A stretch of DNA of 43,071 nt, taken from assembly GCA_012522135.1 (NCBI GenBank), contig JAAYLA010000030.1, positions 1-43,071 on the forward strand, in the 5' to 3' direction. Position 1 is the stretch's first letter; every line of letters starts with the position of its first letter. The translations under genes and the position numbers were made by a program. The notes below the pieces were generated by a model. It was given only the letters and a program-made list of their open reading frames with translations. It did not search any database and was not told where the DNA came from. Of the stretch, positions 1 to 43,071 are shown piece by piece. This stretch comes from Bacillota bacterium (GTDB lineage: Bacteria; Bacillota; Limnochordia; DTU080; JAAYLA01).

Positions 1-316
1 CGTACAGGCCGCCGATGACGCTCTGACCGGCAGCGAGGAGCGCCTCGTGGAACACGCCGAGCACGTGCGGACGTTCCACCGGCGTAGCGTTGCGAATCGG
101 GCGGGAAGGATCGCTGAAACGGATGAAACTCTTAACGGGTGAGCCCTTCTTCTCCGAACCGTAAGAGGCGAAGTTCGATCCGTTGAAACCGGCGTACAGC
201 ACTCCGGCTTCGGCGATGATCTTACCGGCCACGTTCGCCCCCAATCCGCCGATCGATTCCAGGCGGATCTCAAAGAAGCCCTCACTGTTGGTGACAGGCA
301 ACTTCTGCTTGGACAT
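1..316 (-). CDS. 2-oxoacid (pyruvate):ferredoxin oxidoreductase gamma subunit, N-terminal part; the gene runs off the window start
   Basis: Absent from the ORF track because it has no stop inside the window. The reverse complement from the ATG at 316-314 reads MSKQKLPVTNSEGFFEIRLESIGGLGANVAGKIIAEAGVLYAGFNGSNFASYGSEKKGSPVKSFIRFSD..., a typical Por/Kor gamma N-terminus. GGAAGGAG RBS lies 9 nt upstream. Confidence 0.7.
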   Translation of the reverse strand, partial: MSKQKLPVTNSEGFFEIRLESIGGLGANVAGKIIAEAGVLYAGFNGSNFASYGSEKKGSPVKSFIRFSDPSRPIRNATPVERPHVLGVFHEALLAAGQSVIGGLY

Positions 317-505
317 AGGAACATGCTCCTTCCGTCTCTCCGGCGTCCTGGAGCCCGCTGGCGCCAAAATGCCGACAGGTTCCCTGATTAGACCGTACCT
401 TAAACTCTCTCCGATGCAGTAGAGGCGATTGTCCCCGCGTCTAGGGCAAAAGATCACCCGTATCTCGGGCGCGATCCCCTTGGTGACAGCGGTAACCATC
501 GAAGT

Positions 506-1576
506 TTACCGGTGGATGGCGATCGCCTCCTTGACCGCTCCTTCCCCGCATGCGGCAGCGGCGGAGACGCCCACCTGTTCGAGCAAGGCAGGAAGCCCGG
601 CTGCATCGGGCCCGACGGGCCGCACGGCGCGCAGGCCGTTCAAGGCGACGAGCTGTGCAGCGATGCTCGGACCCCGCTCGGCCGGCGTGCGCGGGCCGAG
701 GTAGATAACGAGCCCGCCCTCCGCGGCGAGCCGCCGGAGCGCAGCAGCTAGATTCCGCCGGCCGGCTCCGTCCCGGGCACCGAAGACGTCTTCCTTGATG
801 CACGCTCTGTGGACATAAACTATGCCGGTTTGTCCCGGTCCAGGCTTCTTGCTCACGACGTGGTGGGTGTCGTCGTGGACCGTGTCGCGCACGGATTGGA
901 TCTCGAGCGTGCCGTAGTCAGATGCCAACGGTTCCTTATCGCCCGGCTGCAGATACCGGCCGTGCAGCAAGCGGTGCGCAACGAGTTCGTCCATGCCGAC
1001 CGTGGCGATGCCTTGGCGGGAGGCCAGATCTTGCAAGTACGCCGCGTCTGCGACGCGCCCGCTTCGGTCGAGGACGCCGCAGAAGGCGCCCGCCGGCTTG
1101 AGGCCTGCCAGGCGCATCAGGTCGACCGCGGCCTCGGGCATCTCAGCCCGTCCGAGCACGCCGTGTTCGTGGGCCACGTACGGGAACAGGTGGCCGGGGC
1201 GGATGAAATCGTCGGCCGTCGCTTCTTCGGATGTGAGCAGTCGCAGCGTGACCGCCCGGTCGCCGGCGCTGATGCCCGTCGTGGTTCCGTGCTTAGCATC
1301 TATAGATATGGTAGAAACCGAGTGCAACGCAGCCCCTGCCGCGTCGGCGGTCTGGACCATCGGACTCAAATCGAGCCGTCGTGCAGTGGCGGCGTCGATA
1401 CCTACGCATACTACGCCGCGCCCTTCGAGAGCCAGCAAGTTGACGCCGGCCGGCGTGGCATTTTCTGCAGCCAGGATGAGCGCTCCGCGCGTCGCGCCGG
1501 AATCGTCGCGCAACGTGAGCAGCACGGGCTGACCGGCTCGGAGCGCCTGGATGCATTTTTGGATGGAGGGTTTCAT
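506..1576 (-). CDS. RibBA-like protein: DHBP-synthase-like domain plus GTP-cyclohydrolase-II-like domain, both with degenerate catalytic motifs
   Basis: ORF 506..1750 trimmed to the ATG at 1576 (MKPSIQKCIQALRAGQPV...), which follows GGGAGGTAG. DHBPS-fold motifs are present: TTGISAGDRA, RPGHLFP, LAGLKPAG. The GCHII-like segment VYVHRACIKEDVFGARDGAGRRNL aligns to VRVHSECLTGD..RCDCG. Confidence 0.8.
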   Translation of the reverse strand: MKPSIQKCIQALRAGQPVLLTLRDDSGATRGALILAAENATPAGVNLLALEGRGVVCVGIDAATARRLDLSPMVQTADAAGAALHSVSTISIDAKHGTTTGISAGDRAVTLRLLTSEEATADDFIRPGHLFPYVAHEHGVLGRAEMPEAAVDLMRLAGLKPAGAFCGVLDRSGRVADAAYLQDLASRQGIATVGMDELVAHRLLHGRYLQPGDKEPLASDYGTLEIQSVRDTVHDDTHHVVSKKPGPGQTGIVYVHRACIKEDVFGARDGAGRRNLAAALRRLAAEGGLVIYLGPRTPAERGPSIAAQLVALNGLRAVRPVGPDAAGLPALLEQVGVSAAAACGEGAVKEAIAIHR

Positions 1577-1698
1577 TGGCACTACCTCCCTCGGTGGAGT
1601 GCGAAACGCGAATCGGCGGGGCGGTGCCGGAAGTCGCACGAACGGCGCCGCCCGACCCGAGTGGCAACTCCCCTCTATGTGAATTCTGGCACGAAGTC

Positions 1699-1791
1699 TT
1701 CTCGCTTGCCTAGTGACAATGGCGGTTAAACCGATCAGGGCATCTGTCACCCGGGGTTTGTGAATTCATTCACTTAACTGAGCGACGAGAA
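1699..1791 (-). promoter_or_regulatory. Structured 5' leader of the RibBA-like gene (three-way-junction-like fold; candidate riboswitch of unknown class)
   Basis: On the minus strand, TTCTCG (1791-1786) pairs with CGAGAA (1704-1699). This closes hairpin GTGAAT-GA-ATTCAC and helix GTGACA...TGTCAC, which encloses CGGTT-T-AACCG. A GC-rich hairpin (GGGCGGCGCCG...CGGCACCGCCC) lies between the element and the RBS. Confidence 0.3.
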
Positions 1792-1900
1792 TCTGCGAGG
1801 ATTTCGGTGAGAGAGGTCGGCGACGGAGGGAGCGCCCATTTTATGGAGGCGCTGCCGCTGTACCGACGTCAACGGAATCACCTTACGGAGGTGCCCACGG

Positions 1901-2599
1901 ATGAAACGGACGAGAGGTTTGGGTGTTGTTGTTGCGACGGTAGCGTTGCTGTTGGCGGTGTCGTTTGCCGCCGGCGCGGCGAAGTACGAGGACGGAACGT
2001 ACCTCGGGTTCTCGGATGCGGACCGCCGTGGCTACATGATGGCCATCGTCACGATCGAGAACGACCAGATCACCGCTGTAATCCTGCAAGAGATGCAGTA
2101 CACCGGGTTGCCGAAGGATGAGTCCTATCCCTGGCCCCAGTTCCATGAGGCCATGCAGGTTCTGCCCCAGCGCTTTATCGAGGCCAACGGGCCGGACATC
2201 GACGGGTACACCGGCGCAACCGGTACCGTGAACAAGGCGAAGCAGGCCGTCGCCCGGGCCCTCGACAAGGCTTTGGTCGACAAGGGGCCGAGGAAGTACC
2301 AGGACGGCACGTTCTACGGCATCTCCACCGACCGTGAGCACAGCACGGGTGTAGCCTGGGTCACGATCGAAAACGACAAGATCGTGAAGGTCGAAGTTGA
2401 CGAGTTCCTCGAAGACGGCAGCTGGAAGGATTGGCCGAACTACCCCTGGCCGCAGGCTTACGAGGCCATGGCCGTTTACGAGCAGCGGTTCGTCGAGGCC
2501 CAGGACTGGCAGATCGACACGATCAGCCAGGCTACCGGCTCCGGCATCAAGTACATGCAGGCCGTGCAGCAGGCCCTGGAGTACGCAAGGCGCCAGTAG
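1901..2599 (+). CDS. Secreted protein with two tandem FMN-binding (FMN_bind) domains, PplA-like
   Basis: Signal peptide MKRTRGLGVVVATVALLLAVSFAAGAA. Two repeats each start KY(E/Q)DGT(Y/F) and carry ApbE-type flavinylation motifs, DGYTGATGT and DTISQATGS. RBS ACGGAGGTG lies 7 nt upstream. Confidence 0.8.
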   Translation: MKRTRGLGVVVATVALLLAVSFAAGAAKYEDGTYLGFSDADRRGYMMAIVTIENDQITAVILQEMQYTGLPKDESYPWPQFHEAMQVLPQRFIEANGPDIDGYTGATGTVNKAKQAVARALDKALVDKGPRKYQDGTFYGISTDREHSTGVAWVTIENDKIVKVEVDEFLEDGSWKDWPNYPWPQAYEAMAVYEQRFVEAQDWQIDTISQATGSGIKYMQAVQQALEYARRQ

Positions 2600-2613
2600 G
2601 TTCGTAACCGTCC

Positions 2614-2635
2614 GGCACGTGGCGGGCCACGTGCC
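2614..2635 (+). other. Perfect 10-bp GC-rich hairpin between the FMN-binding gene and rnfC
   Basis: GGCACGTGGC-gg-GCCACGTGCC, 15 nt after the TAG stop. No downstream T-tract. Confidence 0.5.
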
Positions 2636-2700
2636 CGCCGCGCCGCCCGGATGCTGTGCGAGAAACGAACGGCGAGTGATTTTGTGAAGGGGGGAGCAAG

Positions 2701-4014
2701 ATGCTCGGACTACGCAAGCGCCACGCAGGTGTGCGTCTGCCCAGTGCCAAGACCGTTGCGGACGTGGCGCTGACCGAGATTCCTGCCCCACAGAACGTTT
2801 ACATTCCTTTACAGCAGCACATCGGTATCGCGGCCGAGCCTTGCGTCAAGCGGGGCGACCGGGTGTTGATGGGCGATCCTTTGAGCATGTCGGACCATCC
2901 GATGCAGGTGCCCGTGCACGCTTCGGTCTCCGGCAAGGTTCGCTCGATTACGGAGGGCGTTCTGCCGTCGGGTAGGTTGGGGACCATCGTGCACATTGAA
3001 AACGATGGATTGTACGAACGCCGGGAGACAAGCGGCCGACCAAGCCCCCACGATTATACGCCGGAGGAAATTCGCAAGGCGGTACACGAGGGCGGCGTCG
3101 TCGGCTTGGGCGGCGCTGCTTTTCCGACGAGCGTCAAACTGAATCCGAAAAAGAAGATCGACACGCTGCTGATCAACGGCTGCGAAGGTGAGCCGGTGCT
3201 CAGCGCCGACCACAGGGCCATCTTGGAACTGACCGATCTGATGCTCTACGGCATCCAGGCCATGCAAATCGCCACCGGCGCCGAGCGGGTGATCATCGCG
3301 CTCGAAGACCACGATCCCGACGGCGCGGAGCACCTGCGCAAAGAGGCCAAGGGCATCGCCGAGGTCGTCGTGGTGCCCGCAGTGTACCCCGTGAGCGGCG
3401 AGTACACCTTGATCAAGGCGGTGCTCGGACGCAGAATTCCGATCGGCGGCCTGCCTGCAGATGTCGGCGTCGTAGTTCAGAACGTCGAGACGGCCGTAGC
3501 GGTCGGCAGGGTGCTGCGGGACGGTTGGCCTTTGACCCGCCGCATCATCACGGTGGCCGGCGGCGACGTTGAAAGGCCCGGCAACTACTACGTGGCGCTC
3601 GGGACTACGATTGCGGACGTCCTCGAACACGTCGGATGCCCCACGCCGCGCCAGGTGCTCTTGGGCGGTCCGATGATGGGCCAAGCCGTGCCCAACCTGG
3701 ACATTCCGGTGGTCAAGGGAACGTCCGGCATCATGGCTCTGTCGCCGGCAGAAATCGACGTACGCGAGCCCTTGCCTTGCGTGCGCTGTGGTCAGTGCAT
3801 CGCGGTGTGCGACAAGGGACTCAGCCCGATGATGCTTCTGAAGTACATTCAAAACGGCGAGTGGGAGAAGGCCGAGGAGTGGGGCCTGCGTACCTGCATG
3901 GAGTGTGGCGCCTGCGCTTTCGTCTGCCCGTCGAACATTCCGCTCGTGCAGTGGTTCAAGTCGGGTAAGGCGACGCTCAGTGCGAAGGCGGCGCCGAATT
4001 CGAAGGGGAGCTGA
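2701..4014 (+). CDS. rnfC: Rnf complex subunit C (NADH-binding, 2x[4Fe-4S])
   Basis: GLGGAAFPTSVKLNPKKKIDTLLINGCEGEP motif. Two ferredoxin motifs, CVRCGQCIAVC and CMECGACAFVCP. RBS AAGGGGGGAG. Confidence 0.92.
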   Translation: MLGLRKRHAGVRLPSAKTVADVALTEIPAPQNVYIPLQQHIGIAAEPCVKRGDRVLMGDPLSMSDHPMQVPVHASVSGKVRSITEGVLPSGRLGTIVHIENDGLYERRETSGRPSPHDYTPEEIRKAVHEGGVVGLGGAAFPTSVKLNPKKKIDTLLINGCEGEPVLSADHRAILELTDLMLYGIQAMQIATGAERVIIALEDHDPDGAEHLRKEAKGIAEVVVVPAVYPVSGEYTLIKAVLGRRIPIGGLPADVGVVVQNVETAVAVGRVLRDGWPLTRRIITVAGGDVERPGNYYVALGTTIADVLEHVGCPTPRQVLLGGPMMGQAVPNLDIPVVKGTSGIMALSPAEIDVREPLPCVRCGQCIAVCDKGLSPMMLLKYIQNGEWEKAEEWGLRTCMECGACAFVCPSNIPLVQWFKSGKATLSAKAAPNSKGS

Positions 4015-4019
4015 CGCTT

Positions 4020-4943
4020 ATGTCCAATCAGACGACTCTACTCCTCTCACCGTCCCCGCACATGCACTCCGGCAAGACGACGCAGCTCGCCATGTGGGGT
4101 GTTTGTGCGTCGCTGTTGCCTGTGTTGGGTACCGCCGTATATCTCTTCGGCACTTATGTACTCATCCTTACCCTGGTGACTTGTATCGGCGCGGTGCTCG
4201 CAGAAGCGGCTTCCTTGGCTCTGCGCAAGAGGCCGTGGACGGGAGAGGTTTCATCGCTAGTGACGGGCTTGATTCTGGCCCTGACGCTGCCGCCCCACGC
4301 ACCCCTTTGGGTTGGCTTTGTCGGCGGTGTCATCGCCATCGTCCTGGGCAAACAGGTATACGGCGGAACCGGCGCCAACCCCTTCAACCCCGCCGCGGTG
4401 GGCAGGGTGTTTCTGCTGGTCAGTTTTCCGGCCCAGCTCACCATGTGGACGGCACCTTTCGACGGCGTCAGCACGGCCACTCCCCTGGGCGGCGCCGAGG
4501 CGAGCCTGTGGACTTTGACCGTCGGTACACACGGCGGATCCATGGGAGAGACGTCGGCCATCGCGATACTTTGTGGCGCGGTCATCCTCTTTGCCATGAG
4601 GCTTATCGACTGGCAAGCGCCGGTAGGGACGGTCTTGGGAACGGCTCTCATTGCTCTATTGGTCGGAGAAGACCCCGTGTACCATGTGCTGACGGGCGGA
4701 TTGCTCTTCGGCGCCGTGTACATGGCCACGGACTGGGTTACGTCTCCGGTTACCAAGCGTGGCAGGTTCATCTTCGGTCTAGGAATCGGCGTGCTCACCA
4801 TGGTGATCCGTGTGTGGGGCAGCTACCCCGAGGGTGTGTCCTTTGCCATCCTGCTGATGAATGCGCTGACGCCCCTGATCAACCGGGCGGAGCTCAGCCT
4901 ACGCGAGAAGAGGAGGAAGGCGTATGTCCGTGCCACAAGCTAA
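4020..4943 (+). CDS. rnfD: Rnf complex subunit D (membrane, covalent FMN)
   Basis: Polytopic membrane protein with FNPAAVGRVFLLVSFP and the flavinylation motif DGVSTATPLGG. Starts 6 nt after rnfC. Confidence 0.92.
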   Translation: MSNQTTLLLSPSPHMHSGKTTQLAMWGVCASLLPVLGTAVYLFGTYVLILTLVTCIGAVLAEAASLALRKRPWTGEVSSLVTGLILALTLPPHAPLWVGFVGGVIAIVLGKQVYGGTGANPFNPAAVGRVFLLVSFPAQLTMWTAPFDGVSTATPLGGAEASLWTLTVGTHGGSMGETSAIAILCGAVILFAMRLIDWQAPVGTVLGTALIALLVGEDPVYHVLTGGLLFGAVYMATDWVTSPVTKRGRFIFGLGIGVLTMVIRVWGSYPEGVSFAILLMNALTPLINRAELSLREKRRKAYVRATS

Positions 4944-5958
4944 GACTTCATCGATGCGCCTCATTGTGACGCTCGCCATCACCTGCCTTGTTTCGGGAGC
5001 GGTGTTGGCTGCGGTGTACGGATGGATGAACCCGATGATCGAAGCGCGACGGCTCGAGCGGGTGATGTCCGTCGGGCTGCAGGGAATCTTCCCCGATGCG
5101 AACTCGTTCAAGGAACTGACTTTGGATGAGCTGCCCGCCGGCGTAGAGGAACCCGTTTACGAAGTGTTCGACGCGGCCGGCAAGACGCTCGGGATTTACT
5201 TCACCGGCAGCTCGAACGGTTACGGCGGTCCGATCCGGATGGCGGTCGGCGTCCATCCCGAGACGGCGAGCCTCGTCGCGGTGCGGGTGCTCGAGCAGTC
5301 GGAGACGCCGGGCCTCGGGGACAAGATTACCCAAGACGACTTTCTAAAGCAGCTCGCCGGCAAGCCTTTGTCCGACCCGTTCCGCATCGGCGATGACGTG
5401 CAGGGCATCACGGCGGCGACCGTATCGTCCCGGGCGGTGTTTAACGGCGCCTCGGGCATGGCCCGGGAGCTGCTCGGCGTGTTGGGCGTAGAAGTCGAAG
5501 TGGCGGCCGTCGAGGAAACCGAACAGGCCGAGCAAGGAGCCGGCGGCGTCGCGGAACCCGAGTTCGCCGCCGCGGTGCGCAAGAAGCTGGGCGAGGACGT
5601 AGCCTTCGAGCCTGCTGATTTGTGGGAGATTCACGGCGAAGACGGCCTCGTGGCAGTTGCTGCAGTCGGTAGCAAGCAAGGCTATGCGGCGCCCATCAAG
5701 GTATTGGCGATTGTCGATCCGGCGAGCCGCACCCTGGTCGGAGTCGAGGTTCTGGAAGTGAAGGATACCCCCGGTTTGGGCACGCGTGTCCAGGAGGCCG
5801 GCTGGCTCGCGCAGTTTGAGGGCAAGCCGGTGGACGATGCCTTCAAAGTGGGTCAGGACGTTGACGGGATTACCATGGCCACCATCTCGGCGCAGGCGAC
5901 GGCCGATGCGGTGAAGCAGGCGGCGGAAACGGTCCTGCAGCTGTATGCGGCAGATTAA
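4924..5958 (+). CDS. rnfG: Rnf complex subunit G with an internally duplicated FMN-binding domain
   Basis: N-terminal TM anchor followed by two homologous FMN_bind units: ..GGPIRMAVGV..VLEQSETPGLGDK..GKPLSDPFRIGDDVQGITAATVS and ..AAPIKVLAIV..VLEVKDTPGLGTR..GKPVDDAFKVGQDVDGITMATIS. Overlaps rnfD by 20 nt. RBS AGGAGGAAGG. Confidence 0.9.
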   Translation: MSVPQAKTSSMRLIVTLAITCLVSGAVLAAVYGWMNPMIEARRLERVMSVGLQGIFPDANSFKELTLDELPAGVEEPVYEVFDAAGKTLGIYFTGSSNGYGGPIRMAVGVHPETASLVAVRVLEQSETPGLGDKITQDDFLKQLAGKPLSDPFRIGDDVQGITAATVSSRAVFNGASGMARELLGVLGVEVEVAAVEETEQAEQGAGGVAEPEFAAAVRKKLGEDVAFEPADLWEIHGEDGLVAVAAVGSKQGYAAPIKVLAIVDPASRTLVGVEVLEVKDTPGLGTRVQEAGWLAQFEGKPVDDAFKVGQDVDGITMATISAQATADAVKQAAETVLQLYAAD

Positions 5959-5977
5959 CCGGGAGGGGGCGCATTCG

Positions 5978-6631
5978 ATGTCCAGGTTGAGAGAAACGTG
6001 GAATACGTTCACCGAAGGGTTCATCAGGCAGACGCCGCCTCTTTTCACGGCGCTCGGCCTGTGCCCGGCCCTGGCGATCACCACGTCGGCTGCGAACGGC
6101 CTGGTGATGGGCCTTTCCACGACCGCTGTCCTGGTCGGGTCGGCCGTCATGGCGTTGGCGATCCGGAACGTCGTACCGAAACAGGTGCGCATCCCGGTCT
6201 ACACGGTCGGTATCGCCACGATGGTGACGGTGGTGGACTTCTTGCTCGAAGGGCTGCTACCTGAGATCCACGCCCTGCTCGGACTGTTCATCCCGCTCAT
6301 CATCGTGAACTGCATCGTACTCGGGCGGGTGGAGGCGGCGTTTACCCGGATGAAACCTATGCCGGCCTTGGGTGACGCCTTCGGCTACGGCCTCGGTTTC
6401 ACTTGGGCTTTGACGCTCATCGGCATCATCCGTGAGGTCATGGCCGCCGGTACGATCTTCGGCGCCCGGGTGATGCCGGTAGGGTTCACCGCCTGGCAGA
6501 TCATGCGGACTCCGCCCGGAGCGTTCCTGACCATGGCGTTCTTGTTCGCCCTCATCCAGACGGTCAGGATGCAGTCGGCGAAGCGGCGGGACCGCCGCGC
6601 GGCCGAACAAACGCAGGCGCAAGCGGCGTGA
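5978..6631 (+). CDS. rnfE: Rnf complex subunit E
   Basis: ORF 5945..6631. The ATG at 5978 is preferred (MSRLRETWN...) because it sits 8 nt after GGGAGGGGG. LGLCPALAITTSAANG motif. Confidence 0.9.
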   Translation: MSRLRETWNTFTEGFIRQTPPLFTALGLCPALAITTSAANGLVMGLSTTAVLVGSAVMALAIRNVVPKQVRIPVYTVGIATMVTVVDFLLEGLLPEIHALLGLFIPLIIVNCIVLGRVEAAFTRMKPMPALGDAFGYGLGFTWALTLIGIIREVMAAGTIFGARVMPVGFTAWQIMRTPPGAFLTMAFLFALIQTVRMQSAKRRDRRAAEQTQAQAA

Positions 6632-6656
6632 GTAGGATGACAGGAGGTGCGTGGCA

Positions 6657-7238
6657 GTGAAAGAGCTGATTCTGCTCTTCATCGGATCAGCGCTGGTAAA
6701 TAACTTCCTCTTGGCCCGGTTCCTCGGCATCTGCTCCTTCCTCGGCGTCACGTCGCAGCTGCGGGCGGCCGTGTCGATGGGCGTGGCGGTAACGGGCGTC
6801 ATGTTCGGAGCCAGCACCGTGTCTTGGCTTCTCTATGCATACGTGCTGGATCCCCTCGGACTTCAGTACTTGCAGTATGTGGTGTTTATCTTGGTGATTG
6901 CCTCTATGGTGCAGGCCCTCGAGCAGGTTATCAAGGCCAGGATGCCGGGTCTGTACAGGGCCTTCGGCATCTACCTTCCTCTGATCACCACGAACTGCGC
7001 GATTCTCGGCGTGGCGCTGCTCGTGGTCCAAAACGAGTACAACCTGCTTTCGTCGATCGTCTTCGCCTTGGGGGGCGGTGCCGGTTTCACGCTGGCCATG
7101 GCGATGATGGCAGGCCTTAGGGAAGAGTTTCGGCCGCGGGAGATTCCCCATGCCTTTCGCGGCACCGGTATCGGCCTTGTAACCGCGGGGATCATGTCCC
7201 TCGCCTTCCTGGCTTTCAGTGGCATGATTCCCATGTAA
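6657..7238 (+). CDS. rnfA: Rnf complex subunit A
   Basis: KELILLFIGSALVNNFLLARFLGICSFLGV is a typical RnfA N-terminus. The GTG at 6657 lies 9 nt after AGGAGG. The track start at 6651 is only 3 nt from the RBS. Confidence 0.9.
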   Translation: MKELILLFIGSALVNNFLLARFLGICSFLGVTSQLRAAVSMGVAVTGVMFGASTVSWLLYAYVLDPLGLQYLQYVVFILVIASMVQALEQVIKARMPGLYRAFGIYLPLITTNCAILGVALLVVQNEYNLLSSIVFALGGGAGFTLAMAMMAGLREEFRPREIPHAFRGTGIGLVTAGIMSLAFLAFSGMIPM

Positions 7239-7372
7239 AGGCAAAAGGCCCGGTGCCGGCGGGACAGTTTGCCCTGGCACCGCTGGTACGTGATTCACTT
7301 CACAAATATGCGAGGCGCGTGGGACGATAGGTGTGAGAGGGGCGGGTGCCTCTCGAATTGGGGGGTCTGACC

Positions 7373-8188
7373 ATGGTTTACGTTGCCGCTGGGCTATTGG
7401 GACTTTTGGGCGGTCTCATCGCCTACGGGCTGCTGGCCGTGTTCCGCAAGGTAAACGGCGGCGAGGACGAACGCATCGAGATGCTCGAGAGCATGCTGCC
7501 GGGCGTCAACTGCGGGGCCTGCGGTACCGCGGGCTGCGCCGACATGGCCCGGGCGCTCGCAGCCGGCGAGCGGGAGCCGAGCGGTTGCCCGATTGCGAGC
7601 CCGAACACGATAAAGGCCATCGCGGAACTGTTAGGAGTCGAAGAGGGCGAGCGCAAGCGCAAGGTGGCGCAGCTCGTTTGCAGGGGGAAAGTATCGGCGG
7701 CGCCGGCCCGGGCAGACTACATCGGGCTGAGGGACTGTGTGGCGGCCAATGCGGTAGCCGGGGGACAGAAGGGCTGCACGTTCGGCTGCCTCGGTTTCGG
7801 TACGTGCGTCGGCGTGTGCCCGGTGGGCGCCATCAAGATGGGTGACGACGGTCTGCCCCACATCGACGTGGCCCTGTGCACCGGCTGCGGTTTGTGCGTG
7901 CAGGCTTGCCCCAGAAACACGTTAGAACTGATCGAAGAAGGACAAGGCGCCGTCATTCGGTGCATCTCGCAAGCGAGCGGAAAGACGGTGCGGGGCGTCT
8001 GCGAAGTCGGCTGCATCCAGTGCAAGATCTGCATCCGGGAGTGCCCGCAGAAGGCGATCTCCATCAAGGACGGACGCGTGTGGATCGACCCGGCCCTGTG
8101 CGACGGTTGCGGCATCTGTGCCGAGAAGTGCCCGAACGGCGTCATCGACGTACATCTGAAGGAGATCTTCGAGAGGGTGTCGGCCTAG
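7373..8188 (+). CDS. rnfB: Rnf complex subunit B (polyferredoxin)
   Basis: N-terminal TM helix, then CGACGTAGC, then four CxxCxxCxxxCP motifs. The ATG at 7373 follows GGGGGG. An alternative GTG lies at 7346. Confidence 0.88.
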   Translation: MVYVAAGLLGLLGGLIAYGLLAVFRKVNGGEDERIEMLESMLPGVNCGACGTAGCADMARALAAGEREPSGCPIASPNTIKAIAELLGVEEGERKRKVAQLVCRGKVSAAPARADYIGLRDCVAANAVAGGQKGCTFGCLGFGTCVGVCPVGAIKMGDDGLPHIDVALCTGCGLCVQACPRNTLELIEEGQGAVIRCISQASGKTVRGVCEVGCIQCKICIRECPQKAISIKDGRVWIDPALCDGCGICAEKCPNGVIDVHLKEIFERVSA

Positions 8189-9270
8189 TGACTAGACGGC
8201 ATACCGTTCTCATCGCCCTTGTGATCGCGTCGGTCTGGCTGATTACCGGATGCGGCACGAAAAGCGAGCCGCAGGCATCGCCGCAAGCAGAGGGGATCGA
8301 ATCGGCCAGCCGGGTGGCGTTCACCTTGGGAACGGTAGCCGAGCTGAGGGCCTACGGTCCCGGAGCGGAGGAAGCGGTCGATGCTGTGGTGGCGGAACTT
8401 GAGCGGCTCACCGCGGCACTCGACCGCTTTTCTCCCGGCAGCGACGTGTATAGGGTAAACGCCGCGGCGGGCGAGTGGGTTCGGGTAGGCTCAGAAACTT
8501 TGGCGCTCACCCGGACTGCTTTGGAAATTGCGAGAATGACGGACGGCGCCTTCGATCCGACGGTCGCGCCCCTCGTCGACCTCTGGGGCTTCGTGGAGGT
8601 TCCCGACAGCGCACCGGCGGAAGGCCAAGGCCCCACGGCGCTGTTGGGCCGGCGTCCGCCCGAGGATGCGGAAATCCGGCGCCTTCTGCCCCATGTCGGC
8701 TATGAGTTCGTCGAGGTCGACGAGGCGGGCTCACGGGTCCGCTTGACGGATCCCGAGGCCGAGCTTGACTTCGGCGCGATTGCCAAGGGTTACGCCGCCG
8801 ACAGGGCTGCGGCGGTCTTGAAGGAACACGGCATCGATTCGGCCTTCGTCAACCTGGGCGGCGACATCTTTGTCGTAGGGGGCAAGCCCGACGGCTCTCC
8901 CTGGCGCATCGCCATCCAACATCCGCGGCCCCGCGGTCCCAACGACTTCATCGGCGTCGTTTCCGTCAAAGACCGGTCGGTCGTGACGTCGGGCGACTAC
9001 GAGCGGTACTTCGAATACGAAGGCGTGCGCTACACCCACTTGATCGATCCCCGCACGGGCTACCCGCAGCAGGAGCTCGCCAGCATTACGGTAGTGGCTC
9101 CCACGGGCACTCAGGCGGACGCCTTGGCAACCGCCGTGGCCGTGATGGGCATGGAGAAGGGCCTGGAGTTCTTGGAAAGTCTGCCGGACGTAGAAGGGCT
9201 GTTGGTCGGGGTTGACGGGCGCATGGGCATGACTTCGGGCATGGAAAAGATGGTCGAACTCCGTAAGTAG
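8188..9270 (+). CDS. apbE: FAD:protein FMN transferase (ApbE/Ftp), lipoprotein
   Basis: The GTG at 8188 overlaps the rnfB TAG by 1 nt. Product VTRRHTVLIALVIASVWLITGC has a lipobox (LITGC). ApbE motifs AIAKGYAADRAA and TSGDYERYFEYEGVRYTHLIDPRTGYP. Confidence 0.88.
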   Translation: MTRRHTVLIALVIASVWLITGCGTKSEPQASPQAEGIESASRVAFTLGTVAELRAYGPGAEEAVDAVVAELERLTAALDRFSPGSDVYRVNAAAGEWVRVGSETLALTRTALEIARMTDGAFDPTVAPLVDLWGFVEVPDSAPAEGQGPTALLGRRPPEDAEIRRLLPHVGYEFVEVDEAGSRVRLTDPEAELDFGAIAKGYAADRAAAVLKEHGIDSAFVNLGGDIFVVGGKPDGSPWRIAIQHPRPRGPNDFIGVVSVKDRSVVTSGDYERYFEYEGVRYTHLIDPRTGYPQQELASITVVAPTGTQADALATAVAVMGMEKGLEFLESLPDVEGLLVGVDGRMGMTSGMEKMVELRK

Positions 9271-9313
9271 AGCGCCGGGCGGAAGGGGCCGGCAGGGAAA
9301 GGGCGGTGACGTC

Positions 9314-10297
9314 GTGGAAGCGTTGAAAGCAGGGGCCTTAAGCGGTGTGCACGCCGCAGGGCAAGCGGCTTCCGGTTCGCGCCGCACCGCCCACGACATC
9401 GCCCGGCTCGGGATGCTCCTTGCCTTGGCGACGGCGCTGCATACGTTTGAAGCGCAGCTCCCCGCCCTCCCCATCCCGGGCGCCAAAGTGGGGCTGGCCA
9501 ACGTCGTCTCGCTCCTGGCCCTGTACGCCTTCGGCCTGCGCGAAGCCTTGACCATCGTCGTGCTGCGGCAGGTAGCGGGATCGCTGTTCGTCGGCACATT
9601 TCTCTCGCCTGCTTTCTTCTTCGGTCTGGCCGGCGGCATACTGAGCGTGCTGGCCATGCAAACCGTACGCTGGATCGTGCCCAAGGCGACGCCCGTGACG
9701 ACGAGCCTGGTGGGCGCCGCAGCGCACAATACAGGCCAGCTGATCGTCGCTTGGTGGCTCACCGCACAGCCGGCGGTCTTTCTCTACCTCCCATACCTTC
9801 TCTGGTTTGCCGTTCCCGCCGGGGCTTTCATCGGCCGCTTGATGGAGAGCCTGCTGCCGTACTTGCGCTCGGCGGGTGTGTGGGACGAATGTGTCGACGC
9901 GAGTGCGCCGCGGAAGCGTTATACGGAGTGGGGCGTGGCGCTGGCATTGGCCCTCTTCGGCGGCGCCGTGCTCTACGTGGGGGCAGCTCAGCCGGCCGAG
10001 GAGCTGGGCGGCATCCCGGTGGCCGTGGTTCGGGTCGACGGAGACGAGCTGGTGCGCCTGCCTTTGACTGCCGAAGCACGTGAGAAGATCTTTGTCCGGG
10101 GCGGCGAGATGGAGATCGAGGTGAAGGAGGGCGCCGTCCGTGTGGCGCACTCCGATTGCAAGAACCAGCTGTGCGTGCGGCGGGGCTGGATCCACTCGAG
10201 CCGGGAGTCCATCGTCTGCGTGCCCTTCCACACGGTGATTACGATCGAAGGCATGCAGCAGGATCCGCTCGCTGACATCGACGGCATCTCGATGTAA
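9314..10297 (+). CDS. Fusion protein: Gx-transporter/ECF-S-component-like membrane domain (Hpre_diP_synt_I type) plus C-terminal NusG-domain-II-like domain
   Basis: N-terminal ~190 aa form 5-6 TM helices, including GAKVGLANVVSLLALYAFG and AAHNTGQLIVAWWL. One more TM follows. The C-terminal part VAVVRVDGDELVRLPL...IEVKEGAVRVAHSDCKNQLCVRRGWI...IVCVPFHTVITI resembles stand-alone NusG_II/DUF1312 proteins. Confidence 0.6.
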   Translation: MEALKAGALSGVHAAGQAASGSRRTAHDIARLGMLLALATALHTFEAQLPALPIPGAKVGLANVVSLLALYAFGLREALTIVVLRQVAGSLFVGTFLSPAFFFGLAGGILSVLAMQTVRWIVPKATPVTTSLVGAAAHNTGQLIVAWWLTAQPAVFLYLPYLLWFAVPAGAFIGRLMESLLPYLRSAGVWDECVDASAPRKRYTEWGVALALALFGGAVLYVGAAQPAEELGGIPVAVVRVDGDELVRLPLTAEAREKIFVRGGEMEIEVKEGAVRVAHSDCKNQLCVRRGWIHSSRESIVCVPFHTVITIEGMQQDPLADIDGISM

Positions 10298-10317
10298 CAT
10301 CCGGTAACAGAGTTTTG

Positions 10318-10349
10318 GGGGACCGGCCGGCAACGCCGTGACGGTCCCC
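10318..10349 (+). terminator. Hairpin at the end of the rnf/apbE block (weak intrinsic terminator)
   Basis: GGGGACCG-16 nt-CGGTCCCC followed by TTGCC. The T-tract is poor. Confidence 0.35.
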
Positions 10350-10488
10350 TTGCCGCGCCGTGAACAAGCGAGCGGGAGCTGTACCGGTGCAACACTCTTT
10401 CTCTGGACCAAGTGGCAAACGACTGGTACCTTAGGGGCGGCCCGACCCGCCGGTCGGAGCAAGGAGACGACGGGAGCTGATCCAGTCC

Positions 10489-11355
10489 ATGGTTGTGCCC
10501 GGCCGCGCCGCCCGGGCGGAGACGGGCGTGTGGTTGAGCGTCCTCGCTTACGTTTCGCTTACGCTGCTGAAACTCGCCGTAGGTGCCTTGGCGGGTTCCC
10601 TTTCGCTCCAGGCGGACGGATACAATAACGTCACGGATCTCGTGGCTTCATTTACGCTGCTTGTCGGCCTGCGAGTTGCCCGCCGCCCACGGGACGAAAA
10701 CCATCCTTACGGCCACGGACGGGCCGAGGCGATCGCTTCTCTGATTACGTCCATCGTCATGGCGGCCATCGCGCTGCAGGTCTTGTTAGCCGCCGGAGCC
10801 CGCCTTCTCGGATTGCAAGAGGGAACCGTACCCGATCCGTTGGCGGCGTGGGTGGGGGCCGCAGCGGCTGCCGTCCTGTTCACCCTTTTCGCCTTCAACC
10901 GCCGGCTCGCCGCCAAGTTGAACAGCTTGTCTTTGTGGGCTCTGTCGCGGGACAACCTCTCCGATGCCCTTGTCAGCACGGGCACCGTCGTCGGGATCAT
11001 CGGCTCGCGGCTCGGCGCTCCCTCGCTCGACCCTCTGGCGGCTCTCGTTATCGGCGCCGTCATCTGCCGCACATCGTGGAGCATCTTCAAAGAGTCTGCC
11101 ATCTTCTTGACTGACGGATTCGACGAGCAGGAGCTGGCGCGCTACCGCGAGACGGTCTTGAGCGTACCCGGAGTCGAGGGCGTCGGCGACATCCGGGCGC
11201 GCCTGCTCGGCCGGGACATTCTTGTGGACGTGACGATCAAGGTCAGGCCCGATCTCAACGTCGTCGACAGCCACAGGATCGCTGATGCGACGGAGAGAGA
11301 ACTTCGGCGCCGGCATCGGGTGCGCAGCAGTTTTATTCACGTCGAGCCCAGTTGA
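10489..11355 (+). CDS. Cation diffusion facilitator (CDF) family metal efflux transporter
   Basis: SLSLQADGYNNVTDLVASF and HPYGHGRAEAIASL motifs, six TM helices, and a C-terminal cytoplasmic domain. Confidence 0.85.
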   Translation: MVVPGRAARAETGVWLSVLAYVSLTLLKLAVGALAGSLSLQADGYNNVTDLVASFTLLVGLRVARRPRDENHPYGHGRAEAIASLITSIVMAAIALQVLLAAGARLLGLQEGTVPDPLAAWVGAAAAAVLFTLFAFNRRLAAKLNSLSLWALSRDNLSDALVSTGTVVGIIGSRLGAPSLDPLAALVIGAVICRTSWSIFKESAIFLTDGFDEQELARYRETVLSVPGVEGVGDIRARLLGRDILVDVTIKVRPDLNVVDSHRIADATERELRRRHRVRSSFIHVEPS

Positions 11356-11413
11356 GCCGCTGTCTCATCCCCCTCATTGACATCCTTACGGTACTCGGAT
11401 ACAGTGGATCTAG

Positions 11414-11430
11414 ATACCGGTATGGGGTAT
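11414..11430 (+). promoter_or_regulatory. CsoR-type operator upstream of csoR
   Basis: ATACCGGTATGGGGTAT. It has the same ATACC..GGGGTAT architecture as the box in front of copA. Confidence 0.5.
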
Positions 11431-11462
11431 GATCGGCTTTGCCCCATCGTCGCTGGAGGTGA

Positions 11463-11747
11463 GTGCCCTTGGCCTCCTACGGGCACGCTAAGGAGGATCT
11501 TTTGACGCGCCTGCGCAAGATCGAAGGTCAGGTCCGCGGAATTCAAAGGATGATCGACTAGGACAAATACTGTGTCGACATCTTGATCCAAATCTCCGCC
11601 GTCCGTTCCGCTCTGGATAAGGTCGGTTTGATGCTCCTGGAACACCACACGCGGGGCTGCGTCGTCCGGGCTCTGCGGGAAGGAGGCGGCGATGCCGATA
11701 GCGCCGTTTCCGAACTCACCGACGTGATGCGGCGCTTCATCAGATAG
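11463..11747 (+). pseudogene. csoR: Copper-sensing repressor CsoR interrupted by an in-frame TAG
   Basis: My own translation reads (V/M)[66 protein letters not shown]...RRFIR*. The TAG lies at 11559-11561, immediately before the conserved Cu-ligand YC. The likely start is the TTG at 11469, 9 nt after GGAGG. Not in the ORF track because it is split. Confidence 0.8.
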
Positions 11748-11766
11748 AGCGGGCTGCCGGAGTGTG

Positions 11767-11796
11767 TTGACAGCTTCCCCCGGGCAGGCGTATACT
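11767..11796 (+). promoter_or_regulatory. Sigma-A-type promoter of copA-copZ
   Basis: TTGACA (11767-11772), an 18-nt spacer, then TATACT (11791-11796). Confidence 0.6.
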
Positions 11797-11809
11797 GGAT
11801 GTAGTCCCT

Positions 11810-11826
11810 ATACCCTATGGGGGTAT
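11810..11826 (+). promoter_or_regulatory. CsoR operator overlapping the copA transcription start region
   Basis: ATACCCTATGGGGGTAT. Near-identical to the Bacillus copZA operator type (TACCCTACGGGGGTA), and located 14 nt after the -10 box. Confidence 0.7.
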
Positions 11827-11852
11827 GGCGTATAGTAAAGAAGGTGAGCCTT

Positions 11853-14342
11853 ATGGGCCAGGAGGGTAGCGCGACAGGGAGGAGAACGGCAGCCGTCACT
11901 TTGGGCGTTCAGGGCATGACCTGCGCCGCGTGCGTGCGCCGGGTCGAGCGCGGCCTGGCCAAACTGCCCGGAGTCGAGGAAGCTACGGTCAATTTGACCT
12001 TGGAGCGGGCGTCGGTCCGCTTCGATCCGGAGCTCGTCACCGTGGACGATCTCGCCGCGAAGGTGCGCGACTTGGGTTACGACGTCATTACCGACCGTGT
12101 TACGCTCTCGGTGGTCGGGATGACGTGCGCGAATTGTGCGACGCGGATCGAGAAGGGCCTGAACAAGCTCCCAGGTGTGAAAGCCACGGTCAATCTGGCG
12201 ACGGAGACGGCCCACGTCGAGTACTTGCCTTCCGTGACAAGCCTCGACGACGTGCGAAGGAAAATCGCCGATCTGGGTTACAAAGCGATCATTCCCGACG
12301 AGGCGGCAGGCGACCGGGAAAAGGAGGCGCGGGAGGCCGAAATTCGCCGGCAAAAGCGCCTGTTCGCACTTGCGGCGCTCCTTTCGTTTCCTCTCCTCGC
12401 ATCCATGGTCGGGCACATGTTGGGCATCGATCACGGATGGGTGCGCTTTTTTATGAACGGCTGGGTGCAGTTCGCCTTGGCCACGCCCGTGCAGTTCATC
12501 GCCGGCTGGCAGTTCTACGTCGACTCATACCATAACCTGAAAAACCGCAGCGCGAACATGTCGGTTCTAGTTGCGCTCGGCACGTCCGCGGCTTACATCT
12601 ACAGCCTGGTTGCCCTGCTCTTTCCCGAGGCGGACATCAGCGGCTTTTACTTCGAGACGAGCGCAGTCCTCATCACTTTGATTCTCCTGGGCAAGCTCCT
12701 CGAGGCGACGGCCAAGGGTCGCACTTCCGAGGCCATCAAGAAACTGATGGGTCTGCAGCCGAAAACCGCCCGGGTCGTCCGCGGCGGGGTTGAGCGGGAC
12801 ATTCCTATCGAAGAAGTGCAAGTCGGCGACCTGATCGTCGTGCGGCCGGGCGAGCGCATTCCCGTCGACGGCGTCGTGACGGAAGGGCGCTCCACGGTGG
12901 ACGAGTCGATGCTCACGGGTGAGAGCATGCCGGTTGAGAAGGGCCCGGGAGACGAGGTGGTCGGCGCGACGATCAACAAGCACGGCTCATTCACGATGCG
13001 GGCTACGAAGGTAGGCAAGGACACCGCCTTGGCGCAGATCATCCGCGTCGTGGAAGAGGCACAAGCTTCCAAGGCACCTATCCAGCGCCTGGCCGACGTC
13101 GTCTCGAGTTACTTCGTGCCCGCCGTCGTAGGTATCGCCTTGATCACTTTCTTCGGCTGGTACTCGGCTACGGGCGACTTTACGCGGGCCCTCTTGAACA
13201 TGACAGCGGTGCTGGTCATCGCGTGTCCCTGTGCCCTCGGCCTCGCCACGCCGACGGCGATCATGGTCGGCACGGGCCGCGGCGCCGAGAGCGGGATCCT
13301 GTTCAAGGGCGGCGAACACCTGGAGAGGGCCCACGAACTGAACGCCGTAGTGCTCGACAAGACGGGTACCATTACCAAGGGCGAGCCGGAAGTGACCGAC
13401 ATCATCTCGCTCGGTGCCTACGGCGCCGACGAGCTTCTTGCCCTCGTTGCCGCGGCTGAGCGCACTTCGGAACACCCGCTGGCCCACGCCATCGTCGCCT
13501 CGGCCAAAGCCCGCGGGCTGGAACCGGCCGCCTCGGAGCACTTCGAAGCCATTCCCGGCCACGGCATCCGGGCGACGGTCCGCGGCAAAGAGGTCCTGGT
13601 GGGCAACCGCAGGTTGATGGAGCGCCACGGCATCGATCTCGGCCCGGCGGAGCGCGAGATGGCGCGGCTTGAAGGGGAAGGAAAGACTGCCGTGGCGACC
13701 GCGGTCGACGGGCAGGCGGCAGGCATCTTGGCTGTGGCCGATCCGGTCAAGCCGACCTCCGCCGAAGCCATCCGTTTGCTGCACGAGATGGGTGTCCGGG
13801 TATTGATGCTCACCGGTGACAACCGCCGCACGGCCCGGGCCATTGCCCGGCAAGTCGGCATCGGCGAAGAGGACGTCATCGCCGAAGTCTTGCCCGAAGA
13901 GAAGGCAACGGCAGTAGAGCGTCTGCAAAAGGAGGGCCTCAAAGTCGGTATGGTGGGTGACGGCATCAACGACGCACCCGCCCTCGCTACCGCCGACGTC
14001 GGTATGGCGATAGGCAGCGGAACCGATGTGGCAATTGAGGCTGCCGATATCACGCTCATCGGGGACGACCTGCGAGGAATCGTTGCGGCCATCCGCCTGA
14101 GCCGGGCGACGATGGCCAAGATCCGGCAGAACCTGTTCTGGGCCCTGATCTATAACAGCCTGGGGATTCCCTTTGCCGCCTTCGGCCTGTTGAGTCCGAT
14201 CCTCGCGGGTGCGGCCATGGCGTTCAGCTCGGTTTCGGTGGTGACGAACTCCACTTTGCTGAAGCGTTTCGATCCGCAGCGGGGCTTCGAACGGCCCGAG
14301 GCACCCCGGGGCGAAAGTAGGCCGCAGCTGCAAAGCGCCTAA
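11853..14342 (+). CDS. copA: Copper-translocating P1B-type ATPase
   Basis: Two N-terminal HMA domains ([16 protein letters not shown]). CPC motif ([11 protein letters not shown]), DKTGTIT and GDGINDAP. The ATG at 11853 follows AAGGTGAG; the track start at 11817 lies inside the operator. Confidence 0.93.
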
Positions 14343-14383
14343 TGCATCTCAGGTAAGCCGGCTAAGGAAAGGAGGGAACGCCT

Positions 14384-14596
14384 ATGGAGACCAAGGTGCT
14401 GCAGATCGAAGGCATGAGCTGTGCCCATTGCCGGCGTGCGGTGGCCGAAGCGCTCCGGGAGCTGGAGGGTGTCAGCAGCGTCGAGGTGGACCTAGAGGGA
14501 GGAAAGGCCACCGTGTCGTACGATCCGGCGCAGGTGACGGAAGCCGCTTTGCAGGCAGCCGTCGAGGAAGCGGGTTACACGGTGGTCGCGGGTTAG
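14384..14596 (+). CDS. copZ: Copper chaperone CopZ (HMA domain)
   Basis: METKVLQIEGMSCAHCRRAV..., 70 aa, with a strong AAGGAAAGGAGG RBS. Confidence 0.9.
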   Translation: METKVLQIEGMSCAHCRRAVAEALRELEGVSSVEVDLEGGKATVSYDPAQVTEAALQAAVEEAGYTVVAG

Positions 14597-14616
14597 ATCG
14601 GAACTTGGTTTAACAG

Positions 14617-14650
14617 GCAGCCGGAGCAACTGCGCTTCGGCTGTTTTTCT
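14617..14650 (+). terminator. Rho-independent terminator after copZ
   Basis: CAGCCG (14618-14623) pairs with CGGCTG (14638-14643), followed by TTTTTCT. Confidence 0.55.
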
Positions 14651-14757
14651 GCGTAATTCCGCCCGGAACAGGACGGAGCTTGTCGACGTTTCATTCCGAG
14701 GACAATCGCCCCTTTATCTGGCGCCGCGACTGCGGATACGATAAAATGTGTAGTGAT

Positions 14758-14770
14758 ACAAATTATTTGT
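14758..14770 (+). promoter_or_regulatory. Perfect 6-1-6 AT-rich palindrome upstream of the ZIP transporter (candidate Zur/Fur-family box)
   Basis: ACAAAT-T-ATTTGT sits in an AT-rich island, about 10 nt after a TAAAAT -10-like hexamer (14742-14747) and 39 nt before the start codon. Confidence 0.4.
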
Positions 14771-14808
14771 CCTAAGTAAAACTCGTCGTCGTACGAGGAG
14801 TGGTCTTT

Positions 14809-15603
14809 GTGCTCCAGGATTTCTTCGTACGGATTGTGGGCGAGCACCCCGTCTGGCAGGCCCTCGCCGGGGGACTGGTCATCGCCGGATTGAACATGCT
14901 GGGCGCCACGCTCGTGCTATTCTGGCGCAACCCGCCCGAGCGCCTGATGAACGCCGGGCTCGGGGTGGCCGCCGGGGTCATGCTGTCCGCGAGCTTCACA
15001 AGCCTGATCTTGCCGGGCATCGACGCAGGCGGTATTTGGCCCGTGATCGCCGGAATGCTGCTCGGAATGCTCGTCATCGACCAGGCAGACCGGTGGGTGC
15101 CCCACGTGCACGTCCTGATCACGGGCCAGGTGGACGAGGCCCGTTCGGAGTCCCGCCGCGTAAAGTCGGTCTTGCTTTTTATCGTAGCCATCACGCTGCA
15201 CAATCTTCCCGAGGGACTTGCGGTCGGTGTCAGTTTCGGGGCGGGCAATCTGGCCGACGCCCTCACCTTGATGCTCGCGATCGGCCTCCAGAACATACCC
15301 GAGGGCTTGGCGGTCTCGCTCGCGGCCGTGAACGCGGGCTTCAGCCGGCGCACCTATGCCTTCCTCACGGGCGTGCGTGCGGGCCTTGTCGAGATACCGG
15401 TGGCCGTTCTAGGCGCTTTGGCGGTCACGGTATTCGAACCCCTCGTGCCCTATGCGATGGGCTTTGCCGCGGGGGCCATGCTGTATGTGATCAGCGACGA
15501 GGTGATTCCCGAAACCCACGCATCGGGCGACGAACGGCTGGCCACTTGGGGCGTGATGCTCGGGGCCATCGTGATGTTGTATCTGGACGTGACGCTGGGA
15601 TAG
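14809..15603 (+). CDS. ZIP family divalent metal (zinc) transporter
   Basis: LHNLPEGLAVGVSFGAG and LQNIPEGLAVSLAAV motifs. The GTG at 14809 lies 8 nt after GAGGAG. The track start is 14800. Confidence 0.85.
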   Translation: MLQDFFVRIVGEHPVWQALAGGLVIAGLNMLGATLVLFWRNPPERLMNAGLGVAAGVMLSASFTSLILPGIDAGGIWPVIAGMLLGMLVIDQADRWVPHVHVLITGQVDEARSESRRVKSVLLFIVAITLHNLPEGLAVGVSFGAGNLADALTLMLAIGLQNIPEGLAVSLAAVNAGFSRRTYAFLTGVRAGLVEIPVAVLGALAVTVFEPLVPYAMGFAAGAMLYVISDEVIPETHASGDERLATWGVMLGAIVMLYLDVTLG

Positions 15604-15630
15604 AGGGATCAGGACGGATGCGCGGCGCGC

Positions 15631-16398
15631 TCACAGCCAGACCGCTACGGCGATGCCGGCGGCCAGGGACCCTATGGTGACCGCCGCATCGACGTACGTA
15701 AAGTGCAGCGGATGCAGGTATGTCCGTGCGCTGCCGGGCCCGTACGCGCGGGCGGCCATGGCTTCTCCGAGCTCCTCTGCACGGCGCAGGGCACCGCCGA
15801 GCAGCGGCACGAGGACCGGAACCAAGGAGCGGATGCGTGCCGCGACCGACCGGGATCCGTGTGCTACGCCGCGCAGCATCTGAGCTTCCTGTATGCGCTT
15901 CGCTTCATCTGCGAGGACGGGCAAAAAGCGCAGGCTGATGCCGACGATCATGGTGAACTCGCGGGTGGGGACGCCGAAGCGCTGCAGCGGAGCCAGCGCC
16001 GCGTCGAGTCCCTGAGTCAGCTGAAGGGGCGACGACGTGCTCGTGAGGACCGTCGCGGCCAGGACCATGAGGGCGAGGCGCATCGACATCCAGATCCCCT
16101 TGAGGACGCCGGACCGGGTCACGGCGATAGGACCCCACGCGAACCAAGGCTCGCCCGTTCCGAGCAAGGCGTGGAAAAGCAACGTAAACACGAACAGAAT
16201 GCGCACTGCCCGCAGGCCGCGAACGAGGTTTTGCCGGGGCACGCGGGCCGCGGCGCTCCACGTCAGAACGGCACCCAGGGTGACGAGCATGCCGGGCCAG
16301 GTGGAAGCTCCCAAACTGCCGATGAGCACGGCCACGGTCATCGCCAGTTTGGTCCGGGGATCGAGGGCGCTTTGCCGCACGGGCTGGGCGAAGATCAT
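15631..16398 (-). CDS. ecfT: ECF transporter transmembrane (T) component
   Basis: CbiQ/EcfT-like polytopic protein. Its start overlaps the stop of the upstream ATPase gene (ATGA). Confidence 0.8.
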   Translation of the reverse strand: MIFAQPVRQSALDPRTKLAMTVAVLIGSLGASTWPGMLVTLGAVLTWSAAARVPRQNLVRGLRAVRILFVFTLLFHALLGTGEPWFAWGPIAVTRSGVLKGIWMSMRLALMVLAATVLTSTSSPLQLTQGLDAALAPLQRFGVPTREFTMIVGISLRFLPVLADEAKRIQEAQMLRGVAHGSRSVAARIRSLVPVLVPLLGGALRRAEELGEAMAARAYGPGSARTYLHPLHFTYVDAAVTIGSLAAGIAVAVWL

Positions 16399-17216
16399 GG
16401 CTGCTCCTCCTCGGGCCCATGCACGGCGTGCGTGCGCAGCACGAGCTCGGCGGCTTCCTGCGCGGTGCGCGCAAAGGTGGCCACATCCGCACCGAGGTGC
16501 CTTAGGGCAAGCAGAAACTCGACGCCCGTCGGTGTGCCGATGCCCCAGTGGTCCGCGGCCTGGAACGGATTTGCGTCGCTGTCCAGGGGGCCGTCGTATA
16601 CGAGCTCGCCGTCTTTTAGCACGAGCAAGTGGTCAGCCCAGCGCGCGACTTCGTCCATGTCGTGGGATGAGAGCAGCACGCCGGTGCCCGTCTCTCGCCG
16701 CCACGCGTCGATCCGGAATAGCAGCTCTTCGCGCTGCAGCGGATCGAGCCCCGCGGCAGGCTCGTCGAGGAGCAGGAAGGACGGGCGCAGCGCCAGCGCT
16801 GCTGCGATGGCGACCAGCCGTTGGTCTCCGCCGCTCAGCCGGAAGGGCGACATGGGCGCCACGCGGCCGGGGTCTAACCCTACGGCTTCCAGTGCCCGGG
16901 ACACCGCAGGACCGGTCTCGGATTTCGGCAGGCCTTGGCGGGTGAGGCCGAAGGCGATCTCGTCGTACACCGTGCTGCAAAAGAAGTGGTGTTCAGGAAA
17001 CTGCATCACCAGGCCCGGCCTGCCTCCGTCGACGTGCACCCGGCCCGTTTGGGGTTCCAAGAGGCCTGCGATGATGCGGAGCAACGTCGACTTGCCGCTG
17101 CCGCTGCGGCCCACGAGCGCGGTCCACACGCCGTCCTCTATCCGCACGGAGAGCCCCTTGAGACCTCGCCCAGTAGTTGGATAGATGAAGCTCACTTCTT
17201 TGAGATCCAGGGCCAT
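16395..17216 (-). CDS. ecfA: ECF transporter ATPase component A2
   Basis: Walker A GRSGSGKST, signature LSGGDQRL, Walker B LLLDEP. Confidence 0.85.
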   Translation of the reverse strand: MALDLKEVSFIYPTTGRGLKGLSVRIEDGVWTALVGRSGSGKSTLLRIIAGLLEPQTGRVHVDGGRPGLVMQFPEHHFFCSTVYDEIAFGLTRQGLPKSETGPAVSRALEAVGLDPGRVAPMSPFRLSGGDQRLVAIAAALALRPSFLLLDEPAAGLDPLQREELLFRIDAWRRETGTGVLLSSHDMDEVARWADHLLVLKDGELVYDGPLDSDANPFQAADHWGIGTPTGVEFLLALRHLGADVATFARTAQEAAELVLRTHAVHGPEEEQP

Positions 17217-18001
17217 ATAGCTGCTGCGAGCTCCTTCGGTGTGCGTACTTGACGGCTCTCCGGAAAGCCGGCTTCAGCGAAGACGCGGGCGGCGCGGTAA
17301 AGGGGAGGCACGGCTAGGCGCCAGCGGCCGAGCGCGTCGGCGTCCCACAGGACTTCCCAGGGCCGGCCGGCGGCGGCGATCACTCCGCCGGCCAAGACGA
17401 GGACCCGGTCGGCGTAGAGTGCTTCCCCCAGGGAGTGGGTGATGCGCAAAACGGCGATGCCGAGCTCGTCCTTGCTGCGCTGCAAGGCAACATTCAGCTC
17501 GTCTTGCGCCGGGCGGTCCAGCATGGCCGTCGCCTCGTCGAGTATGAGGCACGCGGGATGCATGGCCAGTGCCCCGGCGATGGCAACACGCTGCTTTTCC
17601 CCGCCCGACAGCGTGGAAAGGGGCCGCTCGCGCATCTCCGCCAGGCCGCACACGGCAACCGCATGGTCCACCCGGCGTACGATTTCCTCGGTGGGCAGCC
17701 CCAAGTTTCCGGGGCCGAACGCGATGTCCTCTTCGACCGTGAGGCCAACGAGCTGGTTTTCGGGATTTTGAAACACAAGCCCGACCCGGCCCGGGCCGCC
17801 CCTTCCCCGCACCTCGACGCGGCCGTGCGTGGGCGTAAGGAGGCCCGCGATGAGCCGCGCCAGCGTGCTCTTGCCCGCGCCGCCGTGACCGACCAGGGCT
17901 ACCTCTTCCCCCGCCCGCAGGCTGAAGGAGACGCCCCGCAATACCGGCGCATCGGCCTTCGGATACGTAAAGTGCAGGTCGGTCACTTCGACGACGTCCA
18001 C
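17192..18001 (-). CDS. ecfA: ECF transporter ATPase component A1
   Basis: Walker A GHGGAGKST, signature LSGGEKQRV, Walker B LILDEAT. The GTG at 18001 (VDVVEVTDLHFTY) lies 8 nt after GAGGGGAG. The rest of the 325-aa ORF is a Pro/Gly/Arg-rich extension. Confidence 0.82.
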   Translation of the reverse strand: MDVVEVTDLHFTYPKADAPVLRGVSFSLRAGEEVALVGHGGAGKSTLARLIAGLLTPTHGRVEVRGRGGPGRVGLVFQNPENQLVGLTVEEDIAFGPGNLGLPTEEIVRRVDHAVAVCGLAEMRERPLSTLSGGEKQRVAIAGALAMHPACLILDEATAMLDRPAQDELNVALQRSKDELGIAVLRITHSLGEALYADRVLVLAGGVIAAAGRPWEVLWDADALGRWRLAVPPLYRAARVFAEAGFPESRQVRTPKELAAAIWPWISKK

Positions 18002-18123
18002 GCAGACGACTCCCCTCGGCGGCGTAACCCTGCCGGACACGACCGGTTTGTCTCCGCCAGGTTTCGGCCCGGTCCGTCCCCGGGGGACGGCCTCGCCTCC
18101 CAGTCTACCCGTAGCCGGAATCG

Positions 18124-18705
18124 ATGGCAAGGGAGCTTGCGACTTGGACAAGGTACCCGCAGGCCACACCTCGAAGACCTACACCGGACAGCACCGCGGA
18201 ACGGGAGCGTGTGGCCTTGACCGACTTGCCCGATGCAGCCTACCTGCTTCGACTCTATAGCCAGCTGCGCGCCAAATACTTTATGGAAAAAGGCACGCCG
18301 CTGCTGCCCGGCCCGGAGGAAGTGACGATCGAGTGGTCCGGCAGGCTGACCAGCTCGGCGGGCGTGTGCTATCCGCGCAAACGGATCATCCGTCTATCGA
18401 CCCATTACCATCGCCGCTATCCCCAGGATATCGAGGCGACACTGCTGCACGAGATGATCCACCTGCTCGTGCCGGGACACGGCTTGCAGTTCTATGCCTG
18501 GATGGAGCGCATTCGGCAGATGGGTGGCAGGGTAGAGCGCTACGCTAGGGAACGGGCCACGGCGAGGCAGCCGCCGCGGTGGCGGTACGAGTGTGCACGC
18601 TGCGGCGTGGCATGGCTGCGTTACCGGCGTCTGCGCGGGGGTGGGCGCCAGTACACGCACAGAGGCTGCGGCGGCCGGTTGATCGAGCAGGCCCTCGTCG
18701 ATTAG
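18124..18705 (+). CDS. SprT-like zinc metalloprotease domain protein
   Basis: LTSSAGVCYPRKRIIRLS, HExxH motif (LHEMIHL), and a C-terminal Cys pair set CARCG...HRGCGG. Confidence 0.7.
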   Translation: MARELATWTRYPQATPRRPTPDSTAERERVALTDLPDAAYLLRLYSQLRAKYFMEKGTPLLPGPEEVTIEWSGRLTSSAGVCYPRKRIIRLSTHYHRRYPQDIEATLLHEMIHLLVPGHGLQFYAWMERIRQMGGRVERYARERATARQPPRWRYECARCGVAWLRYRRLRGGGRQYTHRGCGGRLIEQALVD

Positions 18706-18743
18706 ATTTTCCGCCTCGGGATGACGGGTTACGGAGGTGCATT

Positions 18744-19304
18744 ATGCCACGGATCTTCATCGCTTTGCCGGTCGACGCTGCGGTCCGCCGGACGATCGCC
18801 GGAGCAATCCCTAAGGAAGACGGCGCCGTGCGCTGGGTGAAAGAACATCAGTACCATATTACGCTGAAGTTTCTCGGCGAGATATCGGAGCACGAGCTGC
18901 AGCAGACCTGCGCGGCCGTGGAGCAGGTAGGAAGGGCTTGGACCGAGCCGTTGCACCTTGCGGTCCGGGGGGTGGGCGCGTTCCCTAACACGGCTCGGGC
19001 CCGCGTCGTTTGGGTAGGTATTACGGGCGACGTCGGTCCCTTGCTCCGCCTGCAGCGCAGCGTGGAGCAAGCTCTGGCCGGCGCAGGCTTTCCCGCGGAG
19101 CGCCGTCCGTTCACTCCCCACGTCACGGTCGGGCGCCTACGAGATCCCGGTCCCTTGCCGGAAGCCGTGCTGGCCTACGAGAACTTCAACTTCGGGACGT
19201 GGACGGTACCGGCGGTGCAAGTCGTCGAAAGCACGCTGCGTCCCGCCGGTCCCGTCTACACCGTGCGGCATGAAGTGGCCCTTCCCGTCTCCGCCGCGAC
19301 GTGA
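18744..19304 (+). CDS. thpR: RNA 2',3'-cyclic phosphodiesterase (2H family, ThpR/LigT)
   Basis: MPRIFIALPV..., with two HxT motifs, HITLKFLG and HVTVGRL. RBS ACGGAGGTG. Confidence 0.85.
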   Translation: MPRIFIALPVDAAVRRTIAGAIPKEDGAVRWVKEHQYHITLKFLGEISEHELQQTCAAVEQVGRAWTEPLHLAVRGVGAFPNTARARVVWVGITGDVGPLLRLQRSVEQALAGAGFPAERRPFTPHVTVGRLRDPGPLPEAVLAYENFNFGTWTVPAVQVVESTLRPAGPVYTVRHEVALPVSAAT

Positions 19305-19330
19305 GCCGGCCCGGGCCCGGCGGGAAGCGC

Positions 19331-20608
19331 TCAGTGCCCGAGCCAGGCGGCGACGGCGTCGATTTGGCGGACGAAGAGCGGATTGAGCAATATGCCCGCG
19401 ACCGAAACCAACAGGACCAGGAGGATGGCCATGGCCACCTGGCGGCTCAGCTGGCGGCTGCGGGACCCCCGCCACACGAGCGGTAAGATGACTACCGCAC
19501 TGGCGATGCTGCTGAGCACCACCGCCCCGCCGGCCTCCATCGGCCCGATCTGTCCGATGGAGACCAAGTTTGCAGCGGAAGCAGCGGTCGACGAGCTCGA
19601 AACCATGCCACCCGCAAAGCTGACGGCGTAAAACCCGAAGACACCGAGCAGCGATTGCGCGATGCTGCCGATCACCGTGATGAGAGCGAAAAGAAAGCCG
19701 AAATTGAGGGCCGACTTCAGCGAGAACGGCGATTGCAGCACCAGTTCCGGCGGTTGGACGTCCTGGCGGCGCGAGGCCCGTAAGGCGATGACGAGCGAGA
19801 CCAGAAGCATCAGGCCTACGGGGAGGATGCTCCCGGGCAAAGCGCTCGGGGCAAAAAGGGCTAAAATGAGCGCGTTCCGGAGAAACGCCGCCACCTTAGC
19901 CCACATAATCCCGCGGAAGGCGTATTCCTCCATGCCGGTGCTTTCCCGTGCTTTATTGGCGAGCTCGACGGCGGTGGCGGTCGAATTTACCAGCCCCCCG
20001 AAAAAGCCGGTGAATGTGATGCCCTTCGCTCCGTACAGCTTCAGCAAGATGTAGTTGCCGAATCCGATCGAGCTGATGAGGACCACCATGAGCCAGATCT
20101 TGCGGGCGTCGAGCAGGCCCCAGGGGTCGACCGTCCCTTGGGGCAGTACGGGCAGGATGACGAAGCTGAGAATCCCGAGCGTAATGGCCGCGTGGATCTC
20201 GTTGCGCTGCAGGTAGTTGCTGAACGTGACCATTTCGTCCTTCCAGCTGAGCAGCGCCAGCATCATGATGACTACGGCCACCGGGACGACCAGGGGACCT
20301 TCGGCCACCAGCATCCCGACGATATACATGAGAAACAGGGCGACGGACGTCGTGGCCTCCACACCCGAACCGCGGTAGATCGCGCTAGCATTCATCACCA
20401 GCACGAGGACGGCGGTGAGTCCAAGACCTAGCAGGGCGAACTCGAGGCCCAGGTGCCAGGCGAGATAACCGAGAACGGCAGTAAACGAAAACGTCCGCAG
20501 CCCGACTTCTTTGCCCGCCCGCTCGCGCTCCATGCCGACGAGCAGGCCCAGACCGATCGTGACTGCGATGTGCGCCAGCGTATTGGCGGTGCCGGTCAGT
20601 CCGAGCAG
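19331..20608 (-). CDS. MgtC/SapB-family membrane protein with a DUF4010-like C-terminal membrane domain
   Basis: GMERERAGKEVGLRTF is the MgtC signature. The track ORF starts at the ATG at 20533, but the in-frame upstream sequence LLGLTGTANTLAHIAVTIGLGLLVG forms the expected first TM helix. The only in-frame start candidate there is the CTG at 20608, 10 nt after AAGGAG. Confidence 0.7.
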   Translation of the reverse strand: MLGLTGTANTLAHIAVTIGLGLLVGMERERAGKEVGLRTFSFTAVLGYLAWHLGLEFALLGLGLTAVLVLVMNASAIYRGSGVEATTSVALFLMYIVGMLVAEGPLVVPVAVVIMMLALLSWKDEMVTFSNYLQRNEIHAAITLGILSFVILPVLPQGTVDPWGLLDARKIWLMVVLISSIGFGNYILLKLYGAKGITFTGFFGGLVNSTATAVELANKARESTGMEEYAFRGIMWAKVAAFLRNALILALFAPSALPGSILPVGLMLLVSLVIALRASRRQDVQPPELVLQSPFSLKSALNFGFLFALITVIGSIAQSLLGVFGFYAVSFAGGMVSSSSTAASAANLVSIGQIGPMEAGGAVVLSSIASAVVILPLVWRGSRSRQLSRQVAMAILLVLLVSVAGILLNPLFVRQIDAVAAWLGH

Positions 20609-20653
20609 TGGCGATGCACTCCTTATTCCACCTTGATCCGAGGCCCGGTGCGC

Positions 20654-21388
20654 TTAGTTTTCCTTCAAGTAAGCGATGAGCCGCGCCGGGTAGTTCGTTA
20701 TAATACCATCAACGCCCGCCTCGAGCAACCAGGCCCAGCGCTCCGGTTTGTCGACGGTCCACACGTTCACTTTACGGCCGCTCTCCCGTACCCATGACAT
20801 GAACTCGGGCCGGATCACCTGCCAGCTGGGGTGGAGTATCCCGGTGTCCAGACCGGCCAGACTGGCGGGATAATGGGAGAAGAGGCAAGCCGTCGGGACG
20901 TTTGGTTCCAGCCGGGCGATGCGGTGCAGGCAGCTGTGGTCGAACGAAGAGATGATGACCTGTTCCAGGGGAAATCCGGTCTCGTGCAGCAGATCGACTA
21001 CCGCCTGTTCGATACCGGGATCCGCATACGGGATGTTCTTGATCTCGATGTTGAGCGCACACTTGCCCTTGGTGAACTCGAGCACTTCCTTCAGCAGCGG
21101 AACGCGCTCCCCGGCAAATTCTTGCCCTTCACCGAACCAGCTGCCGGCGTCTAGCTGTTCGATTTCGGCATAGGTGAGCTCGCGCACTGCGCCGGACCCA
21201 TTCGTCGTGCGCTCCAGCGTCGCATCGTGAATTACGACCACCTGGCCGTCTTTGGTGCGCTGTACGTCGAGTTCGATCATGTCGGCGCCCATCTCGACCG
21301 CCTGGCGGAATGCGGCCATCGTATTCTCGGGAGCGGTACCGGAAGCGCCGCGGTGGGCGATCACAAGCGGCATGTTTCGCGTGGCCAT
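20654..21388 (-). CDS. glpQ: Glycerophosphodiester phosphodiesterase
   Basis: VIAHRGASGTAPENTMAAF...ELDVQRTKDG..VVIHDATLERTT is the GDPD signature. RBS TAAGGAGGAG. Confidence 0.88.
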   Translation of the reverse strand: MATRNMPLVIAHRGASGTAPENTMAAFRQAVEMGADMIELDVQRTKDGQVVVIHDATLERTTNGSGAVRELTYAEIEQLDAGSWFGEGQEFAGERVPLLKEVLEFTKGKCALNIEIKNIPYADPGIEQAVVDLLHETGFPLEQVIISSFDHSCLHRIARLEPNVPTACLFSHYPASLAGLDTGILHPSWQVIRPEFMSWVRESGRKVNVWTVDKPERWAWLLEAGVDGIITNYPARLIAYLKEN

Positions 21389-21561
21389 TCTGACTCCTCC
21401 TTAGGGTGTGGAAGACGCTGTAGGACCGGGGTACTCCGGTCGGCACGCCAGAGATTTTGTCGCGCGCCTGGAGATATCCTGCAGGTCTTTTGCCCCTTAC
21501 TCTTGACGGTTCGGCCCGTGTGGTGCAGACTGCACGTAGACCGCCGGAAAGGTGATGTGGA

Positions 21562-21939
21562 ATGTTCGATTTTATCCGCAAGGCCGTGATTGCGCACAAG
21601 ATAGACGAAGTGAAGGCAGAGCTGCACCGGGCGGGACAGGCCCTGCAGGAACTCTTGATGGATGCCGACGTGCTGGAGAAGTTGGACGCCCATACCGTGT
21701 GGAGCCTGCTGCACGGACTGGACGCGTCGTTCACGGTGCTCGAAAAGACGCTCCGCAGTACTCTAAGTGAGAACGAGGCGGTCCATCCCGACGTGCGCCG
21801 GTCGCTGCGGGAGGTGCAAGCAGCGGTCGCAGCCCTGCGCTCCTCGCTAACGGGGCTGCTTCCGCTGGTGGAAAACGTCTATCCCCAGCCCGCCAGGAAA
21901 ACCCAGTGGGAGCTAGTTCCGCCGAACGGCCAGGCCTGA
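21562..21939 (+). CDS. Hypothetical helical protein (125 aa)
   Basis: ORF with host-like codon bias and an AAAGGTGA RBS. I recognise no motif. Confidence 0.5.
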   Translation: MFDFIRKAVIAHKIDEVKAELHRAGQALQELLMDADVLEKLDAHTVWSLLHGLDASFTVLEKTLRSTLSENEAVHPDVRRSLREVQAAVAALRSSLTGLLPLVENVYPQPARKTQWELVPPNGQA

Positions 21940-21956
21940 GGAGGACCAGAAGACGA

Positions 21957-21993
21957 GCCGGGCGCCCGGACTGAGCGTGCCCTTGCGCCCGGC
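21957..21993. terminator. GC-rich hairpin between convergent genes
   Basis: GCCGGGCGC (21957-21965) pairs with GCGCCCGGC (21985-21993). No clear T-tract. Confidence 0.35.
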
Positions 21994-22019
21994 CCGTTCC
22001 CTAAATCCTCCAGGCCATA

Positions 22020-23441
22020 CTAAATTCCCGGTTCAGTCTGCGCCCGGGGCGAGATGGCCGCGTCCACCTCTTCCTTACTCAGCCCGCTCATCTCGTAAGC
22101 CACTTCCCGCACGGGCCGGTTCTCCGCGAAGGCTTTCAGGGCAATTTCCGCCGCCCTGTCGTAACCGATGAGCGGATTGAGGGCGGTAACGAGGCTGGTT
22201 GACCGCTCCACGTAGCCTTCGCAGACCTCGCGGTTGACCGTCAGCCCCTTCAGCGCCTTCTCCACGAACATACGGCTCGCCCGTGCCAAAAGCTGGATGC
22301 TCTCGATCAGGTTGCGGGCCATGAGGGGCATCATCGCGTTCAAGTCGAGCTGTCCCCACTGGCCTCCGATGGTGACGGCTACGTGGTTCGCGGTCACCTG
22401 CGCCGCGACCATCACGACGCTCTCGCATATCACCGGGTTCACCTTGCCGGGCATGATGCTGGAGCCGGGCTGCACCGCGGGAAGGAGCAGTTCGCCTAGG
22501 CCGGTGCGGGGCCCCGAAGCGAGGAGGCGGATGTCGTTGGCTATCTTCATCAAACTGGCGGCCACCGTGTTCAGCGCGCCGCTCGCCCACACGTACGCGT
22601 CGCGGGAAGCCTGGGCTTCGAAATGGTTGCGCGCCTCGACGAACTCGGTGCCCGTAAGCTCGGAGAGGACGGCGGCGACGCGGCGGCCGAATTCCGGATG
22701 GGTGTTCAGCCCCGTCCCGACGGCAGTACCGCCGACGGCAAGCTCGCGCAAATGGGGGAGAACCGCCTCGACCCGCTCGATTCCATGCTCGATCTGGCTC
22801 GCGTAACCCGAAAACTCCTGGCCTAGCCGGATCGGGGTGGCGTCCATCAGATGCGTACGGCCGATCTTGATCACGTCGTCGAACTCCCGGGCCTTCTCCT
22901 CCAGGGTTTCCTGCAACAGGCGCAGCGCGGGCAAAAGCTCCCTTTCGATCTCGAGCACCGCGGCCACGTGCATCGCCGTGGGGAAGACGTCGTTCGAGCT
23001 TTGGCCGAAGTTGACGTGATCGTTCGGATGGATGAACGTGTCCTTGCCGATTTGGCCGCCTCCCAGCTCGATGGCCCGGTTGGCAATCACCTCGTTGGCG
23101 TTCATGTTGCTGCTCGTGCCGCTGCCGGTTTGGAAGACGTCGACGGGAAACTCGGCGTCGAGCAGCCCCTGCGCCACTTCGGCAGCTGCCTGCTCGATCA
23201 GCTTGGCTTTCTCGGCATCCAGAAGACCCAGCTCGCGATTGACCCGGGCGGCTGCCTGCTTGACAAGGCCCAGGGCGTGGATGAGCGTCGAAGGCAGCGG
23301 TTGGCCACTGATGGGAAAGTTCTCCACGGCTCGTTGGGTCTGCGCGCCGTAATACACGTTGGCCGGAATGCGCACTTCGCCCAAGGAGTCTTTAGCGGTG
23401 CGTTCGGGAAGGACGGTTTGAATGGCTCGTTTTTGCTCCAT
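22020..23441 (-). CDS. Class II fumarase/aspartase-family lyase (aspartate ammonia-lyase or fumarate hydratase)
   Basis: GSSIMPGKVNP signature. The N-terminus YYGAQTQRAVENFPISG is AspA-like, while QTGSGTSSNMNANEVIANRA and VTALNPLIGYDRAAEIA are FumC-like. I cannot decide the subfamily by eye. Confidence 0.85.
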   Translation of the reverse strand: MEQKRAIQTVLPERTAKDSLGEVRIPANVYYGAQTQRAVENFPISGQPLPSTLIHALGLVKQAAARVNRELGLLDAEKAKLIEQAAAEVAQGLLDAEFPVDVFQTGSGTSSNMNANEVIANRAIELGGGQIGKDTFIHPNDHVNFGQSSNDVFPTAMHVAAVLEIERELLPALRLLQETLEEKAREFDDVIKIGRTHLMDATPIRLGQEFSGYASQIEHGIERVEAVLPHLRELAVGGTAVGTGLNTHPEFGRRVAAVLSELTGTEFVEARNHFEAQASRDAYVWASGALNTVAASLMKIANDIRLLASGPRTGLGELLLPAVQPGSSIMPGKVNPVICESVVMVAAQVTANHVAVTIGGQWGQLDLNAMMPLMARNLIESIQLLARASRMFVEKALKGLTVNREVCEGYVERSTSLVTALNPLIGYDRAAEIALKAFAENRPVREVAYEMSGLSKEEVDAAISPRAQTEPGI

Positions 23442-23684
23442 GGTGGCACCTCCGAGAGGCGGTCTTCGTCTCTCAAGTTGGGAAATGACAGGTATTTCAA
23501 GTGTCGATTATCGGTTCTATCTTCGGGCGGGGTTATCCTCTTGCCAGGCATCGCGCCCGCACGAGGAAGGTACCGGAGCGGTGCTCTCGAATTTTCATAT
23601 ATATCACTCTGCTCGCCTATGACGAGCCTGTGTCATTCTACGTCATGAACCGACCGGGAAGGACTGACGGATGGAGGGAGTCTT

Positions 23685-25196
23685 GTGCAGCGCGAATTCA
23701 TCATCTCCATAGATCAAGGAACGACGGGCACGCGCGTCTTTCTCTTCGATCGCGCCGGGCGTCCGGTGGCCAGCCGCTATGAGGAGCTGCCCCAGTATTT
23801 TCCCCGGCCCGGCTGGGTGGAACACGATGCCGAAGAGATTTGGCAGGCGGCGGTACGGCTCATCCAGGAAGTTCTGACAGCCGAACGGGTGCAGCCTTCC
23901 GAAATCGCGGGCATCGGCATTACGAACCAGCGCGAGACGATCGTCGTATGGGACCGGAAAACGGGCGAACCCTTGCACAAGGCGATCGTGTGGCAGTGCC
24001 GCCGGTCCGCCGACATCTGCCGCAGGCTCGCCGACGAGGGTTTGGACGAGACGGTGGCGGACAAGACCGGTCTGCGCCTGGATCCGTATTTCTCGGGTAC
24101 GAAGATCACGTGGCTCATGGAAAACGTGCCCGAAGTCCGTGCGGCGCTCCTTGCGGGTAGGGCGGTCGTCGGCACCATCGATAGCTGGCTCATCTACAAG
24201 CTGTCGGGCGGGGCGAGCCACGTAACCGACATGTCGAACGCCTCGCGCACCTTGCTCTTCAATATCCGGGACCTGAAGTGGGACGATGACCTGCTCAACA
24301 TGTTGGGGGTCCCCGCAGCCGCGTTGCCCGAACCCGTGGCGTCGAGCGGCATCATCGCCCGGACGGTGCAGCACGGAGCCCTTCCGTCCGGCGTGCCGAT
24401 CGCGGGCGTAGCGGGCGACCAGCAGGCCGCGCTCTTCGGCCAGGCCTGTTTCGAGCCGGGCATGGCCAAGAATACATACGGCACCGGTTGCTTCCTACTG
24501 ATGCAGACGGGCCGCATGCCGGTGCGGTCAAGCACGGGACTGCTCACGACCGTTGCGTGGAACTTCGGCAGCCGCACGTACTATGCGCTGGAAGGTTCCA
24601 TCTTCATCGCAGGCGCGGCGATTCAGTGGCTGCGGGACGGCCTGAAGATCATCGAAAGCGCGCCGGAAAGCGAAGAACTGGCCCGCTCCGTTGACGATAC
24701 GGGCGGTCTGTACTTCGTCCCCGCGTTCGTCGGTTTGGGGGCGCCCTACTGGGATATGGAGGCCCGCGGCCTGATCACCGGCATCACCCGGGGCACCAGC
24801 CGCGCGCACCTCGCACGAGCCGCCTTGGAAGCGATCGCCTACCAGACGAAAGACGTACTCGATGCCATGAGCCGGGACAGCGGGATCAACCTGCGCGCCT
24901 TGCGCGTCGACGGCGGTGCGACGGCGAACGCCTTCCTCATGCAATTCCAGGCCGACATATTGAACATCCCGGTGGAGCGGCCTATCGTGATGGAGACGAC
25001 CGCTCTCGGCGCTGCTCTCCTGGCCGGCCTCGGAGTGGGCTGGTGGGCTTCTGTCGACGATCTGGCCGGCCGGTGGGAGATAGGGGCGCGCTTTGAACCC
25101 GTGATGGGCGCCGAGCAGCGAGACGCTTTGTACCGCGGTTGGGTCGACGCCGTGCAGCGCTCCCGGCGGGATATGGGCAAAGGGGAGGACGCCTGA
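23685..25196 (+). CDS. glpK: Glycerol kinase
   Basis: IISIDQGTTGTRVFLFD, GITNQRETIVVWD and the FGGY-family C-terminus. GTG start after GGAGGGAG. Confidence 0.93.
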   Translation: MQREFIISIDQGTTGTRVFLFDRAGRPVASRYEELPQYFPRPGWVEHDAEEIWQAAVRLIQEVLTAERVQPSEIAGIGITNQRETIVVWDRKTGEPLHKAIVWQCRRSADICRRLADEGLDETVADKTGLRLDPYFSGTKITWLMENVPEVRAALLAGRAVVGTIDSWLIYKLSGGASHVTDMSNASRTLLFNIRDLKWDDDLLNMLGVPAAALPEPVASSGIIARTVQHGALPSGVPIAGVAGDQQAALFGQACFEPGMAKNTYGTGCFLLMQTGRMPVRSSTGLLTTVAWNFGSRTYYALEGSIFIAGAAIQWLRDGLKIIESAPESEELARSVDDTGGLYFVPAFVGLGAPYWDMEARGLITGITRGTSRAHLARAALEAIAYQTKDVLDAMSRDSGINLRALRVDGGATANAFLMQFQADILNIPVERPIVMETTALGAALLAGLGVGWWASVDDLAGRWEIGARFEPVMGAEQRDALYRGWVDAVQRSRRDMGKGEDA

Positions 25197-25519
25197 TGCT
25201 GAGCTGGCTGTTCGGCGCGGCCGGCGGAGCCACCCCGGAGGACGTGCAGCGGGCGCTCGCGGCGGGCGAAGCCTGCATTGTTCTGGACGTGCGCGACCGG
25301 GACGAGTGGGAAGCGGGCCACGTGCCGGGTGCGGTTTGGATTCCCTTGGACGAGCTGCCGCAGCGCTTCCGCGAGCTGCCCGAGGACAAGATGGTCTACG
25401 CCATTTGCCGCAGCGGAGCGCGCAGCGCCCGAGCCGTACGTTTTCTCACAGCGCAAGGTTACAAGGCAGAAAACGTGATCGGCGGCATGGAGCAATGGAA
25501 GGGCGAATTGGAAATTTGA
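25196..25519 (+). CDS. Single-domain rhodanese (sulfurtransferase)
   Basis: VLDVRDRDEWEAGHVPGAVWIPL and the active-site loop CRSGARS. The ATG overlaps the glpK TGA (TGATG). Confidence 0.8.
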   Translation: MLSWLFGAAGGATPEDVQRALAAGEACIVLDVRDRDEWEAGHVPGAVWIPLDELPQRFRELPEDKMVYAICRSGARSARAVRFLTAQGYKAENVIGGMEQWKGELEI

Positions 25520-25565
25520 AGATCTAGCACGGGAACACAAACGCAGAAATTGCAAAACCGAGCCG

Positions 25566-25598
25566 GGGCACGTTCCGACATGGGCGTGCCCTGTTTTC
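25566..25598 (+). terminator. Rho-independent terminator after the rhodanese gene
   Basis: GGGCACG-12 nt-CGTGCCC followed by TGTTTTC. Confidence 0.6.
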
Positions 25599-25636
25599 AT
25601 GCCGGACTGGAAGCCAACACGCGGGCCGCCTGGAGC

Positions 25637-25745
25637 CTATAATAAAGTGATAAGTAAGGTGAAATAACGAAGGATAGGAATAAAACAGCTGTTCACCTTC
25701 AATTGCAGGAGATAGGCATATAATAGTGTAAAATAAGGGAACCAA
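25637..25745 (+). promoter_or_regulatory. AT-rich control region of the sugar ABC operon
   Basis: Perfect TATAAT at 25719-25724. Direct repeats GATAGGAATAAAA (25673) and GATAGGCATATAA (25711). Palindrome AACAGCTGTT (25684-25693). Inverted repeat GGTGAA (25658) / TTCACC (25692). Confidence 0.45.
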
Positions 25746-25802
25746 GTCGTCGGGCTCCGTGCCGGGCTCGGACAATTCAGTATAGAAGGGATGGGTTGAC
25801 AA

Positions 25803-27158
25803 ATGGCCAGAAGAGCGTTGGGTATTCTATTCGTGGCGCTGCTCCTCGCGTTGCCCCTCGGCGCGGCGGCGCAAGAGAAGCCTATCACCCTTACGTGGTG
25901 GATCAATCCTTGGCGCATCGCTCCGCCCGGTTTTCCGGAGGACCAGGCGCCGGAAGCGGAAGACTTCACCCGGTGGGCGGCGGAGGAATTCCAGAAGCTT
26001 TATCCCAACGTCACGATCGAGTATGAAGTCGTCACGAACCAAGGGTTTGACGAGAAGATCACGGCAGCCATCCTTTCAGGCAATCCTCCGGACATTCTGC
26101 GTGTATCCGGCATCAAGCGCCAGTGGATCGAGGCCGGGCTCTTGGAGCCGATCGACGCCTACCTCACTCCGGAAGACTTCGAGGACTTCTACGACTACGC
26201 TCTGAACGAAGGGAAATTCGGTAACCATTATTACATGTTCCCTTGGAACAACTCGAACAACGGAATGGGCTCGACCTTGCTGCTCAACCCGGCCATCTTT
26301 GCCGACCGCGGCGTGGAACTGCCCCCCTTGCCGGACCGTGCGTGGACCATGGACGAGTTCATGACGGCTGCCCGCAAGCTCTCGTACGACGTCGACGGTG
26401 ACGGCCACAACGACGTGTACGCCATCGGCATGTCGGCCCGCATGGACATCATGAACAACATCGCGTGGCTCCACATTTTCGGCGGCGGTTACGTCGATGA
26501 GGCCCAGCGCACCTTCATTGCGAACAGCCCGGCTTCGGTCGAGGCCGTGCAGTGGATGGTCGATGCCGTCCATAAAGAGCGCATCGCGCCGATGGGAGCC
26601 GAGGGCATGGGGATCTACGACGTAATCGGCCTGTTCCATCAGGAGCGGCTGGCCATCGGCTACGGCGGCCCGTACGAAATCGGCCGCATTGACCGCTACT
26701 TGAAGTCCGGCCAGATCGACAAGAAGTTCCCCGTGCACATCGCCCAGTTCCCGCACTTCCCCGAAATCGGACCGGTCGCATACCACACGAGCGGGGGCTT
26801 TGTCATCTTCAAGCAGGATGACCCTTACAAGCGCGAGATGGCCATGGAGTTTGCCCGCTTCCTCACAAATCAAGAAAACATGGCGCTCTTACGGACCCTC
26901 CTTTACGTGACGACGCGCAAGTCGGTCAACGAGACCCTCTACCAGGGATACGAGTTTGAAGAGGAGATCGACGTGTACATGCGAGCCATCGCCAACGGGA
27001 TCCGGTATTTCGGCAGCATCGAGATCGACACCGGCCCCGCGGATCAGCATTTCATCGCGGCCCTCGAGGCAGCCTTTGCCCGCACCAAGACGCCGCAACA
27101 AGCAATGGACGACTTTGTGGCCGTAGCCAACCGCCTGGTATTCAGCGGCAGGAGGTAG
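25803..27158 (+). CDS. ABC transporter extracellular solute-binding protein (family 1, carbohydrate type)
   Basis: Signal peptide MARRALGILFVALLLALPLGAAAQ, about 450 aa, followed by two MalFG-type permease genes. Confidence 0.8.
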   Translation: MARRALGILFVALLLALPLGAAAQEKPITLTWWINPWRIAPPGFPEDQAPEAEDFTRWAAEEFQKLYPNVTIEYEVVTNQGFDEKITAAILSGNPPDILRVSGIKRQWIEAGLLEPIDAYLTPEDFEDFYDYALNEGKFGNHYYMFPWNNSNNGMGSTLLLNPAIFADRGVELPPLPDRAWTMDEFMTAARKLSYDVDGDGHNDVYAIGMSARMDIMNNIAWLHIFGGGYVDEAQRTFIANSPASVEAVQWMVDAVHKERIAPMGAEGMGIYDVIGLFHQERLAIGYGGPYEIGRIDRYLKSGQIDKKFPVHIAQFPHFPEIGPVAYHTSGGFVIFKQDDPYKREMAMEFARFLTNQENMALLRTLLYVTTRKSVNETLYQGYEFEEEIDVYMRAIANGIRYFGSIEIDTGPADQHFIAALEAAFARTKTPQQAMDDFVAVANRLVFSGRR

Positions 27159-27228
27159 CCGCGACGGGCCGTCCGCTGCCCGGACGGTGCGGGCGGCCCG
27201 TGCTGCCGTCAAGGAGGCTGAAGACGAC

Positions 27229-28095
27229 GTGATACGCCGCTTCGTCAGGGACCCGTGGGCGTACGCCTTCATCTTACCGAGTTTCGTGTTTTTTGCCGTC
27301 TTCTTCTTGTTTCCGGTCGTGTGGGGCATCGTGATGAGCTTTCGCTACTACACCCTGGTCGGATCGGAGTGGGTCGGCTTCGACAATTACCGCTACATTT
27401 TCACCGATGATCCCCTGTTTTGGAGATCGCTGCGGAACACGGCATACTACGCAGCCGGGGTCGTGCCGCTCTGGCTCGGAAAAGCCCTGCTGATCTCGCT
27501 GCTCATCTTCCCGTTCCGCAAGTCGATACAGACGTTTTTTAAGGCCGCTTTCTATTTGCCCCACGTCACGTCTGCCGTTATCATCTCGATGATTTGGCTG
27601 TGGATCTTCAACCCCCCCTTCGGGCTCTTGAACTATATCTTAGGCACACGGGATTTCGCCTGGCTCGGGAACACGGCCACGGCCATGCCGGCCCTCATCT
27701 TGATGCAAGTGATCATGGGAGGGGGCTCGTCCATTGTACTGATCAGCGCTGCGCTCGGCAGCATCCCCAGCGACTACTATGAAGCAGCCGAGCTCGACGG
27801 CGCCACCCCTTGGCAACAGGCCGTGCGCATTACGTTGCCGCTGCTCAAGCCGACGCTGCTTTACCTGGTCGTAATGGGGACCATCTCGTCGTTTCAGGTG
27901 TTCACGAACATCTACCTGATGACGAAAGGCGGGCCCCAGTTCTCGACCGTGACCATCGTGTACTTGATTTACGAAACCGCGTTTCGCATCTACGACTTCG
28001 GTGCCGCCTCGGCTATGGCTGTGATCCTGTTTATCATCATCTTCTTGTTCGGCCTGGCGCAATTCAAGTGGCTCGGCACGGACGTCGAGTACTAG
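27229..28095 (+). CDS. Carbohydrate ABC transporter permease (MalF/UgpA type)
   Basis: Six TM helices and the EAA-loop region YEAAELDGATPWQQAVRITLPLLKP. The GTG at 27229 lies 11 nt after AGGAGG. The track start is 27187. Confidence 0.85.
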   Translation: MIRRFVRDPWAYAFILPSFVFFAVFFLFPVVWGIVMSFRYYTLVGSEWVGFDNYRYIFTDDPLFWRSLRNTAYYAAGVVPLWLGKALLISLLIFPFRKSIQTFFKAAFYLPHVTSAVIISMIWLWIFNPPFGLLNYILGTRDFAWLGNTATAMPALILMQVIMGGGSSIVLISAALGSIPSDYYEAAELDGATPWQQAVRITLPLLKPTLLYLVVMGTISSFQVFTNIYLMTKGGPQFSTVTIVYLIYETAFRIYDFGAASAMAVILFIIIFLFGLAQFKWLGTDVEY

Positions 28096-28105
28096 GAGGG
28101 AGAGC

Positions 28106-28975
28106 ATGGCAACATCACTGCAACTACGGCGCCGGCGGATGCTGCGCCGCGTGCACCGGGTACCGCTGAGGCGTGTGTTGGCCGTGATCTTCGTGTCGGT
28201 TATGGCCTGCATGTCGATCATTCCCCTGTACTGGATGGTAGTCACCGCATTCCAGCAGCCTACCCTTTCGGTGACGTTTCCACCGAAGTGGTTTCCCAGC
28301 CCGCCGACGATGCGCAATTTCAACGCGCTGTTTGCACGTTCGCACCTGTTTCAATGGACACTGAACAGCGCGATCGTCTCGGTGACCATCACGGCGTCCT
28401 TGGTGTTCACCTCGACTTTGGCCGGGTATGCCTTTGCCAAGAAACAGTTTTTCGGGCGCAACGTGCTCTTCTGGACGTACGTCGGCTCGATGATGGTGCC
28501 GGGCCAAGTGACGCTCATCCCCCTTTACCTGCTCATGAACCGGTTGGGGCTGCGAGACACGTACGCGGGCATCATCCTTCCGGCTGTGGCCAGTCCCTTC
28601 GGGGTATTCCTCATGAAACAGTACATCCAGACCTTGCCGTCGGTGTTGATCGACGCGGCCCGCATCGACGGTTGTTCCGAATTCGGCGTGTTCACACGCA
28701 TTGTCCTGCCTTTGGCCCGGCCCGGAATGGCGGTGCTCGCCATTTTCACCTTCGTCGACCAGTGGAACGACTTCTTGTGGCCTTTCATCATCACGAGCCG
28801 GGCTACCATGCGTACGCTGCCGGTCGGCCTGGCCTTGCTGCAAGAGGAAGTGCCGTTGGACTTCAACCTGCTTATGGCCGGGGCGACCTATGCGGCGGTG
28901 CCCATGATCTTGGTCTTTCTGTTTTTCCAGCGCTACTTTTTGCGCGGGATCACGGTCGGCGCCGTGAAGGGATAG
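28106..28975 (+). CDS. Carbohydrate ABC transporter permease (MalG/UgpE type)
   Basis: EAA loop LIDAARIDGCSEFGVFTRIVLPLARPG. RBS AGGAGGGAG. Confidence 0.85.
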   Translation: MATSLQLRRRRMLRRVHRVPLRRVLAVIFVSVMACMSIIPLYWMVVTAFQQPTLSVTFPPKWFPSPPTMRNFNALFARSHLFQWTLNSAIVSVTITASLVFTSTLAGYAFAKKQFFGRNVLFWTYVGSMMVPGQVTLIPLYLLMNRLGLRDTYAGIILPAVASPFGVFLMKQYIQTLPSVLIDAARIDGCSEFGVFTRIVLPLARPGMAVLAIFTFVDQWNDFLWPFIITSRATMRTLPVGLALLQEEVPLDFNLLMAGATYAAVPMILVFLFFQRYFLRGITVGAVKG

Positions 28976-29001
28976 AGGACCCGCGTCCGGCCCGTGACGC
29001 G

Positions 29002-29271
29002 TTACTTTTTCTCCGCTCGTGCCTTTTCTTGCCAGTAGAAGTAGGCGTATGCCGTGATGCCGCCGACCAGAAGGCCCAGGATGAAGTTCAGCGTGGGCGA
29101 CGGCTCGATGTTCAGATACCAGCGGAGGAAAGGAACGGCGACTACGGCGACGAGAAAGGCGCCCACAGCGCCCCAGTATTCGCGCCGTAACAGGAAGTAG
29201 ACACCGAAGGCGATCGGACCAAGGAGAAGGCCCAGCATCTTGTGGTTCACGCCACCATCACTCCTAAGCAT
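29002..29271 (-). CDS. Small hydrophobic membrane protein (about 80 aa, 2-3 TM)
   Basis: MLGLLLGPIAFGVYFLL...GAFLVAVVAVPFL...ILGLLVGGITAYAYFYW. The start is uncertain: ATG at 29271, GTG at 29250 (10 nt after AGGAG), or ATG at 29238. Confidence 0.5.
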   Translation of the reverse strand: MLRSDGGVNHKMLGLLLGPIAFGVYFLLRREYWGAVGAFLVAVVAVPFLRWYLNIEPSPTLNFILGLLVGGITAYAYFYWQEKARAEKK

Positions 29272-29327
29272 GACGGATTACGAAATCGGTCCCGTGCGCC
29301 GTGGACCGATTCGGTCAGCGTTCCGCC

Positions 29328-29744
29328 CTAGTGATGTGATAGGGCGGCCTCCGTCACCAGCGACATGGAGGCGGCGAAGGTGCCGGCCGCCAGCTGGCCA
29401 GCCGTAGTCGTCGTCACCGACATCAAGCCGGCGCCGATGCCACCGCTCAGAGCGCCCATCGCGGTCGCCGCCAACAGGCCGGCCGCATACTCCGCGTCGA
29501 TCTCTTCACCCCAGTTGGCGACGACGTAGGTCGCGGCGCCGACTACGGCACCCAAGGCCCAATGTACCCACGCGCCGCGTATTGCGGCAAGCTCATCGTC
29601 GGTGAGCTCTTCTCCCGCGGGCAGTACCGCGCCCAGCGCCGTGATCGGGCTGGTTGCGGCATGCCCTGCGGCCAGCGCCGGCGCAAAGCCGGCGAGAGCC
29701 AACGCCATCGTCACGAGCAACGCCACCATTCGTTTGTGAGCCAT
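29328..29744 (-). CDS. Secreted Gly/Ala-rich hypothetical protein
   Basis: The ATG at 29744 lies 6 nt after GGGGGG. Sec-type signal MAHKRMVALLVTMALALAGFAPALA, then EELTDDELAAIRGA, then small-residue repeats (GAVVGAATYVV, GALSGGIGAGL). Confidence 0.6.
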   Translation of the reverse strand: MAHKRMVALLVTMALALAGFAPALAAGHAATSPITALGAVLPAGEELTDDELAAIRGAWVHWALGAVVGAATYVVANWGEEIDAEYAAGLLAATAMGALSGGIGAGLMSVTTTTAGQLAAGTFAASMSLVTEAALSHH

Positions 29745-29875
29745 GTGCATCCCCCCGGATCCGTAGTGGTCGCGCACGGGACCGATTGTACCGAGACGAT
29801 TCGGCTCCGAAGGGGAATGTCCTGCGAAAAAATTATAGGATTATGATCAAGTTAACTCTACTATATAAATGCGTG

Positions 29876-30245
29876 CGAAACCGGCGATGACCGTCGGGGT
29901 CACCGCGCCCCCGCCGGTTGGGTAAACCGCCACACGGGCAATTGGTCACGCTTGCCGGAAGCTGCCTGCGGCCGCGCCAGCCGGTCAGTGCGTGCAGATT
30001 CTCCTCCGATGGGCACCCTCGCGAGCCTGTTGCCTGCCGAGGTAATCCAGGCGTAAGCCGTCTACCTGGGGATTCATTTCGGGACGGTGCCGGCAACGCG
30101 TCTCGGCATGCCGCGTCCAGGAAGGATCTGCATACACTGGCCAGATGGACAGGCACCTCCGCCCGAGCACGGGCCGGTCACCCGACCCTGCGGCCCGGTC
30201 GGAATCCGGGCCACCTGCCGGGGTGCGGCGCGCCGCAATTTTGTC
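29876..30245 (+). promoter_or_regulatory. Long GC-rich structured non-coding region (leader RNA of the CE15 gene or an independent ncRNA), class unknown
   Basis: No credible ORF. Preceded by an AT-rich divergent promoter core (29824-29876). A 20-bp long-range helix pairs 29983-30002 with 30123-30142 (16 WC, 3 GU, 1 mismatch). Nested helices include TGCCGAG/CTCGGCA and AATCCAGG/CCTGG(GG)ATT. The 12-nt palindrome GCGGCGCGCCGC (30225-30236) is followed by AATTTTG. Confidence 0.3.
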
Positions 30246-30300
30246 AAGCCGCAGGAGAGCGGCCTGGCCCAGCGAAACCTATGGCCTGGGAGGGATGGAC

Positions 30301-31575
30301 ATGTTCCCGATCGCGTTGCTGCTCGTCGCCATGGTCGCATTGCTCGTCCCCCGTCGGGCGCACGCTCGCAGGCAGGCTAATTACGACGAAGCCAAGGTGC
30401 CGCCGTATACTTTGCCGGATCCGCTGGCCGCAGCCGACGGCACGCCCGTCGCGGATGCAGACGCATGGTTCCACGTGCGACGGCCGGAGCTGCTCGAGCT
30501 GTTTGCGGTGCACGTGTACGGGCGCACGCCGCAAAAGCCTTTCGACCTGCGTTACGACGTTTTCGATGAAGCCGACGACGCTTTGGACGGCAAGGTGCGG
30601 CGCCGTCAGGTCCGGGTGACGTGCAGCACGCCGGCCGGGGAGATCGGGTTCGACCTTCTGCTCTACTTGCCGCACGCTGACCGGCCCGTGCCCACCTTCC
30701 TCGCCCTCAATTTCTGGGGCAACCACACGGTCCAGCCCGACCGGGCCATTCGCATAACGGACTCCTGGATGCGTGAAGGAGAAGGGGTGGCCGATCACCG
30801 GGCCACGGAAGCCGGACGGGGGAGAATGGCGCACCGGTGGCCGGTCGTGCGCATCGCCGAGGCGGGTTACGGTTTGGCCACGCTGTACTACGGCGATATC
30901 GACCCCGACTTTCACGACGGTTTCCAAAACGGCGTGCACCCGCTCTTTTATGAACCCGGTCAGAACAAGCCGCAGCCCGACGAATGGGGTGCGATCGGTG
31001 CCTGGGCTTGGGGACTGAGCCGTGCCCTGGACTATCTCGAACATGACCCCGACGTCGACCATACGCGGGTAGCGGTCTTAGGCCACTCGCGCCTCGGCAA
31101 GACCGCCCTGTGGGCCGCGGCCCAAGACGAGCGGTTTGCCCTGGCTATCTCGAACAACTCCGGCTGTGGCGGCGCGGCCCTCAGCAGGCGGCAGTTCGGC
31201 GAGACGGTAGCTATCATCAACACGTCGTTTCCCCACTGGTTTGCCGGCAACTTCAAGCAGTACAACGACCGTGAAGACGCCCTGCCGGTCGACCAGCACA
31301 TGCTCCTGGCTGCCATAGCACCCCGTCCGGTGTACGTGGCCAGCGCCGCCCAGGACCTGTGGGCCGACCCGAAGGGCGAGTTCCTGTCGTGCCTGCATGC
31401 CGAACCGGTATATCGCCTCCTCGGTAAGACGGGCTTGGGCGTGAGGGAGATGCCACCCGAGAACACGCCGGTAGGAGTCGACATCGGATACCACATTCGC
31501 ACCGGAAGGCATGACCTTACGGAATACGATTGGATCCAGTACATCGCTTTTGCGGATCGTCATCTGAAGGAATAA
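30301..31575 (+). CDS. Carbohydrate esterase family 15-like glucuronoyl esterase (alpha/beta hydrolase)
   Basis: N-terminal hydrophobic signal or anchor. [11 protein letters not shown] motif and the nucleophile motif [12 protein letters not shown] (the CE15 G-x-S-R-x-G-K type). The ATG at 30301 follows GGGAGGGA. Confidence 0.75.
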
Positions 31576-31599
31576 GGTTTCGTCAGGGGAGGACGGGCC

Positions 31600-32232
31600 A
31601 TGTATTTGAGCACGATTGTATCAGCCCTCGTTCAACTCGCGGTCTTTACGCTCATTCCGTTCATCGTGTACGTGATCACCCGCCGGCGGGTGCGCGGGTA
31701 TTGGGGTTACATCGGCGTGAAGGCTGCCCCGGCCGGAGCCCTGGCGGCGGGAGCGGTCTTCGGTCTTGTTACTGCGGGCCTCATGTTGTGGCTGTATTCG
31801 GCCCCCGGTCTGCGTCAGCTCATGGTCGACCCGTCGACGCAAACCGGCAGGCTCAACGCGTTGTTAGACGAGGCAGGCGTTTTGGCGTGGTTATATACGG
31901 CTGTCATTCAGGCCCTCATCACGACTGCCTTGGCAGAAGAGATTTTCTTCCGCGGGTTTGTGGCCAAGCGGCTCATCGCCTGGCGCGGCTTTGCCGTAGG
32001 GAACATAGCGCAGGCGCTATTGTTCGGCGCCTTGCACCTTGCGCTCCTGCTGGGGACGAACGCGCCGCTCACATTGGCCCGGTGGCTGTTGGTTCTCCTC
32101 ATTCCGACGGTGCAAGGTTGGGTGGTTGCGTGGCTGAACGAACGGCACGGGAACGGCTCCGTGGCGCCCGGCTGGGCTGCGCACGCGACGGCCAACCTCG
32201 TCACGTTCATCGCCGTGCCCCTGCTTTGGTGA
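31600..32232 (+). CDS. CPBP family intramembrane glutamic endopeptidase (CAAX protease/Abi)
   Basis: Motifs EEIFFRGF, FGALHL and HATANL. Lies 24 nt downstream of the CE15 gene. Confidence 0.85.
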   Translation: MYLSTIVSALVQLAVFTLIPFIVYVITRRRVRGYWGYIGVKAAPAGALAAGAVFGLVTAGLMLWLYSAPGLRQLMVDPSTQTGRLNALLDEAGVLAWLYTAVIQALITTALAEEIFFRGFVAKRLIAWRGFAVGNIAQALLFGALHLALLLGTNAPLTLARWLLVLLIPTVQGWVVAWLNERHGNGSVAPGWAAHATANLVTFIAVPLLW

Positions 32233-33511
32233 CGCCGGGCGCTCTTGCCTGCCCGTCCGCGGCGGGTACGGTGTCGTATTTCTGGAACATGCGGCCGAAG
32301 AGGATGCCGTACAGGAACTGGGCGCCCGCCGCTATGTAAAACGGCAGCGAAAAGTATCCGGCGTTGAGCAATGCGCCCGCCACCGCCGGTCCCGCCGAAT
32401 TGGGCAGGCCCATGGACAGGCTGTTGATGCTGCTGGCAAAACCGCGCCGTTCATCCCGTACCAGCGCGACGCTCAGGGCTTGGCGGGCGCCTTGGGTGCC
32501 GCGGTTGAGGGCCGAGCGCAGCACGTGCAGTATAGCTGCCATCCAAAAGTACGGCACAAAGGGGAAGACGAGCAAGACCAACACCGCGGCCAGCCGCACG
32601 GCAACTACCGAGCGGACGATGCCGATGCGGCGCGTCGCGCGTCCCGTAAGCACCGAGGCCATGCCGGTCGCGAAGAAGGTGACGGCGTATACCGGTCCGA
32701 TCTCGCCGGGACCAACGCCGAACTTGGCCGCGAACCAGTACGACAGGAGCGGGCTTGTCAAGGACACGGCCATGCTGTTCATCGCGTTGATGGCGCCGAG
32801 TTTCAAGATGCGGACGTTTTCCTCGCGGCGAATGGCCCGCTCTTCGGGGCTCAAACGGCCCTTCCACCCGGCCCAAAGGTCCCGCTTCTCCTCGCTCTGT
32901 GCCTGCCTCCGGGGCTTATTCGCCTTGGCCCGCGCGAGCAAAACGATGTTAGCGGTGCCCGTCACCAAAGGCAGCAGGAAAAGGGGCCGGTACGCCGCGG
33001 GTCCGGGGAGGACGCCCGCCCAGAGAGGGACAAGTCCGGCCAGGAGCGATCCGATCCCCGTCCCTGCAAAGCCCAAGGCGGCGTTGTAGCTGTAAACCTG
33101 TCCCCGCAGGGGAGCAGGCACGAGCTCCGCCAGCCACGCCTGCTCGGCCGGTGCGGCGGGGCCCACCATGCCCACCTGGCCCCGTCCGAAGGCGCCGAGC
33201 ACGCTCGCGATCGTGATGACGGCGGGATGCTCCGATACGAGGGCGAGCGCCGCCGCCAAGACGATGCCTACTTCGTAGCCGATGACGAAGGGCTTCCGTC
33301 CGAGGCGATCGCTCAACACGCCGACGGGCAAACTGAACGCGGCTTGGTACAGAGCGCCGAGCGACAGGAGCCCGCCGATCGCCGTGGCGCTCCAGCCGAG
33401 CTCATCCAAATAGAGAGCGAAGGTGACCAGCAGAGCGCCTTGACCCAAGCTGCGTAGCACCTTGCTGGCCTGAAGACGCGCGATATCGGTGCGAATGTGC
33501 GGGCGGATCAT
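32207..33511 (-). CDS. MFS transporter
   Basis: 12-TM organisation with the MFS loop motif GVLSDRLGRKP. The 3' end overlaps the convergent CPBP gene by 26 nt. Confidence 0.8.
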   Translation of the reverse strand: MIRPHIRTDIARLQASKVLRSLGQGALLVTFALYLDELGWSATAIGGLLSLGALYQAAFSLPVGVLSDRLGRKPFVIGYEVGIVLAAALALVSEHPAVITIASVLGAFGRGQVGMVGPAAPAEQAWLAELVPAPLRGQVYSYNAALGFAGTGIGSLLAGLVPLWAGVLPGPAAYRPLFLLPLVTGTANIVLLARAKANKPRRQAQSEEKRDLWAGWKGRLSPEERAIRREENVRILKLGAINAMNSMAVSLTSPLLSYWFAAKFGVGPGEIGPVYAVTFFATGMASVLTGRATRRIGIVRSVVAVRLAAVLVLLVFPFVPYFWMAAILHVLRSALNRGTQGARQALSVALVRDERRGFASSINSLSMGLPNSAGPAVAGALLNAGYFSLPFYIAAGAQFLYGILFGRMFQKYDTVPAADGQARAPGVTKAGARR

Positions 33512-33556
33512 CTCGTGACGGCCATCCTTTCTGCTGCCGTCACCATCTTTCGCCCC

Positions 33557-34969
33557 TCAGCCTGCGGAACCCTGGCGCACGAGCCGCACTTCGTAGACCG
33601 CACCGCCGTAGGCGGGCAGACTCGCCGTGCACTGCTCGGAACGGCACTCCACCGCCGCGCCGCCGCTTTGCCACAGGGCTGCGGTCGCAACCCAAGGGCC
33701 CAAGTCGAGCGCGGCTTCCACGGCACGGCCGCGCAAGTTCACGACGACAAGAATCGCCCGGTCAAGATCACCGTATGGACCGCGCAAGTAGGCTAGAACT
33801 GCGTCCCGCTCCGAGGTATCGACCGCCGTGTACTCTCCGCGGGAAAGCTCGGGACGGATTGCGCGCAGGTGCAGCAAGTCGCGGTATATGTCGTAAAGCT
33901 CCCGATCGTTCGGCGTCACCAAGCGGTCCGGATCGAAAAGGGACGGCCTGTGCGTCGCGCCGAGCTCCTGGCCCGCGTACAGCATCGGGATCGCAGGCGC
34001 CGTAAGGAGCACGAGGGCTGCGGCTGGGGCGGAGTCCCTGTCGTAGCGGGCGAGCCAGCGGGGGTGGTCGTGGTTTTCCAAGTAGATCAGTTTGGGCCGC
34101 TTGGACGCCGCCAGCTTACCCAAATGTTCCCGGAGCAAAAGGGCGCTCTGTCCCCGCAGCACTCTGCCGAGCACGCCCTCAAACTCCCAGTCGTACTGTG
34201 AATCGAAGGCCGTGAGCAGCCAGCTTTCACCCGACTCGCTCAGGAGGAACGCGTCGGGAAATTCGGCCTTGATCGCGGGGTAGAACTCAAGCCAGAAGCT
34301 AAACGGAACGTAGACCGACGCGTCGATGCGGTAGCCGTCGATGCCGGCCGTGCGCAGCCAGTAGCGGGCCACATCGAGCATGTACGCCCGCACTTCCGGC
34401 ACCGAGTAGTCGAGCTGGGCCACGTCGCGCCACTCGGGGACGGGAGGCAAAGGCACGCCGTCGGGCCCCAGGCGATACCAGGAAGGCGCTTCGGTGACCA
34501 GGGGATTGTCGTACGACGTATGGTTCGGCACGAGATCCATCAGCACCCGCAGCCCGAGGGCGTGGGCGCGGTCGACCAGTGTGCGCAAATCGTCCACGGT
34601 GCCGAGTTCGGGGGCGACGGAATAATGGTCTCGTATGCTGTAGGGGCTGCCCAGTGCCCCGATGCGGCGCACCCGGCCGATCTCGTGAACCGGCATGAGG
34701 TAGATCGTGTTGACGCCCAAATCGCGTATCGCTTCGAGGTTCTCCGTGACGGCGCGCAAGGTTCCGTCGCCGTAGATCCGCGGAAAAATTTGGTACAGAA
34801 CGGCGTCGTGAAACCAAGGGGCCGCCTCAGGTTCTAACTGCAATGCCGTGTCCAATGCGTGCACCTCCGTCTCCGCCGCGCGCAGGGGGAATGGAGCCAA
34901 GATGTATCCAGACAGCAGGAGCAGGAAAACGGAAATGAGCAGGTAGCGGGGGCGGTGCAACGGAATCAT
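33557..34969 (-). CDS. Secreted GH13 alpha-amylase-family glycoside hydrolase
   Basis: Signal peptide. DAVLYQIFPRIYG, GVNTIYLMPVHE, DLVPNHTS, GYRIDAS and YLENHD conserved regions. Confidence 0.85.
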   Translation of the reverse strand: MIPLHRPRYLLISVFLLLLSGYILAPFPLRAAETEVHALDTALQLEPEAAPWFHDAVLYQIFPRIYGDGTLRAVTENLEAIRDLGVNTIYLMPVHEIGRVRRIGALGSPYSIRDHYSVAPELGTVDDLRTLVDRAHALGLRVLMDLVPNHTSYDNPLVTEAPSWYRLGPDGVPLPPVPEWRDVAQLDYSVPEVRAYMLDVARYWLRTAGIDGYRIDASVYVPFSFWLEFYPAIKAEFPDAFLLSESGESWLLTAFDSQYDWEFEGVLGRVLRGQSALLLREHLGKLAASKRPKLIYLENHDHPRWLARYDRDSAPAAALVLLTAPAIPMLYAGQELGATHRPSLFDPDRLVTPNDRELYDIYRDLLHLRAIRPELSRGEYTAVDTSERDAVLAYLRGPYGDLDRAILVVVNLRGRAVEAALDLGPWVATAALWQSGGAAVECRSEQCTASLPAYGGAVYEVRLVRQGSAG

Positions 34970-35071
34970 CCTTCCTCTGTCCCGCGCCGGAGCAAACTCG
35001 AGGAGCGGGTCACGGCTCGAGCGAACGGCGACCCGCTCCCGCTGCCGGTAGTCCGAAACGTCACTCGGCCT

Positions 35072-36340
35072 TTAACCTTCGGTCGACGGCCTATATTCCC
35101 GCTCCACGATATAAAGGGGCGGATCCTCGGCGAAGTGGGCGTTGCCGATGAGCACCGATTCCGCCAAGGCCGTCTCGGGTGCGACGCGGCCGGTGACGAT
35201 GTCCTCCCACGTTACGTAGAGCACTTCCCACGTCCAGCCCGGAATGGGACCGGCGAAGACGGTGTAGGGAGCCTGCTCCATCAACATGCGCATGATGGGG
35301 TTGTCCAGAAGCTCGGGATGGCTCCAAACGCTCACCTTGGCCGGAATGCGCCCGATCAAGGTGTTCAGCCGTACCAAGAACTCGTCGTCTTCGTGGATCC
35401 ACTTGATGAACTCGAAGGCGAGACGCTGCTTTTCAGGGGGCACCGACGCCATGACCGCCAGGCCCGATTCGTAGTTGTTGCGTCCCCGGGCGGGCAGGCT
35501 GTCTCCGGTTTCCGTCGGGAGAACCGTCACGCCCCACTCGAGGTCGAGGGTGTTCAGGTAGCCGCCGATGTGGGTCCAGCGATAGGCCATGGCCGCGTTG
35601 CCGCCTTCAAAACTGCCGGTGAGGGTCCGGGTGGGTGTCTCGCTGATCCCGGAAAGCATGATGTCGGCCAGCTGGTTCACCGCCCGGATGCCCGGCGCCT
35701 CGCCCCAGGTGACGCCGTTCGGTCCGTACAGGTACCCGCCGTTTTGGTAGAGCAGATCGAGCATCAGCCCCATGTCGTTTGCGGAAAAGCCGGCCTGGAT
35801 CAAGTTGTTGTCGGCGTCGATGCGGGTCAGTTTGCGGGCGAGGCCGAGAAAGTCATCCCAGGCACGGGGCACTTCCTCAACGCCGGACTGCACGAGGATG
35901 TTGCGGTTGTAGAAGATGCCTCCGGTCATGATGCCGCCCGGCATGAAGTAGAAGGCGCCGTCGTAGTTGAACGCCTGGTCGAAGTGGATGTAGTTTTCTG
36001 CCATTTCGTCGAGGGGAAAGAGATCTGCGGGAAAGGGGGCGAGATGTCCGGCGAACGCCGCGTACTGTTCATTGTGGAACTCGTTCAGGTCGGGGCCGAC
36101 GCCGGTGCTAGCTGCCAGGGCGAGTTTGCTCCAGAACTCCTCCCACGGCACGATTTCTACCTTGATGTGCACGTCGGGCCGCACCTCACGGTATTTGTCG
36201 GCCATCTCCTGGTAAAGGGCCCCGCGCTGATCGTACCAATCCCAAAGCACCAGTTCCGTCGCGGCCAAGGCCGGACCGGCCGTCGCCAGTATAAGGGCCA
36301 ATGTTGTGACAAACACGGCGTTGCGTACTGTGCGCACCAT
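35072..36340 (-). CDS. ABC transporter extracellular solute-binding protein (carbohydrate type), with no adjacent permease genes
   Basis: Signal peptide MVRTVRNAVFVTTLALILATAGPALAA and an SBP family-1-like length and composition. RBS GGGAGG. Confidence 0.8.
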   Translation of the reverse strand: MVRTVRNAVFVTTLALILATAGPALAATELVLWDWYDQRGALYQEMADKYREVRPDVHIKVEIVPWEEFWSKLALAASTGVGPDLNEFHNEQYAAFAGHLAPFPADLFPLDEMAENYIHFDQAFNYDGAFYFMPGGIMTGGIFYNRNILVQSGVEEVPRAWDDFLGLARKLTRIDADNNLIQAGFSANDMGLMLDLLYQNGGYLYGPNGVTWGEAPGIRAVNQLADIMLSGISETPTRTLTGSFEGGNAAMAYRWTHIGGYLNTLDLEWGVTVLPTETGDSLPARGRNNYESGLAVMASVPPEKQRLAFEFIKWIHEDDEFLVRLNTLIGRIPAKVSVWSHPELLDNPIMRMLMEQAPYTVFAGPIPGWTWEVLYVTWEDIVTGRVAPETALAESVLIGNAHFAEDPPLYIVEREYRPSTEG

Positions 36341-36440
36341 CGGACAGACCTCCCATCGTGGTTTTGCTTTCCCTTGTCTGCCTGTCTACCCGACTCAATT
36401 TGTGCACCGGTTGCAGTCTGGGGCGCACCACCTCGCTTCC

Positions 36441-37478
36441 TCAGGCGCTCGCTTGCCGGCTTTCGGTTCGTGCTCGGCCCGGGGCGCCGCACGAAGCCCT
36501 CACGACAAGCCGCGTCGGCAATGTGATCGGATCGGCCGGAGTGTTCTCTTCAATCAGCTGTAGAAGACTTCTGGCCGCGGCCAGCCCCATCTCGTAGCCC
36601 GACTGGCGGACGGTCGTGAGGGCGGGAGTCACGTGCTCCGAGGCGGGATCGTCGTCGAAGCCTACGACGGCCAGTCCATCCGGCACGGCGATGCCCTTGT
36701 CCCGGGCCCACTGCATGACGCCGAAGGCCATCAGGTCGCTCACGCAAAAGATCGCGGTCGGCACGGTACGGGCAAAGAGGCGCTCGGCCGCTCGGTAGGC
36801 CCCTTCCTTGGTAAAGTCGGCCTGCTCGTACAGCGTGTCGTCGGCTGGCAGGCCGGCGTCTTGCAAAGCTTGCTTGTAGCCTTCGTAGCGGTCGCGGATG
36901 ATCCGGCCGTTCGGTACACCTTGCAAGAACGCGATTTTGCGGTGGCCGAGGCGGAGCAAGTGGGTTACCGCCTCGTACGCGCCCTGGCGGTTGTCCGAGG
37001 CGATCCACGTGGCCTTGGGACCGGACGCCTGGGTATCGACGAAGACGGCGGGAATTTTGCTGCGCGCGACGGCTTGCACGAGGGGGCTCTCCTCCGCCAT
37101 GCCGATGACGACGATCCCTTCGAGCCGCTGCTCGTGCCAGCGCTGCAGGCACCCGTCGACCGAGTCGGCCTCAGGGTCGTAGACGGTAAGTGCGATGCCT
37201 AGGTCCGCCTCTTCTACGGCTGCGGCCAAGGCGACGATGAGCTGGTTGAACAAAGGGTGCGAGATCGACTGCTGCCCGACGGTGACGACGCCCACGGTAT
37301 GGCTGCGCTGGAGAAGGAGGTTGCGGGCGATGGAATTCGGATGGTAGTTCAGCTCGCGGATCGCCTGCAGTACCTTGCGGCGGGTGCTTTCACTGATGTC
37401 GTCGTACCCATTGATCACGTGGGATACCGTGCTCACCGAAACGCCGGCCCGCCGGGCGACATCCTTCAAACTGGCCAT
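36441..37478 (-). CDS. LacI family transcriptional regulator
   Basis: [28 protein letters not shown] followed by a periplasmic-binding-fold core. Confidence 0.9.
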
Positions 37479-37502
37479 CGCGTGTCACCTGCTTACCGGG
37501 AA

Positions 37503-37516
37503 CTATAACGTTATAG
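37503..37516. promoter_or_regulatory. Perfect 14-bp palindrome, LacI-family operator type
   Basis: CTATAACGTTATAG with a central CG, 25 bp upstream of the lacI-family start codon. Confidence 0.55.
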
Positions 37517-37724
37517 ACACAATTCTTCGGTGCAAGGCAATCTCCTTTCCCGAGTGATGCGTTTTGTCACAAATCGCACTGGGCGACCCTTTGCCAACGT
37601 ACCGCCCCTTCAGTTTCCGGAACGGGCGCTGCCGCGGGCCGTGCGAACCCGCGGCAGGACGCGAGGACCTGCGTCACGAACATGTGGGCATGCTATCCTA
37701 CGTCAGTCCACTGGAGGGATCGCG

Positions 37725-38330
37725 GTGAGCAACATCTCGGCTATTCAACCCGGTCTGTGGCGCTTTGACGGCTTGGAACAGGAGCACAAGTTTCCCGTCG
37801 TCGGCTACATCGTGCAGACGCCCGATGGCCTGATCTTGGTTGACCCTCCCCACGCACCGGAGGAGAAGGAGGAAATCGAGCAGCTCGGCCGGCCGTACGC
37901 TGCGGTGGTCACCGGGCCTTGGCACGTGCGCGGCGTTCCGCTGTGGGTGCAGGAGTTCGGTCTCTACGTGGCAGCTCCCCAGTCGGCCCGTGACGAGCTG
38001 CGGGAGGCCGGCCTTTACCCCGATATGATCCTGCTGGACGGCCAGGAGGAGTACGGCTTTCAAGTGCTCGGTCTTAAGGCGGGATCTTACGACGAGATCG
38101 CGTTTTGGCATCCAGAAAGCGGCACCCTTCTCGTGGGCGATTTGCTCACGGCCCGGGAAGACGGCCAGGTCGTGCTCGGCCCCAACGTCTACGCGAACGT
38201 GCCCCTCGCTGACCTTCAGCCGATCGTGGAGAGGCTCGCGGCGTTGCAACCTAAGCTGATCCTTTCCTCGCACTTAGGGCCGCGAGAAGATGCGCAAGCG
38301 ATTTTGGACGGGCTGACAGCGAACCTTTGA
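37725..38330 (+). CDS. MBL-fold-like protein lacking the HxHxDH motif (DUF4336-like)
   Basis: The GTG at 37725 follows GGAGGGA. The pattern GYIVQTPDGLILVDPP...AAVVTGPWHVRG...LLVGDLL...LILSSHL resembles the metallo-beta-lactamase fold order, but only one His sits at motif 1. Confidence 0.4.
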   Translation: MSNISAIQPGLWRFDGLEQEHKFPVVGYIVQTPDGLILVDPPHAPEEKEEIEQLGRPYAAVVTGPWHVRGVPLWVQEFGLYVAAPQSARDELREAGLYPDMILLDGQEEYGFQVLGLKAGSYDEIAFWHPESGTLLVGDLLTAREDGQVVLGPNVYANVPLADLQPIVERLAALQPKLILSSHLGPREDAQAILDGLTANL

Positions 38331-38440
38331 CGAACCCCGCGCACACGGGGCAGCGGCGGCAAAGGCCTTGGCTGTGTCCGGGGCCTTTGTCGCTTGCCCG
38401 CACCGCCTTTGGAATCTTTGGACGCGAAGGAGTGCCTCCC

Positions 38441-39091
38441 GTGAATCCCCTGTTGCTCGATATACCCCACGAGATTCACACCCAGCGCCTTACGATACGC
38501 GGGCCGCTTCCCGGCGACGGACCGGAGCTTTGCCGCGCCATGAACGAGACGTTCGACGAGCTAAAACCTTGGATGCCGTGGTGCCAGACCCGGCCTACCG
38601 AAGAGGAGTGCGAGCTGAACGTACGCCAGGCCCATATCGCCTTCTGGCAGCGCACAGAGCTGCGGATGCATCTGTACTTAAAGGATACCGACACTCTGGT
38701 CGGCAGCAGCGGCTATCACAACATCGAATGGGAGATCCCCAAGTTTGAGATCGGCTACTGGTGCCGCAAGCGATTCATGGGTCAGGGTTACATAACGGAG
38801 GCGGTGCGTGCTCTGACGGCACTCGCGTTCGACATCCTGGGAGCGCGGCGGGTGCAGATTTGCATGGATACGCTGAACGACGCCAGCAGACGGGTGGCGG
38901 AGAGGGTAGGGTACGTCTTTGAATCCGAGCAGCCAAACGAACGTACTTCAGGCGACGGCAAGGTGCGCAGCACATACGTCTACCGGCTCATTCCCGATGA
39001 GTACCGGGAGCTTGTGCGCAGCGGGCGTTTGCTGTCCTTCGCGGAGATTGGCGATAACCCTACGGTGAAACCCGTCCGATATAGAAAGTGA
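38441..39091 (+). CDS. GNAT family N-acetyltransferase (RimJ/RimL-like)
   Basis: The GTG at 38441 follows AAGGAG. IHTQRLTIRGPLPGD...WMPW...IGYWCRKRFMGQGYITEA...RVQICMDTLNDASRRVAERVGY. Confidence 0.75.
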   Translation: MNPLLLDIPHEIHTQRLTIRGPLPGDGPELCRAMNETFDELKPWMPWCQTRPTEEECELNVRQAHIAFWQRTELRMHLYLKDTDTLVGSSGYHNIEWEIPKFEIGYWCRKRFMGQGYITEAVRALTALAFDILGARRVQICMDTLNDASRRVAERVGYVFESEQPNERTSGDGKVRSTYVYRLIPDEYRELVRSGRLLSFAEIGDNPTVKPVRYRK

Positions 39092-39114
39092 CGGAAGGCG
39101 GGCCATGCCTTGGG

Positions 39115-39456
39115 CTACTGACTGCGATTGCGCCTGGCGGGCACACCGATTTGGCGCGTCAACCGGTCGGCTTCCGTTCGCTCGGCCTCCGACGCTCTGG
39201 CACGCTCGGCATCGCCCCCCGCCGCCATGCGCTCGGCGAGGCGACCCAGAAAGAGACCGCCTGCTGCGAAGGCGAGGCAGAGGAAGAGCCGGTAAAGGAT
39301 CAATCCCCAACCGATGGCAGCGTTATAGGAAACGAAGCGGCCTAGGTCAGTGAAGAGCGCGTACACGGCGGACGCGCCGGCGAGGATGCCGAAGAAGTGA
39401 GCTGCCGCCCCGATGCGCCGGATTACCGTGGCCTTGCCTATGACGTCCATGGCCAC
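39115..39456 (-). CDS. Small membrane protein (2-3 TM) with a charged C-terminal tail
   Basis: Hydrophobic segments AAAHFFGILAGASAVYALF and IGWGLILYRLFLCLAFAAGGLFL. No motif recognised. Confidence 0.45.
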   Translation of the reverse strand: MAMDVIGKATVIRRIGAAAHFFGILAGASAVYALFTDLGRFVSYNAAIGWGLILYRLFLCLAFAAGGLFLGRLAERMAAGGDAERARASEAERTEADRLTRQIGVPARRNRSQ

Positions 39457-39578
39457 CGCCCTTCCCGGGAGAATTGAATTCCGTTTTTTGAACGTTGCGG
39501 CCCCATCATAACACGGCCCACGTTGCGCGGCAAGGGGCTCTCGGAGCCGCGGTGTGATCTTGATGAGGAGGATATGCG

Positions 39579-40814
39579 TTGGCCAGCAGGGAATTGCAGC
39601 GGCTTGGCTCGGCGGTAAAGTACGGCGCGGTTCGGCGCCGCATGCGCACGTTGCTTTGGTTCGTCATGTGGGCCGTGGTCGGTTTCGCGGTCGTGTACGG
39701 GCCCCTTGACAAGGGCCTGGGACCGATGTCGATCGCCGGCGGCGTGGCCTTGGGAGCGTTGATGGCCCTCGGTGTCCACAGGTCGATGGTGAGCCGTCGC
39801 ACCCGCCGGCAGTGGCAGGTGCGGTTCGTCTGGCCGGCGCGGCTCGTCATGACCTACCTCGTCCTCATCGTTTTGTTGCAGCTGCACGCCACGGGCGCCC
39901 TGCCTGCGGTGCGGCGTAACTACGGCTATCAATTCGAGCGGCTGGCCGTGGCGATCTCCGCCCATTACCCTGCGTTACACGAGTTGGACCCTGATTGGGA
40001 AACGTTGCGCGCGACGTATGGACCGCGGGCGGCACAGGCCTCGAATGAAGAGGAGTTTCTCGAGATCGTAGCGGAGATGCTGTCCCGTTTTCACGACCGC
40101 CAAGTGTACGTCGTCGCACACGGGACCGAGGCGGAACGGAGCGCAACCCGCGCCGGGGAGCCCGCTGCGGCGCAGGGTGCCGCCGGTGGACGGGCAGTGC
40201 TCCGTGCCGAGGTGCTGCCTTCGGGTATCGGCTATATTGCCCTCAGTTCCTTCGGTTCGGGAACGGACGCCGCGAAACAGTTTGACGAGGCCTTGGACGG
40301 ACTCGGAGACGTTCCCGGCCTCATCATCGATGTGCGCGGCAGCAACGGCACGAGCTTCGATCAGGCGCACCGCGTCGCCGGTCGCCTTGTGGCCGAGCCC
40401 TTTACATACGGCACGGTCGAGTTCCGGCACCGCCTCCCGCATTTCGGCTGGGTGCGCCGGCTGACGTACACGGTCGTGCCCCGGGGCGACGTGTACCTGG
40501 GTCCCATCGTCGTGCTCGTCGACGGCAACACGCGGCGGGCGGCCGAGGCGTTTGCGTTGGCTCTGAAAACATCCGGAAGAGCCACGGTCATCGGCACGCC
40601 TACCGCAGGGCTCTTCGGTTTGCCGCTCACCTTTCGCCTCCCCGGAGGCGCAGTTCATTTTCCCGTCGGCCGCTTCAAACCCGCCGTCGGCGGTGAGGTA
40701 GAAGGCGCCGGCCTGCTGCCGGACATGGCGGTGGCGGGCGAAGCAGGCGAGACCGTGAGCGATGAGGATGTCGTGCTGGTGGCAGCCATAGACTACCTTA
40801 TACAACGGATTTGA
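39579..40814 (+). CDS. Membrane-anchored S41 (tail-specific/C-terminal processing) peptidase-like protein, probably non-catalytic
   Basis: TTG start 7 nt after AGGAGG. Three N-terminal TM helices. S41-core motifs GLIIDVRGSNGTS and VVLVDGNTRRAAEAFALALKTSGRATVIGTPTAG. Confidence 0.7.
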   Translation: MASRELQRLGSAVKYGAVRRRMRTLLWFVMWAVVGFAVVYGPLDKGLGPMSIAGGVALGALMALGVHRSMVSRRTRRQWQVRFVWPARLVMTYLVLIVLLQLHATGALPAVRRNYGYQFERLAVAISAHYPALHELDPDWETLRATYGPRAAQASNEEEFLEIVAEMLSRFHDRQVYVVAHGTEAERSATRAGEPAAAQGAAGGRAVLRAEVLPSGIGYIALSSFGSGTDAAKQFDEALDGLGDVPGLIIDVRGSNGTSFDQAHRVAGRLVAEPFTYGTVEFRHRLPHFGWVRRLTYTVVPRGDVYLGPIVVLVDGNTRRAAEAFALALKTSGRATVIGTPTAGLFGLPLTFRLPGGAVHFPVGRFKPAVGGEVEGAGLLPDMAVAGEAGETVSDEDVVLVAAIDYLIQRI

Positions 40815-40954
40815 GGCGAGCCCAGGCGCAGGCCGAAGGAGCGGCGCGCAGCGGCGCCTGCTTCGACAAGGACTTTCACAGCGGTTTCCAGAATGTAACA
40901 TGAATGCGCCTTGGGCTTGTCGCATGATCCGTTCCACTGGACGGGGGGTCGGTT

Positions 40955-43071
40955 ATGGCTGCGATACCGCCGGACTTACAACAGGAGCAAGCAAGACTGA
41001 CTCGCGTATTAGCGGAGATCGAACGGCAGCTAGCAAGCGTGCGGCAGACTTTGGCCGCCCGCCGGAACAGCGTGTTGGCGGGACGGAGACAGCTTTGGCA
41101 GAGCGGGTTGCATCAGGTAGGTTCGTTCGAGGACTTGGTCATCTTGGCGCAGGAGTCCCAGATCATGGGAGAGCAAGAGCGCGACCACGCTCTGTATCGC
41201 CGCCTGTTGGATCGGCTCGAGCGCATGTACCGTTCTCCGTACTTTGGCCGCATCGATTTCAGGGAGCTGGGCTACCCTGACGTCGAGTCCATCTACATCG
41301 GCATCTCGTCTCTAGTCGAGTCCGGCACGGGTAAACACCTAGTCTACGATTGGCGGGCGCCCGTGTCGAGCATGTTTTACGACGCGGAGCCGGGCCGTGC
41401 TTCGTACGTGTCCGAAGCGGGCATCGTCGAGGGCGACCTCCTTCTCAAGCGCCAGTACAAGATCGAAGAAGGCGAGCTGCGTTATTACTTCGACACGAAC
41501 CTTAAGATCGACGACGATGTGCTGCAGGAAGTGTTGGCCAAGCACGCCGACGACAAGATGCGGCACATCGTAACGAGCATTCAGCGGGAGCAAAACCGCA
41601 TCATCCGCGATGAAGAGCACCCGGTACTCATCGTCCAGGGACCGGCTGGCAGCGGCAAGACGTCCATCGCCCTGCACCGTGCGGCATATCTGCTTTACCG
41701 CTTCCGGGGACGCCTCACGGCCGACAATCTGCTCGTGTTCTCGCCGAACGAAATCTTCAGCGACTACATCTCGAACGTCTTGCCCGAACTCGGCGAGGAA
41801 CCGATCCACCAGGTCACTTTCATCGATTACGCACGCCGTTACCTCGGATCGCGGCTGCGTCTTGAGGCGATGGAAGACCAGATGGAGTACCTGTTCACCC
41901 AGCGGAGCGCGCCGGAATACGCCTTGCGCGTGCAGAGCATCCGGTATAAAGCCTCGCCCGCCTTCTTGCAGCTGATCGAAGCGTACGTGCAGCATTTGGA
42001 GTCGGGTGCGCACTTGGATTTGCAGGATATTTACTTCCGCGGCCGTCTGATTATGGACCGCCACGAGATGCTCCACCGGTTGCGCCACCGTTACAAGGAT
42101 TTGCCGTATGCCAAGCGGCTAGGAATGCTTTACCGGCGCATCCATTATTTGCTGGAGGAGCCGAAGCGGGAAGCCGTGGCGCGCCTCGCGGACGAGCTGG
42201 CGGCCGATCCCCAGTCGGCAGGGCTGTCGACCCGTGACATTCGACGGCGGAGCCGGCGGCTGGTGCAAGCGGAGCTGCGGACCGCCACCCAGTTTATAGA
42301 GGGCTGGCGGGACATCGACGCTGTCAGCCTGTACTACGATCTTTTCCAAGACGACGACCTGTTTCACCGGCTCGCGGCAGACACGAAATTGCCTGACTAC
42401 ATCGGCCGCGCGGAGCTCGAGCGCATCCGCCGCGCTACTGTCGAAAGCCTGAACGAGAGTTTTCTGCCCTTCGAAGACGTGGCGCCCCTTCTGTACTTGA
42501 GCTTGCGCGTCATGGGCGCACCCTCGTCCCAGTCCATACGCCACGTGATTGTCGACGAAGCGCAGGATTACTCGGTCTTTCATTACCAAGCGATGAAGGC
42601 GCTCTTTCCGGGAGGCAGCTTCACCATTCTGGGCGACATGAACCAGTCGGTGCATCCCTACATGAACTCCGGCACCTACGACGCCATTCTCGAGACGTTC
42701 GCCGACCGGGATCCTTTCTTGATCCGGCTGCAGCGGACGTACCGCTCCACCTTGCAGATTGCCCAGTTCACGCGAGCTATTCTGGGAGGAACGCCGGACA
42801 GCGAGTCGATTCAGCGTGAGGGACCGCTGCCGCGGCTCGTCGTGGTTCCAGAAGAGGAACGGGCGGAGGCGATCGCACGCGAAGTGACCCGCATGGCAAA
42901 AGGGGGAGCTGTGTCGATCGCCATCGTATGCAAGACGGCCCGAGAAAGCGCGGACTTGCACCGCCGGATCGGAAGCCGTATCGATGCCGAGCTGATCGAG
43001 AAGGGGGACAACGTCTTTCGCAGCGGCATCGTGATCGTACCCGTCTACCTGGCGAAGGGCCTCGAGTTTGA
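40955..43071 (+). CDS. helD: HelD-type UvrD-like helicase (RNA polymerase recycling factor), 3' end beyond the window
   Basis: Absent from the ORF track (no stop in the window). My own translation from the ATG at 40955 reads MAAIPPDLQQEQARLTRVLAEIERQL...SPYFGRIDF...LVYDWRAPVSSMFYD...VLIVQGPAGSGKTSIALHRAAYLLY...VIVDEAQDYS. These are the HelD N-terminal arm plus Walker A/B. Confidence 0.85.
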   Translation, partial: MAAIPPDLQQEQARLTRVLAEIERQLASVRQTLAARRNSVLAGRRQLWQSGLHQVGSFEDLVILAQESQIMGEQERDHALYRRLLDRLERMYRSPYFGRIDFRELGYPDVESIYIGISSLVESGTGKHLVYDWRAPVSSMFYDAEPGRASYVSEAGIVEGDLLLKRQYKIEEGELRYYFDTNLKIDDDVLQEVLAKHADDKMRHIVTSIQREQNRIIRDEEHPVLIVQGPAGSGKTSIALHRAAYLLYRFRGRLTADNLLVFSPNEIFSDYISNVLPELGEEPIHQVTFIDYARRYLGSRLRLEAMEDQMEYLFTQRSAPEYALRVQSIRYKASPAFLQLIEAYVQHLESGAHLDLQDIYFRGRLIMDRHEMLHRLRHRYKDLPYAKRLGMLYRRIHYLLEEPKREAVARLADELAADPQSAGLSTRDIRRRSRRLVQAELRTATQFIEGWRDIDAVSLYYDLFQDDDLFHRLAADTKLPDYIGRAELERIRRATVESLNESFLPFEDVAPLLYLSLRVMGAPSSQSIRHVIVDEAQDYSVFHYQAMKALFPGGSFTILGDMNQSVHPYMNSGTYDAILETFADRDPFLIRLQRTYRSTLQIAQFTRAILGGTPDSESIQREGPLPRLVVVPEEERAEAIAREVTRMAKGGAVSIAIVCKTARESADLHRRIGSRIDAELIEKGDNVFRSGIVIVPVYLAKGLEF

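Follow-up and report, generated by a model that had tools for sequence, protein, structure and literature searches.

A putative lineage-specific Rnf operon with its own flavin-maturation genes and two additional predicted flavin carriers in a Bacillota genome

The window analyzed here is a stretch of 43,071 nucleotides from a Bacillota bacterium (assembly GCA_012522135.1, contig JAAYLA010000030.1). Positions 1901–10297 contain nine genes, all on the plus strand, and profile searches with Pfam and NCBIfam bear out the gene identities assigned in a preliminary description of the locus. The intergenic gaps within this cluster are, in order, 101, 5, −20, −14, 19, 107, −1, and 43 nt. The relevant features of the window are the following:

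1–316, minus strand: POR gamma domain (N-terminus) of a pyruvate/2-oxoacid:ferredoxin oxidoreductase, from the translation and Pfam PF01558 (POR, E=1.3e-11)
506–1576, minus strand: ribBA-like gene; the DHBP synthase domain is complete (PF00926, E=1e-50), the GTP cyclohydrolase II domain partial (PF00925, positions 7-97 of 165)
1901–2599, plus strand: gene for a di-FMN protein with two FMN_bind domains (Pfam PF04205, two stretches)
2701–4014, plus strand: rnfC (Pfam RnfC_N, Complex1_51K, SLBB, Fer4; TIGR01945, 437 bits against a cut-off of 246)
4020–4943, plus strand: rnfD (PF03116, E=2.5e-104; TIGR01946, 272 bits against 207)
4924–5958, plus strand: rnfG (PF04205, two stretches; TIGR01947, 160.9 bits against 102)
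5945–6631, plus strand: rnfE (PF02508; NF009070, 206.7 bits against 184)
6651–7238, plus strand: rnfA (PF02508; TIGR01943, 243.6 bits against 229.3)
7346–8188, plus strand: rnfB (PF04060 and several Fer4 families; TIGR01944, 86.9 bits against 68.7)
8188–9270, plus strand: apbE, FAD:protein FMN transferase (PF02424, E=1.9e-93, 313 bits)
9314–10297, plus strand: predicted eetB-eetA fusion (Pfam PF07456 and PF07009)
15631–16398, minus strand: ECF-T of the CbiQ family, transmembrane coupling subunit (PF02361, E=3.7e-32)
16395–17216, minus strand: ECF ATPase A' (PF00005)
17192–18169, minus strand: ECF ATPase A (PF00005)

All six subunits of the Rnf complex (RnfCDGEAB) are intact and contiguous, and every NCBIfam model scores above its curated cut-off. 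The rnfC product is the predicted NAD(H)-side subunit, which carries FMN and Fe-S centers, and the rnfB product the ferredoxin-side polyferredoxin subunit. The 2-oxoacid oxidoreductase gene that had been placed just upstream of the cluster is indeed found there, but it lies on the minus strand, and the ribBA-like gene stands between it and the cluster. It is incomplete, extending past the left end of the window. A POR gene also adjoins the cluster in two relatives (L063 and L067). The ribBA-like gene, which does not reach the NCBIfam equivalog cut-offs, is oriented divergently with respect to the cluster, has the same divergent placement in L060, L061, and L063, and may serve in flavin supply.

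The product of apbE combines an ApbE domain with extracytosolic targeting, its signal sequence carrying the lipobox LITGC typical of a lipoprotein. The gene starts with GTG and overlaps the rnfB stop codon in TAGTG. Five ApbE-type target motifs had been counted in the cluster, and all of them are present: DGVSTAT in RnfD (predicted site T154), QGITAAT and DGITMAT in RnfG (T166 and T320, one per FMN_bind domain), and DGYTGAT and DTISQAT in the di-FMN protein (predicted sites T107 and T212). None of the window's 35 remaining predicted proteins (approximately 12.7k residues in all) contains the pattern. The threonines of RnfD and RnfG are kept in relatives; T166 and T320 are invariant in six two-domain RnfG orthologues, and T107 and T212 across 26 homologues of the di-FMN protein. 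Both the di-FMN protein and RnfG show the features of multi-flavinylated extracytosolic proteins (Meheust et al. 2021), namely at least two FMN_bind domains, each with its own motif, and a signal for secretion or membrane anchoring.

RnfG has a membrane anchor at its N-terminus, followed by two FMN_bind domains with an acidic linker of about 35 residues between them. The second domain is an internal duplicate of the first, with 42% identity. Across relatives, RnfG contains from two to four FMN domains, and in two loci (L070 and L071) a multi-domain RnfG occurs without a di-FMN gene.

The di-FMN protein is described by an AF2 model of high confidence (pLDDT 91.9), in which an N-terminal helix is followed by two beta3-alpha2 repeats. 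Its two domains are 47% identical to one another, and the fold matches 3o6u, 8p2a (SaFMN3-D2), and 8p2b. The similarity to SaFMN3 and CbFMN4 (Tong et al. 2023, PMC10339131; 8p2a, 8p2b) includes the same domain fold (TM 0.74-0.83 to target), a sequence for secretion or anchoring at the N-terminus, and a threonine in a Dxx[ST]GA[ST]-like motif that bears covalent FMN, as is predicted for the di-FMN protein. In contrast to these proteins, it has only two domains, its motifs are partly non-canonical (TGAT, SQAT), and its gene lies within an rnf operon. The preliminary description considered it PplA-like. The two FMN_bind domains agree with this view, but identification with the Listeria-type PplA lipoprotein is rejected. 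Because the signal peptide contains no cysteine, and hence no lipobox, the di-FMN protein is not a lipoprotein, unlike PplA. No Listeria or Bacilli PplA occurs among its 53 sequence relatives, and no close sequence relationship to Listeria PplA is detectable.

The ninth gene encodes a protein of 327 aa. Its N-terminal part is an ECF-S-like membrane domain (PF07456), from which one more transmembrane helix leads to a NusG_II/DUF1312 beta domain (PF07009). In Data Set S1 of Rivera-Lugo et al. 2023 (PMC9973259), PF07456 corresponds to EetB and PF07009 to EetA. The gene is consequently assigned, on the basis of its domains, as a fused EetB-EetA, predicted to bind the substrate in an ECF-type exporter that supplies ApbE with FAD. 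The AF2 model (pLDDT 76.7) shows an ECF-S fold closest to RibU in its N-terminal part (3p5n, 5kbw, 5kc0; target TM-scores 0.66-0.70) and resembles 4esn/3ld7 in its C-terminal part. EetB is now regarded as an FAD-binding ECF-S-like exporter subunit and not as an electron carrier; FAD binding and export, as well as the requirement for flavinylation, are established only for the Listeria protein (PMC9973259). The earlier statement that the window holds no EetAB gene is therefore wrong. Since the supposed "Gx/NusG-II fusion" is EetB-EetA, the argument that Rnf takes the place of EetAB is not supported.

The remaining parts of the putative exporter, ECF-T and two ATPases, are encoded on the minus strand at 15631–18169, outside the region covered by the preliminary description; between them and eetBA lie 5 kb of genes for metal homeostasis. 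In relatives, ECF-T orthologues (40-51% identity) adjoin eetBA directly in L067, L068, and L069 and are found a short distance away in L063; orthologues of ATPases A and A' also adjoin eetBA (L067-L069). This arrangement suggests that ECF-T is the likely partner of EetB, and that the ECF-T/A/A' genes belong functionally with the cluster. In the Listeria monocytogenes EetB/FmnA exporter (PMC9973259), a PF07456 S-like subunit is likewise encoded next to apbE and close to the genes for ECF-T and two ATPases. The present system differs in that EetB and EetA are fused, with EetB first, the ECF module is 5 kb away, and FAD binding and export are predicted.

The order di-FMN-rnfCDGEAB-apbE-eetBA recurs in nine relatives with approximately 40-86% identity, in six of them in full (L060, L061, L063, L067, L068, and L069) and in three with a variant RnfC (L002, L004, and L016). 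The view that the Rnf operon lies within a cluster for extracytosolic flavinylation is supported. All nine relatives encode an RnfG in which the FMN domain is present two or three times. In L063 and L068, no more than 6-17 nt separate the di-FMN gene from rnfC, which implies co-transcription. The nine relatives appear to represent a Limnochordia-like lineage of Bacillota. Because the Rnf-linked examples may all come from this single lineage, the synteny may reflect one inherited event.

Taken as a whole, the locus is probably a lineage-specific Rnf operon of Limnochordia-like Bacillota, with cofactor-maturation genes of its own and two additional flavin carriers that face outward. If these proteins act as their published homologues do, EetBA, ECF-T, and the two ATPases would form an ECF-type transporter that exports FAD, which ApbE would use to attach FMN covalently to T154 of RnfD, T166 and T320 of RnfG, and T107 and T212 of the di-FMN protein. 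The Rnf core, as in its homologues, would couple ferredoxin oxidation to NAD+ reduction and ion translocation, with the neighboring POR as a possible source of reduced ferredoxin. The anatomy of the proteins and the synteny suggest a further path: the second RnfG domain, on its acidic linker, could accept electrons from the flavin of the first domain and hand them on to the soluble di-FMN protein. The latter could then deliver them to an acceptor that the window does not encode, for example O2, a metal ion, or a flavinylated reductase. This would give Rnf a side exit, or a side entry, at the outer face of the membrane. Such an Rnf-fed outward flavin branch is plausible, and it is a reasonable inference because in nine loci the di-FMN gene and the duplicated RnfG domain keep strict synteny with rnf. 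Several observations speak against it: the window holds no gene for a terminal acceptor, most di-FMN homologues are located away from rnf, and L070 and L071 have a multi-domain RnfG but no di-FMN gene. The cluster genes could also be co-located simply because all of them need ApbE and exported FAD.

It is unlikely that the locus is an Rnf operon of the ordinary kind, equipped with maturation genes but having no separate electron outlet. In that case, the di-FMN protein and domain 2 of RnfG would be accessory Rnf parts, such as an electron buffer, a stabilizing or assembly factor, or a seventh subunit. The position of the di-FMN gene as the first of the operon, closely spaced to rnfC in relatives, is consistent with such a role, and Rnf-ApbE-EetB clusters are commonplace. 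Furthermore, no gene for a terminal acceptor was found among the genes of the window. Against this stands the distribution of the di-FMN family, which consists mainly of orphan genes distant from rnf: 50 of the 56 GTDB loci have neither rnf nor any redox partner adjoining, and the family is therefore not dependent on Rnf. The family profile also matches long proteins in which the FMN domain is repeated up to 13 times, placing the di-FMN protein in the same domain subfamily as multi-flavinylated wires. One RnfG flavin suffices in the solved Rnf structures (7zc6, 8ahx, 9eri), which match RnfG domain 1 only, and a domain count varying from two to four fits a wire better than a fixed subunit.

It is also unlikely that the di-FMN protein acts independently of Rnf, as an O2-/peroxide-forming oxidase, a scavenger, or a metal reductase with another donor, and shares the operon only through common ApbE/FAD-export maturation. 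Purified SaFMN3, a multi-flavinylated protein with no identified natural donor, reacts readily with O2 (PMC10339131). In other lineages, orphan di-FMN genes stand beside a Rex-like redox repressor (11 loci) or a molybdopterin oxidoreductase, and in L010, L022, L028, and L044 the gene is paired with ApbE alone. These observations favor independence, but in the present lineage the di-FMN gene always lies directly upstream of rnfC and always accompanies a multi-domain RnfG, and no other membrane donor is encoded nearby.

The interpretation offered in the preliminary description, which is partly supported overall, was a Listeria-type PplA pathway lacking EetAB, Ndh2, and demethylmenaquinone (DMK), with Rnf in their place and "Gx/NusG-II" as an extra unknown membrane component; the two-FMN architecture of the first gene agrees with it, but it is very improbable in this form, as the supposed extra component is EetB-EetA, which in Listeria serves FAD export and not electron transfer, and the di-FMN protein is not a lipoprotein and has no Listeria or Bacilli PplA among its 53 sequence relatives. 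The comparison with Listeria holds in part. Ndh2 and DMK synthesis genes are absent from the window, as had been stated, and Rnf is its only membrane redox machine in contrast to the Listeria EET locus, but EetAB is present as a fusion. Flavin-based EET through PplA (Light et al. 2018) similarly involves an extracytosolic protein with two ApbE-type FMN sites, encoded next to ApbE and EetAB.

The Rnf-linked flavin relay had also been presented as uncharacterized. This is correct with regard to experiment, as no experimental characterization of such a branch was found in the 2025 ApbE review, but this type of cluster is already contained in published genome surveys. A multi-flavinylated RnfG as a second path from Rnf to extracytosolic acceptors was proposed by Meheust et al. 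2021 (PMC8238504, section 18). The Rnf clusters shown there (Fig. 6) likewise have an RnfG with more than one FMN_bind domain and ApbE in the cluster. The present locus differs from them in having a separate secreted two-domain FMN protein as the first gene of the operon, together with the fused EetB-EetA and the ECF-T/A/A' module. In the survey of Rivera-Lugo et al. 2023 (PMC9973259), eetB is co-located with apbE in 2,169 genomes, lies beside Rnf in 572 Clostridia genomes, and EetA-EetB fusions occur in 14 genomes. In the present analysis, 30 homologues of the fused protein were found, one of them in Limnochorda pilosa.

Nine contiguous genes on the plus strand span positions 1901-10297 of the window, whose GC content is about 63%. 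The identities assigned to them in the preliminary description were all recovered in profile searches with Pfam and NCBIfam, which matched FMN_bind, rnfCDGEAB, ApbE and PF07456 together with PF07009. The features of the region are as follows.

1-316, minus strand, fragment with the N-terminal end of a POR gamma domain
506-1576, minus strand, ribBA-like gene between the POR fragment and the cluster, divergent from the cluster
1901-2599, plus strand, di-FMN protein, 232 aa, two FMN_bind stretches (Pfam, NCBIfam)
rnfC, D, G, E, A, B, plus strand, every product above the curated NCBIfam rnf cut-off
apbE, plus strand, product scoring 313 bits (Pfam)
9314-10297, plus strand, ninth gene (eetBA), 327 aa, Hpre_diP_synt_I (PF07456) followed by NusG_II (PF07009)
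10489-15603, plus strand, metal-homeostasis block of CDF (exporter), csoR (copper repressor), copA (P-type ATPase) and ZIP (transporter) genes, between eetBA and the ECF module
15631-18169, minus strand, CbiQ-family ECF-T gene and two ABC ATPase genes, candidate EetB partners

The intergenic distances along the cluster are, in order, 101, 5, -20, -14, 19, 107, -1 and 43 nt. The apbE gene starts with a GTG at 8188 that overlaps the rnfB stop (TAGTG), and its product carries the lipobox LITGC. No convincing internal terminators or promoters were found in the cluster, terminator-like sites numbering 11 against 8.6 expected by chance, and a search of the window returned neither an FMN riboswitch nor any other Rfam family. 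A GC-rich stem-loop lies at 2610-2650, inside the 101-nt gap that separates the di-FMN gene from rnfC. A stem-loop of different sequence occupies the equivalent place in the related locus L060 (approximately 3190-3225), while none is present where this gap is 6-17 nt, as in the related loci L063 and L068. Because its stability is no better than that of shuffled sequence (z = -1.16), the stem-loop was dropped as a candidate regulatory element.

The 2-oxoacid oxidoreductase gene reported just upstream is confirmed as a POR fragment, but it lies on the minus strand and is separated from the cluster by the ribBA-like gene, of which the preliminary description makes no mention. The latter encodes a complete DHBP synthase domain, but its GTP cyclohydrolase II domain is cut short (the first ~97 of 165 positions), and it falls far under the NCBIfam equivalog cut-offs. 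It also stands beside the cluster in L060, L061 and L063.

The five flavinylation motifs quoted earlier were found at T107 and T212 of the di-FMN protein, T154 of RnfD, and T166 and T320 of RnfG. The pattern searched, [DQ]Gx[ST]xAT or Dxx[ST]xAT, is absent from the window's remaining 35 predicted proteins. In alignments, T107 and T212 are invariant in all 26 di-FMN homologues, as are T166 and T320 in all six two-domain RnfGs. Since the motifs are confined to these five sites and the threonines do not vary, the observation holds at the level of sequence, and the motifs are not a chance pattern.

The comparison of the first gene product with the Listeria lipoprotein PplA stands in part: two FMN_bind domains and a signal peptide are present, but the signal peptide contains no cysteine, so the protein is predicted to be secreted or N-terminally anchored rather than a lipoprotein. 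Its two domains share 47% identity, and their similarity to RnfG is marginal. A search against PDB sequences gave no match, and only the fold search was informative. The AlphaFold model (pLDDT 91.9) consists of an N-terminal helix and, after it, two beta3-alpha2 modules, and its best solved matches are 3o6u and 2kzx, both uncharacterised FMN_bind proteins, together with crystallised domains from the multi-flavinylated proteins SaFMN3 and CbFMN4. The family profile matches 246 representative clusters at E≤1e-30, many of them long proteins with 4-13 module repeats. These fold and profile matches make the di-FMN protein the minimal member, with two modules, of the "multi-flavinylated protein" class (Meheust et al. 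2021). Within RnfG, domain 1 is duplicated as domain 2 (42% identity), the two being connected by an acidic linker. Three short contigs were all that a metagenome scan with RnfG yielded. Domain number in RnfG is not constant: the related locus L067 encodes a 477-aa protein with three motifs (5312-6745), and a further RnfG, P0089, has 488 aa.

The statement that no EetAB gene occurs in the window is incorrect. In the survey of Rivera-Lugo et al. 2023 (PMC9973259), eetB is defined as PF07456 and PF07009 proteins are labelled EetA in Data Set S1; the ninth gene is therefore a fused EetB-EetA. According to the same study, Listeria EetB binds FAD, has a structure like that of an ECF S-component, and is required for PplA flavinylation unless FAD is given externally, a requirement that extends to the ECF-T protein FmnA and the EcfA/A' ATPases. 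The eetB gene adjoins eetA in 3,328 genomes and is fused to it in 14; it adjoins apbE in 2,169 genomes, ECF-A/A' in 796, ECF-T in 291 and, within Clostridia, Rnf in 572 (PMC9973259). The AlphaFold model of eetBA, built from 22 homologues, reaches a pLDDT of 76.7. Its helical membrane domain best matches the riboflavin S-components RibU 3p5n, 5kbw and 5kc0 (target TM-scores 0.66-0.70), and is followed by one more transmembrane helix and a beta domain resembling DUF1312 proteins and NusG domain II. By analogy, the protein would be expected to serve cofactor supply rather than electron transfer. Fused eetBA is also found in Limnochorda pilosa and, judged by this gene, the lineage lies in or near Limnochordia.

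The candidate partners of EetB comprise ECF-T (15631-16398), ECF-A' (16395-17216) and ECF-A (17192-18169). In L067, L068 and L069, which were found via the EetBA fusion (46-55% identity), orthologous ECF-T/A/A' genes converge with eetBA and are its immediate neighbours; the distance in L063 is approximately 4 kb. Because of this direct adjacency in L067-L069, the metal-homeostasis block of the window looks like an insertion. The block likewise follows eetBA in L060 and L061, whose contigs stop within or before copA. A 493-aa ORF at 15703-17184 on the plus strand was rejected as a gene, being a shadow ORF opposite the ECF-T and ECF-A' genes with high third-position GC and no Pfam match. The csoR gene (11463-11747, plus strand) contains an in-frame TAG at 11559-11561, where the 85%-identical L060 orthologue has Gln; the possible explanations are a pseudogene, read-through at this site or an error in sequencing.

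The full order di-FMN-rnfC-D-G-E-A-B-apbE-eetBA recurs in nine related loci: L060 and L061, which are 81% relatives, L063, L067, L068 and L069, and L002, L004 and L016, which are Limnochordales-type MAGs with an RnfC variant. RnfG in all order-conserving loci has 344-477 aa and two or three flavinylation sites. In contrast, no rnf gene lies near the di-FMN homologue in 50 of 56 GTDB loci, which belong to Halanaerobiales, Thermotogota, Alkaliphilus, Fermentithermobacillaceae and other groups, and two further loci, L070 and L071, encode a multi-domain RnfG without a di-FMN gene. The combination of di-FMN gene, multi-domain RnfG and rnf is therefore lineage-specific and consistently linked inside that lineage, and may stem from a single evolutionary event. 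The RnfG of L070, a Syntrophomonadaceae MAG, has 552 aa (10001-11659) and its operon also lacks eetBA. In the three Limnochordales-type MAGs, the rnfC slot holds an RnfC-like protein of ~490-500 aa with a lost or degenerate Complex1_51K (NADH/FMN-binding) domain (L002 10814-12298, L004 10703-12205, L016 3760-5220), and a canonical RnfC gene lies 3' of eetBA (19421-20713, 19269-20693 and 12307-13632, respectively). These two features suggest that the in-operon copy works with another partner on the cytoplasmic side.

Homology to characterised systems predicts that EetBA and ECF-T/A/A' form an ECF-type transporter for the export of FAD, that lipoprotein ApbE then attaches FMN to the five threonines, and that the Rnf core couples the oxidation of ferredoxin to ion translocation and to the reduction of NAD+. 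POR, a conserved neighbour gene, is a plausible source of reduced ferredoxin. Anatomy and synteny suggest that the tethered RnfG domain 2 and the soluble di-FMN protein may form a side branch off the RnfG flavin, ending at an acceptor or donor that the window does not encode. As previously described, ndh2 and demethylmenaquinone genes (dmk) are missing from the window, and neither cytochrome nor reductase genes are present in it. A possible but rather doubtful reading is that Rnf in this Limnochordia-like lineage is a three-way machine, in which the extra flavin domain of RnfG and a soluble periplasmic di-FMN shuttle provide a quinone- and cytochrome-free exit for ferredoxin/NADH electrons, or admit external electrons for ferredoxin reduction. 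On this reading, the di-FMN protein would correspond, as a flavoprotein, to a small cytochrome c of the periplasm.

The Limnochordia-like lineage has been reported as two-membraned, whereas Alkaliphilus, Serpentinicella, Dethiobacter and Clostridium formicaceticum are ordinary single-membrane Clostridia. In the 26-sequence alignment, the di-FMN homologues of the window, Limnochordales and Halanaerobiales have plain signal peptides without cysteine, and those of Alkaliphilus, Serpentinicella, Dethiobacter and Clostridium formicaceticum/aceticum have lipoboxes. The split may correlate with the envelope type, a hint that fits the periplasmic shuttle. As alternatives to the side branch, the extra flavins may serve inside Rnf as accessories, or the di-FMN protein may have a function of its own, such as that of an O2-reactive flavoprotein by analogy with SaFMN3, and share the maturation system only.

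The novelty claimed for an Rnf-linked flavin relay was overstated. Rnf clusters with multi-flavinylated RnfG have been published, with a proposed second pathway to alternative extracytosolic acceptors, and multi-flavinylated proteins frequently lie beside known transmembrane electron-transfer systems (Meheust et al. 2021); the eetB-Rnf-ApbE association and EetA-EetB fusions have also been described (Rivera-Lugo et al. 2023, PMC9973259). The locus therefore belongs to a kind already described bioinformatically, and is less a surprise than a compact, well-suited test case. It is distinguished by a separate gene for the secreted di-FMN protein at the head of the operon and by a syntenic ECF module that is complete. 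No Limnochordia appear among those entries of the Meheust et al. 2021 supplement that were covered, and a 2025 ApbE review contains no experimental test of the Rnf flavin branch, post-2023 literature being incompletely covered. A real side branch would make Rnf a direct tie between the ferredoxin/NAD+ pool and redox chemistry beyond the cytoplasmic membrane, with covalently bound flavins alone as the means, an idea that has so far come from genome surveys. For testing, the lineage offers a compact conserved 13-gene module (carrier, Rnf core, ApbE, fused EetBA and ECF-T/A/A') and a cultured relative, Limnochorda pilosa, in which at least eetBA is present in fused form. In addition, the locus gives independent genomic support for EetB, EetA and ECF-T/A/A' acting jointly as an FAD-supply route for ApbE.

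Unsupervised clustering of neighbours across the 56 di-FMN loci revealed no universal partner gene; two orphan contexts were viewed gene by gene. An ApbE gene lies beside the di-FMN gene in L010, L022, L028 and L044, where rnf is missing. In 11 orphan loci (L019, L021, L027, L038, L043, L045-L049 and L051), the neighbour resembles a Rex-like redox-sensing repressor by its N-terminal sequence alone; if correctly named, it would be a hint of control that responds to NADH in those lineages. Di-FMN genes are duplicated in tandem in L010, L011, L014, L015, L044 and L046, which include several Halanaerobiaceae, Alkaliphilus and others.
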